DNA of 64,000 bases from an uncultured virus (IMG/VR IMGVR_UViG_3300020122_000176) (Duplodnaviria; Heunggongvirae; Uroviricota; Caudoviricetes), in the IMG/VR virus record IMGVR_UViG_3300020122_000176, one strand, 5' to 3'. The translations under genes were made by a program, and so were the position numbers. Below, piece after piece: positions 1 through 64,000 of this stretch. How positions within the stretch are numbered: position 1 is the stretch's first letter; each line of letters starts with the position of its first letter. A model generated the notes under the pieces. The model was not told the origin of the DNA, searched no databases, and saw nothing but the letters and a program-made list of their open reading frames with translations.

Positions 1-279
1 CATGATGGCTTCTGAGTCCTTCTTGCAGCCGTCGATGATCTCGCGTTTGGTGAGGCGCGTTTGCTTGCCTGCGATCAAAGCTTCGGCATCGTCGATCTGC
101 TCCCAGTATGGCGACATGGAACCGACGCGCAGCGCTTGCTGGCGCAGGATTTTCACGGCGATGCGAAGCGTGTCGCGCTCTGCCTCGGTGATACAGTCGC
201 AGCTGAAGCCAGCGAACTCTGATCCATCCAGCGTGTTGCGGAGCGTTCGGCAGTAGTCGCTGTGGATGCGCTCAACCAT
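1..279 (-). CDS. Hypothetical protein, 3' end outside the window (MVERIHSDYCRTL...)
   Basis: Open frame from ATG 279 to the window edge; GGAGG RBS upstream. Confidence 0.55.
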   Translation of the reverse strand, partial: MVERIHSDYCRTLRNTLDGSEFAGFSCDCITEAERDTLRIAVKILRQQALRVGSMSPYWEQIDDAEALIAGKQTRLTKREIIDGCKKDSEAIM

Positions 280-451
280 CACACACCTCCCGGATGAGCG
301 AGGCAGCACCAAGCGCGAAGAACAGCAACAGAGGCGGTTCAAGCCACCAAAGCAGCTTTGGGAGGTCCAGCGTGTCGGCGTAGATCGACCACGAGACGAC
401 CACCAAAAGCCACGTCAGGAGCGCCGCGCCGCTGATCAGGAACCAGCGCAT
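272..451 (-). CDS. Small membrane protein (59 aa)
   Basis: Manual translation MRWFLISGAALLTWLLVVSW... with two hydrophobic segments; tightly packed with neighbours. Confidence 0.5.
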   Translation of the reverse strand: MRWFLISGAALLTWLLVVVSWSIYADTLDLPKLLWWLEPPLLLFFALGAASLIREVCDG

Positions 452-453
452 TG

Positions 454-1062
454 TCAGAACCCGATCTCGCCCTGCGGCGGCTTGGCGTTCTTGGCACCGA
501 TGCGCTTTAGGTCATCGCCGCCAAGCTTGTCGTCGCGCGGCGGCATCACGAAGCCATCAGGGAGCGCGCGCTTCTCGAATTTGTACGGGAGCACGCCGTC
601 TTTTGGACGCGTGACATTGTGGAACAGAAACGATCCGATCGACTGCGCTTGGCGCAGCTCTTCCCACATGCGTGGCGGATAATCGAGATACACATAGCGC
701 ACTGGATTGGTGCGGAAGACGACGCTGAGTTCTGCCGCGCCTGGATCGTAGTCGACGAAACAGACTCGACTCGACTTCTCGACGCGCTGTTCGAACGTCA
801 TCGACGGGGAATGGCTTGGGCCGTCTTCGCTCATCATGGGCTTGGTCCTTTCAGTTTTGCCAGAATCGACAAAAGGCCACACCAGCTTGCCGGTTTCTCG
901 AAGCTCGATCAACGTCGCTTCTATGGCTTCCATGGCCGCGATCTCCTTGTCGGCCTCGGCCTGCTTCATGCGGCCGGAGCCGACCCAGCCTGGGTAGACG
1001 CGTCGTCGCAACATGGATTCTCGGCGGGCGGCGGCGATCTGCATGTCGAGTGTGATGATCAT
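454..1062 (-). CDS. KTSC-domain protein with N-terminal helical phage domain
   Basis: SSRV..VDYD....ELSVVF....RYVY..YP...WEEL..AQSIGSFL KTSC signature; ATGA overlap with upstream gene. Confidence 0.8.
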   Translation of the reverse strand: MIITLDMQIAAARRESMLRRRVYPGWVGSGRMKQAEADKEIAAMEAIEATLIELRETGKLVWPFVDSGKTERTKPMMSEDGPSHSPSMTFEQRVEKSSRVCFVDYDPGAAELSVVFRTNPVRYVYLDYPPRMWEELRQAQSIGSFLFHNVTRPKDGVLPYKFEKRALPDGFVMPPRDDKLGGDDLKRIGAKNAKPPQGEIGF

Positions 1063-1247
1063 CGTCTCCTCCTGAAGATGAAAGCTGCGGCCGTGAACGT
1101 CAGCCACAGAAGCGCGAGAGTGATCAGCACCACTTCCGCCCAAAGTGGCTCAACGCCAGGCGTGCCAGCGATCTGCGGAGCGAGTTGGGCCAGCGTCAAT
1201 CCAGCTGCTGCGCAGAAAGCCCCGATGATGAACAGTCGATCGTTCAT
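1059..1247 (-). CDS. Small membrane protein
   Basis: Two hydrophobic helices; ATGA coupling on both sides. Confidence 0.55.
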   Translation of the reverse strand: MNDRLFIIGAFCAAAGLTLAQLAPQIAGTPGVEPLWAEVVLITLALLWLTFTAAAFIFRRRR

Positions 1248-1549
1248 TGCCGCCTCACGATCCAGAACAGAACGCCGGCGATAACAGCCCAGACCAGCAG
1301 TGCTGCGCCCCACACCCGCCAGCCTGGAATCGGACGCTCGACCGAGCGCGCCAGCGTGTCGCGCAGATGGTCGAAGCGCTCGTTCTGATCGTAAGGAAAC
1401 GGGATCACGTTCGGCATCGCGCACAGCCCGCAGAACAGCAGATTGCCATGCGGCTGCTCGACCAGATGGATGGCGCCGCAGTTCTGGCAGCGGCGCTTCA
1501 CGGGCGGCAGATCTGCAGGCTCGCTGTCGCAGGGACGATCGGCAGTCAT
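1244..1549 (-). CDS. Zn-ribbon protein with C-terminal TM helix
   Basis: CQNC...CGLC and a hydrophobic C-terminus. Confidence 0.55.
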   Translation of the reverse strand: MTADRPCDSEPADLPPVKRRCQNCGAIHLVEQPHGNLLFCGLCAMPNVIPFPYDQNERFDHLRDTLARSVERPIPGWRVWGAALLVWAVIAGVLFWIVRRQ

Positions 1550-1764
1550 GTCTCGTCGTCCTCGATCAGTTGGTGCACCTCGTCGTCATCGTCTTCCATG
1601 ACGGATACCCGAGGCCGTCGCAGTTCCTTCTCAACGTCGTCGAGGAACTTCACCAGCCGGTCTTTCGGCTGGCCATCGCGATATGTGGCAAACACTGCGC
1701 GGCGCCAAGCGCGCGCTTTCTCCAGCAACGTCAGATGCTCGTAGTCTTTCTCGTTGACGATCAT
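1546..1764 (-). CDS. Hypothetical protein
   Basis: AAAGGA RBS; ATGA overlap. Confidence 0.55.
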   Translation of the reverse strand: MIVNEKDYEHLTLLEKARAWRRAVFATYRDGQPKDRLVKFLDDVEKELRRPRVSVMEDDDDEVHQLIEDDET

Positions 1765-1779
1765 CGCTGGTCCTTTTTG

Positions 1780-2766
1780 CTAGAGGGAATTTTTCTGCTT
1801 CCACTGCTCGTAGATGCTGGCATCGGCATAGCCGTGCCGTGATAGCACGACGGGGTCGATCTTCGTCTTCGGATCGTTTGGCGCCGGGCCGTGCACCGAT
1901 TCTGGCCACACGGTTTTGCCCCGTTTGAAAATCAGCGTGTCGGTCGCGATGCCGCCGAAGATCTTGGCCAGCAGCAGATCCTCCTCGCTCATCGCCCATT
2001 CGTCGCCAGCATGGCCGTTCGACTTTTCGCCCGATGCGCCGTCTGCCCAGCAGTCGCCATTGAGCCAGGTTGCTGGGTGTTTGGTGTAGCGCTCCTCCTC
2101 GCCTTTGCGCTCGGCGGCATAGCGGGCGGCGCCGGCCAGAATCTTGGTCAGGGACGCTCGTTTGACGGCGCTGTTGAAGGCTCGCTCTGCTGCACGCTTG
2201 GCTGTGTGTCTGGGGTAACTAGCCCAGAAAAGCTCAAAATCAGTTTCTGTCTTTTGAGGAGAAAGCTTTGTAACAATCTCACCCGCACCTCTTGGTGCGG
2301 AGAGATGGTCCTTAGGTCCTTGGTCCCTTCCTTGGTCCTTGGTCCTTGATCCTACCAAGAAAGTTTCCGGATTGACGCGAACTTTCCCGGGAGGCTCGCG
2401 AACGTTCTTGGAGAAGGCGCGAATGTTCTCCTCAGTCGGGACAGGAACCTTTGATTTACTTGGCTTATCTACGCGCTGATGCTTCTCCCAATTCAAAGAT
2501 GCACAGTATGTCGCACCATCTTCGCCTAAATATCGCGCGATGCACCCTTCTTTTTCGAGTTCGGCCATCCAGCCGTCGATCAGGCTGCCGGCGTCGGCGT
2601 CGTAGGGGTAGAGAAGGCTCGCGAGCATTCGCGAGTCCCCGCGACTGCGACCGTGATCATCGCAAAGGGTCCATAGCTGAATGAACAGCAGGCGGGCGTC
2701 GCGGCTGACGCGGCCCATGCTCTCGGACTGCGGAAATTCGGGTTTGATGGTTCGGATGCGCGGCAT
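1780..2766 (-). CDS. Phage replication initiator (O-like/replisome organizer)
   Basis: RIRTIKPEF...ARLLFIQLWTLCDDHGR N-terminus; FELFWASYPR...KHPATWLN C-terminal domain; near DnaB. Confidence 0.85.
   Translation of the reverse strand: MPRIRTIKPEFPQSESMGRVSRDARLLFIQLWTLCDDHGRSRGDSRMLASLLYPYDADAGSLIDGWMAELEKEGCIARYLGEDGATYCASLNWEKHQRVDKPSKSKVPVPTEENIRAFSKNVREPPGKVRVNPETFLVGSRTKDQGRDQGPKDHLSAPRGAGEIVTKLSPQKTETDFELFWASYPRHTAKRAAERAFNSAVKRASLTKILAGAARYAAERKGEEERYTKHPATWLNGDCWADGASGEKSNGHAGDEWAMSEEDLLLAKIFGGIATDTLIFKRGKTVWPESVHGPAPNDPKTKIDPVVLSRHGYADASIYEQWKQKNSL
2376..2428. repeat. Three 11-bp iteron-like repeats CGCGAAYKTTC at exact 21-bp spacing (putative origin)
   Basis: cgcgaactttc 2376, cgcgaacgttc 2397, cgcgaatgttc 2418, inside the initiator gene; GGTCCTT tandem tract at about 2307-2353. 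Confidence 0.65.
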
Positions 2767-2896
2767 CGAGATTATCCCCTCCTTGGCGGGGCAGGCGCGC
2801 CGGGAACAGCCACCGCCAAGGAGCGGTGCTGGGGATGGCCATCCGCCGCCCCCGACGCGAGAACAGTTAGACTGATTCGTGTGAATTCCCGAGGCC

Positions 2897-3295
2897 TCAT
2901 GGTTTTGGCCCCACCATGAACGTCGGCGGCAGGGCGAATTTGAAGCGCACGTTGCGCCACATGTGCAGGCAAAACGGGTGGCAATTGACGTAGTCGGACG
3001 CGGGCGGGTGGAACTGCACGACGCACTCGTTGGGCTCCCAAAACAGGTTCTTTACGAAGCACATCTCGTCCCACGTCGGGCAGCGAGATTCAGTACTAAC
3101 GCTGACGTGTTCCCAGCCCACAGCGTCGGGGCGGTCGGCGGTGTTTGCGATAATGCGCAGCGTCCAGCCGCCCGGGCCTGGCACTTCGAATGCACCGTTA
3201 AGACCAGCGCTTTCGTCGCTGCCCCATTTGCCGCCGCGGGCCTTGCTGATGCGGCCAAGTTGCAGTGCCAGATCGACTGTTGCGCGCATGTTCAA
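2897..3295 (-). CDS. Conserved phage protein (WEHVSVS...PTWDEM...HP...LHMWR family)
   Basis: Recognisable motif of a widespread phage early protein; ATGA overlap with DnaB. Confidence 0.7.
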   Translation of the reverse strand: MNMRATVDLALQLGRISKARGGKWGSDESAGLNGAFEVPGPGGWTLRIIANTADRPDAVGWEHVSVSTESRCPTWDEMCFVKNLFWEPNECVVQFHPPASDYVNCHPFCLHMWRNVRFKFALPPTFMVGPKP

Positions 3296-4773
3296 CTCCC
3301 CTCGTTAACCGGGCTTAAAAGGTCTGGCGGGCGTGCTGCGGGTGCCATGTCCTCAGCGTCGCTAAAGCGTGTAAAGGCTGGCTCAAACCGCGCGCGCGCC
3401 TTGCCAATGCGGTCCATGCGCGCCTTGGTGCTGAAGATCTGCATCCAGCCCTTTTCGCGCTCCATGGCCACGACCCATTCGTTGCGCGCTTTGTTGTCTG
3501 ATGAGGGTGGCTCCTCGCGCTCGAGATAGTAGGACTCGCTGTGCAAAAACCAGATGGCATCGGCATTCTGCTCGATCGCGCTTGCGCCATACAGATCGCT
3601 GTTAATCGGCCGTTTTGAGGGCCTTTTGTTGTAGTCCCGGTTCAAGTGCGCCAGCAGCATGATGGCCGCGTTCATCTCCTTCGCGAGGTCTTTCAGATCG
3701 CTGGTGATCTGCTGTATTTGGTCGCGCTCGTCGAGCCTGGGGTTGGCTGGCTTGATGAAGCGCAGATGGTCGATGATGATCAGCGCAAGCTCGTCGTCAA
3801 TGCGGCGCTGCAAGGCATGCGCGCGTGCTCGCATCTGGGCCACGGAGAGCTTCGGCGTGCTATCGATTCTAACGGCGATATCGTCCATGCCGGCGTGGGC
3901 AAGCATCATCTGCTCGATGTCGGCGGCGCTGACCTTTCCGCGGCGCATGAGGCTGGACGGAATATCGGTGGCATCGGCTACCTGGCGCATGCCGAGTTGC
4001 CAGTCCGCCATCTCGAGGCTGAAGAACAGAACCTGTTTTTTGGCGCCGGGCGCGTCGTCACGATGGCGTCCGTAATCCTGCCCCCGACCATTGGCGACTG
4101 CCGTCATTTGGGCGAAGGCGGACTTGCCCATATTCGGCGCGCCGGCGAGCACGAGCAGATCACTGCGGTAGATGCCGCCAAGCTCGTTGTCGACTGCCAG
4201 AAGCCCCGATGTCAGACAAACCTCGGCCGGGCTGGTGCGGGCATGTTCGGCCTTTTGGATGGCTTCATAGCTTAGATCCCGCAAGGTGATGGCGCCGCGG
4301 CCGGTATCGTGCTTGCGCCCTAGCTCGTAGAGCCGCTCGCTGGCGGCGTCCGTAATGGCCTCTGCAGCGCCAATATCCGCGTCCGTGGCGGGCGAGCCGG
4401 CCAGGGCTACCAAGTCCCGCCCAATCTCCATCAGCTGGCGCCTGGCGCTTAGGGCGCGAAGTGTGGCCGCAAAATCGCGCATGCTGGGAAGTGCCGGCGC
4501 AGCTGCGGCCAGACCGACCAGATAATCGCGCCCCCCGACCTCGGCCAAGCCCGGATCCGCCTTCATGGCCGAATGCAGGGTCAAAGGCGTTACGCCCATG
4601 CGCCGCTTGATGCGGTCGCCAATCATTTCGAAAATCCGCTGGTGAAGGGGATCGTAAAAGTCGTCGGCGCCGAGCACGCCTTCAAGCCTCCAATAGGCAG
4701 CGCCGTCGATTAGAAGCGCGCCAAGCACGGCCTGCTCAAGTTCGACGTTGCAAGGTATGGACTCAGTCGCCAT
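3292..4773 (-). CDS. dnaB: Replicative DNA helicase, DnaB family
   Basis: EQAVLGALL N-domain, Walker A GAPNMGKS, FSLEM, IIIDHL, LYGASAIEQNADAIWFL. Confidence 0.95.
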   Translation of the reverse strand: MATESIPCNVELEQAVLGALLIDGAAYWRLEGVLGADDFYDPLHQRIFEMIGDRIKRRMGVTPLTLHSAMKADPGLAEVGGRDYLVGLAAAAPALPSMRDFAATLRALSARRQLMEIGRDLVALAGSPATDADIGAAEAITDAASERLYELGRKHDTGRGAITLRDLSYEAIQKAEHARTSPAEVCLTSGLLAVDNELGGIYRSDLLVLAGAPNMGKSAFAQMTAVANGRGQDYGRHRDDAPGAKKQVLFFSLEMADWQLGMRQVADATDIPSSLMRRGKVSAADIEQMMLAHAGMDDIAVRIDSTPKLSVAQMRARAHALQRRIDDELALIIIDHLRFIKPANPRLDERDQIQQITSDLKDLAKEMNAAIMLLAHLNRDYNKRPSKRPINSDLYGASAIEQNADAIWFLHSESYYLEREEPPSSDNKARNEWVVAMEREKGWMQIFSTKARMDRIGKARARFEPAFTRFSDAEDMAPAARPPDLLSPVNEGS

Positions 4774-5437
4774 TGGCTTCGAATCGATCGATCTCATTAC
4801 CCCATGACGCCCAGTTCGGCGCGCGGCTGCGAGCGAAAAGTTCGCAGTAGGGACCGTCGAACATGGTCTCGATTCTGGTGCGCGCTTCGTCTGGCTTGCG
4901 GCTGTGTTCGCGGCGTGGCTGGCGGATCGTCCCACCCGGCCACCATTCAATGAAATCGCGCATCGATCGGCTGTTTGTCTCGGTCACATGGCCAAAGAAA
5001 TCGACAGGCTTACGCAGGCGCGGGGTGCCGCGGGTCAGCAGCAGACATGGCTCGAGGTTCTTGCGTGTGCCGTAGCCGGGACCGAAGGCAAATTTACCGG
5101 TCTGGGCGTTGTACTTAATCCACTCCCAAGCGACAGAGGAGTAGATGAGTCCCCAAGCCGAAATAACCGTCGTCCACTGCGGCATCAGAGGCCATGTGAA
5201 CCAGCAGAAAACGGCGCAATCCTTGGCCATAAGCAGCGCCAGCGGCAGCTTGGCGATGTCCTCGATCGGCATGCAGGGATAGTGGTTTATGGCGTTCTTT
5301 TCTTCGCCGGACTCGCTGAAATTTGCGTATAGCCACGGCGGGTCGATATGCAGCACGCGGAAGCCGCTCGATGGCCGTAAGCGCGTCCATTCGTGAGACA
5401 CCCTTTCGAGATCCAGCCTAATAATTCTCTGGCTCAT
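4763..5437 (-). CDS. MT-A70 family adenine methyltransferase
   Basis: DPPW catalytic motif, HSRKP, ELFAR, WGNE. Confidence 0.92.
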   Translation of the reverse strand: MSQRIIRLDLERVSHEWTRLRPSSGFRVLHIDPPWLYANFSESGEEKNAINHYPCMPIEDIAKLPLALLMAKDCAVFCWFTWPLMPQWTTVISAWGLIYSSVAWEWIKYNAQTGKFAFGPGYGTRKNLEPCLLLTRGTPRLRKPVDFFGHVTETNSRSMRDFIEWWPGGTIRQPRREHSRKPDEARTRIETMFDGPYCELFARSRAPNWASWGNEIDRFEANGD

Positions 5438-5600
5438 TTTGCGGCTCCGAATTTGATAGCCCAACGCTCGCGATCGAGCGCCACCTTCTCCTTGCGCCGC
5501 AGCGATTTCTCGCGCTTCGCTTGCTCGCTGAGGGTCAGTTGCTCTGTCTCGAGGCTGTCCTGCAGGACCAGCGTGCATGGATCGAACAGCGCCAGGCAGA
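5434..5600 (-). pseudogene. 3' half of a 104-aa phage gene split by the IS
   Basis: Joins 8242..8087 in frame once the IS and one target duplication are removed. Confidence 0.8.
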
Positions 5601-5674
5601 GGCGATTATGCACTACTTGACTAATTGGGACCATTAGCCTACACTCCTCTCAGAGATTGAGTAGGAATTGCAAA

Positions 5675-6580
5675 ATGTCCAATAAAAACAAGCGCATACA
5701 TCAAATGACCATTTCCGAGTGGGAAAAGGCCTTTCCAGACGAAGATGCATGCTGTGCTTATCTGGTCCGCCATCGCTGGCCGACTGGCGTCTACTGCCCG
5801 CGCTGTGGCGCTACGACCGTCAAAGAGCACGGCACGATGCAATGGAATTGGCTGTGCAATGAATGCTCGCCGTCCGGGACCAACTATCGCTTCAGCCACA
5901 TCACCGGGACGATCTTCGAGAACACCAACAAGCCGCTGCGCGACTGGTTTCGCGTCATTCACCGGATGCTGGTCAGCAAGAAAGGCGTCAGTGCGCTCCA
6001 GATTTATCGCGAAATGGGTTTCGGTAGCTATCGCACTGCTTGGTACATGTGCCATCGCGTTCGTGGCGGGTTGGCGAACGAAGATTTCCGCAAGCTGATG
6101 GGAATTGTTGAGGTCGATGAGACCTACATCGGCGGCAAAGCCAAGAACCGGCACGGCGGACACGACAACACTGGCGGCGGTACAGGCAACAAGATGGTTG
6201 TGATTGGTGCCATCGAACGAAAGGGCAAGGTCGTTGCGAAGGTTCTGAACCGCGTCAGCCATACCGCGATGCAAAGCTTCGTGCATGAGACCGTTTCGAC
6301 CGATGTCAGCTTGCTCGCGACCGACGAACACCGCGCCTACGTCGGGATCGACTACCGTTACAATCATGGTGCCGTGAACCATGCATCCGGCAAGTATGTG
6401 GTCGGCGCGATCCACACCAACACCATCGAAGGCTTCTGGTCGCTGATTAAGCGCGGCGTTGTCGGCACTTATCACAAGGTCAGCCGCAAGTATCTCCCGC
6501 TGTACGTCGCGGAATTTCAGTTTCGATATAACAATCGGCTGAACGAAGACATATTCGGTGAGGCAATTCGCGGGTGCTAG
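5675..6580 (+). CDS. IS1595-family transposase (Zn ribbon + ISXO2-like DDE)
   Basis: CPRCG...CNEC, VEVDETYIGG, TDE, HTNTIEGFWSLIKRG, YVAEFQFRYNNR. Confidence 0.95.
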   Translation: MSNKNKRIHQMTISEWEKAFPDEDACCAYLVRHRWPTGVYCPRCGATTVKEHGTMQWNWLCNECSPSGTNYRFSHITGTIFENTNKPLRDWFRVIHRMLVSKKGVSALQIYREMGFGSYRTAWYMCHRVRGGLANEDFRKLMGIVEVDETYIGGKAKNRHGGHDNTGGGTGNKMVVIGAIERKGKVVAKVLNRVSHTAMQSFVHETVSTDVSLLATDEHRAYVGIDYRYNHGAVNHASGKYVVGAIHTNTIEGFWSLIKRGVVGTYHKVSRKYLPLYVAEFQFRYNNRLNEDIFGEAIRGC

Positions 6581-6678
6581 CATCCTGTCATTAGCCTCCT
6601 GATTCGAGTGTGAGCGGCTAATAAGAGCCCAGCAGCCACGCTCAGAATTGCGGCGATCACGGATGTGAGCACTATCGA

Positions 6679-7422
6679 ATGTGGATCATTTTGCTCATGT
6701 TCGACGGTCTTGGCGCGATCTGGAATTTTTTGGCCGAGAACGCCACCGTTTTGTCGATAGTTGTCACCGCAATAGCTACCACGTTCGTGGCCGTTTTCAC
6801 TGTTGAACTCGCAACCGTTACCGCGCGGTCCGTCAACCTCGCGCGGCAAGAGTTTGACGCCAATCACAGGCCATGGGTGTCCGCTAAGGTAAGCGCGGAC
6901 TCTGACATCATCGTTTCCGGCGATGCGGTGACGATGCATCTCCGAGTCAAACTTAAGAACACTGGAAATTCTCCGGCACTTAACGTCATGCAGACGGCAG
7001 CGATGTTTCCGGGGGATACGGTGAACGTCAACGCTTGGCAGGCCCGCTCCGCTAACTCGCGAGCCAGAACGCAAGACCCCAACGCGCGCGTCGGTTTCAC
7101 TTTGTTTCCCGGTCAATCCCGGACTGTCTCTACCTTTGTTGCTATCAATTTGAATAGCTACGAGGTCGCCAATCTCGACAAAGAAAGACCCGGATGGGCG
7201 GCTTTCATCATGCCCCACGCCTTTGGCTGCGTCACTTACGTTTCCGGTTACGGAACGAAGGGCGAAACGGGCTGGTGCAGCCTGGTTCTCAAGAAGACTC
7301 CTAGCACTAACGGAAATTTTGGGGTCCAAAATATGGGACACGGCATTAGGCGAGATCAGAAAGTCGTCCCGCAGGATGACATCGTGTTTCCTGAACATAT
7401 TACTGGCAACTACGCCAAATGA
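6679..7422 (+). CDS. IS passenger: membrane-anchored protein of unknown function
   Basis: N-terminal TM segments, RPWV motif, NTGNSPA; lies between the IRs. Confidence 0.7.
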   Translation: MWIILLMFDGLGAIWNFLAENATVLSIVVTAIATTFVAVFTVELATVTARSVNLARQEFDANHRPWVSAKVSADSDIIVSGDAVTMHLRVKLKNTGNSPALNVMQTAAMFPGDTVNVNAWQARSANSRARTQDPNARVGFTLFPGQSRTVSTFVAINLNSYEVANLDKERPGWAAFIMPHAFGCVTYVSGYGTKGETGWCSLVLKKTPSTNGNFGVQNMGHGIRRDQKVVPQDDIVFPEHITGNYAK

Positions 7423-7489
7423 TGTCCTCGCCTGAGCTGGCGTGGTGAATGCGCCCTGTCCCCATACGATTAGAAACGCGGAGACCAAC

Positions 7490-7834
7490 ATGGCGGGATA
7501 TTTTGATACCAGTGTGGATCGGACCACGGACGAATTGCTTGAAGCGGTCGTGATTGGCGTAAAGACCGGCATAAACCAAAACAAAATCTCCTTCGCGATA
7601 ACTCCGTTTGCGGTCCTACTGGTCAAACTGAGCCAAGATGCAGAGAAGACCGCCCGAAGAGTTGTGTGCCTGACATGGGCCTTAGTAGCGCTCACGGTCG
7701 CGCTCCTTGGGCTTACTGCCTATCTGGCGTGGCATGAGGCTAATCAGCAAACCAACCAGCACAGCGATCTCAATGCAAAGAGCAGCGCCCAACAGGCACA
7801 GCCCCAGCCAACGCCAATGCCAAAGCAGAAGTAG
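7490..7834 (+). CDS. IS passenger: small membrane protein
   Basis: GGAG RBS; TM helix LTWALVALTVALLGLTAYL. Confidence 0.65.
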   Translation: MAGYFDTSVDRTTDELLEAVVIGVKTGINQNKISFAITPFAVLLVKLSQDAEKTARRVVCLTWALVALTVALLGLTAYLAWHEANQQTNQHSDLNAKSSAQQAQPQPTPMPKQK

Positions 7835-8086
7835 CGCGCCCATCTAGCGCGCTCCCTCTAGAGCAGTTTGTCGATCAGCCTCGCGATCTCTGGAACAAGC
7901 GCAACAATGAGTGCCCCCCAGAGCGGGATGTACCGCTTCCGGAGCGGTCTCAGTTTTTTGCGCGGGCGACTCATGGAGCGAAGGTTGGCCGCCCCGATTG
8001 AACGAAACATTATGACCTTGACTCTCACCCTCATGGAGGGGAGTATAGGTTTCTCTTCCTACATAGTCAAGTAAGGCATAATCGCC

Positions 8087-8242
8087 CAGGCAGACGCTAG
8101 GGCGCGTGTCATACGGATCCTGCGCAAGCGGATCATTGATGGCCTTCGCGAGATCGCCCAAGGTCGTGGCGCGCGTTGCCTTCGTGACACGATCTGTCAC
8201 GGTCACGACTTGGTCGCGACAGGCCCAGAAGCGGTAGGACAT
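8087..8242 (-). pseudogene. 5' half of the IS-interrupted phage gene
   Basis: MSYRFWAC...RPSVCL ends at the target duplication. Confidence 0.8.
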
Positions 8243-8244
8243 GG

Positions 8245-8457
8245 CTATGCCGCGCGTTTGCCGAGTCGCCTGACCTGTGAAATCCGCACGAATGTGGCAG
8301 TGTCACGCCCCGGCAGTCCCATTCGGTGCGCTTTGCCGATTACCATATTGCGCGTGACGCCCTTACCGAGCGTCCTGGCTATCTCAGAGGTCAGCACATC
8401 GTCGCGCCACAGCTGTTCCAGTGCGGTCATGTTCTCATCTGTCCAGGTCCATTTCAT
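8245..8457 (-). CDS. GcrA-family cell-cycle regulator (N-terminal HTH domain only)
   Basis: WTDE....L..LW...TSEIARTLG.GVTRNMVIGKAHRMGL. Confidence 0.88.
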   Translation of the reverse strand: MKWTWTDENMTALEQLWRDDVLTSEIARTLGKGVTRNMVIGKAHRMGLPGRDTATFVRISQVRRLGKRAA

Positions 8458-8508
8458 CGTTGCTACCCTTTTGGCCGTTGGATTGGTCGACTGAGTCGGT
8501 TGAAGTGA

Positions 8509-9000
8509 TCAAGTCGCTTTAGCGCGTCCCAGCAGATCATTTTCAGAGTCGACGACGCGCTCGCGCACCCGAACCAGCACGAAGGCACGACCCTCATGGC
8601 TGTAACGTTTGCGCACGATCAAATCGGAGACTTGGCTATCGTCGATCCAGACCACGTCGTTGAACGCGTCCATGACCAGCTTGGCGCGGTTGTCGAGATC
8701 GGGCTTGGCCGTGCTGTAGAAGCCGGCCGCAGACTCGCATTGCTTGCGAGACCACGAAACCGGCCGCCTCAGCCAGAACTCGATCGTTAATTCCACCGGC
8801 CCTTCGAACTTGCCACTGCCAAACTGTGCGTGGAAGGCGGCAAACGCTAAGCCTTTGATAAGTCGCTCTGTCTTGGCGCTATCGGGATCCGGATAGATGA
8901 ACGCAATGGGCTTGCCAGCGGCGTAGCCAATACGGGTGCGAGGCCGGCCTTTGCCGCCGACCTCCCCGTCGACCTGCAGGACGAATTCGCGCGGCATCAC
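8509..9000 (-). CDS. rusA: RusA-family Holliday junction resolvase
   Basis: GKGRPR, KPDLDNRAKLVMDAFN..VWIDDSQV. Confidence 0.92.
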   Translation of the reverse strand: MMPREFVLQVDGEVGGKGRPRTRIGYAAGKPIAFIYPDPDSAKTERLIKGLAFAAFHAQFGSGKFEGPVELTIEFWLRRPVSWSRKQCESAAGFYSTAKPDLDNRAKLVMDAFNDVVWIDDSQVSDLIVRKRYSHEGRAFVLVRVRERVVDSENDLLGRAKAT

Positions 9001-9545
9001 TCCACCAGCGCGAGCTTGCCTTTACCCTTGAGCGCGGCCTTTGTGGCGCCGTCGATCGGCATGTTCTCCAGCTGGGCCTCGGCATAGCTTTCTTCGTACT
9101 GCCGTGCCGCGGGGCTGCCCTTCATCCACGGATGGTCCTTGTCGCGGCCGGCCTTGCCATCGGCAAAGCCCTTGACCTTGGCCTCTGCGACCGCGTCTTC
9201 GAACTTGGTTTGATGGACGTCGATCTGCACCGGCGCGCCGCCCTCCTGGAGCACCAGGCTTAGCTGCGTGATGTAGGATTTCTGCTTCAGCGCATCGCCA
9301 CTCATGAGCCGCATGCCGTCGCGCAGCGCCTTCACGTTGACGCCAGCCTCGTCAGCCACTTTGTAGGCGTGGCTCAGTTCCTTGTTCGCCTTGTCGGCCT
9401 TGGCCTTGGCGATGGCGATGACGGTCATGTGATGCTTCAGATCCCGGGGGGCGGGAATCAGCATCGCTTCGCCAGTCTCGGGATTGACGTCAGTGGCGTC
9501 GCGCTTGTTCTTTTTGCCTCGCCCCGTCTTTTTTCCTTTTGCCAT
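8997..9545 (-). CDS. GapR (DUF2312)-like DNA-binding protein with C-terminal extension
   Basis: AYKVADEAGVNVKALRDGMRL resembles the GapR core; basic N-terminus. Confidence 0.5.
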   Translation of the reverse strand: MAKGKKTGRGKKNKRDATDVNPETGEAMLIPAPRDLKHHMTVIAIAKAKADKANKELSHAYKVADEAGVNVKALRDGMRLMSGDALKQKSYITQLSLVLQEGGAPVQIDVHQTKFEDAVAEAKVKGFADGKAGRDKDHPWMKGSPAARQYEESYAEAQLENMPIDGATKAALKGKGKLALVE

Positions 9546-9813
9546 GTCGGACTCCATTTTTGGTTGATTTGGAGCCACCACGCACGCCAACGCGAACCGG
9601 CTTCACGGTGAACAAGGACATGTCCAGATTGTCGAAGATGTCGTTGGCCGTCACCGCGCCGTTCGTCCAGTTTCTGATCACGGAAATTACGTGCGCGCCG
9701 GGCCACTTCAGGCCACGTTCCAACTGGCTCAGATAGCCGCCTGTCAGCCCTGTCTGCTCGACAGCCGCCTCGAGGTTGATGCCCTGGGTTTCTCGCCACG
9801 CACGCAAATGCAT
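9490..9813 (-). CDS. Cro-like XRE HTH regulator
   Basis: LRAWR...GYLSQLERG..WP...TNGAVTANDIF; first gene of the leftward operon. Confidence 0.8.
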   Translation of the reverse strand: MHLRAWRETQGINLEAAVEQTGLTGGYLSQLERGLKWPGAHVISVIRNWTNGAVTANDIFDNLDMSLFTVKPVRVGVRGGSKSTKNGVRHGKRKKDGARQKEQARRH

Positions 9814-9818
9814 GGCGC

Positions 9819-9890
9819 TTTGTAGCCCGGGTGCTGGTTTTCCGCAAGAAAAGTCTTTTTTCTTGCAGGAAAGCCCAAAACGGCTAAACT
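9819..9890. promoter_or_regulatory. Back-to-back divergent promoters with two 15-bp operator-like sites
   Basis: Minus strand TTGCGG-17-TACAAA (leaderless cro); plus strand TTGCAG-16-TAAACT; inverted sites 9838-9852 and 9858-9872. Confidence 0.65.
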
Positions 9891-9919
9891 CTGGGTTGGT
9901 AGCAGAAGGACCGATTCGA

Positions 9920-10421
9920 ATGGCTTGGGACCAAGGGCCAGTCTATATGCCGCACAATCGCGCGCTCAGAAGCGTGGCCCGCATCTTCCCGATCTGGATG
10001 TGGATCGTGCTCACAGTCGGCGGCACCATCGCTGGCTGGTTTCTTATCCCCCTGTTTTTCGAGACGGTGCAGATGCTGGCGCACGCGATCGGCTGGGTGC
10101 TGGCGTGAACGACCGTGTCGCATTCTGTCTGCTCGCATGCGTGGGCTTTGGCACCCTCGCCATTCAGGGCTTCCTACTGCGCATGAGCATTCCGGTGACG
10201 ACGATTGCCGCTGCCGTCACTATTGCGCTTGCTGGCGCGGCATGGGCGTCGTGGGGCAAGCGATGAAGCGCGAGTTCTATATTTTGACGATGATCGCATT
10301 GGGCTGCTTCATGATGGCTGGTGGCATCCGTGCTCACGACGGCGAGGGCTGGACCAGCTTCGCCTTCGTGTTGCTTGGTCTGGCGCTGACGTGGAGCGCT
10401 TCGCGGCGGATGCCCAAATGA
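9920..10421 (+). CDS. Three tandem small membrane proteins (9920-10108, 10105-10266, 10263-10421)
   Basis: Hydrophobic 50-60 aa ORFs with GTGA/ATGA overlaps. Confidence 0.55.
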
Positions 10422-10825
10422 TACGCACGCCCACGCCCCGCGCGAAATTATACGCCTGGCACACGGCCGCGCTCACCGCCCAGCGCCGCAAGATCACGGG
10501 ACCGGCGATTCACGACGATGCGCAGCCAGGCTGGTTCAAGCGCAAGCTGGTGAAGGGCGGCCCATTCGTAGCCGTCGAAATCTGGATGGCGCAGCATGTC
10601 GAGGACGGCGAGTTGGTCGGGCCTGAGACGTTGCGCTGCGAGATCGATGGTGTCGCTGCAGATCCGCACGACCAGTGGACTTATGTGGCCGACAATCCCA
10701 TCAGCGAAGCCGAGTTTCGACACATGCGCGCGGACGCGCGCTGGGTCAAAGCGCACGCACCGAACGAACCGAATGCAAACCCGCGCGAGCCCATCGACTT
10801 GGTGCGCGCGCCGATACCGTTCTGA
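10418..10825 (+). CDS. Conserved alphaproteobacterial phage protein
   Basis: PGWFKRKLVKGGPFVAVEIW motif; ATGA overlap. Confidence 0.7.
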   Translation: MIRTPTPRAKLYAWHTAALTAQRRKITGPAIHDDAQPGWFKRKLVKGGPFVAVEIWMAQHVEDGELVGPETLRCEIDGVAADPHDQWTYVADNPISEAEFRHMRADARWVKAHAPNEPNANPREPIDLVRAPIPF

Positions 10826-10838
10826 AAGGACCAATGAC

Positions 10839-11804
10839 ATGACAGAAGACAGCGGCGGCTTTGGGCTAGCGACAGAAGCGCCGGGCATCGGCCACAACAT
10901 TCCACCGAACGAGTTCAAGCTTCCCACTTCAGACGTGTTGCGCGCGCTGCTACGCGAGCGCCATGCGGAACTGCTTAAGAAGGCCGTCGACCTCGTCGAC
11001 AGCGAGTCCCGCATCCCGCGCAACGAGAAGAACGAACTCGACTGCCCGGACGACGGCTGGGAGAAGAAGCTGTCGGACGTGGTGCGCCTCATCCAGGGCA
11101 CGGTGAAAGCGCTCGACACCGCGCGCACCGCCGAGAAACAGGTCTACGATGATCTGGCGGCGTCGATCCATGGCCTGTTCCGCGAGCGCATGGACGCTTT
11201 GGTCGATCCGAATGCGTCTCGATCACGGCCTGACGGCGCGCTCAAGGGCCGCATCGAACGCGCGCTGACCCGATACAAAGTTCGGAAAGAAGACGCCGCG
11301 CGCAAGGCCGCGCAAGAGGAAGCCGATCGTCAGCGCGCACTCGAGGAGCAAGCACGCCAGCGCCAGGCCGAGGCTGATGCAGAGGCTCAGCGTCTGGCTG
11401 AAGAGGCCGCGCGCAAACGCAAGCCAGAGACGAAAGCCGCCGCCGCTGAGGCTGCACAGGCCGCTGCGCAAGCTGCTGCCGAACTTGCCGCGAGAGCCAC
11501 GACTGCAAGCGAAGACCGCGCTAAGGCAGAGGAAGCTGCGAGCGCGCCAGCCGCCGATCTCACGCGCACGCGCGGCAGTCTCAGCATGTCGAGCCTGCGC
11601 GAGTTTCTGGACTTCCGCGACGTGGCGCACGCCAAGCTGCCGGCGATCACGCTGTGGGCATACGTGACAGCGGATGCAAAAGAGAAGGCGCTTCGTGCTT
11701 ACATGATGGCGAATTCGGATCCCATCAAAGCCGGGCTCAAGAACAACGTGCAGCCGCTGGCTGGTGTGACGTTTTTCATAAACCGCGGGACGAATGTCAG
11801 ATGA
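10839..11804 (+). CDS. Coiled-coil phage protein (Gam/Gp157-like by context)
   Basis: GIGHNIPP start, long Ala/Glu/Arg coiled coil, upstream of the putative SSAP. Confidence 0.6.
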   Translation: MTEDSGGFGLATEAPGIGHNIPPNEFKLPTSDVLRALLRERHAELLKKAVDLVDSESRIPRNEKNELDCPDDGWEKKLSDVVRLIQGTVKALDTARTAEKQVYDDLAASIHGLFRERMDALVDPNASRSRPDGALKGRIERALTRYKVRKEDAARKAAQEEADRQRALEEQARQRQAEADAEAQRLAEEAARKRKPETKAAAAEAAQAAAQAAAELAARATTASEDRAKAEEAASAPAADLTRTRGSLSMSSLREFLDFRDVAHAKLPAITLWAYVTADAKEKALRAYMMANSDPIKAGLKNNVQPLAGVTFFINRGTNVR

Positions 11805-11998
11805 GCGAAGTGGTACTCTACGCGCTGACGCTGCGCACGAATTCGCCGCCCGACTACGGCGATCTCGTCGAATACCGGAATAAGCGTGGCGAGCGCTTTG
11901 CTGGCCGCGTGGTGTCCATCCTGACGCCGCATGACAGCCCTGGCACATACCAAGTGATAATGACTCCGACCGATCCAACCGAAGGAACCAAGACATGA
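11801..11998 (+). CDS. Hypothetical protein
   Basis: ATGA overlaps on both sides. Confidence 0.5.
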   Translation: MSEVVLYALTLRTNSPPDYGDLVEYRNKRGERFAGRVVSILTPHDSPGTYQVIMTPTDPTEGTKT

Positions 11999-13350
11999 GT
12001 GAACACGAGATTGCCAACCGCAACGCCGAGATCGACGAGGCCTACGGCGTAAACGACCACGACCGCGTGCCAGCGCTGAAGCCAGCGGGCCCGCAAATGG
12101 TGATGATAGACGACAAGCCGCAAGGCGCGCTCAGCGTGGCGGTGAAGCGCGATGTCGCCACCATCTACGTGAACATCAAGAAGACCGCGGCCGCAGCTGG
12201 CGATGAGTTCTTCTATCGCTGGCCGGTGAAGAACAAGGACGGCTCGACCGACTGGATCGAAGGCCCGAGCGTGAAGCTGACAAACGCCATCGCGCGCATC
12301 TACGGTAACTGCAGCCTTAAGGTGCGCGCTCTCGATCAGACGACACACTGGATGATCCAGGCACAGTTCATCGATCTTGAGACTGGCTATGTCCTCGAAC
12401 GCCCGTTCCAGCAGCGCAAGGGCCAGAACATCGGCGGCAAGATGGACAAGGACCGCGCGCTCGACATCGTGTTCCAGATCGGCGTGAGCAAGGCCACGCG
12501 CAATGTGGTCAGCAATGCGCTCGCTGAGTTCGTCGACTACGCTTTCAACGAAGCCAAGGGCGCCATCGTCAAGCGCGTGTCTGGCGATCTGGAAGGCTAT
12601 CGCAATCGCGTGATCGCGCGGCTGGGCGAACACAAGGTCGAGCTTAGCCGCGTCGAGCGCCAGATCGGCCGGCCCGTGAAGCAATGGCTGGCGCCCGACA
12701 TCGCCAGACTGATCGCGGAGATACAGTCGATCAACGATGGCATGGCCGATGCGGACGAGATGTGGCCGCATCCACAGCCGGATGGCCCGCGTCCGAAGAT
12801 CGAAGACTTCGAGAATCCAGACCGGCAGGTCAACGAAGATACGCCGAACGCCAAGCCAGCTGCAGAGCCTCAGACCAATGGCGCGACGGATGGACCTAAA
12901 GCTGATGCGGACGAGCATGCCGAGTTCGTCGGCAAAGCCATTGCGGCCGCGGCCACCGCCGACGCCGAGGGCTTAGAAATGCTCGACGACAACGTGTCGA
13001 CGCGGGTGGACGCTGCAGGTCGTGAAGACCTGCGCCGCAAGTGGAACGACGAAGGCTATCTGCCGCGCAAGAATGCGCTGCGCGTGGCGAAGAACCAGCC
13101 GAAGGAAACCGTCCAGCCCAAGCCAGAGCCGCAGAAACAAACGGCGGCGCCAGTCAGCACGGTCGACGAGCTTGCAGATTTTTATCGCGACAAAATTCGC
13201 GAACTTGCGAAGACCAAGGACCTCCCGGCGCTCGATGATCTGCAGGATCGCGTGGCGGCCGAGCTTGTGGGCAATACACAGCTGACAGACCAATGGAAGA
13301 ACGCCTGCAATGCCCGCGCGCGCGAGATCATGGGGAGCAAGCGCCGTTGA
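11995..13350 (+). CDS. Putative single-strand annealing/recombination protein
   Basis: IEGPSVKLTNAIARIYGN conserved phage motif, acidic linker, two C-terminal helical repeats. Confidence 0.55.
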   Translation: MSEHEIANRNAEIDEAYGVNDHDRVPALKPAGPQMVMIDDKPQGALSVAVKRDVATIYVNIKKTAAAAGDEFFYRWPVKNKDGSTDWIEGPSVKLTNAIARIYGNCSLKVRALDQTTHWMIQAQFIDLETGYVLERPFQQRKGQNIGGKMDKDRALDIVFQIGVSKATRNVVSNALAEFVDYAFNEAKGAIVKRVSGDLEGYRNRVIARLGEHKVELSRVERQIGRPVKQWLAPDIARLIAEIQSINDGMADADEMWPHPQPDGPRPKIEDFENPDRQVNEDTPNAKPAAEPQTNGATDGPKADADEHAEFVGKAIAAAATADAEGLEMLDDNVSTRVDAAGREDLRRKWNDEGYLPRKNALRVAKNQPKETVQPKPEPQKQTAAPVSTVDELADFYRDKIRELAKTKDLPALDDLQDRVAAELVGNTQLTDQWKNACNARAREIMGSKRR

Positions 13351-13700
13351 GCAGGGAGACTGTGAGGGAGACACTGGCGCGCAACGACATTTACGGGTCG
13401 CTGCACAGAGAGTCGTTCTATGAGGATGACGCGCTAAGCGACGTCATCGCGTGGCTCAGCGGCCTTCTGGCAGAGGTTCCCGAAAACCTTCGCGGCACTG
13501 CCAAGGTCAATGTCGAAAGCGTGGGTGGCTACGAAGGCGAGCATCACGCGGAAATCCATGTTTACTATGATCGCCCCGAAACAGATGAGGAGATGGACGC
13601 CCGCATTTTTCGGGAGGGCCGGGAGAAGGCTGCAAGTGAGTTACACGAGCGGCGCCTTCTTGAAGCGCTGAAACGGAAATATGAAAAGGGCCCCAGCTAA
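13347..13700 (+). CDS. Hypothetical protein
   Basis: TTGA overlap; DRPETDEEMDAR motif. Confidence 0.6.
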   Translation: MSRETVRETLARNDIYGSLHRESFYEDDALSDVIAWLSGLLAEVPENLRGTAKVNVESVGGYEGEHHAEIHVYYDRPETDEEMDARIFREGREKAASELHERRLLEALKRKYEKGPS

Positions 13701-13945
13701 TGCGGGGCGCTAACCCCAAGGCCGTCAGCGACATCGACCGAGCAATCGGGCGGGCCATCCAGGCCGCCCGGGCCCGGCGTGGCATGACCCAAGGCGATCT
13801 CGGCGCGAAGGTCGGCGTCAGCCATGCGCAGATCGACAAGTACGAGCGGGGCATGAACCGGATCAGCGCCGGAAAGCTCTGCGAGGTGGCGGCATGGCTG
13901 AATGTCCGGCCGAGCAGCCTGCTTCCCAGCGTGACCGTCTACTGA
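13700..13945 (+). CDS. XRE-family HTH regulator
   Basis: IGRAIQAAR..RGMTQGDLG.KVGVSHAQIDKYERGMNRIS. Confidence 0.9.
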   Translation: MRGANPKAVSDIDRAIGRAIQAARARRGMTQGDLGAKVGVSHAQIDKYERGMNRISAGKLCEVAAWLNVRPSSLLPSVTVY

Positions 13946-13958
13946 AGGAGAAAGACGC

Positions 13959-14240
13959 ATGACAGACCGCATCACGGCAATCGAATTGAAATACGAACTC
14001 GGGGTCGGCCAGAAGGTCCGCATCGCCAGCGGCAGCGTGCCGGTGTCGTTCCTCAACCGGGCGGGCGCACCGACCGTCTATCTTCTCGGACCGAGCGGGC
14101 CCGAGTTCGAGGACTACAATTTCACGCTCGTGGCCGGCGCGAATGCCACGCCAGGGCAGGGCAAGTTCATCGGCACCGCCGAGTTCCGTGGCGGCCAAGC
14201 GGTGCTGCACGCCTTCTTCGCCAAGCCAAGGGCGAAGTGA
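13959..14240 (+). CDS. Hypothetical phage protein
   Basis: AAGGAG RBS; FIGT...VLHAF C-terminus. Confidence 0.65.
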   Translation: MTDRITAIELKYELGVGQKVRIASGSVPVSFLNRAGAPTVYLLGPSGPEFEDYNFTLVAGANATPGQGKFIGTAEFRGGQAVLHAFFAKPRAK

Positions 14241-14241
14241 G

Positions 14242-14442
14242 ATGCGGCTCGGGCGCGTGATGGAGGCGTGGCGCTACGAAACCCGCATGAGCGTGCGCGA
14301 GGCCGCCAAGATGATCGGCGTCAGCCACCAGACGCTGCATCGCTTCGAACGCGGTCACGGAGTCGACGCCGACTTCATGGCGACGGTGCTGACGTGGCTC
14401 ATGAGCAACCGGCGCATACGCAAACAAAAGGCAGCACGATGA
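14242..14442 (+). CDS. XRE-family HTH protein
   Basis: SVREAAKMIGVSHQTLHRFERG. Confidence 0.85.
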   Translation: MRLGRVMEAWRYETRMSVREAAKMIGVSHQTLHRFERGHGVDADFMATVLTWLMSNRRIRKQKAAR

Positions 14443-14618
14443 TGGCGAAGGATATCTTCCTGGGCACACTGGGCGCATTTATCGGTGTCATACTCGTCGC
14501 GATCGTCGGCTCGCGGACCGACCCCGACCAAGAGCATAGCGTGGGCTGGACCATCTTGCTCGTCTTGGCCGCAATCATCGGCGCGAGCGGGCTGATCTGG
14601 CTTGGGCAGGTGCTCTGA
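14439..14618 (+). CDS. Small membrane protein
   Basis: Two hydrophobic helices; overlapping start and stop codons. Confidence 0.55.
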   Translation: MMAKDIFLGTLGAFIGVILVAIVGSRTDPDQEHSVGWTILLVLAAIIGASGLIWLGQVL

Positions 14619-14854
14619 TGTCCAGCATCGATGAACGCCTCCTCGCGGTGATCGATAATGAGACCGGCTGGCAGGGGAAGCCCATCTGTCTCGACACCAC
14701 GCTTGACGATCTTGAGATCGATAGCCTCGGGAAATTCGAGATCGCTATCGCCATCGAAGATGAATTTGGCGTCTGGCTCGACGATGACAAAATTCAGGCG
14801 CTGGAAACCGTCCAAGACATTCTCGACTTGCCGAAAGATGCTGGTGCGAAGTGA
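14618..14854 (+). CDS. Acyl carrier protein-like (phosphopantetheine-binding)
   Basis: 78 aa, acidic; DLEIDSLGKFEIAIAIEDEFGV..DD....LETVQDI with intact DSL serine. Confidence 0.88.
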   Translation: MSSIDERLLAVIDNETGWQGKPICLDTTLDDLEIDSLGKFEIAIAIEDEFGVWLDDDKIQALETVQDILDLPKDAGAK

Positions 14855-16614
14855 AGACGATCTTCGGCATCAAGGGCTTTGCGCTCACCGAATATGCGAT
14901 CAGCGCCAACGCGGTTCTAGGCATCCGCGACAGCGGAAAGACCTACACAGCGACCGCTGCCGCCGAGCAGCTGTTCGATGCCGGGATCCCGTTCGTTGCG
15001 CTTGATCCTATCGGCGTGTGGCGCTGGATGCGTGTGCCTGGCCACGGCCGGGGCTACCCCGTCGTCGTCGCCGGTGGCCGTGCCGGCGATTTGCCCCTCA
15101 CAACAAAGAACGCGGGTGCCATACTCAGGGCGGCCATGGAATCAGGCGTCAGCCTCGTGATCGATCTGTTCACGATGGACCTGTCGAAAAGCGACTGGCG
15201 CAAGATCGTTCGGGAGTGCGTCGAGATTTTGCTGCATGAGAATGCCGACTTCGGATTGCGCCATGTCTTTATCGAAGAGGCCGCCGAGTTCGTGCCGCAG
15301 CGCCCGATGGACATGCTGGTGTACAGCGCCGTCGAGAAGCTCGTGCGCATGGGCGGCAACAGCAAGCTCGGCTGCACACTGATTAATCAACGCAGCGCCG
15401 ATCTCAACAAGTCCGTCCTCGAGCTTTGCGCCAATGTCTTCGTCCACCGGCAGAAGGGCAAGAACACGCTGCTCGACCTGAAAAAATGGTTCACGCTGCT
15501 CGACCTGTCCGATGCCGAGGAAAAGCGCATCGCGGAGAGCCTGCCGAACCTGAAGTCTGGCGAGTGCTGGGCGCTGCTCAACGATGTCGCCAAGCCGGTG
15601 CTGCTGAAAGTGCCGGCCAAGAACTCGCTCCACCCGGACCGCCGTGCCGCCACAGCCACGCCCGCCGAGATCGCAAAGCGCCAACCAGTGCCGGCCGACA
15701 AGTTCGTGGCGGCGATGAAGGTCAAGCTGGCCGAAAAAGCGCCCGCGCCCAAAGCCCCAGCGATTCGGTCGGATAAAGTTCCGGCGTTCCCTGCTGGAGG
15801 CGGTTCGGACAAGGACTTTTTCGCCCATCTGCGCAAGACCCGCGAGACGGCCGTTGAGGAAACCCGTCAGGCCGCTCTAGGACGCGTTGCCGAGGCCAGG
15901 GAAGCCGCCCGCAGCGCGATCGATTCCGTGGCGGCCCAGATCGCTTCCGACCTGTGTAGGGCACTGCTGCCCCGTTTTGACGCCTTGGAGAAGCAGATCA
16001 GGGGCGAGCGCGTGAAACCGCTCACGGCTGCAGATCTTCGGACCGAGGCGACTAAGCCGGGAGTCGTTACCAACGCCAGCCACGCAGTCGAGATCACGCT
16101 GAAACCCCTTGGCCAGCGAGCACAGGCAAGCCGTGGCGGCGACGAATCACTCTCTGGCTCACAGCGCCAACTGCTCGGCGCCTTGGCCTGGTGGGCTAGA
16201 ATGGGCCACGACGCCCCTAGTCGACCGCAGATCGCGGCCATCGCTGGCTGGAAGATCACCGGTGGACACCTCGGCAACGTCATCGGCAGCCTCAAGACAG
16301 CCGGGCTGGTCGACTACCCGAATCAGGGATCCGTCGCGCTTACGAGCGCTGGCACGGTCGCGGCGCCCGAGCCGGATGCGTCGCTCACCCTCCACGACGG
16401 TATTCGCGGCGTGCTGTCCGGATCCCAGCGCCAGATTTTCGAGTGCCTGCTGGCGAACGGCTACGCGTTGTCACGTGAGCAGATTGCGGATGCCTGTGGC
16501 TGGGACTCTGGCGGCGGACATCTTGGCAACGTGATCGGCTCGCTACGCACCCTTGAGATCGTCACTTACCCATCAAGGGGCCAAGTCGAGCTTCAAAACT
16601 GGGTGACAGAGTGA
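14851..16614 (+). CDS. HerA/FtsK-superfamily ATPase with two C-terminal winged-helix repeats
   Basis: GIRDSGKT, ALDPIG, FIEEAAEFVPQ, INQRSA; duplicated LSGSQRQ...GGHLGNVIGSL. Confidence 0.85.
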   Translation: MKTIFGIKGFALTEYAISANAVLGIRDSGKTYTATAAAEQLFDAGIPFVALDPIGVWRWMRVPGHGRGYPVVVAGGRAGDLPLTTKNAGAILRAAMESGVSLVIDLFTMDLSKSDWRKIVRECVEILLHENADFGLRHVFIEEAAEFVPQRPMDMLVYSAVEKLVRMGGNSKLGCTLINQRSADLNKSVLELCANVFVHRQKGKNTLLDLKKWFTLLDLSDAEEKRIAESLPNLKSGECWALLNDVAKPVLLKVPAKNSLHPDRRAATATPAEIAKRQPVPADKFVAAMKVKLAEKAPAPKAPAIRSDKVPAFPAGGGSDKDFFAHLRKTRETAVEETRQAALGRVAEAREAARSAIDSVAAQIASDLCRALLPRFDALEKQIRGERVKPLTAADLRTEATKPGVVTNASHAVEITLKPLGQRAQASRGGDESLSGSQRQLLGALAWWARMGHDAPSRPQIAAIAGWKITGGHLGNVIGSLKTAGLVDYPNQGSVALTSAGTVAAPEPDASLTLHDGIRGVLSGSQRQIFECLLANGYALSREQIADACGWDSGGGHLGNVIGSLRTLEIVTYPSRGQVELQNWVTE

Positions 16615-16776
16615 ACAGAAAAAACCACTACGCCGACATGCACGCGCTGGCCACCGCTTTGCGCGCCAAGATACGGCGCAGAAAGAAATTGGGTTATGAT
16701 CGGGTCCAACTACGCAACGATGAACTCTTGGCGATCCTCGAGCATCTGCCGGTTCATCACAAAGGAACCGACGACG

Positions 16777-16983
16777 ATGGCATTCGACCACACCGGGCGA
16801 GTCAAGTTCTACAACGAACGAAAAAGATTCGGCTTCGTCCGCTTGGACAGCGGCGATGACGCGTTCTTCCACAAGGGTGCATGCAGCCGCAACGTGACGC
16901 CGAAGAAGGATGATCGCGTGCGCTGCGAGATCGACCCGACCAATGCGCAAGGCCCAAAAGTGCTCAGGATGATGTTCGAATAG
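16777..16983 (+). CDS. Cold-shock domain protein
   Basis: GRVKFYNERKRFGFV (RNP1), DAFFH (RNP2); AAAGGA RBS. Confidence 0.9.
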   Translation: MAFDHTGRVKFYNERKRFGFVRLDSGDDAFFHKGACSRNVTPKKDDRVRCEIDPTNAQGPKVLRMMFE

Positions 16984-16987
16984 GCAT

Positions 16988-17221
16988 CTACCGATCGATG
17001 CCGGCAGCGGCGATTGCCTTCAGCCGCTCAATATATTTGTCAGCTGGCTCCCAGTAGCCGGTTCGGCTAAGCGGTCGCGACACGGAGATTGTCAGAAGCA
17101 TCAACCTCATGCGCCGCGCTTCTTCGACAAGAACAGGCGCATCCAGCGCAATGCCAGCGCCAGCGTCTTTCGCGTCCGCCAGAATGCGTTCGCATAGGTT
17201 GGTGAAACGGTCGGCGTTCAC
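16988..17221 (-). CDS. Hypothetical protein
   Basis: GTGA overlap with upstream ORF. Confidence 0.5.
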   Translation of the reverse strand: MNADRFTNLCERILADAKDAGAGIALDAPVLVEEARRMRLMLLTISVSRPLSRTGYWEPADKYIERLKAIAAAGIDR

Positions 17222-17556
17222 CGCCGCCCTACCTTAGTCGTGGCGATTGCTTCGAACACTTGCCGTTGGCACTCATCGTAATTCAACACCTCAGCCAACT
17301 CACCCGCAGTGAATTCGGAAAGCCGCACGTCTCTCCAGTCGCGAGCCGTGGGCTGCGGCGCTGCTAACATTGGCAAGAGTTGCCGAATGTGTGTCGCCGA
17401 AGTGTGAAAGCCGTTTGCGTCTAGGAGCCGAACCACTTCCCCAAGCGTCTCGGCACGCGCTTTGATCAGCTCGGCCTGATGCACCTCATCGACGACATAT
17501 CCCGAACCGTGACAAGTCGGGCAGCGCACCGGATCAATTTTGGCTTGGTCGGACAT
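17218..17556 (-). CDS. Hypothetical protein with CxxCxGxG motif
   Basis: CPTCHGSG. Confidence 0.55.
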   Translation of the reverse strand: MSDQAKIDPVRCPTCHGSGYVVDEVHQAELIKARAETLGEVVRLLDANGFHTSATHIRQLLPMLAAPQPTARDWRDVRLSEFTAGELAEVLNYDECQRQVFEAIATTKVGRR

Positions 17557-17562
17557 GAGGCC

Positions 17563-17739
17563 TTAGCCGTTTGCGGGAATGCACACTGCTTCCACCGTAT
17601 TACCAAAGCGGTTGGCCTGCTTCATGCACTGATCGTATCGGTAGTAACGACCAACAATGGTTGGGAAAGTAAGACTGTCAGTGGGGTTCCTACCGGTGCC
17701 GCTATGAGTGAAAATCAGAAGAATAAAAATCAGGTGCAT
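17563..17739 (-). CDS. Small exported-type protein (58 aa)
   Basis: Manual translation MHLIFILLIF...QC...AVCIP; AGGAG RBS. Confidence 0.45.
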   Translation of the reverse strand: MHLIFILLIFTHSGTGRNPTDSLTFPTIVGRYYRYDQCMKQANRFGNTVEAVCIPANG

Positions 17740-17839
17740 TTTCCGGCGTCTCCTGATCGAATCGGTTCAAGCGCCCCGGTTCTTCCACCGTCCGGGGCCA
17801 CGCGGGTGAAGCGCCGCTAGGACTCACTAGCGCGTGGAG

Positions 17840-18001
17840 CTAGTCGCCGCTTGCATCAGCGGCCATTTTCCATCCGTCTTCTACTCCTCGCTCATACCCA
17901 ATTTGAGCGCATTGCAGAAGAAGAAAATTCAAGTCTTTTTGATCCTCAACATCGGCGAGAAATGCTTCTGGTAGCAGCGCCCTGAGTTCTTCATCAGTCA
18001 T
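17840..18001 (-). CDS. Hypothetical protein
   Basis: GAGG RBS before MTDEELRALL. Confidence 0.5.
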   Translation of the reverse strand: MTDEELRALLPEAFLADVEDQKDLNFLLLQCAQIGYERGVEDGWKMAADASGD

Positions 18002-18009
18002 TTCTGGCC

Positions 18010-18243
18010 TCAATCTTTCGACTCGGGAGGTTGGGGCAGTGGCATCCAGAATTTCGGCTCCTGCTTCTTCAAACTTTCGCCAATTCCTATCCAAGTTCGG
18101 CTGGGGAGGTCAGCTTCGACCGGCGCATGGCAGTAAGCGATGAGAACCGTATTTTCATACCGCATCTCCCTTGCCACATGGCGACGGAAGGGCACCAAGA
18201 CGCGCTCATTGATTGGGGCGGTTGAAATTGGTTGCCAGTCCAC
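18010..18243 (-). CDS. DUF551-like phage protein
   Basis: WQPISTAP...FWMPLPQPP signature. Confidence 0.75.
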   Translation of the reverse strand: MDWQPISTAPINERVLVPFRRHVAREMRYENTVLIAYCHAPVEADLPSRTWIGIGESLKKQEPKFWMPLPQPPESKD

Positions 18244-18251
18244 TTGCGGCC

Positions 18252-18728
18252 TCAACTGACTGGTTCGGGAGTTGGCTTGAACCCGCTGATCATCACAAAG
18301 CCGCTGCCCGCCATGTCGCGCGCCTCTTTCCCTTTGAAGCCGAGCGTCGCTGGGGTGATGACGCCCCACAGACCGAGCACTTTGCCGAGCGCGAAGAGTT
18401 GGAAGGCCGCGCCTTGGTCGCCAATCTCAGCGCCGACCTCGATGTAGGACGGGCCGCCAGCAAGGCGGTCAGGCTGCGGATAGGTCTTGAGGATCGAAAT
18501 GAGTTCGGCTTTGTGCTTTTCCGCGCCCGCCTTATCCACGCCGATTACAAGGAACTCAAGATCGACCTTCTCGATTCCGCTTTTGGCTTCGCTCTCGTGC
18601 GGCATCATATCGATGGTCGTGACCCGCACATTTGGCAGGTCTTCCTCGGTCACAACCTCGCCTTTTTTGCGAAGCTGGACTGTCGTCTCGTTGAGGATTT
18701 CGTATAGGCGGTCAACGTTCATGGTCAT
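18252..18728 (-). CDS. Conserved hypothetical phage protein
   Basis: GPSYIEVGAEIGDQGAAFQLFALG..LGLWGVITP motif. Confidence 0.65.
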   Translation of the reverse strand: MTMNVDRLYEILNETTVQLRKKGEVVTEEDLPNVRVTTIDMMPHESEAKSGIEKVDLEFLVIGVDKAGAEKHKAELISILKTYPQPDRLAGGPSYIEVGAEIGDQGAAFQLFALGKVLGLWGVITPATLGFKGKEARDMAGSGFVMISGFKPTPEPVS

Positions 18729-18742
18729 TTCCGGCCTCTACG

Positions 18743-18887
18743 TTACGCCGCGAGCGCGGCTGGTTTGAGTGATCCCCATTGATCGGCCATAGCCTCGGCA
18801 ATGCCAACTAGCGTGCGGCTGCGCTCTTTCCAGCGGGAAGGCGCTGCGAACGATACCGGAGAACTCACAGGCGATCAGAACTCTCAT
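18743..18887 (-). pseudogene. Internally deleted phage DNA methyltransferase-family gene
   Basis: N-terminus MRVLIACEFSGIVRSAF abuts the out-of-frame C-terminus RWKERSRTLVGIAEAMADQWG. Confidence 0.8.
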
Positions 18888-18906
18888 TCCGCTTGTATAG
18901 CACCGC

Positions 18907-18935
18907 TTGACCGGAATTACAATAGCGGTTATAAG
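18907..18935 (+). promoter_or_regulatory. Sigma70-like promoter for a leaderless mRNA
   Basis: TTGACC-17-TATAAG, 6 nt before ATG 18942; overlapped by ACCGCT/AGCGGT inverted repeat. Confidence 0.6.
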
Positions 18936-18941
18936 AATCTT

Positions 18942-19463
18942 ATGCCTAAGAAAGTTTCTGTTATTAAAGCGACACGCGGCTATGCGCGGGACGAGAATGA
19001 CTCCAAAAGGCTCAAGGCGGCAGGCGTGAATACGATCTACAGGGCCGACAAGGGCGAGACGCTGGACAGGTTCAGAATGCGTAACGGCGAGTTCCTTGGC
19101 GTGGTGGATGGTCTCAGAGCCTTCGGCGGGCGGCGCGAGATCGGTAAAGCCGTCAAGCTCATCCATTCCTGGGGCTGCACGGTGATCGACGCCGAGACGG
19201 GGCTGCAAAGCCGCCAGGACGGCGTTGAGATGATGCGCCAAGCCATTGCGCCCAAGCTCAAGCCTGGACGTGCCGAGGAACTGCAAATCCTCTCAGCCAA
19301 GAGCCGCACGGACGATGGCCGTCTCAGCAAGCGCAAGGCCGAAATGATCTGGCGCAATCGCGGCTACACGGTCGAGGAAACTGTGGAACTAAGCGGTTGG
19401 CCTCAAGCGACGGCCTACCATGTGTTCGGGCCAAGGTTTAAGAAGCGGAAAACGGAAGATTAG
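18942..19463 (+). CDS. Degenerate serine resolvase-like protein with C-terminal HTH
   Basis: GYARDE (GYARVS lacking the Ser), LKAAGV..IY, ETVELSGWPQATAYH HTH. Confidence 0.6.
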   Translation: MPKKVSVIKATRGYARDENDSKRLKAAGVNTIYRADKGETLDRFRMRNGEFLGVVDGLRAFGGRREIGKAVKLIHSWGCTVIDAETGLQSRQDGVEMMRQAIAPKLKPGRAEELQILSAKSRTDDGRLSKRKAEMIWRNRGYTVEETVELSGWPQATAYHVFGPRFKKRKTED

Positions 19464-19816
19464 GAGCAATGAAGCAATGACAACCCGCATTTGGATTGAG
19501 GCTGCGGACGGCGAAAGAGCAGTGGCAGAGCTTATTGCGCAGATTGTTGAGGACGATGGATCAGTGACGATTACCGAAATGATTGAGCTTGTCCCCGGAG
19601 GATTAACCGCTATGTCTATGATCGCGTGCAGGTTGTCCTTCGCGCCAAACCAAAATCGAGGAAAGTCTATTTCGATGAAGTGCATTCACTAGCAGACTTC
19701 CGACGCTGGCTGGAAGCGCACTTGCCGCCGCCTCGCGCGGGAACAAACTCGATATTTTGGCTAAACCCGAAAGACGTACTGGAAAAATTTGATCGCGCAG
19801 TCGAACCAAAATGAGC

Positions 19817-19849
19817 AAAAAGAAACGCCGCCCAGTTGCCTGGACGGCG
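19817..19849 (-). terminator. Rho-independent terminator
   Basis: CGCCGTCCAG-GCAA-CTGGGCGGCG followed by TTTCTTTTT. Confidence 0.8.
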
Positions 19850-19905
19850 CTTCCTGCGTGGTAGCAACGACGCGCTGAAAGGACCAACTAACGGCACGCC
19901 GCGAA
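19817..19905 (-). ncRNA. Candidate ~90-nt small RNA with anti-SD seed
   Basis: Promoter TTGCCC-17-TACGGT (19938-19910) and intrinsic terminator with no ORF between; contains UUGGUCCUUUCAG. Confidence 0.55.
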
Positions 19906-20006
19906 TCAAACCGTAGTGCGTGCAACCAATCTGGGCAAGAGAGCCCTTTTGTCTTGTGTGCTTCACACCCCGAGAGCATCTTTCGGATTCCAGTGAGAGA
20001 AGTGTC

Positions 20007-21359
20007 GTGAAAATTGCCTGCGTGACGACTTGCCGAGGCCGACTAGATCATCTTCGTGCCACCCTGCCGGACAATCTTCGCGAACTAGATCGCGACGCCG
20101 TGATCGTGCTGCTCGACTACAACGACCAGGACGGCCTCGCTGGCTACATTGAGCGCAAGCACGCCGATGACCTCGAGTCCGGCAAGCTGGTCTACTACCG
20201 CAATAGCGACGCGCCGCGTTTCTTCATGGGCCATGCCAAGAACCAGGCGCATCGCTGTGCCGCGCAGGAAGGCGCAGACATCCTCGTCACGCTCGACGCC
20301 GACAACTACATGGGCGCTGGCTTCGTCCCCTATGTGCGCAGACGTTTCGAGCGCGAGCACGATCTATCGTTCCTGTGCCCCGACTTCGATGCCTTGCCGC
20401 CGCCAGGCAAGCGCTTCAATCGTCAAAATCCGCTGCGGCTCGGACGGGGCTTCGCTGGCAGACTGGCCATACGGATAAACGATTTCTTCAAGGCTGGCGG
20501 CTACAACGAGGCCTTCGACACATGGCGCGGCGAGGACATCGACCTGCTCGCCCGTCTCGACCGGATAGGGCTCAAGCGTGGCGCCATCAATCCGGCGTTC
20601 CTGAACGCTATCGCACACAGCGCTGCAGTCCGCTTCAAAGAATACCCAGAGGCGCGCAAGTATGAGCGCGAGGACGTCTACGCGATCACCGAGCACGCGC
20701 ACGACACCGTGGTCAACTATGGCAACGTCGGATGCGGGATTGTCACGCGCAATTTCGACGACACCCTGATACCCCTTGAGCCGATAGCGACCCGGATATT
20801 CGGCATAGGCATGCAGCGTACCGGCACCACAAGCCTGCACGAGGCGTTCAAGAGATTCGGCTTCGACGCCGGGCACTGGGAGTCCGCTGGCTGGGCGCGC
20901 GCCATCTGGCAGGAGATGAACCGCTGGGGCAGCTCGCGCACGCTCGAACAACGCTATGCGCTCACCGACAACCCGATTCCCGTGCTTTACAAGAAACTCG
21001 ACGAGGCATACCCAGGCTCGAAGTTCATTCTGACTGTGCGCGAGGAGACGGAGTGGCTCAAAAGCGTCGCCAAGTTCTGGACGCACGAAGGCAATCCGCG
21101 CCGCTGGACGTGGGACGTCGACGGCTTCTCCCACAAGATGCACGGCATTGTTTACGGCACGATCAAATTCGACGCGCTGACTTTCCTCGAGCGCTATCGC
21201 AGGCACAATGACGAGGTCACGCGCTACTTCAACGGCAGGCCGGATTTCATGCGCCTAGAAATTAAGAGCGACACATCAATGGCTGGCTTGTGCCGCTTCC
21301 TGAACCAGCCAGCGACCAACCGGAAGTTCCCCCATCAAAACAAAGGAGAGAGCAGATGA
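20007..21359 (+). CDS. Glycosyltransferase (GT2/GT7-like) - sulfotransferase fusion
   Basis: TCRGR..L, LDAD, GGYNEAF..WRGEDIDL; then IFGIGMQRTGTTSL PAPS loop, YPGSKFILTVRE..W..S. Confidence 0.88.
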   Translation: MKIACVTTCRGRLDHLRATLPDNLRELDRDAVIVLLDYNDQDGLAGYIERKHADDLESGKLVYYRNSDAPRFFMGHAKNQAHRCAAQEGADILVTLDADNYMGAGFVPYVRRRFEREHDLSFLCPDFDALPPPGKRFNRQNPLRLGRGFAGRLAIRINDFFKAGGYNEAFDTWRGEDIDLLARLDRIGLKRGAINPAFLNAIAHSAAVRFKEYPEARKYEREDVYAITEHAHDTVVNYGNVGCGIVTRNFDDTLIPLEPIATRIFGIGMQRTGTTSLHEAFKRFGFDAGHWESAGWARAIWQEMNRWGSSRTLEQRYALTDNPIPVLYKKLDEAYPGSKFILTVREETEWLKSVAKFWTHEGNPRRWTWDVDGFSHKMHGIVYGTIKFDALTFLERYRRHNDEVTRYFNGRPDFMRLEIKSDTSMAGLCRFLNQPATNRKFPHQNKGESR

Positions 21360-22165
21360 AATTCGGCAAAAAGCCTGCACGTCCAGGCGCGATGAAGCTT
21401 AGGCTGAGGGACTACATCAACATATCCGTCCTGCCTGCGCCAAACTGGAACAACTTCGGCTACGAATACAAAGTCACCGAGCCTTGGGAAATGCTCGGCA
21501 ACGACTTTTACGGCGATTGCGTGGAAGCTGGCGCAGCACACGAGACGATGCTGCTCAACGCCGAAGCCGGCAAGACCGTGACATTCACGCGCGAGACCGT
21601 GCTGTCGGACTACAGCGCGGCGACCGGTTTCAATCCGAACAATCCGAACACCGACCAGGGCACCGACATGGTGAGCTATGCGTCGTACCGTCGGAAGGTC
21701 GGCGTGATCGACGCGAGCAGCGTTCGCCACAAAGTGGCGGCCTATCTCGCCATCACGCCAGGCGATCTTGAGGAACACCTCATCGCAGCCAATCTGTTTG
21801 GCGCGGTCGGAATTGGCTTCGAGTGCCCCAGTAACACTATCGCGCAGTTCGATAGCGGCGAGCCGTGGTTCTGCGTTCCCGGCGCCACTACTAACGGCGA
21901 GGGCCATTATGTTCCGATGGTATCGCGGCGCAAGGGCATGCTGCGCACCGTAAGCTGGGGCCGCTTCCAGTTCATGAAAGACGGGTTCTTCGAGACGTAC
22001 AACGACGAGAGCGTCGTCTATCTGAGTACCGAGTTTCTGTCGGGTGGCGTGTCGCTCAACGGCTTCGACCTAGCGCATTTGCAGGCCGATCTTGCGCTGC
22101 TGGGACCGACGTCAGGTCCGACGAAGGGCGAGCGCCCGACAAAGGCGGACAGGCGCAAGGGCTAA
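21356..22165 (+). CDS. Papain-like cysteine peptidase
   Basis: GNDFYGDCVEA (Cys), GHYVP (His), VSWG; ATGA-coupled to the GT gene. Confidence 0.7.
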   Translation: MKFGKKPARPGAMKLRLRDYINISVLPAPNWNNFGYEYKVTEPWEMLGNDFYGDCVEAGAAHETMLLNAEAGKTVTFTRETVLSDYSAATGFNPNNPNTDQGTDMVSYASYRRKVGVIDASSVRHKVAAYLAITPGDLEEHLIAANLFGAVGIGFECPSNTIAQFDSGEPWFCVPGATTNGEGHYVPMVSRRKGMLRTVSWGRFQFMKDGFFETYNDESVVYLSTEFLSGGVSLNGFDLAHLQADLALLGPTSGPTKGERPTKADRRKG

Positions 22166-22183
22166 GTTCGCCGTCTCGAAACA

Positions 22184-22215
22184 AAGCTCGGCGCGGAAAC
22201 GTGCCGGGCTTTTTT
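22184..22215 (+). terminator. Intrinsic terminator between convergent operons
   Basis: AGCTCGGCGCG-GAAA-CGTGCCGGGCT + TTTTT. Confidence 0.8.
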
Positions 22216-22477
22216 AGTGGGTGGGAAAGCGATAGCCCAAGCCGAAATCGTTGCGCAGAGAGTAGCCGTGCGCCTCGAGAATGCGCCTTAGCTGGCAGAC
22301 GTAAACCTGTATGGTGGCCCGTCCGCAATGCAGCAGATGTTCCAGTCGCTCGTGGGGAACCGTTTCGCCGTTGGCCTTTAGCAGAGCGTCAAGGAGTTTT
22401 GCTTGCTGGCCCGCAACCACATAGGTCACGCCATCTATCAAAATGCAGGGGCGTTCTTGCGGTTGCACATGGATCAT
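22214..22477 (-). CDS. Stand-alone OmpR/PhoB-type winged-helix protein
   Basis: LLDALLKANGETVPHE...TIQVYVCQLRR.L...GLGYRF. Confidence 0.8.
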   Translation of the reverse strand: MIHVQPQERPCILIDGVTYVVAGQQAKLLDALLKANGETVPHERLEHLLHCGRATIQVYVCQLRRILEAHGYSLRNDFGLGYRFPTH

Positions 22478-22511
22478 GGCGCCGTTGACTGCGCCATAGC
22501 GCAGCCGGACC

Positions 22512-23069
22512 TCAGAGATACCAGACGAGCCCCGTCTCCAGCGTGACGTCGCCGCCAGATCCGATACGCCCGAGCCCGCCCTGCTCGTAACCGACCATGG
22601 TGCGCCATCCCAGCTGCGGCACGATCACAGTGAACTCAGGCCCAGCCCCGAGGCGCCAGCCCCACGCGAAGCCGCGCAGCGTGCTGAAGTCGTTCACATG
22701 GACCTGCGTCGACATGTAGTCGATGCCGAATGAGCCCAGCAGATCGAAGGAATCCGTCATCGGCACGCGCACGACCGCCTGGCCGAAGATGCCCTGCGTG
22801 GTGGCGCTCGCAAGCGATGCGTTGCTGAAGCGGCCGGCGTAGCCAGCCTCGAGCGAGATGCCCTGGAACAGCTGATAGCCCGCATACAGATTGACTCCGT
22901 AGAGCGCGTTCGGCGCTTTGCGGACGATCGTGCCATCGTAGCGCGCGCCGTCATAAACAGCGTCTGCGCCCAGATACCAGCCGGTCGGACCGCTCGGTGC
23001 GGCGTCAGCGACTGCCACATAAAAGACGAGGCCCATGAGGGCCAGCGCGATAAAAATCCACTTCTTCAT
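22512..23069 (-). CDS. Outer-membrane beta-barrel protein (OmpA-TM/Lom-like)
   Basis: Signal peptide, GWYLG, YAGYQ...SLEAGY, aromatic C-terminal strand. Confidence 0.8.
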   Translation of the reverse strand: MKKWIFIALALMGLVFYVAVADAAPSGPTGWYLGADAVYDGARYDGTIVRKAPNALYGVNLYAGYQLFQGISLEAGYAGRFSNASLASATTQGIFGQAVVRVPMTDSFDLLGSFGIDYMSTQVHVNDFSTLRGFAWGWRLGAGPEFTVIVPQLGWRTMVGYEQGGLGRIGSGGDVTLETGLVWYL

Positions 23070-23452
23070 TTCTTTCCCCTGCGTGATTCGCGTTTACGAC
23101 GATGATCCGAAGACTCGTGCGCTTCAACATGGCCACCGCCCAAAAAGGGCAACCTTGCAAAGATTTCGGCGGGGTTGGCGCCCATCCATGAGAGCAGGCT
23201 GATCGCAGCGCTCATGAGGTACATACCAGTCACGCCCAGCACGAAACTCGCCATCTTGACGTCGAATGGCGTGTACTTGGCCAGCAACTCCGAGAAGAAA
23301 TACGAACTCGCCAGGCCGGCCATGACGATCGATGCGACGACGCGAAGCGACGGCTGGCCGCGGTAGAGCAAGAGCGACAAGAACAGACCAGCGGTGCTGT
23401 TCTCCATCAGCGTGACCTTGTCAGCGGCAGCATTGATGACCGACTGATCCAT
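23066..23452 (-). CDS. Putative holin
   Basis: Three TM segments and a basic C-terminal tail, within the lysis region. Confidence 0.6.
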   Translation of the reverse strand: MDQSVINAAADKVTLMENSTAGLFLSLLLYRGQPSLRVVASIVMAGLASSYFFSELLAKYTPFDVKMASFVLGVTGMYLMSAAISLLSWMGANPAEIFARLPFLGGGHVEAHESSDHRRKRESRRGKK

Positions 23453-23877
23453 CAGTGACCTCCTCCGCGATTTGACAGTTCAATGATGATGCTCACCACC
23501 GACGTCACAAGCCCAATGACCGCGGTCGCGGCAATGCTGATATAACGCCAGCCGCCAGCGGAGAATGTCTGCCTGCTCGACACGGTGTCCAGCTTCGTGG
23601 CGAACTCATTAAGCCTGGTGTCGATCTTCTCGACTACCTGTTCCAGTTTGGTTTCAAACGCCAGCGTCTGCTTGACGGAGCGGTCTTCGGCGCGCGTCTC
23701 GATCCGTTCCAGCCTTGCGTCGGTACCCTTGGCGATCTCCCTGTCCTGCACCTCATGCGTTTCGAACCGCGCAATGAACGAGCCGAGCATGCCGCGCACC
23801 TCGCCCATGATCTCGGCGGCCCTTGAGTCGTCGCGCGGCATAGGCATCCCTTTGCGCTTTGTTGCCATCGATCTCAC
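23452..23877 (-). CDS. Coiled-coil protein with C-terminal TM helix (lysis region)
   Basis: Coiled coil followed by a single TM helix. Confidence 0.6.
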   Translation of the reverse strand: MRSMATKRKGMPMPRDDSRAAEIMGEVRGMLGSFIARFETHEVQDREIAKGTDARLERIETRAEDRSVKQTLAFETKLEQVVEKIDTRLNEFATKLDTVSSRQTFSAGGWRYISIAATAVIGLVTSVVSIIIELSNRGGGH

Positions 23878-23880
23878 CTC

Positions 23881-24309
23881 TCAGTGAGTAGTATGAAACA
23901 ACGACCAGATGTAGGCCAGCGATCCGACCGCCCCGATGATATAGCCCAGAACGTTTCCGAGGTCGGTTAAACCCTCACGCTTTCCGCCTTGGCTGCCTTC
24001 GGATTTGTCGATTCTAGTCTCGATGGCGCCAAGTTTGTCGGTCAACGCTTGGATTTTTGCGTCGGCCTCGCCGCGCAGCATGAACGTGCTGGCTTGATCA
24101 GAAAGTGTCTTGCGGAACTCGTTCACCGACTCGAAGCGCTTCTCGGTGGAGGCCTCTGCTTTTGCGACGGCGCGATCTGCGGCGGCCAGTGCCGCGTTCA
24201 GCGTGATGCGATCGGCTTCGCGCAGAACCTTGAACTGCTCCAGCAGCGCGAGCACATATTCGCGAAAGGTCCGAAACGTCCAGCCATCGTTCGGCGCTTC
24301 GTCTGCCAT
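23881..24309 (-). CDS. Coiled-coil protein with C-terminal TM helix
   Basis: AVAKAEASTEKRFESVNEFRKTLSDQ motif followed by a TM helix. Confidence 0.65.
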   Translation of the reverse strand: MADEAPNDGWTFRTFREYVLALLEQFKVLREADRITLNAALAAADRAVAKAEASTEKRFESVNEFRKTLSDQASTFMLRGEADAKIQALTDKLGAIETRIDKSEGSQGGKREGLTDLGNVLGYIIGAVGSLAYIWSLFHTTH

Positions 24310-24316
24310 CGTGCCC

Positions 24317-24601
24317 TCATTGCGGTGCCGGACTTTTTGGTCGCTTCGAGATAACGTCTGCCGTTGAATGAACAACCCCGCGGCACGCATCGCCCGCATC
24401 GAATCGCTGCCGAATATAGCCCGCCCACGCTTTATCGCCAGCGTCGGTCGCCGGCGCTGCAGGGTTATCAGGGCAGACCTGCGGAGGCAGAGGCAGATCG
24501 AGAAGGTTAGTGGTTTGCTCCGGCAGTCCCTTCTGCACGCACGCTGTCAATGACAGTGCGGAAAGCAGGACTGGCAGCACAGCTTTTCGAATCTGGAACA
24601 T
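24317..24601 (-). CDS. o-spanin (Rz1-like lipoprotein)
   Basis: Lipobox LTAC, Pro-rich, overlaps the i-spanin 3' end. Confidence 0.75.
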   Translation of the reverse strand: MFQIRKAVLPVLLSALSLTACVQKGLPEQTTNLLDLPLPPQVCPDNPAAPATDAGDKAWAGYIRQRFDAGDACRGVVHSTADVISKRPKSPAPQ

Positions 24602-24878
24602 GGGACAAAGCCTCAAGAAATTTGTTCAGAGCGCGGGCACGAATAGCATCCTGGTTGCGCCGGAAATCTTCAGCACCGGCGACGTTGGCCAGAGACGCTT
24701 GGAATGCGTCAATCGTGCGCTGATTTGCGTTCGCACGGTTCGTCTCGACCTGGGTCTTGAGGTTTGCGGTTTCGAACTGCGCGCTGATGAGTTGCGCCTT
24801 GTCAATCGTTTCGTGCGCGGCGAGACCACCAGCGACGAAGATCGCAGCCGCAACAATGGCCATGACGATAGGGTTCAT
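24507..24878 (-). CDS. i-spanin (Rz-like)
   Basis: N-terminal TM helix, coiled coil, C-terminal Cys. Confidence 0.72.
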   Translation of the reverse strand: MNPIVMAIVAAAIFVAGGLAAHETIDKAQLISAQFETANLKTQVETNRANANQRTIDAFQASLANVAGAEDFRRNQDAIRARALNKFLEALSHVPDSKSCAASPAFRTVIDSVRAEGTAGANH

Positions 24879-25171
24879 TTTCCGCCTCCTCCATCGCCGG
24901 CAGCTTTGGCCTGGATTTGTGCCAGCTTGGTCTTAGTGTCGCCGTGCATGTATCCCACGGCACCCGTCATGGCCGCGGCTATCGCGACAATCTCGGCCTC
25001 TGGGTGCGTGATGCATGCCCAGAAGACCGCGATGCCGCCCAGATAGATCGTCGTCGGCCGCGCCATGTCTTTCGCTGCGTCCAGAACGCGCTGCCATAGC
25101 GTTGGCTCGATCGGAGCAGGCGGCGCCGCAATTGCAGCAACGATCTTTGCCTTGGTCGCTTTAATGGCCAT
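24875..25171 (-). CDS. Holin-like membrane protein
   Basis: Two TM segments, between endolysin and spanins. Confidence 0.6.
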   Translation of the reverse strand: MAIKATKAKIVAAIAAPPAPIEPTLWQRVLDAAKDMARPTTIYLGGIAVFWACITHPEAEIVAIAAAMTGAVGYMHGDTKTKLAQIQAKAAGDGGGGK

Positions 25172-25718
25172 CGTCGCTCCAATGCGGAGGATCCGTTGCG
25201 AGCTTTATCACGCCATAGCTCGCGCCGACAGGGACCAGGCCATGCACATCGTTCGGGGCGAGCGTGACCTGCTCGCCAGACGCTTTCAGGAACGTCAGCT
25301 TGGTCCACCACTTGATCGTCATGTCTACCGCGCGGCGTTGCGTGTGGCGGCTGACGAGCGCAGCTGGATATGCGATGCGATAGCCCACGACCATCGCGTG
25401 CGCGCCATTGAGCGCCTTCGCCATGTTGCCGCCGCACGTCCAGTCGATGTCGACACCAGCCATTGGAGGAACGTCGGCCGGGGCAATCTGATGAAACACG
25501 CCGCCCTTGTCGGTGTAGCCGGCGACCTGGCAGGCGTAGTGCATCAAATAGGCGCGCTCTGGCGGCCGGTACGTCGCGCTGATCTCGACACTGGCGCCAG
25601 CGGCGTCGAGCATGTCGAGAAAGCGCTGCAGATCCGACTTGAACGGATCGATGAGATCGCTCACCGACGCCGAGCCGGGAAAGCGCGCGCACCATTGTGC
25701 GCCAGAAAATTCAGCCAT
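25161..25718 (-). CDS. Endolysin, M15-like Zn peptidase
   Basis: TYRP, SRHTQRRAVD (SxHx6D), DPPHWS. Confidence 0.8.
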   Translation of the reverse strand: MAEFSGAQWCARFPGSASVSDLIDPFKSDLQRFLDMLDAAGASVEISATYRPPERAYLMHYACQVAGYTDKGGVFHQIAPADVPPMAGVDIDWTCGGNMAKALNGAHAMVVGYRIAYPAALVSRHTQRRAVDMTIKWWTKLTFLKASGEQVTLAPNDVHGLVPVGASYGVIKLATDPPHWSDDGH

Positions 25719-25728
25719 GTTCGTCCTC

Positions 25729-26118
25729 CTAGACCAGTTTGGTGATGTTGAGTTTGTCGCCCTGGAAGATACCGCGCGCGCCGGCCGCCCACACCGGTGC
25801 CACGGCAAGCTGGCCAGCATATTTCAGCGTGAGCGTGTGACCAGTCGAATTGTAGATGCTGCACAGCCCCATGCCGAATGTCGCAAAGGTGACCGTGATT
25901 GCGCCGGTCGAGCCAGGGCTATTGTCAGCAACCACGAAGATGCTTCCCGCCGCCTGCTGGTCCTGCGTCAGCGATGCGACGTTGCTGGCGCCGATGCCGA
26001 TGTTGACCACGCCGGTGATCTTGGCGTCGAGCGCATCGATGGCAGCGTCGACCACGACCTCGGGCTGCGCGGCGTTGGCATCCAGATGGACGATGTCAAG
26101 GTTTGAAGACGACGGCAT
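25729..26118 (-). CDS. Tail-tip associated protein
   Basis: AQPEVVVDAAIDALD N-terminus; directly after the central fibre gene. Confidence 0.6.
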   Translation of the reverse strand: MPSSSNLDIVHLDANAAQPEVVVDAAIDALDAKITGVVNIGIGASNVASLTQDQQAAGSIFVVADNSPGSTGAITVTFATFGMGLCSIYNSTGHTLTLKYAGQLAVAPVWAAGARGIFQGDKLNITKLV

Positions 26119-26126
26119 GGATCACC

Positions 26127-29100
26127 TCAGATCGTGGCCGCGCCGGGGTAGCCACGACCGCGGACGGCGTTGAGTTGGTAAACCTTTACACTGACGGACG
26201 CCTGCGGGCTTCCGAAATCTGTCGTCTGGTCTGCCGCCGTGTAGAGCACGGTGAACGCAGCTGCATCTTGCACCACCGACCCGCCGCCAGAGGCGGTCGC
26301 CGTGATTGTGCGCACCACGCTCGCGCCGCTCATGATGTCGACCTCGGTCGTGATCGGCGTGTCCGTCTCCGGAGGATGCCAGAGCGGCGTGCCGCGGTAG
26401 CGCACGCGGCGGATACCGGTGATCGTCAGGTTGAGTGGGCCGTCGCGCGTGCCCTTGATGTAGAAGGGCGCCCATGGCTTCAGCCTGCGCGTCGTCATAA
26501 CAAGCGTCTGTATCGCGCTGGTGCCGTTGGCAATGGGCGAGTCATTGACCGCTTCCCAGTAGAGCGTCTGGTCGAGCGTCGAGGGTTGGTATGCGACGTC
26601 TTGCACCGACACCTTGTCGAGAAGAACGGTCATTTCAGATGCGCCATGAGTGCCGGTGAAGGACTCCGTGCCGAGCCTGCCGCGCAACAGATCGGAGATT
26701 TGCCAGAGGTTGGAATCTGCGTCGATCAGGACTGCGGTCGCGAACTGGATGATTTCGCCATTCGCCATCCACAGTGCGTTGGTGAAATTGTCGATCAACG
26801 ATGCTTCGGACGCGCTGGCGAACTGTCCGAACATCAAATTTATTTGCAGGCTGTTCGTGCGGTCCCACGTCGTGAATTTTGGCCAGTCTGGAAGTGGCGG
26901 CCCGGTCACGACCTGGCCCATAGTGGCCGGCGTGCCGACAGCTGCAACCGGCGTGAACACGGAATTGTCTGAGGAGTCGAGAATCGTCGCGCCCTGGAAT
27001 GCGCCCTCAAACTCGTCTGGCGTGACAGTCGCGTAAACGCCTGGCTCTTGAAGCTGGCTGGGATCAAGAACCGCCGTGTCGAGCACTGCAAGCAGCGGTG
27101 GAACGATTTGGGCGACCTGTCCAGGCGTGAATGAACCGGTGGTCTGGTCGGTGAGCGCTGGCGGCTGGACCAGTTCATAAACGCCAAGGTCTTCGCTCAC
27201 CGCCTCGATGTCGATCACCAGGCGAGGATTGAGCGTCGCGCGTGTGACACGCACGATATGCCCATAGCTGTTGCGCACCGGACTGATGACGTCGCCCGGC
27301 GTGATGCCGAGATATTCGAGTGGGATGGAGCATTTATCCGTCTGTCGCTCGATCCAGGCAAGGTACAGCACCCGCTTGGCAATGTTTGCCGCTTCGCCAG
27401 GCGTCAGCACGCACGGAACGGTCAGCGTGTTGCGGCCGGACGAATAGTTGGTGATGGGGTCACGAATTTCCGGCGTGCCGCTCTGCTGATAGTCGTGCTG
27501 ATAGTCGTAATAGGTGATCGCCAAGTCGCGCGGAATCTCGCGGTCGTCGTTGCGGTCGATTGTGAGCTTATCGACTATTTGACTGCTGCTGCTCTCGTCG
27601 GTCGCAGCGAGGTCGGCCTCGGGGATTGTCACAGAAAGCGACGATAGCGAACGCAATGTTCCAACGACCTGCGCGCCAATGTCGGTCAGGTCGTAGAAGA
27701 ACGCTGGCTGAATGGATTCGAGAAAGGCTCTTGCCGGCATGCGGTCCATGACGGTGATGCCACGCGGAATCACCGATGCCAGCTGCGAATAGTCGTATTG
27801 TCCAGCGAGCCCGACTCTGTTCGAGACATCTGCGACAATGTCGGCCAGCGTTAGGCCGCCAGGCACCAGCGGAAAATACCAAAACACGGTGCCGGCCAGA
27901 TTTGCGCTGGTGCTGGACTTTGTTGAAACGACAGCTGTGCCTGTTTGGTTTGCGATGGCGGCGAAAAGATTGATGTGCGGCGGGTTAATGCCGCCCGTCG
28001 GGTTGGGCAAATTCCAGGTCGCCATCCAGTCGTATTGAAAGTAGGTGCCGGCGTTTCGATCATAGAGCCCGACTTGATTTATCGTGTGTCCGACGCCGCC
28101 AGTGGCCGCCAAGAACTGTTTGTTCGACCAGCCATTTTGGTCTGGATTTGTGAACTGGGCGCTGCCGTCGTCCGCCAGGTGATTGCCAACGACGGTCAAG
28201 CCGATGGTGTCGAAGTCGATGGCGCGCATATTCCCGGCTGAATTGTCGTAGAGCCACGCCGTGACGCGGTGTGTGTCGGGATTGAAGCTGACGCTGCCAT
28301 AGAATGAGAAGCTGCCATAGGAGTTCAGATTGAAGGACGTCATGGACGACAGCGTGGGCGCACCGCCCCCGGACTGTGCGACTGTCGTGCGCCACAGGCG
28401 CCCCTTGTTGTCGAGATTCCAGATGTGACCGGTATCATCGAATACCGGCACCCAGAGAAACGTGCTTGTCCCGCTTGTGGGGCCGCCTATGGCGCTGGCG
28501 GCGGCCACGTTGCCCGCGCCCGATGTCAGATTGACTCCTTGCAGAATATTGTCGTTCGGAGCCGAGAACTTCCAACTCACGCCGATGATCGTCTTACCGT
28601 CCGGGCTGATGGCATAGGGATAGTTTGGATTGTTGTAGGTCGGCGTTCCCGGCCACGCATAAGACGCGGTCGGAATGTTGCTCATGGTCGTCAGATCGAA
28701 CGAAGTCGGGCCGCCAGCAGGGCCGTTGCCTCGCCACAGGGTGTTCGGGACATTCCAGGCGATGACGCCGACGTTCTCCTGCGAATTGTCGTTGCCAAGA
28801 TTAGCCGCTGAAATGGGTGCGCTTTTACGCAGCACGTTCGCGGACGTCAGTGACACCTCAGCCAATGTAAAGCTGATGATCGCGTTGGTGATCGGTACCG
28901 TCTGCTCGTCGACGAATGCATAAGCTTTGAGCGCGCCGGGCTGCGCGACCATGTCTTCGAATGCCAGACCATTTCCGGGGCTGCTGAGGTCTGTGTAAAA
29001 TGGGATCGGCACGAACAGGTTGACAATCTCGGCCTCGAAATTCGGGATGCGATTGCCAAACTTCGAAATGTTGAGCTGCTCGAAGACGACATATACGAGC

Positions 29101-29825
29101 CCGCGGTAGGCCGACTGGTTGCCCGTGCCAACAATTTCCTCGAGAGCCGAATCAGCCAGCTGGGCTTCGTCGCCGTTGTAGATGCGAAGGATGAACTTGA
29201 ACTGCGCGCCGACTTTGCGCTGCTTCGGGATCTTCTGCGTCTGCCAGACGATTTCGTTGTCTCTGGTCGTGGCTGCGATGGTGTTATTCCACGTCGGCTC
29301 AACCGAGCCGGACGTGCCATCAGTGGTGGCAACAAATTGGCGAAGCCCAGGCGCGCCAGTGCTGCCGACCGGGATGACAATATCGCCGCTAGCGTAGTCG
29401 TGGTTTGCTTGCCACTGCGGCGGAATCGAGAACGGCCGCGGATCGTAAATGACCTGGTTGTCAGCCCAGATGCGCAGGACCGTGCGCGGGCCTTCAGCAA
29501 ACGCAACCGCAATGGTCTGGACGAAGTTGCTCTGTTCCTTCCCAGTCAGACCGCCTGTCAGGATTTTCTTTAGAAGGCTTTTGTTTTTGTGTTCCTGAAC
29601 TTGCGATGCCTGAATGACTTTTCCCGGCACGCGTCCCGAATTGTAAACGATGTCGATCGGCATGCCCCACGAAGACGACTGGCCCTTCACGGTTGGCCGC
29701 TGCTGGTGCGGGCGCAGGAAGAAATACGACAGGCCGGACAGCACCGCCGTACCAATAAGCGCAGTTGTCGACGCGCCTTCGATGGCGCCCAGCACGACGG
29801 GAAGAATGAGCGCTAGGAACGCCAT
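26127..29825 (-). CDS. Central tail fibre/host-specificity protein (GTA megatron-like)
   Basis: AYRGLVYVVFE...FGNRIPNFEAEI, GEIIQF..A, LLRGRLGTE; inserted beta-rich domain. Confidence 0.9.
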   Translation of the reverse strand: MAFLALILPVVLGAIEGASTTALIGTAVLSGLSYFFLRPHQQRPTVKGQSSSWGMPIDIVYNSGRVPGKVIQASQVQEHKNKSLLKKILTGGLTGKEQSNFVQTIAVAFAEGPRTVLRIWADNQVIYDPRPFSIPPQWQANHDYASGDIVIPVGSTGAPGLRQFVATTDGTSGSVEPTWNNTIAATTRDNEIVWQTQKIPKQRKVGAQFKFILRIYNGDEAQLADSALEEIVGTGNQSAYRGLVYVVFEQLNISKFGNRIPNFEAEIVNLFVPIPFYTDLSSPGNGLAFEDMVAQPGALKAYAFVDEQTVPITNAIISFTLAEVSLTSANVLRKSAPISAANLGNDNSQENVGVIAWNVPNTLWRGNGPAGGPTSFDLTTMSNIPTASYAWPGTPTYNNPNYPYAISPDGKTIIGVSWKFSAPNDNILQGVNLTSGAGNVAAASAIGGPTSGTSTFLWVPVFDDTGHIWNLDNKGRLWRTTVAQSGGGAPTLSSMTSFNLNSYGSFSFYGSVSFNPDTHRVTAWLYDNSAGNMRAIDFDTIGLTVVGNHLADDGSAQFTNPDQNGWSNKQFLAATGGVGHTINQVGLYDRNAGTYFQYDWMATWNLPNPTGGINPPHINLFAAIANQTGTAVVSTKSSTSANLAGTVFWYFPLVPGGLTLADIVADVSNRVGLAGQYDYSQLASVIPRGITVMDRMPARAFLESIQPAFFYDLTDIGAQVVGTLRSLSSLSVTIPEADLAATDESSSSQIVDKLTIDRNDDREIPRDLAITYYDYQHDYQQSGTPEIRDPITNYSSGRNTLTVPCVLTPGEAANIAKRVLYLAWIERQTDKCSIPLEYLGITPGDVISPVRNSYGHIVRVTRATLNPRLVIDIEAVSEDLGVYELVQPPALTDQTTGSFTPGQVAQIVPPLLAVLDTAVLDPSQLQEPGVYATVTPDEFEGAFQGATILDSSDNSVFTPVAAVGTPATMGQVVTGPPLPDWPKFTTWDRTNSLQINLMFGQFASASEASLIDNFTNALWMANGEIIQFATAVLIDADSNLWQISDLLRGRLGTESFTGTHGASEMTVLLDKVSVQDVAYQPSTLDQTLYWEAVNDSPIANGTSAIQTLVMTTRRLKPWAPFYIKGTRDGPLNLTITGIRRVRYRGTPLWHPPETDTPITTEVDIMSGASVVRTITATASGGGSVVQDAAAFTVLYTAADQTTDFGSPQASVSVKVYQLNAVRGRGYPGAATI

Positions 29826-30226
29826 CTATAAACGCCCTTCATTGGAGCGCGCGATGGATCGAAGCGCGCCTCGACGGCTTCTTCGCCAAGCGGACAGTGG
29901 ACCGCATTGAACGGGTTGCCGTCCACGATCATCGCCACGTGAGTTTCTTGCGCGGCGCCATAAACGACGACATCGCCGACATCAAAGCTGCCGTCCGTGA
30001 CCGGATCGCAATGGCGACGCAGCAAGCGAACCATTCTGACGGAGTCTATTCCCTGGTAGTCCGGCACGCCTTCGTCGACGGTCAGTCCGCCGCCGCGAAA
30101 ACCCATGACGATGACACCAATGCAGTCAATGCCCTTGTGGCTTCGGCCCTGGCCGACCCAGCGCACGCCCACATAGGAGCGCACAGATGCGGCGACGGCG
30201 ACCTTCTGCTCTTGGGTGAGGCTCAT
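29813..30226 (-). CDS. NlpC/P60 tail peptidase
   Basis: GQGRSHKGIDCIG, HVAM, VH. Confidence 0.88.
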   Translation of the reverse strand: MSLTQEQKVAVAASVRSYVGVRWVGQGRSHKGIDCIGVIVMGFRGGGLTVDEGVPDYQGIDSVRMVRLLRRHCDPVTDGSFDVGDVVVYGAAQETHVAMIVDGNPFNAVHCPLGEEAVEARFDPSRAPMKGVYRWRS

Positions 30227-31128
30227 AAGAAACCGCCTCCGCTGGTGTTGACCCTGAAGACTTGGTCAGTGCCTGGCACGTAGTCCTCGGCGCGGCGGTT
30301 GACGATTTGATTCCAGTTGTCGCGGCAGATCGGCAGCGTGCGGTCGCAGCCGGGCTGAAGCGTGAAAGCATCGCCAACCTGAATGTCCTGGGCGAACGGT
30401 TCGTTCAGCACGAAGTTCACGCCTCCGGTCTGCGTGGCGATCTCCTTGGATAGGCCGACATTGTTGCCGCTGGTGAATGAGATCGTGCCGAAGGCGTAGA
30501 AGCCGCCGCCCTTAGTGCCTCCCGTTCCATCTGCTGGCATGCCGCCGATCGCGTTGATAGCGAACGTCTTGCGGTCGGTCACGCTTGCGACCGTGCCAGC
30601 GCGTATCTGGCCAGCGATGTTGGCGGCGCATCCAGCTTCTAAACCGGAGCCGCCACCCGCGAAGGTCACGACGCGACATCGTGGCGAGATAAGCGAGCAA
30701 ATGTATTGCGAGAACGCTTGGCTCGGGCTTCGGATTTCCGCTTGGAAACTGATGTCGCCAATGCTGACCTTGCCAAGCGTGCCCTGCATCAGGATGACGA
30801 ACTGCGTCGGGTCTGCCCAGTTCGCCAGAATGATTGTGACCACCGCGCCGTCATAGCGTCCCGAGAGCAGATCAATTTCGGAGATGCGGCTGGAGTTGAG
30901 AAGGCCAAGTACTTCGAGGTTGGAAACGGCCAAGCCAAGCTGCTCTTGTATCGCAGTCGCTGATAACGATGTGGACGCCTCGTAGTTAACTCCGGCAACG
31001 GTCACTGGGGCATCGTGATCGGTGAACCCGTAAACGACGGCATCGGGCCTCGCGACCTTCCAGCAAAGGCATGTCGTCGTGACCCTGCTGGAGAGATGTG
31101 CCTGCAACGGAGCCGGGATATTACGCAC
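30223..31128 (-). CDS. Baseplate hub protein (DUF2163/BR0599-like)
   Basis: CWKVARPD...GFTDHD, GRYDGA, PGCDRT...C. Confidence 0.9.
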   Translation of the reverse strand: MRNIPAPLQAHLSSRVTTTCLCWKVARPDAVVYGFTDHDAPVTVAGVNYEASTSLSATAIQEQLGLAVSNLEVLGLLNSSRISEIDLLSGRYDGAVVTIILANWADPTQFVILMQGTLGKVSIGDISFQAEIRSPSQAFSQYICSLISPRCRVVTFAGGGSGLEAGCAANIAGQIRAGTVASVTDRKTFAINAIGGMPADGTGGTKGGGFYAFGTISFTSGNNVGLSKEIATQTGGVNFVLNEPFAQDIQVGDAFTLQPGCDRTLPICRDNWNQIVNRRAEDYVPGTDQVFRVNTSGGGFL

Positions 31129-31756
31129 TGAAAAGCTCCCTGAGCATGATGCTCGGATAATTTCCGGCGTTGGCTTCCTTCATGTTGATGGTGAGCTTGT
31201 CGCTGTCGAAGCGCACAGGCGTGTCGAATTCGTATCCAGCCGTCACAGTCGCACCAGCGCCTGGCGGGCTGGACGTGAAGCTGACGATGCCGGTGGTGGT
31301 GTCGACGGTGAAGTTTCCGAACTGTTCTGTGCCATTGACGGCGATGCGAGTCGTGCCGGCCACTGGCTTCAAGATCGTGCGCGTCCAGAACGACGATCCC
31401 GACTGATATTTTTTCACCAACTGAAACGCGAGGGGTGTGACCGAGCCGGTGCCGATGTTTTGGTCGATGGGACTGGGCGTGCTGTCTGGACCGCACGACT
31501 TGTAATCTGTCCAGTCCTTGAAGCGAAAGCCGATCAGTTGCGCGTTGCGGGCCTCAAAAAACGCGATGACGGTGTGCAGATCGTTCATGCTGCGCAAGCC
31601 ATAGCCGATGTCGTATTCGCGCCGGCTGTTGAGCCAGCGAGCATTCCTCGCTTCGGCGCCGGAGCCCATGATGACGATCTGGGTCTGGCGCGTCGGGCCG
31701 CCAGATGATCCAAACGATATTTCGACCGGAAACCGGACTTCGTCGAACGTGCTCAT
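31121..31756 (-). CDS. Distal tail protein (DUF2460/TIGR02217)
   Basis: FDEVRFP...GGP, FFEAR..GFRFKDWTD, FDTPVRFDSD. Confidence 0.92.
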   Translation of the reverse strand: MSTFDEVRFPVEISFGSSGGPTRQTQIVIMGSGAEARNARWLNSRREYDIGYGLRSMNDLHTVIAFFEARNAQLIGFRFKDWTDYKSCGPDSTPSPIDQNIGTGSVTPLAFQLVKKYQSGSSFWTRTILKPVAGTTRIAVNGTEQFGNFTVDTTTGIVSFTSSPPGAGATVTAGYEFDTPVRFDSDKLTINMKEANAGNYPSIMLRELFSA

Positions 31757-34700
31757 AGGTTACGCTCACCACTGCGCGACATGCGCGCCACGCGCGCCTC
31801 GGCCTGTCCGACCGAGCGCAGCACCGAGGCGCCATCCGTTGGGCCGTAAAAGTTCCAGTGGTGCGTATCCCCGCCCGCCACGCGCGCATTGTCATTGACG
31901 GAGCGCCGCTTGAGATTGCTGTTCGGCACGACATAGCCGGACTGGTTCGGCACGAAGATTTCCATGCCGCGTTCGCCCACCAGGTAGGACTGGCCAGCGT
32001 ACGCCGGTCCACCGGTCGCAAGGCCGAGAAAGCCGAGCGCGTCCGTCAGCCATGATCCGATTGTGCTGAGGAAGCCACCGCTGTCGGCCGACGAGGCAAG
32101 CGGCGGCACGCCGAAGCCTTGCCCCGGTCCGGCGCTCGACAAGCCTGACAGGATACCAGTGCCCTGCTGTGCGCTCGGGAAAAGGCTGTTGAGAATTCCC
32201 GGGATCCCGCCGCCACTGGGCGCAGCGCTGCCTCCAGGCGCGCCACCAGCGTTGACCACGTACGCGTACAGAGGTTTCGCAGGCGTCGCACCGGGCTGCG
32301 CAATGCCACCGAGCAGGTTGCCGAAGATCCCGGTAAGCTGCTTATTGAGCGGCTCGATCACTGTGTTCTTCAGCACAGTGCCGTACACGTTGGAGAGCAT
32401 CTCCTTCAGCATGTTGCCGAAGCTGGTCTTATAGTTGAGGAATTGATCGAGCGGACCAGTGATGCCGGATGCCAGATCGCTCGCCTCTTTCAAGTTCTTT
32501 TGGTAGGCATCGTTGAGGTCGGACGCAGCGACGGCGGCATCCATCATGGACTCGACCAGAGCGCGGTTCTTCTCGGCATAGACATCCGTTGTCCGACTGA
32601 GTTCTTCGACTGCGGCTTGCGCGGCCTCGAGCCTGCGAAGATCGTCTTGCGTGCCGCCCTGCGCCAGAAGTCCTGCGCGCTGCTGCGTGGTGTTTATGTC
32701 AGTCTGAAGCCGGAACAGTTGCGACGCTGCCGCTCGCTGGGCAGCCGCGTCCAGCTTGGCGATGTTATTCGCGAGCGCCTTGTTGAAATGGTCGCCCGCC
32801 TCCGCCAGTGCATTGACCTGATCCGGCCCGGGCGCCATTGCGTTCGCAGCGGCAAATTCCGGCGCTGTTTCAGCCGTCGCGGCGGCACGCGCACCCGCGA
32901 TTGCTTGCGCGATCGGACTTCCACCGGCGGCGGCCTCCGCGCGCAACGCGGCGACAGCCAGAGCTTCTTTTGCGATGCGCTCCGACTCAGCCGCCGAAAG
33001 TGTCGCGAAGGACTTGGCCAGAATCGCGTTGGTCGCAGCCATTTCCATGCTTGCGGCGATTTCTTTCTTGACCACCATCACATGCGCTTCGCCAGCGGCC
33101 TTGGCACGATCTCCAGCGGCCACGCTTTCGTCGAAAGCCTTTGCCACGGTTTCAGCGGCGCTCGCTTCAGCCAGAAGATCCTTGATGCGCTGATCGAGGC
33201 GCTGGCCGGCCTTGATGTCGCCCGCGGCTGCGCCCTGCATCTGGGCACGGAAAATAGCTTGCGCATCGGCCGGCAGCATCGTGCCGCTGGCCAGGTTACG
33301 TTCCAGCGTGCGCTGGGCTGCGAGTTGGGCGGCAACAGTCGCCTGATGCTCTGGCGCCGCGCGCGCGACTCTCAGTCGATCTGCCGCCTCCTCTTGGGCA
33401 ATCTGGACCGCCGTGCGCTGGACGCCAGGCTTTAGCGCGCCTTCGAGCGCAGTTTTCTCTTTCCTGATTCCGTCGATGTATTCGTTGTGGACGCCCTTGT
33501 TCTCTGCGAGCGCCTTGTTGGCCTTCGCCAAGCGATCGGTGAGGTCGCGCACGTGAGCGTTGAACTGATCTGCGCCCCTTGCGGCATCCGGGTACGCATC
33601 GAAGATCGCCCTCGCCTGCTGCCCCGACTTGGCGCGCGTGGCTTCCTCAGCAATCTGTCTCTGGAGTTCGGCAATGCGCGCAGCGCGACTGGCAGTGTCG
33701 TATTCCGGAATGACGCCGTAGCTGTACTTTTGACCGCCGCCCTGCAGGAATTTCAGTTCTTCCTGCGGCGTCAGCCCCATGCCGAGGACTTTCTTGCCGA
33801 GGAAGTCGAGAAAGCCGCCGACGCCGCCCTCGGCCTTCGCCAGCATGATGGCAAAATAGTTGGCCTGGTTTGCTGCTTCGCGCGTGCGGTCCGAGAATGC
33901 TTGCAGGATCAGATCGCCGGCCTTCTCGTACTCGCCCTGCTCCTGGAGCCTGCGCACCTGCTCGGTCTGCGCAAAGGTCAGCAGGTTCATCTCGCGGTCG
34001 AGTTGCTGTGCCGACTTCGTCGGGTCGGCGAACATGTCCGAGATGATCTTGACCGCGTCCTTCTCAGAAACGCCAGCGCCAAGCTCGTACTGCGTTGCCG
34101 CGATGCCAGCGCGCGCAATCGAAGCGCCTGGCACCAAGTTTCCAGCAAGCTGGCCGACCAAGCCGCGACCGCCCAGCTGGGAGTATGTGCCGCCGCTACC
34201 CGCAGAGATGCTGGCCGCGATCTGACCAGCTTGGCTGGCGGTAATGCCGGACGCGTAGCCCGTGATGGCCAGCGCGCTTCTGATTCGTGCCAGTGCCTGT
34301 TCGGTTTGATAGGCGGCAACGCCGAAAGCAACTGGGATCGTGAGAACAGCGGCACCGAGCGCCAGAGTGCCTGCAGTCAGTCCGCCAAAATGGGCAGCGA
34401 TCACCGCGGCGGTGATCGGCAGGCGCGAGAATTGGCCGGTGGCGATCTCTCTGGCGGCTGCGCTCAGGTGCCACAGTTCGCGCTGCGTCAGCCTGATGCC
34501 TTCGCTGGCCGTCAGCATGCTGGCGGGCGCGACCTTGGCGATGTCCCTAAAGAGCGCCGTCATTGCGGCACCGGCGCCGCTCGACGCGATCAGGTTGCGC
34601 CTGGCTTCCTCGGCTTTGAGCGACACGCCGCCGAGTGCGCGTTCCAGTTCACTGGCACCGGAAGCTGTAGCCTTGAAGGCTTTCTGGCCGCCAAGGTCGC

Positions 34701-34848
34701 CCATGCCGAGCGCGACGTTCTTCCACTTGTCGGAAATGCGCGCCGCCGACCTGTCGGTCATCGCCTCGGCTTGGCCGAGCGTTGCGTTATAAGGTCCGAG
34801 ATCGCCGTCGAGCGCGAAGATCAGTCTGTCAATTGGTGTGTCTGACAC
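31753..34848 (-). CDS. Tape measure protein
   Basis: 1031 aa, Ala-rich; C-terminal ATGGP...YLVGERGMEIFVP. Confidence 0.92.
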   Translation of the reverse strand: MSDTPIDRLIFALDGDLGPYNATLGQAEAMTDRSAARISDKWKNVALGMGDLGGQKAFKATASGASELERALGGVSLKAEEARRNLIASSGAGAAMTALFRDIAKVAPASMLTASEGIRLTQRELWHLSAAAREIATGQFSRLPITAAVIAAHFGGLTAGTLALGAAVLTIPVAFGVAAYQTEQALARIRSALAITGYASGITASQAGQIAASISAGSGGTYSQLGGRGLVGQLAGNLVPGASIARAGIAATQYELGAGVSEKDAVKIISDMFADPTKSAQQLDREMNLLTFAQTEQVRRLQEQGEYEKAGDLILQAFSDRTREAANQANYFAIMLAKAEGGVGGFLDFLGKKVLGMGLTPQEELKFLQGGGQKYSYGVIPEYDTASRAARIAELQRQIAEEATRAKSGQQARAIFDAYPDAARGADQFNAHVRDLTDRLAKANKALAENKGVHNEYIDGIRKEKTALEGALKPGVQRTAVQIAQEEAADRLRVARAAPEHQATVAAQLAAQRTLERNLASGTMLPADAQAIFRAQMQGAAAGDIKAGQRLDQRIKDLLAEASAAETVAKAFDESVAAGDRAKAAGEAHVMVVKKEIAASMEMAATNAILAKSFATLSAAESERIAKEALAVAALRAEAAAGGSPIAQAIAGARAAATAETAPEFAAANAMAPGPDQVNALAEAGDHFNKALANNIAKLDAAAQRAAASQLFRLQTDINTTQQRAGLLAQGGTQDDLRRLEAAQAAVEELSRTTDVYAEKNRALVESMMDAAVAASDLNDAYQKNLKEASDLASGITGPLDQFLNYKTSFGNMLKEMLSNVYGTVLKNTVIEPLNKQLTGIFGNLLGGIAQPGATPAKPLYAYVVNAGGAPGGSAAPSGGGIPGILNSLFPSAQQGTGILSGLSSAGPGQGFGVPPLASSADSGGFLSTIGSWLTDALGFLGLATGGPAYAGQSYLVGERGMEIFVPNQSGYVVPNSNLKRRSVNDNARVAGGDTHHWNFYGPTDGASVLRSVGQAEARVARMSRSGERNL

Positions 34849-35122
34849 GACGATGCTCCCTCTTGCCGGTCTTGCTCAGCCGCACATCGGGATACTTAGC
34901 CTTAGCGAGGTCCATCTGTCGCTTGAATTCTTCCAGACTGTGATCGCTGAAACCGTTGCCGCGGTTCGCGTAGCGCCCGAGTTCGTGACGCTTGCAGTGG
35001 CCGACATAGGCGTTGGACAACTCGAGGAGCGTCGCGTTCCAGAACGCGTCTGGCGTCCAGTGCAGCCACCCCAGCGCGATCTCCTGCCACGTCCCGATGT
35101 CTAGGAGGGGCGGCTTTGCTAA
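34829..35122 (-). CDS. Tail assembly chaperone, -1 frame extension (T-like)
   Basis: ALGWLHWTPDAFWNATLLEL; no good start codon; frame opens at the end of the upstream chaperone. Confidence 0.7.
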   Translation of the reverse strand, partial: LAKPPLLDIGTWQEIALGWLHWTPDAFWNATLLELSNAYVGHCKRHELGRYANRGNGFSDHSLEEFKRQMDLAKAKYPDVRLSKTGKREHRRVRHTN

Positions 35123-35544
35123 GGGTCCGTGCTCGCTGTCGCCTGCGTGGCCTCCTTCTCGTGTTCCTTGTTGCCGCGCTGGGCGCGAACGAGAAACATC
35201 CCGACTGGGTCAAGGAGTTGCAGATAGCCGTCTTCCATCAGGATGTCGCCAACGGCCTGGGGACTTTCCGGCGCACCCTTCTTACCGCGCAACATCCAGA
35301 AGATCGCGGTGGCCAACTCACTCATCTTGATTTCCGAAGCGTTTGGCGGGCGCTCCGCGACTTTAACGCCGGCGAGCAGCGCGCGCATGCCGAGCATGCG
35401 GGCTGGCTGGTCGGTGGCGGCCTCGATGTTTGCGATGATCTCGAATGTGGGCCGCACGGAGAACGTGCTGCCATTTAGCTTGATCTCGACTTCCTGGCGT
35501 GCGGATTCGACCTTCGACTTCGCGTCTGCAACAGCGTCAGTCAC
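35119..35544 (-). CDS. Tail assembly chaperone (G-like)
   Basis: Between the tail tube gene and TMP; RPTFEIIANIE. Confidence 0.8.
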   Translation of the reverse strand: MTDAVADAKSKVESARQEVEIKLNGSTFSVRPTFEIIANIEAATDQPARMLGMRALLAGVKVAERPPNASEIKMSELATAIFWMLRGKKGAPESPQAVGDILMEDGYLQLLDPVGMFLVRAQRGNKEHEKEATQATASTDP

Positions 35545-35987
35545 TAGCTGGCGCTCCAGATCACCGGACCGCTCGACTTCATGGTGATGTCGAAGGTTTC
35601 GGCCTCGGTATGGGTGCCCGCGCGCTTGAAGGTCGAGCAGGACCATGTGCCGGTGAACTTGTCGCCAGAGCCCGAGATGACCTCAGCCTCCAGGAACGTG
35701 CCGCCAGCAAGCGCCGACAGGAAGACACGACGAAGCGGACCGGTTGCGGACGCATCGAAAATGCCAGAGCCGCTGATGTCGACCGACTTGATGCCGCCGT
35801 CGGGTAGCATTTCCTGCCAGCCGTTCGATCCCTTGTTGGAGATGTCGACCGGGTTGCCGTTGATGGTGACGTCGTTTGTGCGAAGGCCCGCCACGGTCTG
35901 GAAGGTCGTGGGGCTCGTGCCATCGCTGATTTTGAGAAGGAATAGCCTGCCTGGTTCTGCTTGAATGGACGGCGTATTCGTACCCAT
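35544..35987 (-). CDS. Major tail tube protein (TP901-1/GTA family)
   Basis: GRLFLLKI...VAGLR...VDISNKGS.GWQEML..GGIKS..ISGSGIF. Confidence 0.92.
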   Translation of the reverse strand: MGTNTPSIQAEPGRLFLLKISDGTSPTTFQTVAGLRTNDVTINGNPVDISNKGSNGWQEMLPDGGIKSVDISGSGIFDASATGPLRRVFLSALAGGTFLEAEVISGSGDKFTGTWSCSTFKRAGTHTEAETFDITMKSSGPVIWSAS

Positions 35988-36078
35988 GCGCGCAACTCCT
36001 TCGAGGGGCTTTAGCGTCTCACGACGCGACGTGCGAAGCAGTCATATACCGGAATGTCGGGACAAGCGAAAGCGACGC

Positions 36079-36789
36079 TCAGCGCAGATACGATCGCCAC
36101 TCATCGGCCAGATGGTCGTGTTCGTGGCCGGGCATGAGCGGAATGCCCATCGTGAAGTGCGCCGCTCTGGCGTCTGCGGTGATTTTGTCCACCCCGACCA
36201 AGTAATTCCAGCGCGGGTCGAGACCGCCGATTTGGTCATCGTCCAGCCAGCTGAACGCGTGCAGCCATTGCCCTGGCATCTTGTTGACGACGTGCGGCAC
36301 CAGCCGCTGATTTGACGGGTGGCCAGCGTTCCACAAAATCAGGCTCGACCAGTTTTTACGGTAGTAGGGCTGCTGCGCCTGGCCGTCCATCTTCGTGCCA
36401 GAGGCATCAAGCGGGCCATGCCGCACGACGAAGACCGCTTTTGACGGGTCCATCTGCGAGAAAATGCGCAAGACGTCGTCTCGCCAGAGAAAGTCGCTGT
36501 CGCAGAACAGTGCCCAGCCGGAGTGCTGCATGAGGCTCGGGACAAGGAAACGGGTGAAAGAAAACGCTGTACTAAAGGGCTTGCCGTCGCCCACGTCGAC
36601 GCGCTGGTTTCCAGCCATGCGCCATTGCCGGTGGTAAAGCCCGATGTGACGCAATGCGGGCTCGGACAGGCGGTGGATCTGCAGAGGGATGCTGGCGTGC
36701 TTACGCATGCTGGCCTCGCAGACCTCCGTCGCGTCGGGTTCGCGCGCCTCGTGGCCGATGAAGACGACCTGCGGAATCATTTCGGCCAT
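36079..36789 (-). CDS. Glycosyltransferase, CDI/GT8-like
   Basis: STAFSFTRFLVP, WALFCDSDFL (DxD), RKNWSSL, WNYLVG, HFT. Confidence 0.88.
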   Translation of the reverse strand: MAEMIPQVVFIGHEAREPDATEVCEASMRKHASIPLQIHRLSEPALRHIGLYHRQWRMAGNQRVDVGDGKPFSTAFSFTRFLVPSLMQHSGWALFCDSDFLWRDDVLRIFSQMDPSKAVFVVRHGPLDASGTKMDGQAQQPYYRKNWSSLILWNAGHPSNQRLVPHVVNKMPGQWLHAFSWLDDDQIGGLDPRWNYLVGVDKITADARAAHFTMGIPLMPGHEHDHLADEWRSYLR

Positions 36790-37448
36790 CCGTAGAAATG
36801 ATCAGAGCCCATCTGGCATCGGTAGTTGGCGCCGAGGCTTTCGAGATAGTCGCCCGCCTCTCTGGCCTCCAACCCATACCGGTGCGCCATGCGCAGCTTG
36901 ACCTCGATCATCACCAGCGGCTTGCAGCGGGTGAGCGTCTCGCGCGCGCCGCGCAGCGCGAAGAGTTCGAAGCCCTCGACGTCGAGCTTGACGAAGTCGA
37001 CGTGGCCCAGCTTGAAGCTATCCAGCGGGCGCACATTGACATCGCCAGCGGGATCCTCGCGCAGGTAGCGACCGCCCGTGTTGCCGTTGTCGCTGTAGCG
37101 CTGATCTTCGCCCATGCCCATGAGCCCGTTCTTCTCTCCCAGCGCGAAGCGATGCAAATGGATGTGCGTGCGAAGATGAAGGTTTTCGCGGCGCCACTCT
37201 TTCATGTTTTCGAAGAGGCAGTCGTAGGTCGGCCGGCACGGTTCAAACGCGTGCACAGTGTCGAAAAGCTCCGCCATGCGCATCGTCCAGCTGCCGATGT
37301 GCGCACCGCCGTCGACCGCAACGCGGCGCTTCTTTCCGATCAGCGCCATGCCGAACTCGAGGTGGTCAAGTTGCCAGCCACCATCCTCGAGCGCTTTCAG
37401 TTGGATTTGTTCTTCGTCCGGGACCCAGTACTTGCCAGCCCGCTTCAT
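36777..37448 (-). CDS. FkbM-family methyltransferase
   Basis: VDGGAHIG, AFEP, FVKLDVEGFE. Confidence 0.9.
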   Translation of the reverse strand: MKRAGKYWVPDEEQIQLKALEDGGWQLDHLEFGMALIGKKRRVAVDGGAHIGSWTMRMAELFDTVHAFEPCRPTYDCLFENMKEWRRENLHLRTHIHLHRFALGEKNGLMGMGEDQRYSDNGNTGGRYLREDPAGDVNVRPLDSFKLGHVDFVKLDVEGFELFALRGARETLTRCKPLVMIEVKLRMAHRYGLEAREAGDYLESLGANYRCQMGSDHFYGWPK

Positions 37449-38224
37449 GACGTCCTCGCTTTTGCCATCGCCAATCTCGATTTCAGTTCGGGCGAATAGC
37501 CTAGCTTTTTTCTCAGGCCTTTCATGTGGTCCATGTACAGCGCCAGCGGCGAATCGCACCAAACGTGGCCCTTTCCTCCCGGCGTCAGATTGCGCGCGAC
37601 GACGCCCGTGCATGCCAGATCGAACAGATAGCTGTCGTGCCACTCGCGCTCTTTGGCGAACATGCCCGACGCGTAGGACCACGCCCAGGCTTTGATGACC
37701 GGCAGTGCCTGCGGCAGACGGAAGATCAGGAATCCACATTCGCTGTGCGCGCGCTCCCGGCCGAGAAACGCGCAGTCGGTTGGTCCGATCAGCGCCTCGA
37801 GAAACATCTTGGGCACGGGTTTCAGACACCGAACGTCGGCGTCAATCCACGCCATCACTCCCTGCTGGTGGTCCTGATTCGCGGCGTGCTGCACGGCGAA
37901 GACCTTGCGGCAGAACTTGGCTGCATCGGTGCGAAAGCTGTAGCCGTCAACGCGATCCTTCGATTTCCACACCGGCGTCTCGACTCTGCCCTGATAGAGC
38001 GGGTCGCTGCCGTAGCGCTTCATGAACAGCTGGAAGCTGACGACTTGGTCGAGTTGGCGCACTTCGATCCTGCGGCCGCAGACGCTGGCCGGCACAGGCA
38101 TGTCGTGCTCGACGTACAGCACCAGGCCGACCTCTGCTGGCCAGAACGCGTCAAACGTTTCGATGAAGACGTTGCCGTACTCGTGCAGCCCGTTGCGCGA
38201 AAACGATGTGACGACGCTGGTCAT
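37445..38224 (-). CDS. GT-A fold glycosyltransferase-like protein
   Basis: VTSFS, KFCRKVFA, WIDADV, SECGF, EWHDSYLFD, DHMKG. Confidence 0.75.
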   Translation of the reverse strand: MTSVVTSFSRNGLHEYGNVFIETFDAFWPAEVGLVLYVEHDMPVPASVCGRRIEVRQLDQVVSFQLFMKRYGSDPLYQGRVETPVWKSKDRVDGYSFRTDAAKFCRKVFAVQHAANQDHQQGVMAWIDADVRCLKPVPKMFLEALIGPTDCAFLGRERAHSECGFLIFRLPQALPVIKAWAWSYASGMFAKEREWHDSYLFDLACTGVVARNLTPGGKGHVWCDSPLALYMDHMKGLRKKLGYSPELKSRLAMAKARTS

Positions 38225-38751
38225 TCGATGCGCAGCACGAGGTCGGCGCCGAAATGCATTCTTGCCGCCGCGAATTGATTGATCCAGAAGTCGGCTGGCA
38301 TCTGCGTGACGTGGCAGTTCTCCCCATTCGGCAAGCTTTTCTTCGCCGCGTGCGTGGCCACGGTGACGAACAGCGCCTTGTCGGCGAACCCGATCAGATC
38401 CGCGATCACGACGGGCACGTCCTCAACCGGAATGTGCTCCATGACATCGGTACACCACACAAGATCGAAATGGCCCTTCGGGCGCTTTGCGAATTGCGGC
38501 ACCGCGGGATCGAACTTGGCCACCGTGTAGCCCAGCTTTTCCTCGAGCCGATAGCCCTTGTCATGTTCGGGCATGTACTGGTTGCCCTTGCCGCAGCCGT
38601 AGTCGAGCGCGCTTTTGGCGCCGACGCGCTGCGACAGCGCGACCAGCTGATCGGCATACTTGAGACAGCCCCGACCGCTGAAGACTTTGCGCGTGGCGTG
38701 CAGTTCGATGCACTGGTTCAAATAGTACTGGCCTCGCTCAGACAAACTCAT
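38221..38751 (-). CDS. Class I SAM-dependent methyltransferase
   Basis: LDYGCGKG, FDLVWCTDVMEHIP. Confidence 0.9.
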   Translation of the reverse strand: MSLSERGQYYLNQCIELHATRKVFSGRGCLKYADQLVALSQRVGAKSALDYGCGKGNQYMPEHDKGYRLEEKLGYTVAKFDPAVPQFAKRPKGHFDLVWCTDVMEHIPVEDVPVVIADLIGFADKALFVTVATHAAKKSLPNGENCHVTQMPADFWINQFAAARMHFGADLVLRIE

Positions 38752-39601
38752 CGGCGGTCTCCTTCGTTGTGCGCCACGCTAGGCCGCTGGCGATTTCTTG
38801 AGGACGCCATTGGCAATAGGCAAGATTTGCGAGCCACTGCTTACGGGTCGGAAGGTCGGCCCACAAGGGATGCTCTATGTCAGCAATCGAATCAGAACAG
38901 AGGGGCGCTGCGACCGCGTTACCGAGCACAATGCACGGGACGCCAGCGAGAATGCTGTCGACGCTGGCGATGCTCCCATACGTGACCGTGCACCATGCGT
39001 CGCCAAGGACCGACGAGACTGGCGTTTTCGATCCATGGTCGAAGCGCGCACCCTCGACTGGAACTGCGTATTTCCACGATGGCTTGGGGCGATACGTGAT
39101 TGGCCTGTCGGAAAAATCTCGGATGACGCCGATCAGATCACGCGTCCATTCGGTCGGTTCTGTTATCCGATGCGTCAGATGAAACTTCGCACTTGAACCA
39201 AGGATGACGATGCGCTTGCCGAAATTCCTCTTCTCGGAGATTGGAACATTCATGAGCGCCAGCCGATCGTGCGGCCTTTGAATCCGCATCAAATACTCGG
39301 TCGGGTGGGTGCCATCAATGCAGATGCGCCACCATTCTGGCAGGCTCTTGTCGGCAAATGGCGCGCGCGAGCGCGTGTACCCTTTGTCAAAATACCACAC
39401 GCGCTTCCCGGCTGCGCGATAGCCCCAGAGAATTTCGCGCTTAACGACGCCAATCAGGACTGCGCCATCAGCCTCTGGGCCATCATATTCCTCGGTTTTC
39501 TTAAGAATGATCTCGTCGCCGCATGCAGCAGCGCCCGAGATGATCGCAGGCGCCAGTGCGTCCTCGTAGCCCTTCGGCGCTTTGTAAAAAATGTACTTCA
39601 C
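38738..39601 (-). CDS. KpsS/KpsC-like (capsule synthesis) glycosyltransferase-like protein
   Basis: DKGY, YRPKP, VTYGSIASVDSILAGVP, LAYCQW...EI.SG. Confidence 0.7.
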   Translation of the reverse strand: MKYIFYKAPKGYEDALAPAIISGAAACGDEIILKKTEEYDGPEADGAVLIGVVKREILWGYRAAGKRVWYFDKGYTRSRAPFADKSLPEWWRICIDGTHPTEYLMRIQRPHDRLALMNVPISEKRNFGKRIVILGSSAKFHLTHRITEPTEWTRDLIGVIRDFSDRPITYRPKPSWKYAVPVEGARFDHGSKTPVSSVLGDAWCTVTYGSIASVDSILAGVPCIVLGNAVAAPLCSDSIADIEHPLWADLPTRKQWLANLAYCQWRPQEIASGLAWRTTKETADEFV

Positions 39602-40137
39602 ACGACGTGCGCCCAGGTCTTGCCAGTAGACGCGGCGTATAGCGTTGATCTGCTAACCCCGTATCGGGACGCGAGACCATTTCTGCTTCCGGTCCGCGAG
39701 ACATGCCGGCGGATTGCGCGGACCTTTGCATCGCTCAGCTTTGCGAGATGTTGTTTTTGTCCCTTTGGAGAACGCCCGTGGGCTATTCGATCCTGCGAAT
39801 TCTCCAGTGGCGTGCCCCATGTGAGGTTGGCCAGTTCGCAATTTTTTCTGACACCATCAAGATGTCTTGCTACATGGCCAGCAGGGCGAGGACCGACAAA
39901 CGCCTCAAGAACCAGCTGATGGACCTTTCGAAGCTGGCGCTGCCGATCACGGCAAAGACCTACGCACTTGTAGCCGTCCACGATAACCCGTTTTCGTGGC
40001 CGGCCCTTGTATGCGACCTGGATGACTTTGCTTCTGATCTTGAACGTCGCAATGCGGTCTAAACTTCTTACATTGCCTAGGTTGCTGACTTCGTAAAGAC
40101 CTTCCCAACCAAAGACATCTTTCCAACGCTCAGTCAC
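39598..40137 (-). CDS. NUMOD4-HNH homing endonuclease
   Basis: WKDV.GWEGLYEVSNLGNVRS; VHQLVLEAFVG...RHLDG...N...NL.W....N. Confidence 0.92.
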   Translation of the reverse strand: MTERWKDVFGWEGLYEVSNLGNVRSLDRIATFKIRSKVIQVAYKGRPRKRVIVDGYKCVGLCRDRQRQLRKVHQLVLEAFVGPRPAGHVARHLDGVRKNCELANLTWGTPLENSQDRIAHGRSPKGQKQHLAKLSDAKVRAIRRHVSRTGSRNGLASRYGVSRSTLYAASTGKTWAHVV

Positions 40138-40961
40138 AACACACCGGCCCGTTTCAGATGCTTCCACACGATTCCCGCCCTCATCTCTGGCACGTTAAAT
40201 TGCTGGTACGCAATATCGCACATCAGCTGGTCGCGCCCTGTCGGATAGCGCGGCGACTCGATCTCGCTCAGCGGCGTCGACAAGTTCTTGCACACGCCCT
40301 CGCTGGCTGAAATCGGCACGCCGGCCAGCAGCGCGTCGACGGCAGCGTTGCTGTGCAGCGTCACCAGTGCCCATGCGTTTTCAAGCGCCTCCATGATCGA
40401 CTGGCTTGGCGGCGAGAAGATCGTGCCGGGAATAGGCTTGGCCTCGAGCCATGATGGTTTTGGCCGATAGATGATCGGTCGATCGGTGTAGCGGCGCAGT
40501 TCGTTGATGGCGGCGATCTCCCACTGCTGCGGCCCGTAGCCGCGCGTGCGCGCCGACTTGCCCGACATGCCGGCCAGCACGACGTCGCGGCCCCAGCGCC
40601 GCCATGGCGCGGGCACGATGCCAAAATGGGCGAAGCGGTCGCTGGGCCAATGCCTGGCCATGAGCGCGTCCGGCTCGCGCCCGTTGACGCACACTTTGTG
40701 GAAGCCTTCCAGCGGCCTGCCCTCTGGCTTTCGGTTCCACCAGCCCAGATCGATGTAGACGAACGAGCGCCCTCTGGCTCGGTAGTTCTGGAATGTGGCC
40801 GGGTTGGCCCAGCCGTAGGCCACGCACACGTCCGAATCAGTCGGCGTGAAGTCGGGAGCCAGGATTGGCACATCGCCACAGGCGGCCACGCCTTCGGCCA
40901 TAGCGAGGGCGACATGACGGCTGCGCCGATTCGCTGGATCGAAATGGCAGGCGACCTTCAC
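40134..40961 (-). CDS. KpsS/KpsC-like glycosyltransferase-like protein
   Basis: YIDLGW, IYRPKP, VTLHSNAAVDALLAGVP, AYQQF. Confidence 0.7.
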   Translation of the reverse strand: MKVACHFDPANRRSRHVALAMAEGVAACGDVPILAPDFTPTDSDVCVAYGWANPATFQNYRARGRSFVYIDLGWWNRKPEGRPLEGFHKVCVNGREPDALMARHWPSDRFAHFGIVPAPWRRWGRDVVLAGMSGKSARTRGYGPQQWEIAAINELRRYTDRPIIYRPKPSWLEAKPIPGTIFSPPSQSIMEALENAWALVTLHSNAAVDALLAGVPISASEGVCKNLSTPLSEIESPRYPTGRDQLMCDIAYQQFNVPEMRAGIVWKHLKRAGVL

Positions 40962-41695
40962 CGGCGCAACAATCTTGCGAAAGGCTCGCCTGAGCGTATC
41001 TCGTCCAAATTCCACTGCGCCCATGCCAGCCGAATCAGTTCTGGCTGGCGCTCGCCGCGAAAGATGGGATCGCCAGGCTTGGACGCCATGGCCGACACCA
41101 TGAGGTTCGGACCGTGCTGGATCACCGGCACGCCCGCCACCACAGCGTGGCTGGCCGCGTTGCTGGACCAGACGTGGCACACAGATGCCCCGGCGAGATC
41201 GGCCGCCAGCGGCCTTGTGGTGACCCTGGGACGGCGCACGATTTGGCGGTCGGCCGGGAAGCCCAAACCCATGTGCCAATCGGGCGGGGCCGTGCGCTGG
41301 TCCTTGGGGTGACCGCGCTGGCCGATCACAAGCTCGTACGCGCCGCCGATCTTCCATGGCGATTCGTGCACGCCGAACGACGCCCAGCGCTCAGCACCGC
41401 CGGCCGGGAACGTGCCGGTCCCGTTCCATCCGTCGAGAGCGATCTGGTAGTAGGGACGGTGCGCCATCGGCGACAGCCAGCCGTTCTCCATCACGATCAC
41501 GGGCTTTTCAGCGGCGGCGAACAGGATCTGCAGTTGCTGTCGGTACGAGCCCATCCACGGCGACCACACTGCGAGAATGTCGGCCTCATGCTTCACTGTG
41601 GCGGGCTCGCACGTGTAGCCCAGCCTCGAGAGACCAGCGATCACCGCATGATAAGGATAGTCATCGAGCGGCGGGATCCCGATGCACGCTTTCAC
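40958..41695 (-). CDS. KpsS/KpsC-like glycosyltransferase-like protein
   Basis: VMENGW, VWSSNAASHAVVAGVP, LAWAQW.LDEIRSG. Confidence 0.68.
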   Translation of the reverse strand: MKACIGIPPLDDYPYHAVIAGLSRLGYTCEPATVKHEADILAVWSPWMGSYRQQLQILFAAAEKPVIVMENGWLSPMAHRPYYQIALDGWNGTGTFPAGGAERWASFGVHESPWKIGGAYELVIGQRGHPKDQRTAPPDWHMGLGFPADRQIVRRPRVTTRPLAADLAGASVCHVWSSNAASHAVVAGVPVIQHGPNLMVSAMASKPGDPIFRGERQPELIRLAWAQWNLDEIRSGEPFARLLRR

Positions 41696-42042
41696 TTGAT
41701 CTCGCCGTTTGTGATGTAGCCGTGCCAGCTATTCGTCCCGCCATCGATTGATGGCGTGATCGAGATGTTATCGAATGTCGCTGCGCCAGCTTCGGGCGTG
41801 CAAGTCCATGCGACGTCCTCCCTGCAAAGCTGGGTCCAACGCTCGGCGTCTTCTCCAATCTCGGCCACGACAATGTTGCATTGTTCTTGGCGGGGAAGCG
41901 CCTGGAAGAAGCACGCCATGCGATGCGGGGCGGGATTTGGTGTCCCGTCATGGCGCACGCGTTTGACTGGGCAAATGAACAGGATCCCGACGCGCACGCC
42001 GTCCCTCAACAGCCAGCGTGGATCAAGCTCGGAAAGTCGCAT
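41692..42042 (-). CDS. DUF6527-like small Cys/His protein
   Basis: FICP...SITPSID....WHGYITNG. Confidence 0.6.
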   Translation of the reverse strand: MRLSELDPRWLLRDGVRVGILFICPVKRVRHDGTPNPAPHRMACFFQALPRQEQCNIVVAEIGEDAERWTQLCREDVAWTCTPEAGAATFDNISITPSIDGGTNSWHGYITNGEIK

Positions 42043-42043
42043 G

Positions 42044-42715
42044 CTAGAGCCCTGCGCTGGTCGGATCGACTTCTGCCAGTTGCCCTTGCGAAGATGTTTC
42101 TTGGACAAGGGCCACCCCGTCGGCAATCGAACAGCGTGGCCAAACCTTCAGCGCGCTATCCTGACTTGCGTTTATCACGCGCACTCCGCGCTTGGCCAAC
42201 GGTTTCGCCAGGCTTGCGAACAGCGGCAGCATGTGGCGCGTCATCGTGTCTTCGATGTGAACCGTGCCGTGCCCGCCATGGAAGTGCGTCTTTCCATCCG
42301 GCCCGTGGCGCATGTCGACGCCGAACAGCACAATGCATTTTGCACCCAAATGTACTGCAAGATGCATCCCGGCAAACGCTGAGTTGTTGCCGTGGCGAAT
42401 GCAGTGCGGATCGGGGTCGAAGCCGCTGTGGCCGGTGAAGGTGTACTCGTGCACCCAGCCAGGCAGTTCGTCCTTCTGATAGCCAAGATTGCCGGTGGCC
42501 TTGCTGAAGGCCGCGTGCGCCTCGAGCGCCTCGCGATGCTTGCGGAAGAACAGCGCGTCGGACCACCACAGCGCAGATGCACGCGGTACGAATTCATAGG
42601 CGCGGTTGAGCGCGATCACGTTGGCGCCGTCCAGCTGCGCGAAGTCGAAGCCATCCAGCGACGTGCCGCCGCCGACGATGGCGACAGCCTGCCCGTTGAA
42701 GATTGGTGGGATCAT
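42044..42715 (-). CDS. DUF115/Maf-like glycosyltransferase-fold protein
   Basis: IVGGGTSL, IALN, NSAFAGMHLAVHLGAKCIVLFGVDM, VINAS. Confidence 0.72.
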   Translation of the reverse strand: MIPPIFNGQAVAIVGGGTSLDGFDFAQLDGANVIALNRAYEFVPRASALWWSDALFFRKHREALEAHAAFSKATGNLGYQKDELPGWVHEYTFTGHSGFDPDPHCIRHGNNSAFAGMHLAVHLGAKCIVLFGVDMRHGPDGKTHFHGGHGTVHIEDTMTRHMLPLFASLAKPLAKRGVRVINASQDSALKVWPRCSIADGVALVQETSSQGQLAEVDPTSAGL

Positions 42716-43290
42716 CTCGCGAATACGAAGTCTGGCCGCGCGGCGTGCACCTGGCTGTAGCGCATCTTTGACAGCAGCCGACGCACGGATCCGACAGGGT
42801 GGCCGAAGCGTGTCTCCAATCCCTTGATCTCAACGATGAGGACGGGCCGGAACTTGTCGATCGTCTTCCGCGCCCCCTTGATGGCTTCGAACTCGGCGCC
42901 TTCGACATCCAACTTTATGAGCCCACAGGACAGAAGGTTGAGGTTATCGATCCCCCAAGCCTCGAGCACGCCGTTGTCGTCGGTCTGAACATAGTGCGCC
43001 GCGCTATGCTTGCTTTTGGACTCAACCATTTTGGCGCGCCGCGTTCGGTCAAGGACGGCCATCTCATAGAGTTCGACATTGCGCTGCTCACGCAAATTCT
43101 CTGATGCTCGGACGAAATTGAAATGCGATGGCTCGAAGGCCAGAACGCGCTTGAAGCATTTCGCCATGGCCAGCGCCCAATGGCCTTCGTACGCACCGCA
43201 GTCCAGAGCGACGCCCCAGTCCTTGATCAGCCCAGAGCCCAGCGTCCAGTGCAGCGTGGCGATCTGCGCCCTAAGTCTATCTTCGGTCAC
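42712..43290 (-). CDS. FkbM-family methyltransferase
   Basis: LDCGAYEG, AFEP, LIKLDVEGAE. Confidence 0.9.
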   Translation of the reverse strand: MTEDRLRAQIATLHWTLGSGLIKDWGVALDCGAYEGHWALAMAKCFKRVLAFEPSHFNFVRASENLREQRNVELYEMAVLDRTRRAKMVESKSKHSAAHYVQTDDNGVLEAWGIDNLNLLSCGLIKLDVEGAEFEAIKGARKTIDKFRPVLIVEIKGLETRFGHPVGSVRRLLSKMRYSQVHAARPDFVFAR

Positions 43291-43553
43291 GCCGGTCGCC
43301 CGCTGGTGATGCGCAGCATGCCGGTTAAGAGGTTCACCATCAGTTCGGTCACGCCGACCGTGCCCATCACCATCGCCGAAGCTGGGAGGTCGCCGCTGGC
43401 GTCGGGAAAGATGGCTTCATAAAGCTTACCGTTCTTGTCACTGATGGTGACAGTAAACGGCCCGGCTGGCAGATGCGCTGGATCGTCCATGTGCACGAGC
43501 GCGACCTGGTGCATGGTCTTGCGTTTTGAGTTGAGGTCGATCGGATCGCTCAC
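43287..43553 (-). CDS. Hypothetical protein
   Basis: GTGA overlaps on both sides. Confidence 0.5.
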   Translation of the reverse strand: MSDPIDLNSKRKTMHQVALVHMDDPAHLPAGPFTVTISDKNGKLYEAIFPDASGDLPASAMVMGTVGVTELMVNLLTGMLRITSGRPA

Positions 43554-43993
43554 GTCGGGCGATTCCGCATGCTGCGGAAGTTCCAGGCGAACTTGATGCG
43601 CCGGCGATCGTCAATCCCCATGCTCAGCGGCGCCGACTGTTTCGAATAGAAATAGACAAAGTTCGGATCGATGTCCGGCTCCTGCGCATGCAACGCGAGG
43701 AAGATATCCTGCACTTTATCGCGCGCGGCGCGATAGTCGTCTGGCTTGGAGCGCACCACGATCTGCACGTCGGGGTAGTCCATCATGAAGCCTTCCTCGG
43801 CTGGACGGCCGGGACTGTCGTAAATGCAGATAGCGCGGTCCGCGACGGTCTTGGTCGTAGCTGGATCGGAGTCCGGCATCGACCATTTGTAGACCATCCA
43901 ATCGGCCGCAGAGTTCGTGTTCTGGCCAAGGCCTGCCTGGACTATTGCCAGCTGCACGGCATCGATGGTGTTGACGCCCGGGGAAACGCTCAT
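43550..43993 (-). CDS. Tail terminator
   Basis: IYDSPG, YPDVQIVVRS, QSAPLSMGID...R.KFAWNF. Confidence 0.8.
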   Translation of the reverse strand: MSVSPGVNTIDAVQLAIVQAGLGQNTNSAADWMVYKWSMPDSDPATTKTVADRAICIYDSPGRPAEEGFMMDYPDVQIVVRSKPDDYRAARDKVQDIFLALHAQEPDIDPNFVYFYSKQSAPLSMGIDDRRRIKFAWNFRSMRNRPT

Positions 43994-44457
43994 GGAGTCT
44001 TCACCTCTTCGGGCGACGGACCAAGGTCGCCGGCCGCGATCTTGGTCTTCAAGTTCTCTGCGATGCGCGCGCCCATACCATGTGTCGCCTGATTGAACGG
44101 CAATTCGAGATATTTCGCGCCGCCGACCGGATGGTGCGCCTCGAGGTTCTCATGCACGAACAGCGCATAGCCATCGGTGCTCTGGCCCGTCTTCGGGTTG
44201 ATCTGCGCCGCGGGGCCGCCGTAGCCAAGCTCGACCGTGACCTTGTTGCCATCACGCTCGGGCGGCTTGACATAGCCGCTGCCCTTGAGCGCGGCAGTGT
44301 CAACTGGCACCAGCGGACCGCTGGCCGTCATAATACCCTGCGCCTCGAGATAGAGTTCGCGTCCCAAAAGAAAGAACGCGCGATCTCCCACCTTGCTGAG
44401 AGTCTGGCTGATGCTGCGCCCGCTGGCAGTTCTGTAGGTCTTGAACGCCGGTGCCAA
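43990..44457 (-). CDS. Neck/tail completion protein (HK97 gp10-like)
   Basis: VPVDTAALKGSG, YALFVHE, AKYLE. Confidence 0.85.
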   Translation of the reverse strand: MAPAFKTYRTASGRSISQTLSKVGDRAFFLLGRELYLEAQGIMTASGPLVPVDTAALKGSGYVKPPERDGNKVTVELGYGGPAAQINPKTGQSTDGYALFVHENLEAHHPVGGAKYLELPFNQATHGMGARIAENLKTKIAAGDLGPSPEEVKTP

Positions 44458-44458
44458 T

Positions 44459-44773
44459 CTATCCCTCCGTCCAGACGCCGTTCGTAAGATACCCGTGCCA
44501 GTGATACCCCTTCTCGTCTTTCGGATTGATGCCGATCGAAGGGCTCAGCGTCACCTTAGGCCACTCTCCGCTAGCGCTCCACTCCGGACCACCAGCATGC
44601 TTCGTCTCCGTACCTGCAAACCACATCGCGCTACGCATGCCGCAACCGCACGGACAGGAGTGCTGGATGCCGATCTTCTCGTCGTTGACGATCATGAACG
44701 CATATGCGCCAGGCTTGGCGCCTTCGTCGGAATTGATATCGGAGACTTCAAAAGCGATGGCGTTGCGCGGCAT
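44459..44773 (-). CDS. DUF6527-like protein
   Basis: CPCGCG...VTLSPSI...HWHGYLTNGVW. Confidence 0.7.
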   Translation of the reverse strand: MPRNAIAFEVSDINSDEGAKPGAYAFMIVNDEKIGIQHSCPCGCGMRSAMWFAGTETKHAGGPEWSASGEWPKVTLSPSIGINPKDEKGYHWHGYLTNGVWTEG

Positions 44774-45036
44774 CACACTTTCTCCCGACCATGTCGTTCC
44801 TGCCAAGCGCGCGCCCACGCGTCCTTGGGATCAAGCTCGATGCGCACGTCGCCGCGCATCTTCTCCGTCATGATGTTTTCGCGCGCCGCATCCAGCATCG
44901 GCTTGCCTTGCTCGTCCGTCCTGTAGCGCACGATATAGCGCTCTTTCTCATTCGCTTCGACCACATAGGTGCGCTCCTCGCCATCCAGAAAGACCTTGGC
45001 GCCGTGCGAACCAATTTCTCCAATCTTCAGATGCAT
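44773..45036 (-). CDS. Hypothetical protein
   Basis: KVFLDG...EANE..YIVRY. Confidence 0.55.
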   Translation of the reverse strand: MHLKIGEIGSHGAKVFLDGEERTYVVEANEKERYIVRYRTDEQGKPMLDAARENIMTEKMRGDVRIELDPKDAWARAWQERHGREKV

Positions 45037-45043
45037 CGCTCGC

Positions 45044-45367
45044 TCACTGGAAGTAGAAGCTTGTGTACGCTGGCCCGACTTCGTCCGATTCCTGATTGAC
45101 GTCCATCAGCTGGGGCTCGCTGCCATCGGGGAAGATCACGCGATCATTCGTGCTGATGGGATCGACCGTGTCGAGCCACGCCTGGCCGCGCACTTGGACG
45201 AACTGGTTCGCTGGCCCGAGGATGTTCTGCGTTTTGAAGTTGATGCGGCAGAGATAGGTCTTCGCTGGCCCATAAGACGGCACGTTCTCGTCGTTGCGGC
45301 CGATGAAGGGCTGCACCGTTATCGTCTGCGTCATCATGTCAGTAAATTCGTCTGCGAAGATGCTCAC
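45044..45367 (-). CDS. Head closure protein
   Basis: TITVQP, DRVIFPDG; position after the adaptor. Confidence 0.75.
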   Translation of the reverse strand: MSIFADEFTDMMTQTITVQPFIGRNDENVPSYGPAKTYLCRINFKTQNILGPANQFVQVRGQAWLDTVDPISTNDRVIFPDGSEPQLMDVNQESDEVGPAYTSFYFQ

Positions 45368-45521
45368 CGAAGCCTCTCGATCTTCAGTCGCACGCATTGC
45401 CCATCGGGAACGAGATGCTGCCAGCCGTCACCCTTCTCGACGCGATTGTAGCCTGTGCATAGGACCGGCGTGCGACCGAATGGCCGCAACAGATAACCGA
45501 GCGCGATCAGCCACCAGTATT

Positions 45522-46322
45522 TCATGAGCCGTCCGACGTGTTCCACGCCTCCTCGCTGGTGTTGTTCTTGCCCGCCTTGTTGTCAAACTGGCCCTGGCCG
45601 CGGAAGGGCGGCTTCACGCGATCGGTGTTGGAATTGACCTTGAGGCGGTCGGCCCAGCTGATGCCGCCAGAATAGGGCTGGACGCCGAACGTGTTGCCTC
45701 GCGCCTCCAGATCTGCAGCCAGCGTGGCATAGGCCTTGGCGATGTCGCCCCAGCTGATCTGCAGATCTCCGACGCGCTTGTTCGGCTTGCGGGCGTACTT
45801 GGCCTGCAGATTGCGCGCGCACTGCGCCGCCGCCAGCATCGGATTGGTAAACTGCGTAAGCACATAGTCGATCTCGGCGTCCATGATCTGGGCGTTGTCG
45901 ACGTCGGTGTCGTTGATCCAGAAGCGCACGGCATCGCGCTCATTGATGCTGGGGTCGCCGCTATAGGTCGCGATCGGTTTGATGCCGACCTGCCAGCGTC
46001 CGATCTCGACGGTCGTTTCGTTGCCGCTGCTGTCGGTAAGGACCGCGCGATGAATGTAGAACCCTACAAGCGCCGCGCTTTCTCCAGTCATGATGTTCGG
46101 CTGGAAGATCCCGCCCGTGCCGCCATTGATCTTGGAAACGCCGCCTAGCGTGAACGCCTTGCTGATGACCGGAGCCGAATCGGCATCGCGTTGCGCGGAC
46201 CAGACGATCTCGACCATGCTGGAGATGTCGATCGGCGTGCCAGAGCCGTCGCGCGTTGTGAACTGCGGATAGGCCGCGTCGCCAGCGTAGCTTTCGAAGT
46301 TCTGTTTGACCGCAGCGCTCAT
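45522..46322 (-). CDS. Head-tail adaptor with N-terminal BppU-like domain
   Basis: AGD....FT..D..GTPIDIS N-domain; YSGDP...DAVRF.I.DTD....DAEI..L C-domain. Confidence 0.75.
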   Translation of the reverse strand: MSAAVKQNFESYAGDAAYPQFTTRDGSGTPIDISSMVEIVWSAQRDADSAPVISKAFTLGGVSKINGGTGGIFQPNIMTGESAALVGFYIHRAVLTDSSGNETTVEIGRWQVGIKPIATYSGDPSINERDAVRFWINDTDVDNAQIMDAEIDYVLTQFTNPMLAAAQCARNLQAKYARKPNKRVGDLQISWGDIAKAYATLAADLEARGNTFGVQPYSGGISWADRLKVNSNTDRVKPPFRGQGQFDNKAGKNNTSEEAWNTSDGS

Positions 46323-48808
46323 TCGTCCACCTCACCCTTCAGGTCGGCTTGCGACTTTGTAGCATCAAGCGTGGCCTCCGTCTTGGTGGCGCTAAGGTCC
46401 GCCTGCGCCTTGGTCGCGGCAAGGTTCGCTTCGTTTTTTTGCGCCAGAAGCACAGCCTGCGAATCGATAGCGTTAAGGCGAGGCCGATTGAAGAGGTTTC
46501 GGCCTGGCCTGGAAATCGGAATGCCCCAAGCGGCAGCAACTCGCGCGAGATGCTCGACGACGAAGTTGACCCCGGCCGAGATCAGACCGCCGAAGTGGCT
46601 GACTGGCAGCGTGCTATCGGACCGCACGGCCGCAACGTGGGAAGTTTCGACGCCAGAATGCGAGCGCAGATCGCCGGTGCGCGATATTTGCGGTCCTTGA
46701 TCGCCTTGCGCCCTGGCGGCGTGCGCAACGGGGTCGGCGCGATCGCCCGCGACCGTCGCTCCATGCGCGACCTGGGCGAGCGTGTCGCCGATCGACTGCG
46801 TGACCGTGCCGTCATGAGAAACGGGGACCGTCTCGTCGCCATTGACCGCGGCGCGATGCGCGACCGGAATTGTCCGGTCCTCCTGAAGTCCGACTAGGTG
46901 AGCTGCTGGGTCGGAGCCGTCTTCACGCACGCCGGCCAGGTGCTCAGCCTGGACGAGCCGGTTTGATTGCAGATTGCCGGAATGCGAGGTCTGAACGCCT
47001 TCGGACGACTGTGCGCCGGCGAGGTGCTCGACTGGGGTGCTGGGACCGCCTTGCTCTCCCGCCAAGTGCTCGGCAGGGACGCCGCTGCCACCTTGCGCAC
47101 CAGCGCCATGGGCCAAATTCAACAGCGTGTCGCCCACCGCCTGCGCTGCACTGGCGCCATGCGCGACCGGGATTGTCTCGTCGCCATTGATGTTCGCCAG
47201 GTGCTCGGTCGGGACGTTGGCGTCACCGCGTTCGCCGGCGCCGTGCGCCACTGGGTCGCGCTGGTCGGATGCTTCGCCCGCAAGATGCTCGGTCGGCGTG
47301 GTGCCTGTTGAGGCTTCGCCGGCCAGGTGCGCGACCGGATCGACGCCATCGCTGCGCTCGCTGGCGAGGTGCTCGGCGTAAACAGTCTCGCCCGACACTT
47401 CATTCGCGGCGTGCGAGGTCTGTACGGATTGCGCCGACTGCTCGCCCGCGCCATGAGCCACCGGCACGGTCGGCCCAGATTGCTCTGCGACCAAGTGCTC
47501 GGCGTAAACGGTGCTGGTCGATACTTCGTTGGCCGCGTGAGACGTTGGGTCCGTGCCGTCGAAGCGCTCGCCGACCAGGTGCTCGGTCGGGATTATTGGC
47601 GTCGATTGTTCGCCTGCGAGGTGCTCGGTGTTGACCGCTGGCGAGGAAACCTCATTGGCCGCATGAGAGGTCGGCACGGATTCCGACGAAACTTCGTTCG
47701 CGGCATGCGCCACCGGCACCAAAGGCGAAGATTGCTCTCCTGCAAGATGCTCAGCATAAATCTGCGGAGTCGATTGCTCGCCGACGAGGTGCTCGCCCGA
47801 GACGATCGGCGACGACACTTCGTTCGCTCTGTGTGCTGCCGGGACTAGCGGCGAAGACTGCTCTCCTGCGCCGTGGGCGACTGGATCGGTTTGGCTCGTT
47901 TGCTCGGCGACCAAGTGCTCGGCGTAGGTTTGCGGGGTGCTCTGGACTGCGGCGCCGTGCGCGACCGGAATCGGTTTGCCAGCGACCTGGCTCGCGTTGC
48001 TGACCACGAAGGGCCAGTCTGACGTCAGCGCGAAAGAACCAAGGTTGACCCAAGTTTTGCTCGCCTGGACCGGATAAAACATGTCCCAGGGATGCTGGTA
48101 CAGATCCTGAGCATCATTGTCGCTTAATAGATAGCCCTGATAGAACCGCGCGAGATGAAGATTGATTGTTGGTGTTGCGAAGTTCCCGCTCGTATCTGCG
48201 CAGAGAAAGAAAACATTTGTCTTCGTCGGGTTACTCATTAACTGAGACTGGTCGTAAATCTTTACGCCGTTCAGATAAATCTTAGTTCCGATGTTCCCTT
48301 GCTTAGACAGAACGATGTGTGACGTCACGCCCGCATTCAGCAGTCCAGAGCCGATCTGAATGATAAAGGGAGAGCCAGTGTCCCACGGAACCCAATTCAA
48401 GTCCGTCAGGCTTGAGGCTACTTCGTAGTCGTAGCCGCCGTCAGCTGCATTGCCACCAAAGTCGAACAGACGATCGAATTGTGCAGCACCAGCACCGGTA
48501 GCCGTAAATAGAAATTCAGAACTGAATGCAAGATTGCCAATGCCGGGACTGCCCCAATCAACTGATGCCGGATAATAAAATCCGCTTGTCCCGTTGGCAG
48601 CGATGATGCCTTTTCCGGGTCTGTTTATGTTGATGTTGGGGCGAGTGCCGGCGATGCTGGCAGCCGTCCCAGAAATCATTTCTATAAGGCCGTTGCCGTA
48701 GTGGGCGCTGACGGCGCGCGTCACGCGCTGACCGAGCCTGTGGCTTCTGTTTATGGCAGCTGGGAACTGCGGCTGAATCGCGTTTCTGACCGGAAGTATC
48801 AGCGGCAT
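46319..48808 (-). CDS. Virion fibre/appendage: LamG-like domain plus 14-aa His-repeat stalk
   Basis: HIVLS...KIYLNG, ARFY...LS...QDLY LamG-like motifs; ~33 repeats. Confidence 0.75.
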   Translation of the reverse strand: MPLILPVRNAIQPQFPAAINRSHRLGQRVTRAVSAHYGNGLIEMISGTAASIAGTRPNININRPGKGIIAANGTSGFYYPASVDWGSPGIGNLAFSSEFLFTATGAGAAQFDRLFDFGGNAADGGYDYEVASSLTDLNWVPWDTGSPFIIQIGSGLLNAGVTSHIVLSKQGNIGTKIYLNGVKIYDQSQLMSNPTKTNVFFLCADTSGNFATPTINLHLARFYQGYLLSDNDAQDLYQHPWDMFYPVQASKTWVNLGSFALTSDWPFVVSNASQVAGKPIPVAHGAAVQSTPQTYAEHLVAEQTSQTDPVAHGAGEQSSPLVPAAHRANEVSSPIVSGEHLVGEQSTPQIYAEHLAGEQSSPLVPVAHAANEVSSESVPTSHAANEVSSPAVNTEHLAGEQSTPIIPTEHLVGERFDGTDPTSHAANEVSTSTVYAEHLVAEQSGPTVPVAHGAGEQSAQSVQTSHAANEVSGETVYAEHLASERSDGVDPVAHLAGEASTGTTPTEHLAGEASDQRDPVAHGAGERGDANVPTEHLANINGDETIPVAHGASAAQAVGDTLLNLAHGAGAQGGSGVPAEHLAGEQGGPSTPVEHLAGAQSSEGVQTSHSGNLQSNRLVQAEHLAGVREDGSDPAAHLVGLQEDRTIPVAHRAAVNGDETVPVSHDGTVTQSIGDTLAQVAHGATVAGDRADPVAHAARAQGDQGPQISRTGDLRSHSGVETSHVAAVRSDSTLPVSHFGGLISAGVNFVVEHLARVAAAWGIPISRPGRNLFNRPRLNAIDSQAVLLAQKNEANLAATKAQADLSATKTEATLDATKSQADLKGEVDE
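46540..47968 (-). repeat. ~33 degenerate 42-bp (14-aa) coding repeats, consensus xPx[AES]H[LGA]AGEQSx
   Basis: His recurs every 14 residues (two 17-aa exceptions). Confidence 0.9.
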
Positions 48809-48811
48809 TTA

Positions 48812-49261
48812 TCATGCCACCGTCGCACTGATTTCTGCTGTCTCCACCGTTCCAGTTGTGAGCGCAACACCAAGGTCGTTCTTCAGCACCAGTTTGAAGT
48901 GAGCCGGGATATAACCGAGAACCTGCAAGATGCTGAACGTGGCAATTTCCGTCACGCTGGATGACGCAAGTGGGATGACGCCAACAAATTTTAGGTTCGG
49001 CTCGTCGGTCGTGCTCGTGCCACTGGTCGGACCCGAGCGATAATTTGTCCCGTCCAAACTTTCCTGAAGAAATAGGACGACTTGCTTGTTTCCAGACGGC
49101 GTATTGGTCGTCGCGACGTCGACCTCGATGATGACATCGAGCGGCTGGTTGGTCGTGCAATTATAGTCAGCTGACTGGACATAGGTCGCGCTCGCAAGCG
49201 TGCTGAGCCCCGTGACCGTTAAGGCAGTTCGTGTCCCAACAATCTGTTTGACGGTTGCCAT
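48812..49261 (-). CDS. Putative virion structural protein
   Basis: Ser/Thr-rich beta protein; ESLDGTNY motif. Confidence 0.6.
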   Translation of the reverse strand: MATVKQIVGTRTALTVTGLSTLASATYVQSADYNCTTNQPLDVIIEVDVATTNTPSGNKQVVLFLQESLDGTNYRSGPTSGTSTTDEPNLKFVGVIPLASSSVTEIATFSILQVLGYIPAHFKLVLKNDLGVALTTGTVETAEISATVA

Positions 49262-49627
49262 TTAGGCCACGCTCACGGGGTTCCAAGCGCTCGACGTGTC
49301 CATGAATGTGCCGTAGTGCACCCACGGATTTGCCGCGTTTATTTCCGCCTGAAACGCCGTCCACACTGCCTGAAGGCGCGCTTCCCCGGCTGCGATCGTG
49401 TCGCCCGGAGCCATCGTCGCTATGTCCACGCGCTCCGTCACTGACCCATTTTGTAGAGCTGTGTTGTCGGCGGCAGCAGCATCTTTCCATGCCGAAACCA
49501 TGCTCGTCTGCTTCGCGGCGTAGAATGGCTGTCGCGCTGCAGGAACGTCAGCCCACATGAGATAACGATAGGTGATCGGAGCGGCGTTCAACTGTTCTAG
49601 AATGATGATGCGTTTCGTGATCGCCAT
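49262..49627 (-). CDS. Hypothetical virion-region protein
   Basis: Tightly packed in the late operon. Confidence 0.55.
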   Translation of the reverse strand: MAITKRIIILEQLNAAPITYRYLMWADVPAARQPFYAAKQTSMVSAWKDAAAADNTALQNGSVTERVDIATMAPGDTIAAGEARLQAVWTAFQAEINAANPWVHYGTFMDTSSAWNPVSVA

Positions 49628-49789
49628 TTTCAGCCACCTTCATTTGCGCGCTGGGAGAGTTGAACGAACTTCGTGTCGCTTTGGGGATTGAACGTGCTGG
49701 AGACCGCAAGGACCACTGTCTTGGACGAAGTCGAGAGTGCTGGCACTGGCGTCAGCACCACCGTTTGGGCTGAAAACGCCGTCGCCATT

Positions 49790-50083
49790 CTAAACCCCTG
49801 TGAGTGTGTCGACCGTTGTGCCCGCCCTGTCTGGCGAACCAGGCAGATAGGCAACAACATAATAGTTTTTCGAGCGGTCCGGCACCAGGCAGCTATAGGT
49901 GCCGTCGCTGTTCGAGGTCGTTGTGCCAACCGGCAAGTTGGTCAGCGTATCGAAGACGAAGACGTTGGCGCCAGCGATCGCGGCTCCGCTCAGATCGACC
50001 ACGCTGCCGCTGATGAAGGGCGGCAACACATAATCCGGGTACGACGCGGTGAATTTTACGCTGACTCCCGCCGGCCCGATCAT
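49790..50083 (-). CDS. Carboxypeptidase regulatory-like (prealbumin fold) domain protein
   Basis: ISGSVVD.SGAAIAGANV...TTTSNSDGTYS. Confidence 0.72.
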   Translation of the reverse strand: MIGPAGVSVKFTASYPDYVLPPFISGSVVDLSGAAIAGANVFVFDTLTNLPVGTTTSNSDGTYSCLVPDRSKNYYVVAYLPGSPDRAGTTVDTLTGV

Positions 50084-50619
50084 TAGTTGAGCGATCGCCA
50101 GATATGCCAGCGCGGAATCACGGAAGGCGCGACCGAGAAGGTAATGCCAATCCAAAGGCCCGATGCGATGGACGTGTCAACCGATGTGTTCGCCGTGCCG
50201 CCGCAAGTAACGACCGTCGACGAGGCGGCCGTCGCAACAGCGCCGTTCGAGACCCAGTATCCCGCTCCGAAGGCCAGCGAGTTCGCACCGGGAAGCTGGA
50301 CCTGCCGAAATGTCAGCCAATAGCGGAAGATGAAGGCTGGCGTCGTGATCGACGGGACATAGTTTTGCGTGGGCGACGCGCCGAGCGAAGTGCCGCCAAT
50401 GACAAGGCCGTATCGCGGCTGGATGATAAGCGTGCCGGCCGTGCCGGTGGTGGCTGTGCCGCCGACCGTCAGCTCGTAAACCTTGCCGGCGCGCGGCTCC
50501 ATCGCGTTGATCGGAGTCAGCACGGTCGGAATGAGCACGGTCTCGGACGTCGCGGTGATCGTCGTGTAGTCGACGCCCAGCGGCTCGGTCAGCGTGTCGG
50601 CAAAGTACTGCCTGCTCAT
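50083..50619 (-). CDS. Thr-rich putative virion protein
   Basis: Composition and late-operon position. Confidence 0.6.
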   Translation of the reverse strand: MSRQYFADTLTEPLGVDYTTITATSETVLIPTVLTPINAMEPRAGKVYELTVGGTATTGTAGTLIIQPRYGLVIGGTSLGASPTQNYVPSITTPAFIFRYWLTFRQVQLPGANSLAFGAGYWVSNGAVATAASSTVVTCGGTANTSVDTSIASGLWIGITFSVAPSVIPRWHIWRSLN

Positions 50620-50930
50620 CGGTCGACTCCAAGGCTGAGGATGCGCTCGATACGCTCCGGGGTGCCGGGAACGTCGGGATAGCGTTCAACGTGTGTCCTG
50701 CGGCCGCCGCTCAGCATGTAGGAATCAATCAGCTGCTGCTTCGCACGTCCGAAAAGATCGTCGAACAGCTTCTCGGCCTGCTGGCGCGTCGTCGCTTCCT
50801 GCTTGATCGCATTTACGGCGACTGAGACACCGGCGCACCAAACCTCTTCGCAAGTATGGCCGTGGTTCGCACGCTCGTAAGCGCGGTGCAGATCGTTGAA
50901 GCCCAGACTGGTCGTGAGGCCGTTCGGCAT
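50616..50930 (-). CDS. Hypothetical protein
   Basis: ATGA overlap. Confidence 0.5.
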   Translation of the reverse strand: MPNGLTTSLGFNDLHRAYERANHGHTCEEVWCAGVSVAVNAIKQEATTRQQAEKLFDDLFGRAKQQLIDSYMLSGGRRTHVERYPDVPGTPERIERILSLGVDR

Positions 50931-50933
50931 GTC

Positions 50934-51977
50934 TTAAACGCTGTTGCCAGCGCCTCGCAGAGTGAAGGAGGTTTTCGCCGGCGCAGTGCCAGCAGGGATC
51001 ACGTATTGCAGCCACAAGCCCTCGGCGCCCGCCGCGTTCGGCGCGTTGCCGGACGGAAGATTCTGCGGTGATGGGACATTCTGGCTCTGTGGCGCTGCGC
51101 CGGACGTGAAGGTGATCGCCGAGGAGTCGCCATTCGCTGGCAAGGTCTGCCGATTGGCTGCCGTGGCCGTGTCGTTCAGCGCCTTGCAAACGCCGAAGTT
51201 CAGCGTGCCGCCAGTCGGATCGGACTGCTTCGAGATGACCGCCTGCGTGAGCGCCGTAGCCGTGTTGTTGTTGACGCAGAAAACCTTCTCGTAAAACGTG
51301 CGCGAGGAGCCGCCCGGGACGTCGGCCGCGATGTTGTAGAAGACGCGGCGGATCGTCGTGACCTGGTTTGGCGACAGATCGAACAGCATGCCCTCGTGAA
51401 CGTCGTAGGTCGACGCCGACGTTGGCGCCGTTCCCCAGTCGCGGTTGACATAGGCGAAGTCGCCGCTGATGCGAACGATGCGGCGCAGCTGGAAATTCAC
51501 GCCGGCTGGCGAGTTGTTCGTGATGCGGATGATCTGGCCGACGGCGACCGACGCGCCATCAGCCGCTGCAAGCTGGATAAACGGCTCAACTTGGCCCGAT
51601 GTGTTGCCGCCGGACTGAGCGGTGTGCGCCGAAATGATCTTGGTATGGCTGATGGCTGCAATATCGCCGACCGCTGTTGTTCCAGTCGCAACACCCTTCA
51701 TGAGGCGCTCGAAGGTCTGCGAGCCGTTGACCAGGGTGGTGCCGTTCAGCGTCTTGGCCTCAGCCTGGCTGACGCCGGTCGCATCCAAGCCGGTCACTGT
51801 GAGGACGGCCGCGGTGTCGGAGGCGCTGGACGAGACGTAGTCCATGAGGCCGTTCGGGCTGATGTCGCTGAAGAACACCAGCGTCGACATGGTGACGGCG
51901 CCGCCGACCGTGGACGATTCGTCCTCCGGCATGTTCGCCGAGCCGTAGAAGTAAATCTGGTTTTGCGAAACAGTCAC
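50934..51977 (-). CDS. Ser/Thr-rich putative virion protein
   Basis: GGAGG RBS; FYEKVFCVNNN motif; composition. Confidence 0.65.
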   Translation of the reverse strand: MTVSQNQIYFYGSANMPEDESSTVGGAVTMSTLVFFSDISPNGLMDYVSSSASDTAAVLTVTGLDATGVSQAEAKTLNGTTLVNGSQTFERLMKGVATGTTAVGDIAAISHTKIISAHTAQSGGNTSGQVEPFIQLAAADGASVAVGQIIRITNNSPAGVNFQLRRIVRISGDFAYVNRDWGTAPTSASTYDVHEGMLFDLSPNQVTTIRRVFYNIAADVPGGSSRTFYEKVFCVNNNTATALTQAVISKQSDPTGGTLNFGVCKALNDTATAANRQTLPANGDSSAITFTSGAAPQSQNVPSPQNLPSGNAPNAAGAEGLWLQYVIPAGTAPAKTSFTLRGAGNSV

Positions 51978-51987
51978 CGCCAGCCTC

Positions 51988-52320
51988 CTAGACCAAGGTG
52001 TATGTCAGAGCGCCGCCCACGGCAACGCTTGAGCTGAGAAGCAGATCGAGTTGTTCGCCGACATTGGTATCGAACCAGCCATATTCATTGAAGGCGAGTG
52101 GCGCATTGGTGTTGGCGGCACAGTAGATCGGACCGGAAATGTCCACCGAGACGGGCGGGCTGACTGGCGTCGTCGATTGAAACCGCGCGTTGACCGATCC
52201 ATTCGACGACAAAAACAGGGCGAGCACGCGGATCTTCTTGCCCGCAACGGCGGAGACGATCGGACGGCTCACGCCCGATTCAATGATCGCACGGAAGACA
52301 CCGCCTGGAATCGCAACCAT
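51988..52320 (-). CDS. Putative head decoration protein
   Basis: IVSAVAGKKIRVL...GEQL.L.LS...VGG.LTY. Confidence 0.6.
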   Translation of the reverse strand: MVAIPGGVFRAIIESGVSRPIVSAVAGKKIRVLALFLSSNGSVNARFQSTTPVSPPVSVDISGPIYCAANTNAPLAFNEYGWFDTNVGEQLDLLLSSSVAVGGALTYTLV

Positions 52321-52396
52321 TCAACTGCTCCCTAGCGAAAACGGCGCCGACGCCTTCGCGCCAGCGCCGCCCGGGGTTCACCCGTCCTCATGCAAC

Positions 52397-52648
52397 TTAC
52401 GCTGTCGACATCTCCACCCAAGTCGGGCTGAGTTTTGTGTTCGTATTGCGATACCAGTTGCCGGTGTCGGCGCGGATCGCGACCGAGCCAATCCCGGCCC
52501 AGCCAGCGCCATCGCCGGACGTGCCGTTCGTGAGCGCGCCTGGCACCGAGAAAATCCAGATGCTGTTCGCGGGGTCGATCAAGTGACCGTCGCTCGCGAT
52601 GGCACCCTTCGAACTGTAGTTGACGGGCGGCTGTTGCGTGCGCGCCAT
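52397..52648 (-). CDS. Putative head fibre-type small protein
   Basis: GSVAIR.DTG.WY.NT.T..SPTW. Confidence 0.55.
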   Translation of the reverse strand: MARTQQPPVNYSSKGAIASDGHLIDPANSIWIFSVPGALTNGTSGDGAGWAGIGSVAIRADTGNWYRNTNTKLSPTWVEMSTA

Positions 52649-52654
52649 GCTGGC

Positions 52655-52984
52655 TTACTCCTGTTCGGTCTGCACCGCGGGGGCTTTGCGCGAACGCTTC
52701 ACCTTCCGCTTTGCCGGCTTGCGCCCGCCCATCGCCAACAGGCGATCCAGCTTGGCCTCGACGTTGTCCATGCGCTCGCACAAGGCGACAAGCACGGGAT
52801 CGTGACCGCCATCCTCGCCAGTCATGCGCCCATCGTCGCCGATCAAGGTCACGTGTCCTTGCGAGACCAGAGCGCGGCGCGGCGCTTCTTCGAACGCCAT
52901 CCACTCCTCTGTCGTGATGACATCGCCAGGCTTGCGGACCTTGCCGCCGAAAGGCATGTGCGTGTTCACTCGCGCCTGCATCAC
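52655..52984 (-). CDS. Hypothetical protein after the capsid gene
   Basis: GGAG RBS; position. Confidence 0.6.
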   Translation of the reverse strand: MMQARVNTHMPFGGKVRKPGDVITTEEWMAFEEAPRRALVSQGHVTLIGDDGRMTGEDGGHDPVLVALCERMDNVEAKLDRLLAMGGRKPAKRKVKRSRKAPAVQTEQE

Positions 52985-53009
52985 TCTCTCCGTTCTGACG
53001 CCGTGGGGT

Positions 53010-53957
53010 TTACGAGACCACCGCGCTGAAGAAATAGCCGAGGTCTTTGCCTGTGACCTTCATGTCGAAGGCGAACTGGCCGCGGACCACGTCTTCCTTG
53101 GTCTTCTGATCGTAGTAGCTGTCGATGGCGATGCCGGCCGCGTTGACGGCGGTCAGGTTCGTCCAGGCGAAGATGGCGCCAGCGCATGGCTCCATGATCG
53201 AGGGCGAGCCATCGGCGTAGATCAGAAGCGCATTGTTGCCCGCGATGAACGCATAGGCGCCGGTGGCGCCCTCCTCGTTCGTCGCATAGGACGCCTTGGC
53301 GATCACGTAGTCTTCGAGTTCGAAGGCCTTCGCGATCATGTCTTCCGTGATCGATGCCGAGGACGTGTATTTGTACATATCCTTGATCAGCGGATGGCGC
53401 TTCAGCGCGTTGTGGACCTTGTAGCCGACGATGAGCTTGTTGGGCTCACGTCCGGTGTTCTGCAGAACGGTCGTGCGGCCGGTATCGATGTCCTTCTGCG
53501 GATCCGACGCGTAGTCGTCCCAAAGCACGCCCGGAGTGATGTCGGTGCCCCAGATGCCGCTCGTGAAAAACTTGGTGGCGAACAGGCGCTCGCCGCGGAT
53601 CAGCATGCGCTGCGTGACGAGGCGGGTGGCCGCTTCGTCGAGCCGGATGCTGGGATCGCTGTTCTTGACCACGAGGTCGGACAGCGGGACTTCCGTCCAC
53701 CACGCCGTCGCATCGTAGCTGTCGGTCGACAGCGTGAAGCCGGAACGCGGCGCTGCTTCGCCAGGCGCGCGAGGCTTAACGGCGTCGTCGCGATTGAAGT
53801 CGTTCTTGTTGAAGATGAAAAACTTGTTCGTCATGTGCTCGACAGGCTTGATCGGGAACGCCTGACGCCAGACGAAGTTTTTGTCGTCCTGGAAGTACGC
53901 GACGGAAAAGTCAGTGAGTGCCGCGTCTATATGGACGTCTTGCGGGGTAGGCTGCAT
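53010..53957 (-). CDS. Major capsid protein
   Basis: HIDAALTDFSVAY, WDD.ASDP..DI, ALKRHP.I, GYFFSAVV; AAGGAG RBS. Confidence 0.92.
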   Translation of the reverse strand: MQPTPQDVHIDAALTDFSVAYFQDDKNFVWRQAFPIKPVEHMTNKFFIFNKNDFNRDDAVKPRAPGEAAPRSGFTLSTDSYDATAWWTEVPLSDLVVKNSDPSIRLDEAATRLVTQRMLIRGERLFATKFFTSGIWGTDITPGVLWDDYASDPQKDIDTGRTTVLQNTGREPNKLIVGYKVHNALKRHPLIKDMYKYTSSASITEDMIAKAFELEDYVIAKASYATNEEGATGAYAFIAGNNALLIYADGSPSIMEPCAGAIFAWTNLTAVNAAGIAIDSYYDQKTKEDVVRGQFAFDMKVTGKDLGYFFSAVVS

Positions 53958-54088
53958 CTCTGCGCTCCTTCAAGGGCCGGGCCGCTTCACAGCGGTCCTT
54001 ACTGCCTTCTGCCGGTTTGGGGTGTTGCGTGCCCCAAGCCGACTACCATCCGAGGGAATGCCGCGCATCACTGCGGGGCTGCAACCCC

Positions 54089-54511
54089 TTAAACGCGATA
54101 CTTGCGATCCAGCAGCACTGTGCCGATGTCGCCGTTGGTGACGTCTTCCATCATCACGCCGTACACGAACGCGCCGAAATTGGCACCGGTCGCGGTTGGC
54201 GTGATCTTGACTGCCTGACCGGTCGAGTCCGAACCGACCTCGTCGCCCGCCTTCAGGCTGCCAGAGCCGACCTTGACCTTCGACACGCCGATCGCGCGAA
54301 CCTGGAGCGCGTCGCCCGACTTCGAATTGCCTTGGCTGATGCCGACTGCGTTGTCGTCATGGCCATTGCACACCACAACGGTGTCGCTGGCGCTCAACTT
54401 CACGAACAGAAACTGGCCTGTGCCGTTCGGACCTGCGAGGCCGCCCGATGCGGAGAAATCCTGTCCAGCGACGATCGCCGGAAGATCAAGAACGGGACGT
54501 TCCCATGCCAT
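54089..54511 (-). CDS. Capsid cement/decoration protein (DUF2190-like)
   Basis: QFLFVKL, GVSKVKVG, GDEVGSDSTGQAV. Confidence 0.8.
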   Translation of the reverse strand: MAWERPVLDLPAIVAGQDFSASGGLAGPNGTGQFLFVKLSASDTVVVCNGHDDNAVGISQGNSKSGDALQVRAIGVSKVKVGSGSLKAGDEVGSDSTGQAVKITPTATGANFGAFVYGVMMEDVTNGDIGTVLLDRKYRV

Positions 54512-54576
54512 GGGATAACTCCTTCTTTGGGCTGCCTACGCCATCCGGCGTTGGCCTACGAACTTCTGAAGGCGAC

Positions 54577-56097
54577 TCAGGCGGCCTTGCGGGCCTGCTT
54601 CGATTCTTCCTCTTCACGCTTGCGCAGTTCGGGGTTCGAACGGCGGACCATGACGCGGGCGGACGTCTCGTTGAGCTTGCCCGAAGTATCCTTGGCCACG
54701 AGGTCGGCGGCCATCTTGTTGATCTGCTCGGTCGCGCTGCCGGTTGCGCCGGCGCCGCCACGGCCGTGTTCCTTGAACACGTCGCTCTGCTTGACCAGAA
54801 GATTGGCGCCCTTGAGCACGGTGGCGACGCGATCTGCGACCGCGGCACCCTTGGTGACGTTGAGCGCTGCGATGTCGTACAGCAGCTGGCCCAGTTCCTC
54901 GGCCTTGCCGACCAGCGTAAGATCGGCCTTGGCGAAGTCGGTGCGCTTGCGCACTTCGCTTTCCTCGGCGGCCTTGTTCAGCGCGACCTTGGAGGCGGAA
55001 AGCTCTGCCGCTGTGGCCTTGGCGAACTGGAAGCCGGCCTCGGTTCCGAAGTCCTTCTTGGTGAGCACGACGCCAGCATCGGAGCGGAACGCATCGCCCT
55101 TGGCGATCATCTTCTCCATGTCCTCGTCTTTGCCCTTGTCTTTCGCGTCTTCCTTGTCCTTCGCGTCCTGGAGCATTTTCTTTTTGTCTTCGGGGCTCAT
55201 GGCGGCGAACTTCGGCTGCGCATCCTTGTCGAGCTTGTCGTAGAAGACTTTCTCTTCGCCCGACATCTTCGCGATCACGCCGTCCAGCTTTGCGGCTTCG
55301 GCATTCGCGGTGAGTTTCGTGATGATCTCGGCTTCTGTCGCCGTCTCGGGAAGGCCCAAGGATTTCGCGATGGCTTTCATGGTCGAATCATCTCCCTTTG
55401 AGAGTTCTATACCCCCGAGCGAATTCAAACGAAAGCCCGCCTCGCTGAGAGCCTGCGCGACGAGCGCATTCTCGACGCCTTCGGGCACGATCGTTTTCAC
55501 GTGATCGGAGAACTGATTGAGGCTGTCAGTGATCGCGCTTCCCTTGTCGCTCACACTGTCATCGCCCTGGATAGACCAGATGGCAGAACCGAGGCTGCAC
55601 ACCGCCTCGTTCACTTCCTGCATAAGTCCCGAAACGGCCTCGCATTCTTCGGCTGAAGCCTGCGCCGTGTCGAAGTCGATGGCATCGCCAGAATACTTCG
55701 CAAGGCTCGCGTCTTTCGTGATGAAAAACTTCATCACCTCAACGCCGCTGTCGCGCTTCTCCCACGTGTCGGGCAGCATGTCTGTTGCGCCCAGAGCGCG
55801 CGCGCGGGTTTTGATGTGCGCTTTCGCTTTCGCCGGATTCTTTGCGCGGCCGATAGCACGGATGGCGTTCTCGAGGTCGCCCTTGTTGTCGATCGGAAAG
55901 CTGCCATCCGACATGGCGTGGCCGTTGGCAGCGCGTGCCTTGCGTTCGTCGGCGGTGAATTCGCGCTTGGTAACGCTGCTGGGATAGTTGCCGTCCTGCG
56001 TGCCGCGTTTGAACATCATAATGCGCGCGAGCTTGTTGGCGGGCAAGTCGACAGCGGACACTTCGTTGAGCTTCAGCTTGGTAAGCTGGCGCGCCAC
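54577..56097 (-). CDS. Scaffold-like protein with N-terminal protease C-fragment and DUF6582-like domain
   Basis: LKLNEVSAVDLPAN; DGSFPI...DLENAIRAIGRA; charged helical C-terminus. Confidence 0.75.
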   Translation of the reverse strand: MARQLTKLKLNEVSAVDLPANKLARIMMFKRGTQDGNYPSSVTKREFTADERKARAANGHAMSDGSFPIDNKGDLENAIRAIGRAKNPAKAKAHIKTRARALGATDMLPDTWEKRDSGVEVMKFFITKDASLAKYSGDAIDFDTAQASAEECEAVSGLMQEVNEAVCSLGSAIWSIQGDDSVSDKGSAITDSLNQFSDHVKTIVPEGVENALVAQALSEAGFRLNSLGGIELSKGDDSTMKAIAKSLGLPETATEAEIITKLTANAEAAKLDGVIAKMSGEEKVFYDKLDKDAQPKFAAMSPEDKKKMLQDAKDKEDAKDKGKDEDMEKMIAKGDAFRSDAGVVLTKKDFGTEAGFQFAKATAAELSASKVALNKAAEESEVRKRTDFAKADLTLVGKAEELGQLLYDIAALNVTKGAAVADRVATVLKGANLLVKQSDVFKEHGRGGAGATGSATEQINKMAADLVAKDTSGKLNETSARVMVRRSNPELRKREEEESKQARKAA

Positions 56098-56128
56098 TGG
56101 TCTGCACCCCACGGGATAGCGATGCCGC

Positions 56129-56359
56129 TTATCTCATTCGCCCGTCGCGAATGCAATCCCTCACGCGCTGGGCGGCAAGCTGCATCGCGCTCGCGTGGAG
56201 GACATCGATGACGTCGTTGACATGGATAGCTGGACGCGCAGTCACGCGAACGTCGGACCATCGATCCTGCGGCGCGATCCGTTCGATGCTCGGCGCGCGG
56301 CCGCTCAGCTGGTCCATCCGCTGCTTAATGGCGGCGTAGTCGAACACGGCTGCGGTCAT
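56129..56359 (-). CDS. Hypothetical protein
   Basis: ATGA overlap; VFDYAAI..RM. Confidence 0.45.
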   Translation of the reverse strand: MTAAVFDYAAIKQRMDQLSGRAPSIERIAPQDRWSDVRVTARPAIHVNDVIDVLHASAMQLAAQRVRDCIRDGRMR

Positions 56360-57591
56360 GTGCGCTTCTCCAGCCTGACGCCAGAGCCTCCGATGCTGAA
56401 GCCCGGGAACGTGCCGTCCTTCACCTTAGCAAACAACTCGGGCGTCACTTCGAAACCGACCCACGCCGGGACGATCTGATGCCCGTCCTTGTCCTTTAGC
56501 ACGATGCCGAGAACCTGCTGTTTTGCCTTGGTGAACACCATACATTCGATGCACTCGCCCAAGTGCTTTCCGTAGTCGGCATGCATCTCGCCCACGTTGC
56601 GCGCGTTCTTCACGAAGTCGTAGAACGCCTCCTCCAGATCCGCCTCGCTGGTCCAGTCGTCCTGCACGTCGACGAAGGGCTTGCCATCCTTCTCGCACAC
56701 CGACGCATAGCCAAAGATGCGGTTCTGATCCGGCTCGATCTTGCTGATCGGCACGCGCAATGTCATGCCCTTCAGCGCATTCGATCTGGGGCCAATGTTC
56801 TTCATGCGGACTTTGGCCGTCTCAGCGCCGTCGAGCCAAGCCGCAGCCAGGCGATGGTGACCGTCCGCGATGTAGTTTTTGCCGTTGTAGCGCACGACCG
56901 TGGGCAGATCAGCGACGCCGCCGCTGGCGCGGATAGAGTCGACCTTGGCTGGATCGATGCGGTTCTGCATGGCGTACAGTCCCGCCAGTGGGACTTCGGT
57001 TTCCTCGAGCGTGTCGGGATCCGTGAGCGCGCCGAAGAACCTTGGCACCTGATCGGGGCGAAGGTCGCCTAACGCATGCTGGTCGTACTGGAACGGCGTC
57101 TTCGCCGTGTTTGCATCGTGCGGCTGCAGATCCGCCTTGCGGATAGACCCTTCGTCGACGTTGCTGGCGATCCATTCGGCGGCTGCCTCACTAAGCCCGG
57201 CCACGTCGATCATCTTCGCCATCACGGCGGGCTTGTACTTGCGCTTCGGCCGTTTTGTGCCACCGGCGCCACCGGCGCTCGACACGTGCACATCGCCAAC
57301 GCCGGGATCGTCCTTGCTGACGGGATCGACTTCGTCGCCATCCAGGGTGACACGCAAGATGCGATCGGCACCATCGCCGTCGATGCCCGTGCGGGGATAG
57401 TTGCGCTTGTCGCCACCCTCTTCGCGGTCGGCCTCGAGCGAGAAGCTGTGGCCGACATCAGCGCGGCGCTTCACCTCGCGCATGAACTGCGCCAGAGGTT
57501 TTACGTGGTCGCCATCGTTCATCTCGATGGCCAGCACATGATCGGCCTTGGTCCCGTTCTTCGACTTAGCCAGCGCCGTCCTGAAATCCAT
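56356..57591 (-). CDS. XkdF-like prohead protease fused to a ParB/Srx-like domain
   Basis: YIADGHHRLAA; RIFGYAS...VDVQDD...GEMH...WVGFEV...VKDGTFPGFSIGG. Confidence 0.82.
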   Translation of the reverse strand: MDFRTALAKSKNGTKADHVLAIEMNDGDHVKPLAQFMREVKRRADVGHSFSLEADREEGGDKRNYPRTGIDGDGADRILRVTLDGDEVDPVSKDDPGVGDVHVSSAGGAGGTKRPKRKYKPAVMAKMIDVAGLSEAAAEWIASNVDEGSIRKADLQPHDANTAKTPFQYDQHALGDLRPDQVPRFFGALTDPDTLEETEVPLAGLYAMQNRIDPAKVDSIRASGGVADLPTVVRYNGKNYIADGHHRLAAAWLDGAETAKVRMKNIGPRSNALKGMTLRVPISKIEPDQNRIFGYASVCEKDGKPFVDVQDDWTSEADLEEAFYDFVKNARNVGEMHADYGKHLGECIECMVFTKAKQQVLGIVLKDKDGHQIVPAWVGFEVTPELFAKVKDGTFPGFSIGGSGVRLEKRT

Positions 57592-57792
57592 AGTCGTTGC
57601 TCCGTTTGGCTGCTAAGCCGGAACGCATGCCGCGAATCGCACCCGCATCTGAGGAAGACCGCGCGTTCCTCGAATTGTTTCTAGGCATACACCGAAAGCT
57701 GGAAGCACTGAAGCCAGTGTTTTCGAAGACCGCGCACCTGACCGCCATTCGCGCACTCCAAGCCACCGCCACCATGCTGGCGGCGGGCGCGA

Positions 57793-58851
57793 CTAGAAGG
57801 CCAGCAAGTACGTCGAGCAGCGGCATTGCGGATGAACTGGCGGTGCATCGACAGGCCCGACTGGGGTCACGAACGAGCCGCCCAAGGGCACGCCGTCAGG
57901 GTTCATCAACGGAATAGCCGCGCAGATGATGCAGAGCCTGTCGTCTGGCGTGACGAGCCAGCCTTGGCGAACGCTGGTGCGGCTGAGAAGACCGTCGTCT
58001 GCCGCCTGATTCCAGGCCATCTGCTTGCCGGCCTCGGCGGCGCGTATCGTCTCTGTGCGCGCGATGTTCTCAGCACGTGCGCTCAGCATGCGCTCGCCGT
58101 AGCGCTGGACCATCGTGTCGATCTGATCAGGGCTGAGCGTATCCACCGCGTCTTCGCCGAGTGTGCGTTGCAGCGTCAGGTCGAACCGCCTGTCGCGCAA
58201 TTCGCGGTCGAGCGCTCCTCGGTCGCCTGATTCCAGCAACGCCCGGAAGTTATCGACTGCGGCCGCCTGGTTCTCTGTGAGCCCAATGCTCTGGCGAATC
58301 AGCCGGGCTTGTTCGCGCGGATGGCCACCGAATTCGAGAGCGTTGGCCACGACCCCACGAATCGCCTCCCGGCTGTCGTCGGTGATCTGCTGGATTAGGC
58401 CCAGATCGTACTGCCGGATGAAGCGCACTACGTTCGGATTGGCGATATCGAAGCGCATCGCGAGTTCGCCTTCGACAGGAATGGTTTCGGCTGGCGCCTG
58501 GCGTCCGGCTGCGATCATCGTGTCCTCGAGCGCGGGCACGATCTGGGTGCGCACGGCGTCGGCGATCTGTGTATCAAGATCAAGCACTTCCATCACGGCG
58601 TCGACGTCGCCGGTGGCCAGCGCGTCCGCGATCTGCGCTTCCTTTGACGTGCCGCGTATCTTTTCGATGGCTCGGATGAATGCTTCGCGAATGGGCTCGG
58701 CAGCGCTATCCGCGAGATCGTGCAGCCATTTGTACTGCGTCTCAGGGTCCTCGCCAGCGGCCTTCTGCAGCGGCGTGCGCCAGGCCTTGGCGATCGGACG
58801 GATCTGCAGATCGTTGAACGTCCGGCGCCGCTTGATGCAGCCATCCATCAC
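57793..58851 (-). CDS. Head morphogenesis protein (Mu F/SPP1 gp7-like)
   Basis: RAENIARTE, W.VTPDDRLC..C, PPVHPQCRC. Confidence 0.9.
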   Translation of the reverse strand: MMDGCIKRRRTFNDLQIRPIAKAWRTPLQKAAGEDPETQYKWLHDLADSAAEPIREAFIRAIEKIRGTSKEAQIADALATGDVDAVMEVLDLDTQIADAVRTQIVPALEDTMIAAGRQAPAETIPVEGELAMRFDIANPNVVRFIRQYDLGLIQQITDDSREAIRGVVANALEFGGHPREQARLIRQSIGLTENQAAAVDNFRALLESGDRGALDRELRDRRFDLTLQRTLGEDAVDTLSPDQIDTMVQRYGERMLSARAENIARTETIRAAEAGKQMAWNQAADDGLLSRTSVRQGWLVTPDDRLCIICAAIPLMNPDGVPLGGSFVTPVGPVDAPPVHPQCRCSTYLLAF

Positions 58852-60344
58852 CGCGGGATTCTCCAGGCGCGCTTCCAGAGCGGCACGCGGCGCTTGCCCA
58901 TCGTCTGCAAGCTGCCGGCCCGAAGCGGCGTGTCGCTGGCCGTGCCGTCGTCGCCTTGACCCTGCGCTTGGTTAGGCGAACTCGAGGTCGTGCCCGAGGC
59001 GTCGTCGTCGCTGCCCTCGCCACCCTCGCCGCCCGTCGCCAAGTCGTCCTTCGTTTCGCCGAGGATCGGCGGCAACCCGATCTCATCGCGCACGCTGGCT
59101 TCGGTGTCGGCGCTCGGCGTCAGCATGCCGACCGAGGTGACGGCGTTGATCGCCTGCGCGAAGGCGAGAATATCCTTCTCTGTGATCTCGCCGTGCCGCA
59201 TCTGACACTTGCCTTCCATCTGGTTGAGCGTCAGCAGATCGGGGATGGCTTTGCGATTGAACATGTTCGAAATCATGTCGAGGATCGAGATCACCGCGAC
59301 CTTGTAGAGGTCCATCTTATTCTTGCTCTGCATGGACGAGCCGCGTCCACTGGCGGCGCTCGTGCCGGTGCCCAGCGTGATGAAGTCGGCAAGCCAGGTG
59401 ACCGTGATGCGGTGATCGTAACGGTCGACCACCTGGCTGGTGTCGATCTGCCGGCGACCGCCAGTCGTGAGCAGCGACAGCTTGTAGATTTCATTCTTGG
59501 CGTCGTCGTAGGCGAGCGGGAAGACGATGCCTTCCTGATCGCCGCGCATGGTGTCGCGCACGACCGATTTGAAGAACTCAAGCTGCGCTTTGTCGCTGTC
59601 GCTGGCGTCCTTCATGAGCAATCGCGCAGGCACTTGCGCCATGGGCATGCCGCAAAGGTCGCGCTCGATGCCGATGGCTTCGATCTGTTCGATGTTCTTT
59701 TTGCGATAGTACGGCACGTAAGCGTTGCGCAGCATCGACACGCCTTCGGGATTGTTCTTCAAAAGGCGTGTCTTGAAATGCAGGCTCTTGGCCAGCGGCA
59801 CGCGTAGAAGTGGCCCACCTGTTGGCAGCAGCTGGATCAGCGCTGTCGGATCGCCGCTTTCATCGAACTCCCAGTGCAGCAGAGTCTCTTGCGCGCGGCT
59901 TGCGAACTTGCGCCAGCCAATCATGCCGTCGTCGTATTTGGAATTCGTGACCGGGTCGCTGGTGTTGCCTTGGCGCCGCTTATAGACGATCTCGTGCACG
60001 CTCCAACCGTACTGCATGAACGTGAGAATCTCGGTCATGAGTTCGGGCCACGACTGCTCCAGATCAGCAATGCACGACTCGATAAATTGGCTGGCTTCGA
60101 TGTCTTCTTGCGCCTCCGATGCCGGTTCAATCGTGAAGTCGACGCCAAGCAGCAGGCGCTCCGTGCCGAAGAACATGCCGCCGATGACGGGGTCGTTGTC
60201 CCGCATCTCGCGGTACATGCGCACGCCGCGCCAGCCGATGAGGTCGCGCAGAAACTCTTCACGCACGTAGCCCGAGAAGGCGCGAAGGCCAGTGGCACCA
60301 AGCTGGATGAAAGGCCTGTCGAGGGCTTCGTTCTTCTTGGCCAC
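58848..60344 (-). CDS. Portal protein (DUF935/Mu gp29-like)
   Basis: YREMRDNDP, YGWSVHEIVY, NPEGVSMLRNAY, IGIERDL.GMP. Confidence 0.9.
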   Translation of the reverse strand: MAKKNEALDRPFIQLGATGLRAFSGYVREEFLRDLIGWRGVRMYREMRDNDPVIGGMFFGTERLLLGVDFTIEPASEAQEDIEASQFIESCIADLEQSWPELMTEILTFMQYGWSVHEIVYKRRQGNTSDPVTNSKYDDGMIGWRKFASRAQETLLHWEFDESGDPTALIQLLPTGGPLLRVPLAKSLHFKTRLLKNNPEGVSMLRNAYVPYYRKKNIEQIEAIGIERDLCGMPMAQVPARLLMKDASDSDKAQLEFFKSVVRDTMRGDQEGIVFPLAYDDAKNEIYKLSLLTTGGRRQIDTSQVVDRYDHRITVTWLADFITLGTGTSAASGRGSSMQSKNKMDLYKVAVISILDMISNMFNRKAIPDLLTLNQMEGKCQMRHGEITEKDILAFAQAINAVTSVGMLTPSADTEASVRDEIGLPPILGETKDDLATGGEGGEGSDDDASGTTSSSPNQAQGQGDDGTASDTPLRAGSLQTMGKRRVPLWKRAWRIPR

Positions 60345-60359
60345 GTCGCTACCCCTGAA

Positions 60360-61937
60360 TCAACCGATCTGGTGAGGATTAACACGTTTCATGCTGATGC
60401 CACTAAAGTCCAGTTCCAGAATCTCGGACTCGGCCAATTCCGAGAAAGCGCCAGCGGCGGCGTCGACCTGGTCGTCATGGCCGAGCGGGAAGTTGCACAG
60501 TTCTTCGATGAACGCCTCGTTCCAAGAGCCAGCGACGAGAAAGACGTTGCCGGCCTCGCATTGGGCAGCGAAGGGCTCGGCGCGCGTGTCCTTCTGGCCT
60601 GTCTCACGCTCGGAGCGGGCGTCGAAGCCAGCCAGCATCGCGATCATGTTCTGCGCCTGGTCCTTGCCTGCTTGGCCCGGATCCTGCGGCAGCTTGATGC
60701 GCACGTCTTTGCCGTCTGCAACGGCTGTGGCCTTGATGTTCGTGCGCACGGCATTGGCGCTGTCGCGAAACCGCGTGACATCCTCAACGTAGAAGCGCCG
60801 CTCGATAACTGCCATCTTCACGCCGACCGTCCAGTCGGGATCAGTGCCAGCCTTCGGTAACGACGCCGCCAAGTCCCAGCGACGCACGCGCCGGGCATAT
60901 GGATTGTTCTCTGGCGCGCGTTTCACGATCTTGAACCAGTGGCGCTTGAACATGCCGCCTTCGCGTGGCGCTGGGCGCTGCTGGTACTGACCGGCATAGG
61001 CGTAACTCGTCAGCGTTTTCTTGGTGGCCTCAAGCACGGCGCGCGGCACCATCTCTGCGAACAGAAGATCGCCGTCCTTGGTGCGCGGGTCGCGAAAGCC
61101 GATCGATGTCGAGCAACGCCGATCGCTTTCGAACTCCATGGGCAGGATCAGCTTCTCATAAGGCAGCCCAAGCTCATCGATGATGCCGCACAGATCGCCT
61201 TTGTGCAGCCGGTGCATGATCACGATGATGGCGTCGGTGCGCGGATCATTGAGGCGGCTGGGAACCGACTCGCGGAAGATGCGCGCCGCCCTGGCACGGT
61301 CGGCATCGGACTCGGCGGTCTCTGTCGAATGCGGATCGTCGATGATCACGCGGTTTCCGCGCCCGCCAGTCAGCGATCCAAACGGCTTTGCTTCGCGCCC
61401 GCCGCGCTCGGTGTTTTCGAACGACGTCTCGCCCACGCGCACCAGCTGGACGGGCCAGCGCGCCTGATACCATTCCGACAGCACGAGATCGCGCATTTTG
61501 CGGGCGTCGCGCTTGGCATAATCCTCGTTGTAGCTCGTGGTGAGATAGCGCAAGCCCGCGCGGCCCAGCGGTCCCCATTCCCACGCTTCCCACATCACGC
61601 TGGCGATCAGAGACTTCATGCAGCCGGGCGGCTCGTTGATCTGCAGCCGGGTGATATGCCCGGCGCTGACGGCTTCGAGATGCTGGCAGACGGCGTCGAT
61701 GTGCCAACCGTCGACGAACTTGGTCACGGGCTCCAGGATGTGCCACGCGCGGCGCACGAACTCATGCAGCCGGCCGCAGGCGGCGCGGTCCTCTGCGATG
61801 CGATCCGATTCTGGACCTGTGCTCAGGATCTGCAGTTCCTCGCGCGCAGCTGCGGCCGCGACCTCAGCTTCGACACGCGCGATTTCCCTGTCCAAGAGGC
61901 TGTTCCAGTTTCGCCTATTGGTCGGATTCGCCAGCAT
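60360..61937 (-). CDS. terL: Terminase large subunit
   Basis: INEPPGCMKS, IIDDPH, MHRLH, WDLA, HDDQVDA. Confidence 0.95.
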   Translation of the reverse strand: MLANPTNRRNWNSLLDREIARVEAEVAAAAAREELQILSTGPESDRIAEDRAACGRLHEFVRRAWHILEPVTKFVDGWHIDAVCQHLEAVSAGHITRLQINEPPGCMKSLIASVMWEAWEWGPLGRAGLRYLTTSYNEDYAKRDARKMRDLVLSEWYQARWPVQLVRVGETSFENTERGGREAKPFGSLTGGRGNRVIIDDPHSTETAESDADRARAARIFRESVPSRLNDPRTDAIIVIMHRLHKGDLCGIIDELGLPYEKLILPMEFESDRRCSTSIGFRDPRTKDGDLLFAEMVPRAVLEATKKTLTSYAYAGQYQQRPAPREGGMFKRHWFKIVKRAPENNPYARRVRRWDLAASLPKAGTDPDWTVGVKMAVIERRFYVEDVTRFRDSANAVRTNIKATAVADGKDVRIKLPQDPGQAGKDQAQNMIAMLAGFDARSERETGQKDTRAEPFAAQCEAGNVFLVAGSWNEAFIEELCNFPLGHDDQVDAAAGAFSELAESEILELDFSGISMKRVNPHQIG

Positions 61938-62502
61938 CGCCCGCAGCGCGGGCGGCGCGGAGAGCGTCGAGGTTGCCGCCGAACGATTTGATGATGGCTT
62001 CGATGTCTGCGACTTCAAGCGTGGTCCTGTCCTTCCATCCCATCTTCGCCTTGCTGAACCAGATGCCGGCGACTGTGCTCGGCTCCTTGATCCAGCCGAT
62101 CTGCGTCTTGCCGTCCGCACTCATCTGCGGGATCCCGACTGCCTGGTCATAGAGACTCTTGCCGACATTGAAATGCGTCTTCGCGATGCCGGTGTCCAGT
62201 TCCTCGCGGAAGTGCTTGCGCAGCGTGTGGGCGTCGATCGGCATGCCAGTGCGCTCGTTGATGATCAGCTTGGCCAGCAGCACTTGCTTCAGCCCGAAGC
62301 CAGCGGCGGCGGTGACGATTCGGCGCTGCTCTGGCGTGGGCTTGAAGGGCGACATTCCGCGCTTGCGCTTTGGCTTCTGGCTTGGCTTGCGCTTTTTGCG
62401 CCTCTTGGGCTTCGACCTAGGCAGCGGCGCTGGTGCGACAGGCTTGGCTGGCTCTGGCGCTGGCGGGGCTGGAGTGGGCTCTTTTGGCGGCGTTTTGGCC
62501 AT
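61915..62502 (-). CDS. terS: Terminase small subunit
   Basis: TLRKHFREEL..G, SLYDQA, AGIWFSKAKMGWKD; upstream of TerL. Confidence 0.85.
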   Translation of the reverse strand: MAKTPPKEPTPAPPAPEPAKPVAPAPLPRSKPKRRKKRKPSQKPKRKRGMSPFKPTPEQRRIVTAAAGFGLKQVLLAKLIINERTGMPIDAHTLRKHFREELDTGIAKTHFNVGKSLYDQAVGIPQMSADGKTQIGWIKEPSTVAGIWFSKAKMGWKDRTTLEVADIEAIIKSFGGNLDALRAARAAGDAGESDQ

Positions 62503-62510
62503 GGCGGAGC

Positions 62511-62584
62511 TTTACTACCAGAAAAGCTAAGACCCGCCTAGACTTAGCCGCCCACTTGCGCTTTTCTACAAGAAAACTATATCT
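62511..62584. promoter_or_regulatory. Operator-like 15-mers and plus-strand promoter candidate
   Basis: TTTACTACCAGAAAA 62511 and TTTTCTACAAGAAAA 62562, matching the sites at 9838/9858; TTGCGC-16-TATATC. Confidence 0.55.
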
Positions 62585-62610
62585 TGCGCACGATTTGAGA
62601 GGACCAACGC

Positions 62611-63250
62611 ATGGACATTCTGCAAAAGCTTCGGCACACGCGGCCTTGGACGGGCGAGTCCGTCTGGGAGACGATGCGTGCGGCCGCCGACGAGATCGAA
62701 CAGCTGCGCGCCGAGCGCGCGAAGATGCTCACGCAGTTGCAGACTGCTCTGAGCCTGCTGGGTGGCGAACCGGATGACCATGCCGAGGTCGACGAGTATA
62801 TCGAACAGGCCAAGTTCATCGAGGAGGCTGGCGACACACTCAAGCGCCATGGCGTGCAATGAGCGATGGAGCAAAATGGAATTTGGCTGCGGCGCTGTTG
62901 ATTATCATTCTAATGATCACGGTCTACAATCTCGCAAAACCAGTGAGCTACGAGGACCTCGCCAAAATCTATGCAGCCAGATGCGTGTCCAATAAGGCAG
63001 ACGGCAACTGGGTCGGATCGATGGGCATCAGCCTAGAGAAGTTTTGCAAAGGCGCTGGCGATCTGCAGGCATTGCAGGAAGAGCGCCGAGATCATCCAGA
63101 GGACTTTTAGCCATGGCGACACAGATCATCGAATATCTGCACTTGCAGAATGCTGATCCGACTGTGCTGCGCGTAGTGTTTGGTCTCGTGCTGCTCTACT
63201 GCGTGGTGGGCTTGCCGCTAGCATTGCTGCAGCGGAAGTCGCGCCGTTAG
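62611..63250 (+). CDS. Three small ORFs (62611-62862, 62859-63110, 63113-63250), moron-like
   Basis: GAGGA RBS, ATGA coupling, opposite strand to the late operon. Confidence 0.6.
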
Positions 63251-63456
63251 AAACCGGTGTGGCCGCCGCTTAGACCGCCGCCGAGTGCGTAATCTGCTAC
63301 GGCGAAGATGCACGCTAGGACAATGATCACGTAGACGATCGTGCGGAACGGCTCGATCACGTTGAGCGCGGCGAGGATTTTTCCAGCGGCCCAGACGACG
63401 GCGCACGCAAGCCCGATCAGCACGAGCAAGATGAAGATGAAATGGAAGTTGATCAT
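63247..63456 (-). CDS. Small two-TM membrane protein
   Basis: Hydrophobic helices flanking IEPFRTIV; GGAGG RBS. Confidence 0.65.
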   Translation of the reverse strand: MINFHFIFILLVLIGLACAVVWAAGKILAALNVIEPFRTIVYVIIVLACIFAVADYALGGGLSGGHTGF

Positions 63457-63709
63457 GGCTTCCCTCCGCGGACGCTAGGCTCGGCCTCGACACGGCTTGC
63501 GGCCACCTGTCGTCGACAACAGACAACGCCAAAGCCGAGCCCCGAGTTCCGTATAGTCCGAATTGCTTGATCGGGAAAGTGGCGGGTGTGCGCGAATTAC
63601 AGCATGGCCTTCGGAAGGTCGTGTCCGGTCGTGACCGCATCGATCCGCGCTTGGTTTACCGGGGCTGGCCCGCCGTTACCCTCATGTCAGGTCACGACGG
63701 CGCGTTCTG

Positions 63710-64000
63710 TCACTTTTTGCGCTTCTTCGCCAGCGACTCGAGCGTGGCGCCATCCGCGCGGGTGGCCACGTGGCTGGTGAATTTTTCCCACCGCTCGATC
63801 GTCAGTTGCGCGTACGCCGGATCAATTTCGATGCCGATGCAGCGCCGCGATTCCATCTCGCAGCTGACGAGAGTGGTGCCAGAACCGAGGAACGGATCAT
63901 AAATCCAATCGCCTTTTTTGCTGTTGTTGATGATAGGGCGGCGCATGCATTCGATCGGCTTCTGCGTGCTGTGGCCGGTTTCTGACTTCGCATGAGTGAT
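63710..64000 (-). CDS. N6/N4 DNA methyltransferase, C-terminal part
   Basis: HSTQKP, YDPFLGSGTT, GIEIDPAY; 5' end outside the window. Confidence 0.92.
   Translation of the reverse strand: MTHAKSETGHSTQKPIECMRRPIINNSKKGDWIYDPFLGSGTTLVSCEMESRRCIGIEIDPAYAQLTIERWEKFTSHVATRADGATLESLAKKRKK

Follow-up and report, generated by a model that had tools for sequence, protein, structure and literature searches.

A predicted stand-alone RNA of an uncultured soil phage with a hairpin loop complementary to ribosome-binding sites of early genes

In a 64,000-nucleotide stretch of DNA from an uncultured soil phage (IMG/VR record IMGVR_UViG_3300020122_000176), hereafter the window, we find on the minus strand a locus with the anatomy of a small, stand-alone, non-coding RNA gene, located in a gap between two plus-strand genes. 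The RNA predicted from this locus folds into a hairpin whose loop region is complementary, over 13 nt, to the ribosome-binding site (RBS) of one early gene and to a second site just ahead of an in-frame ATG, and pairs less perfectly with the ribosome-binding regions of several other early genes. The reading that we prefer, with a probability of roughly 0.55, is that this RNA acts in trans against ribosome-binding sites and represses a set of early genes of the phage. The initial annotation of this DNA had likewise proposed a trans-acting RNA directed against Shine-Dalgarno (SD) sequences; its stand-alone, non-coding anatomy and its loop-borne, anti-RBS seed are supported at the level of sequence, whereas the enrichment of targets across a regulon is borderline. 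The locus comprises the following elements.

About 190 nt, flanked by two plus-strand genes, one with its end at 19814 and the other with its start at 20007: gap without a convincing open reading frame (ORF)
19910..19939, minus strand: predicted promoter of the small RNA, with a -35 element CTTGCC (19939-19934), a 17-nt spacer and a -10 element CTACGG / TACGGT (19915-19910)
19817..19906, minus strand: predicted small RNA of about 86-91 nt, with its 3' end within the U tract 19825-19817
19867..19902, minus strand: hairpin 1, with an 18-nt loop (19893-19876) on a stem of 9 bp (19902-19894 paired to 19875-19867) that includes three G·U pairs
19875..19887, minus strand: seed UUGGUCCUUUCAG, 13 nt, of which the first 6 nt, UUGGUC, are the apical hexaloop
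19817..19854, minus strand: intrinsic terminator with a GC-rich stem, a GCAA tetraloop (19839-19836) and the U tract UUUCUUUUU (19825-19817)

The promoter-like elements described in the initial annotation, TTGCCC (19938-19933) and TACGGT (19915-19910) with a 17-nt spacer, are found as placed, as is the terminator with its GCAA loop and U tract (5' arm 19850-19840, loop 19839-19836, 3' arm 19835-19826, TTTCTTTTT at 19825-19817). The absence of a reading frame over about 90 nt also holds up: three minus-strand ORFs cross the locus (19603-19887, 19667-19966 and 19761-19979), but all of them traverse the terminator and their codon-usage scores are negative (-0.37, -0.24 and -0.27, where real genes score +0.3 to +0.5). 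At -26.3 kcal/mol, the terminator, placed at 19822(-), is the strongest of the 24 hairpin-plus-T-tract candidates in the window (9 on the plus strand and 15 on the minus strand), the second-strongest being that at +22210 (-21.2), and the approximately 2.5 kb upstream of it contain no minus-strand protein gene. We infer that the locus is transcribed and, from the spacing relative to the -10 element, that the RNA starts at 19907-19902.

The promoter belongs to a family within this phage. When both strands of the 64 kb were scanned with the early-promoter pattern CTTG[AC]N-N16-17-CTANNN, six matches were recovered, compared with 3.2 expected from Markov shuffles, only three of them being independent because the pattern was written from three of the six, including that of the small RNA. 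The matches are as follows.

+5616, +9862, +62555, -9848, -8071 and -19939: early-promoter matches, the last being the promoter of the small RNA

All six are intergenic and each is oriented toward a downstream unit, in a window of which only about 7% is intergenic by our own gene calls. The motif is seen solely ahead of early transcription units, and, by motif membership, the small RNA has a predicted promoter of its own. Its -10 element, TACGGT, ranks as the weakest among the six matches; its base at the fifth position of CTAxAx is G, compared with A in all the others, and a generic sigma-70 scan flagged no promoter at the locus. The Rfam comparison suggested in the initial annotation yielded no family at the gathering threshold in the whole window (release 15); the best sub-threshold match was the Caulobacter small RNA CC2171, at 15.4 bits against a threshold of 75 (E 0.41).

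The predicted fold is specific to the minus strand. The minus-strand RNA folds at -48.4 kcal/mol (z -4.34), and none of 200 shuffled sequences did as well, whereas the plus strand reaches only -31.9 kcal/mol (z -0.85), a value attained by 38 of 200 shuffles; the asymmetry arises because G·U pairs of the minus strand turn into C·A mismatches on the plus strand. For hairpin 1, the minimum free energy and centroid structures coincide, and an identical hairpin forms with each of four trial 5' ends, with an unpaired probability of at least 0.99 for every base of the UUGGUC hexaloop. The 18-nt loop holds 12 of the 13 seed bases, three of the 13 being weakly paired inside the loop in the folding model. 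Another 13-mer, GCACGCCGCGAAT, present in four copies, was considered as a second seed and dropped because it makes up the paired 5' arm of hairpin 1.

The complement of the seed, CTGAAAGGACCAA, occurs exactly at 842-854(-) and 10822-10834(+), in addition to the seed copy itself, 19875-19887(+). These three exact copies, for which the expectation is far below one, bear out what the initial annotation reported, and a search that allowed up to two mismatches gave five matches versus 0.83 expected, a count reached by none of 100 shuffles; only nine distinct 13-mers in the window have three or more copies. The shorter matches listed in that annotation are real as well: 1768-1776(-) ahead of the ATG at 1764, 62600-62608(+) ahead of the ATG at 62611, and a tandem array at 2306-2353(-), to which we return below. 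The candidate target sites and their predicted duplexes with the RNA are given here.

10822..10838, plus strand: target 1, at the RBS of exonuclease-like gene 10839-11804; complementary over 13 of 13 nt, with 4 further pairs, -24.0 kcal/mol
842..854, minus strand: target 2, 4 nt before the in-frame ATG 837; 13 of 13 nt complementary, -22.0 kcal/mol
62595..62608, plus strand: target 3, RBS of the small gene 62611-62862; 14-bp duplex, -23.8 kcal/mol (14-mer alone, -21.3)
1767..1776, minus strand: weaker target, RBS of gene 1546-1764; 9 Watson-Crick pairs and 1 G·U pair, -19.2 kcal/mol (-13.9 alone)
9905..9914, plus strand: weaker target at the small gene 9920-10108 (RBS); duplex of 10 bp, 2 of them G·U, -17.5 kcal/mol (-13.8 alone)

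The five gene-associated copies are all in the sense orientation and in early regions, with the motif ending 4, 4 and 3 nt before the ATG at 10822, 842 and 62595, respectively, and 4-7 nt before it at 1764 and 9920, according to where one sets the end of the motif. More generally, RBSs of the AAGGACC type are limited to the early regions, and late genes use AAGGAG/GGAGG. The gene at 10839-11804, the product of which matches the exonuclease family phrog_10477 (E 2.2e-5), is preceded by an ORF whose TGA stop falls within the 13-mer, and the genes at 62611-62862 and 9920-10108 are each the first past an early promoter (62555-62582 and 9862-9889, respectively). The ATG at 837 opens the KTSC-domain part of the ORF 454-1143, and the 842-854 site, because it sits inside this continuous ORF, may mark a relic junction instead of functioning as an RBS. 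At 62595, both departures from the DNA 13-mer (C to T and A to G) still allow G·U pairing, which is to be expected of an RNA-RNA interaction but not of a DNA-binding protein. The suggestion that an adjacent CGU could wobble-pair with AUG does not hold as written; instead, the duplex at 10839 gains four pairs past the 13 bp, with one bulged G in the small RNA, and ends at the base that immediately precedes the AUG.

Among initiation regions, the strongest predicted duplexes with the loop are those at 10839 (-24.0), 62611 (-23.8) and 837 (-22.0). Duplexes at or below -16 kcal/mol are predicted for 14 of 103 initiation regions, compared with 84 of 3408 gene-interior windows. However, 200 shuffled loops of the same C/U-rich composition reach this level at a mean of 4.8 initiation regions and a maximum of 14, equal to the observed number, and the best duplex of a shuffled loop (-25.4) is stronger than the best real one (-24.0). 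Since C/U-rich loops bind SD regions even when shuffled, the enrichment across the regulon is no more than borderline, and it is the exact 13-mers that carry the case.

If the locus operates as we propose, a small gene on the opposite strand of the 19814/20007 gap, driven by the early-type promoter at 19939-19910 and closed by the terminator at 19854-19817, would yield an RNA of about 86-91 nt, in which the 18-nt loop of the 5' hairpin would display UUGGUCCUUUCA(G) and a short linker would lead on to the terminator hairpin. Some of the early mRNAs, namely, those that bear the unusual, extended RBS (CTGA)AAGGACC(A/G)A, would be bound by the loop at their ribosome-binding regions, most completely at 10839 and 837 (13 of 13), over 14 bp with two G·U pairs at 62611, and more weakly, over 10 bp each, at 1764 and 9920. 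Such pairing would occlude the SD sequence together with the spacer up to the start codon and would thus block initiation, making the RNA a brake on, or a shut-off for, its target early genes. Both the pairing in the cell and the repressive sign of its effect are what we infer from this arrangement.

The tandem array adds another facet to the story and is the main source of a reading at the level of DNA. Within the replication-initiator gene 1780-2766, in its linker-coding part, lies the following repeat.

2306..2353, minus strand: tandem array of about seven heptamers, GGACCAA/AAGGACC, with a period of 7

This array has the 9-mer AAGGACCAA, the core of the seed, in common with the complement of the seed. 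The same array recurs in all five relatives, from viral contigs, whose similarity to the initiator is limited to its N-terminal 150 residues, and is absent from the one relative, L022, that matches the C-terminal part alone. Tandem direct repeats in a linker-coding region, co-inherited with the DNA-binding domain, are the hallmarks of an iteron-type origin, which when located inside the initiator gene amounts to a lambda O-like arrangement, and the heptamers probably are origin iterons, judging from the sequence. The match between the array and the small RNA noted in the initial annotation is genuine, but the array is most simply explained as a set of iterons rather than of targets of the RNA. 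A bolder and unlikely extension is that the RNA, because its seed also matches the heptamers in the initiator mRNA, might couple the translation of early genes to the initiation of replication.

Because the seed core is the initiator heptamer, AAGGACCAA could be the recognition unit of the initiator or another DNA-binding protein, with all scattered copies, that at 19875-19887 included, being sites in duplex DNA and no regulatory RNA involved. The array of about seven heptamers and its distribution among the relatives, which is the pattern expected for iterons bound by the N-terminal domain, speak for such a protein, as do the 11 occurrences of AAGGACCA in the window against about one expected. 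We nonetheless consider this explanation improbable: in all three exact copies, the identity runs four bases (CTGA) past the heptamer unit; the five gene-associated copies, in sense and a short distance from the ATG, behave like ribosome-binding sites and not like operators; the departures at 62595 are compatible with G·U pairing; the relatives that share the array have no copies at gene starts (within 4 kb on each side) and, in the whole records of L017-L021, no exact GAAAGGACCAA; and the minus-strand promoter, hairpin and terminator are left unexplained. The same low likelihood attaches to the locus being only a terminator or insulator that halts antisense or late read-through into the plus-strand genes, the 13-mer being left over from a gene start since lost or marking a recombination event where two modules meet. 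Here, the surroundings are suggestive, given that short conserved junction sequences are a known substrate of phage mosaicism: the region, with its lower GC content (0.563), is flanked by modules of different source, the two relatives of the glycosyltransferase-sulfotransferase locus both have another upstream gene and lack the element, and the 158-aa protein encoded at 18252-18728 recurs at nine loci in other phages, with the similarity confined to the gene itself and not extending to its flanks. Yet, a relic is not expected to be centered in the loop of a 9-bp stem that exists on the minus strand only, nor to lie directly behind a motif common to the other early promoters of the phage, and the operon 20007-22165 ends at its own terminator (22210) ahead of the late operon, which leaves little minus-strand read-through to be halted.

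Two further explanations invoke RNA but assign it a different role. In one, the minus-strand RNA is real but chiefly pairs over its full length with plus-strand read-through, triggering processing or termination between the 19477-19814 genes and the glycosyltransferase-sulfotransferase operon, with the RBS matches being secondary. Any plus-strand transcript that crosses the gap would indeed be perfectly complementary to the entire RNA, and the gap divides a low-GC module from the operon 20007-22165; we regard this account as very improbable as the principal function, for it explains neither the exact 13-mer identity of the loop with two distant RBSs nor the common extension in the early-RBS class. 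Such cis-antisense pairing is compatible with an anti-RBS small RNA rather than opposed to it. The least probable of the explanations considered places the functional element on the plus strand, within a read-through RNA (either the 3' tail of the 19477-19814 transcript or the leader 5' to 20007-21359), where the sense copy of the RBS motif would be a decoy or operator for a factor, for example, a translational repressor protein, that recognizes CUGAAAGGACCAA on the mRNAs of 10839 and 837. The orphan copy does have the same sense as the flanking genes, the lack of an early-type plus-strand promoter before 20007 makes read-through likely, and the phage encodes a cold-shock-domain protein (16696-16983) that could bind RNA. 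However, the plus-strand fold is no better than those of shuffled sequences (z -0.85), the motif has no start codon after it at the spacing of an RBS, and it is the minus strand that has the promoter motif, the U tract and the G·U pairs.

Searches of the phage collection, IMG/VR, the JGI metagenomes and the records of relatives recovered no homologous locus: the phage collection gave no blastn match to 18000-22000, the proteins encoded at 10839 and 18942-19463 retrieved no relatives, the initiator gene is absent from the 11 other fetched records, and the initiator relatives L017-L021, over their whole records, contain no exact copy of GAAAGGACCAA, with five one-mismatch matches in three of the five records, two of these inside arrays. 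An exact-pattern scan of viral contigs with an 18-mer gave no matches; two 18-mer matches in metagenome contigs were discarded as chance, because both had unrelated, AT-rich surroundings that blastn did not align to the window. One genome, G001, is the same phage (100% identical over 28571-64000 and 99.98% over 1-5727 of the window) and stops short of the locus. In four DNA runs from other soil samples, contigs of this phage are identical to the window, with no other letter, where they cover the region; contigs from the X3 run have one in-frame indel at 19598-19605. A gap at 19825-19981 in the X2 contigs carries no evidential weight, and other short pieces in the DNA runs, with five to six differences, look like pieces of different organisms. 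The search for the host among genome contigs returned merely four contigs of metagenome-assembled genomes, of discordant taxa, and no tRNA genes were found in the window for host identification.

Among known systems, several share individual traits with the RNA proposed here. The c4 antisense RNA of phages P1 and P7 and the sar RNA of P22 are short, phage-encoded RNAs that block translation of phage genes through RBS complementarity borne by a hairpin; c4, which acts on the single locus icd-ant, is processed from the operon of its target, sar is a cis-antisense RNA in the strict sense, and each of these known RBS-blocking antisense RNAs of phages controls a single, nearby locus. The soil-phage RNA, in contrast, has its own predicted promoter and terminator and would address several unlinked genes on both strands, the best targets being 9-20 kb away; the C4 antisense RNA family, if represented in Rfam release 15, gives no gathering-score match in the window. 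Bacterial small RNAs with C/U-rich apical loops, such as RsaE/RoxS and the hairpins of S. aureus RNAIII, also pair with SD sequences; these RNAs are host-encoded, are conserved across genera and have seeds of 4-8 nt. The soil-phage RNA resembles them in its stand-alone gene, hairpin-loop seed, intrinsic terminator and predicted occlusion of the SD sequence at several mRNAs, but differs in the length of the match (13-17 nt), in being phage-encoded and in being directed at the phage's own genes. With respect to regulatory logic, T4 RegA, a protein repressor that attaches to many early mRNAs at their initiation regions and shuts off their translation, comes to mind; both are single phage factors facing many early mRNAs, although RegA is a protein whereas the factor proposed here is a base-pairing RNA. 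Should our interpretation prove correct, a stand-alone phage small RNA matched to the RBSs of a family of unlinked early genes would be an RNA counterpart of RegA. That phages commonly run such regulons, in which early genes share a private SD extension that is mirrored in the hairpin loop of one small phage RNA, appears unlikely on present grounds; were it the case, this window would offer the cleanest stand-alone anti-RBS regulon, with its own promoter, terminator and unlinked targets on both strands.

By analogy, the closest parallel to the soil-phage motif is provided by the start-associated sequences (SAS/ESAS) of Cluster K mycobacteriophages. As described in the account of these motifs by Pope et al. 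2011 (PMC3203893), SAS is an asymmetric 13-bp motif with an SD core, conserved past the reach of 16S rRNA pairing, with the consensus GGGATAGGAGCCC and 11-19 copies per genome; it lies 3-9 bp upstream of the start codons of non-structural genes only, sometimes contains the stop codon of the upstream gene, and is preceded in a subset of cases by a promoter with an inverted repeat. The same account reports an orphan copy for four K1 phages only (Pope et al., PMC3203893). The relevant statements in later papers give the role of SAS as 'not known' in 2024 (PMC11373665) and as one that 'requires further experimental verification' in 2025 (PMC12699233). The soil-phage motif has the same format (13 bp, asymmetric, with an SD core, near starts and in early regions only), and the resemblance extends to promoters with an inverted repeat (9847-9889 and 62555-62582), an upstream stop codon inside the motif (the 10822 copy) and one orphan copy away from gene starts. 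The motif sequence and the host phylum are different, and the soil phage has two exact gene-associated copies and 3-5 degenerate ones, without the SAS consensus or copy number; the soil-phage motif is an analogue of SAS, not a member.

The orphan SAS copy of phage Anaya (59870-59882) is located in a 385-nt gap, in the apical loop of a hairpin. In an alignment of 13 records sampled from the 138 that match, this hairpin is conserved through compensatory changes: of its 29 pairs, eight show double changes, 95.2% of the cells are paired, and none of 500 shuffles scores as high. Given this orphan reverse copy in a covarying hairpin loop, the anti-RBS logic, unlikely as it is to be common among phages, could also account for the Cluster K SAS. 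The Cluster K hairpin has no defined promoter or terminator, whereas the soil-phage RNA has predicted ones. Covariation between seed and target failed in two Amginevirus phages, Ekdilam and Amgine, where the loops have drifted to CCTCCTTCCCC and CTTCCCTTCCC while SAS is still GGGATAGGAGCCC; this drift, together with the restriction of the reported orphan to four K1 phages, implies that an anti-SAS RNA cannot fully explain SAS. If the proposal is nevertheless valid, it supplies a concrete, testable mechanism for repeat motifs that are embedded in ribosome-binding sites and conserved past the SD core, and the Cluster K parallel opens the idea to tests in a system that can be cultivated, is amenable to genetics and already has published RNA-seq.

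The locus is best explained, to judge from its sequence, by a stand-alone small RNA (sRNA) directed against ribosome-binding sites (RBSs), to which we would assign a probability of about 0.55; that some minus-strand RNA is made at all appears a somewhat safer proposition, and repression of the five genes starting at 837, 1764, 9920, 10839 and 62611 a somewhat more tentative one. Such an RNA would have a mode of working like those of c4/sar and T4 RegA. When the sequence was re-read, every element described in the initial annotation was found in its place; the sRNA locus lies in a gap with plus-strand genes on both sides.

Gene layout of the window, a phage genome from soil metagenomes
1-9545, minus: replication genes (DnaB-like helicase, methyltransferase, RusA, initiator at 1780-2766)
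9920 to about 16980, plus: early operon (gene calls)
18252-18728, minus: ORF, real by codon-usage scoring
18939-19463, plus: ORF, real by codon-usage scoring
19477-19692, plus: ORF, weak by codon-usage scoring
19626-19814, plus: ORF, doubtful by codon-usage scoring
20007-21359, plus: glycosyltransferase-sulfotransferase fusion (Sulfotransfer_4, E 2.5e-29)
down to 22512, minus: long late operon, beginning with terminase and portal
58848-60344, minus: portal, heading the late operon with the large terminase
60360-62120, minus: large terminase, heading the late operon with the portal

The minus-strand ORFs over 19817-19980 have negative codon-usage scores and extend across the terminator, from which the gap is judged to be non-coding. 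At 19598-19605, one soil sample (DNA run X3) differs from the window by a net +3 indel (4 bases inserted, 1 missing), in-frame for whichever ORF there is real. The 20007-21359 protein, which may be a moron product modifying the cell surface, has relatives with 50-59% identity in two other complete phage contigs (L002 3001-4293 and L003 3001-4335), in differing gene contexts.

The predicted fold is specific to the minus strand. The RNA of 19915-19810 has a folding energy of -48.4 kcal/mol (z -4.34), with which none of 200 shuffles can compete, and its plus-strand complement reaches only -31.9 (z -0.85); the difference comes from three G·U pairs of hairpin 1 and a single one of the terminator, which turn into C·A mismatches in the complement. 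Predicted starts from 19907 to 19902 give an sRNA of 86-91 nt with an identical fold each time, in which hairpin 1 is followed by a short linker, a GCAA-loop terminator hairpin and the tail UUUCUUUUU.

Predicted hairpin 1
19902-19894 with 19875-19867, minus: stem, 9 bp
19893-19876, minus: loop, 18 nt

In the fold model, 12 of the 13 seed bases (19887-19875) lie within this loop, UUGGUC forming an apical hexaloop with an unpaired probability of at least 0.99 and three further seed bases forming weak pairs inside the loop.

A search on either strand for stable hairpins with a T-rich tail behind them returned 24 candidate terminators, the strongest of which is that at 19822 (minus strand; -26.3 kcal/mol), with about 2.5 kb upstream of it free of minus-strand protein genes; the second best, +22210 (-21.2), closes the 20007-22165 operon. 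The promoter pattern was drawn up from an intergenic reading of CTTGC-N-CTA before 9920, 62611 and the candidate RNA, so that three of the six matches are independent of how it was written. In the form CTTG[AC]N-N16-17-CTANNN, it matches six times in the window (3.2 expected), in each case intergenically and aimed at a transcription unit.

Matches to CTTG[AC]N-N16-17-CTANNN
5616-5644, plus
9862-9889, plus
62555-62582, plus
9848-9820, minus
8071-8043, minus
19939-19911, minus (sRNA)

With intergenic DNA making up about 7% of the window, this placement is unlikely by chance, and the six sites are a candidate early-promoter set of the phage, with CTTGAC/CTATAT-like hexamers that we take to resemble alphaproteobacterial promoters. 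Among the six, the weakest -10 is that of the sRNA (TACGGT), whose promoter went unreported in a generic sigma-70 scan. A TTTTCT/AGAAAA palindrome occurs just twice in the window, at 9847-9863, where it overlaps the divergent early promoters (9820-9889), and at 62562-62576, where it overlaps the 62555-62582 promoter. The genes at 9920 and 62611 come first behind these promoters, and both palindromes look like putative repressor operators. An XRE-type HTH gene lies at 13700-13945.

The count of the 13-mer against expectation, proposed as a check, bore out the recurrence of the seed complement: at two or fewer mismatches, CTGAAAGGACCAA has five sites in the window against 0.83 expected, a number reached in 0 of 100 shuffles, and its three exact copies are confirmed. 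Throughout the window, only nine distinct 13-mers occur at least three times, and two of these fall inside the 90-nt sRNA locus; GCACGCCGCGAAT, the only one with four copies, contributes the 5' arm of hairpin 1.

Copies of the two 13-mers
CTGAAAGGACCAA: 842-854 (minus), 10822-10834 (plus), 19875-19887 (plus)
GCACGCCGCGAAT: 19894-19906 (plus), 16402-16414 (minus), 37877-37889 (minus), 47402-47414 (minus)

Two of the other GCACGCCGCGAAT copies lie in late minus-strand mRNAs, are complementary to the sRNA and both translate as His-Ala-Ala-Asn.

Duplex energies of the 19-nt loop were computed for the initiation regions of 101 called genes and two alternative starts.

Predicted duplexes, by gene start
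10839: -24.0 kcal/mol; 13 bp and 4 further pairs with one bulge, reaching the base before AUG
62611: -23.8 kcal/mol
837: -22.0 kcal/mol
1764: -19.2 kcal/mol
9920: -17.5 kcal/mol

Two motif-less starts, 5634 (minus, -20.4) and 13700 (plus, -18.7), rank in between. Duplexes of -16 kcal/mol or better occur in 14 of the 103 initiation regions compared with 84 of 3408 gene-interior windows; for loops shuffled at constant composition, the mean is 4.8 regions, the maximum 14 and the best energy -25.4, stronger than the best of the real loop. The regulon-wide enrichment is thus borderline, and the case rests on the exact matches. The AAGGACC-type RBS is a separate class, which precedes the same five starts, with AAGGAACC before 11995 and 16777; all these genes are early, whereas late genes carry AAGGAG or GGAGG. 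At 837, an intact RBS and ATG lie within a continuous minus-strand ORF (454-1143), between a part matching phrog_19667 (residues 36-75; family length, 64 residues) and a KTSC domain (residues 123-176); this is either an in-frame fusion of two genes or an internal start.

In the main rival reading, a protein would bind single AAGGACCAA sites at the DNA level, an idea that arises from the GGACCAA array inside the initiator gene. The initial annotation had noted tandem matches there, within the initiator mRNA; they are present, as a period-7 array.

GGACCAA arrays in the window and in relatives of the initiator
2306-2353, minus: about seven units, period 7
L017: 4380-4430
L018: 2269-2300
L019: 2870-2912
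L020: 4375-4410
L021: 827-860

All five of these viral contigs share only the N-terminal 150 residues of the initiator (54-71% identity) and have the array in the same place; a sixth relative, matching only the C-terminal part, is without it. The array is therefore most simply read as origin iterons bound by the N-terminal domain, and not as a target of the sRNA; the origins probably form a family with unusually short 7-bp units. Extending this reading to the single sites, however, runs against several observations: exact identity continues for a further four bases (CTGA), copies associated with genes are in sense orientation and strictly at RBS position, gene starts in the initiator relatives lack such copies, and DNA sites would leave the promoter, hairpin and terminator without explanation. 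Moreover, at 62595-62608, both departures from the 13-mer are transitions that still allow G·U pairing to the minus-strand RNA (a 14-bp helix of -21.3 kcal/mol when an additional C-G pair is counted), a small RNA-level signature with a chance of roughly 1 in 9. About 2.4 chance 9-mer matches to some part of the 13-mer are expected in 128 kb, so the overlap of seed and iterons may be mere coincidence.

The sRNA locus is of value mainly because it offers a clean and testable model of repeat motifs embedded in RBSs, among them the start-associated sequence (SAS) of Cluster K mycobacteriophages. The passages on the SAS in Pope et al. (PMC3203893) describe a 13-bp sequence 3-7 bp upstream of non-structural gene starts, conserved beyond the SD core, with one orphan copy in opposite orientation in four K1 phages, reported there only from K1; they leave undecided whether RNA or protein binds it. 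Statements in papers of 2024 (PMC11373665) and 2025 (PMC12699233) still call its role unknown or unverified, and a full-text literature search returned no paper combining 'start associated sequence' with 'sRNA'. We located the orphan of Anaya (JF704106) at 59870-59882, in a gap of about 385 nt that contains two conserved hairpins (59800-59930; L032 29801-29931), the second of which has it in its apical loop; on the gene strand, the anti-SAS CCUCCUAUCC is the predicted apical loop of a long hairpin. Among 13 of the 138 phage records matching this region, picked down the ranking for diversity and aligned, the 29 pairs of the two hairpins are paired in 95.2% of cells, with compensatory changes at 8 pairs; these values are reached in 0 of 500 shuffles, and in slid controls 37-46% of cells are paired. 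In a tally of the pair table, G·U accounts for about 1 cell in 8, which favours the gene-sense strand, and the region may encode an anti-SAS RNA. Ekdilam and Amgine, the two Amginevirus phages examined, have a drifted loop but keep the SAS consensus; this and the K1-only reports of the orphan count against generalising. The parallel with the sRNA is suggestive and not proof.

The phage collection held no DNA similar to the locus, relatives of each neighbouring gene have different neighbours, and the sRNA is a member of none of the catalogued RNA families. An 18-mer scan gave no match in viral contigs; two matches in metagenome contigs were set aside as chance. Wherever they overlap the window, contigs of the same phage from four other soil samples have the identical sequence. 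A further IMG/VR fragment of this phage (G001) places 2351 bases between window positions 64000 and 1 (G001 35431-37781; 15431-17781 of L005, the record holding this stretch), where a 426-aa ORF (L005 15140-16420, minus), labelled from its translation alone, reads like a fusion of a ParB-like domain with a DNA methyltransferase.
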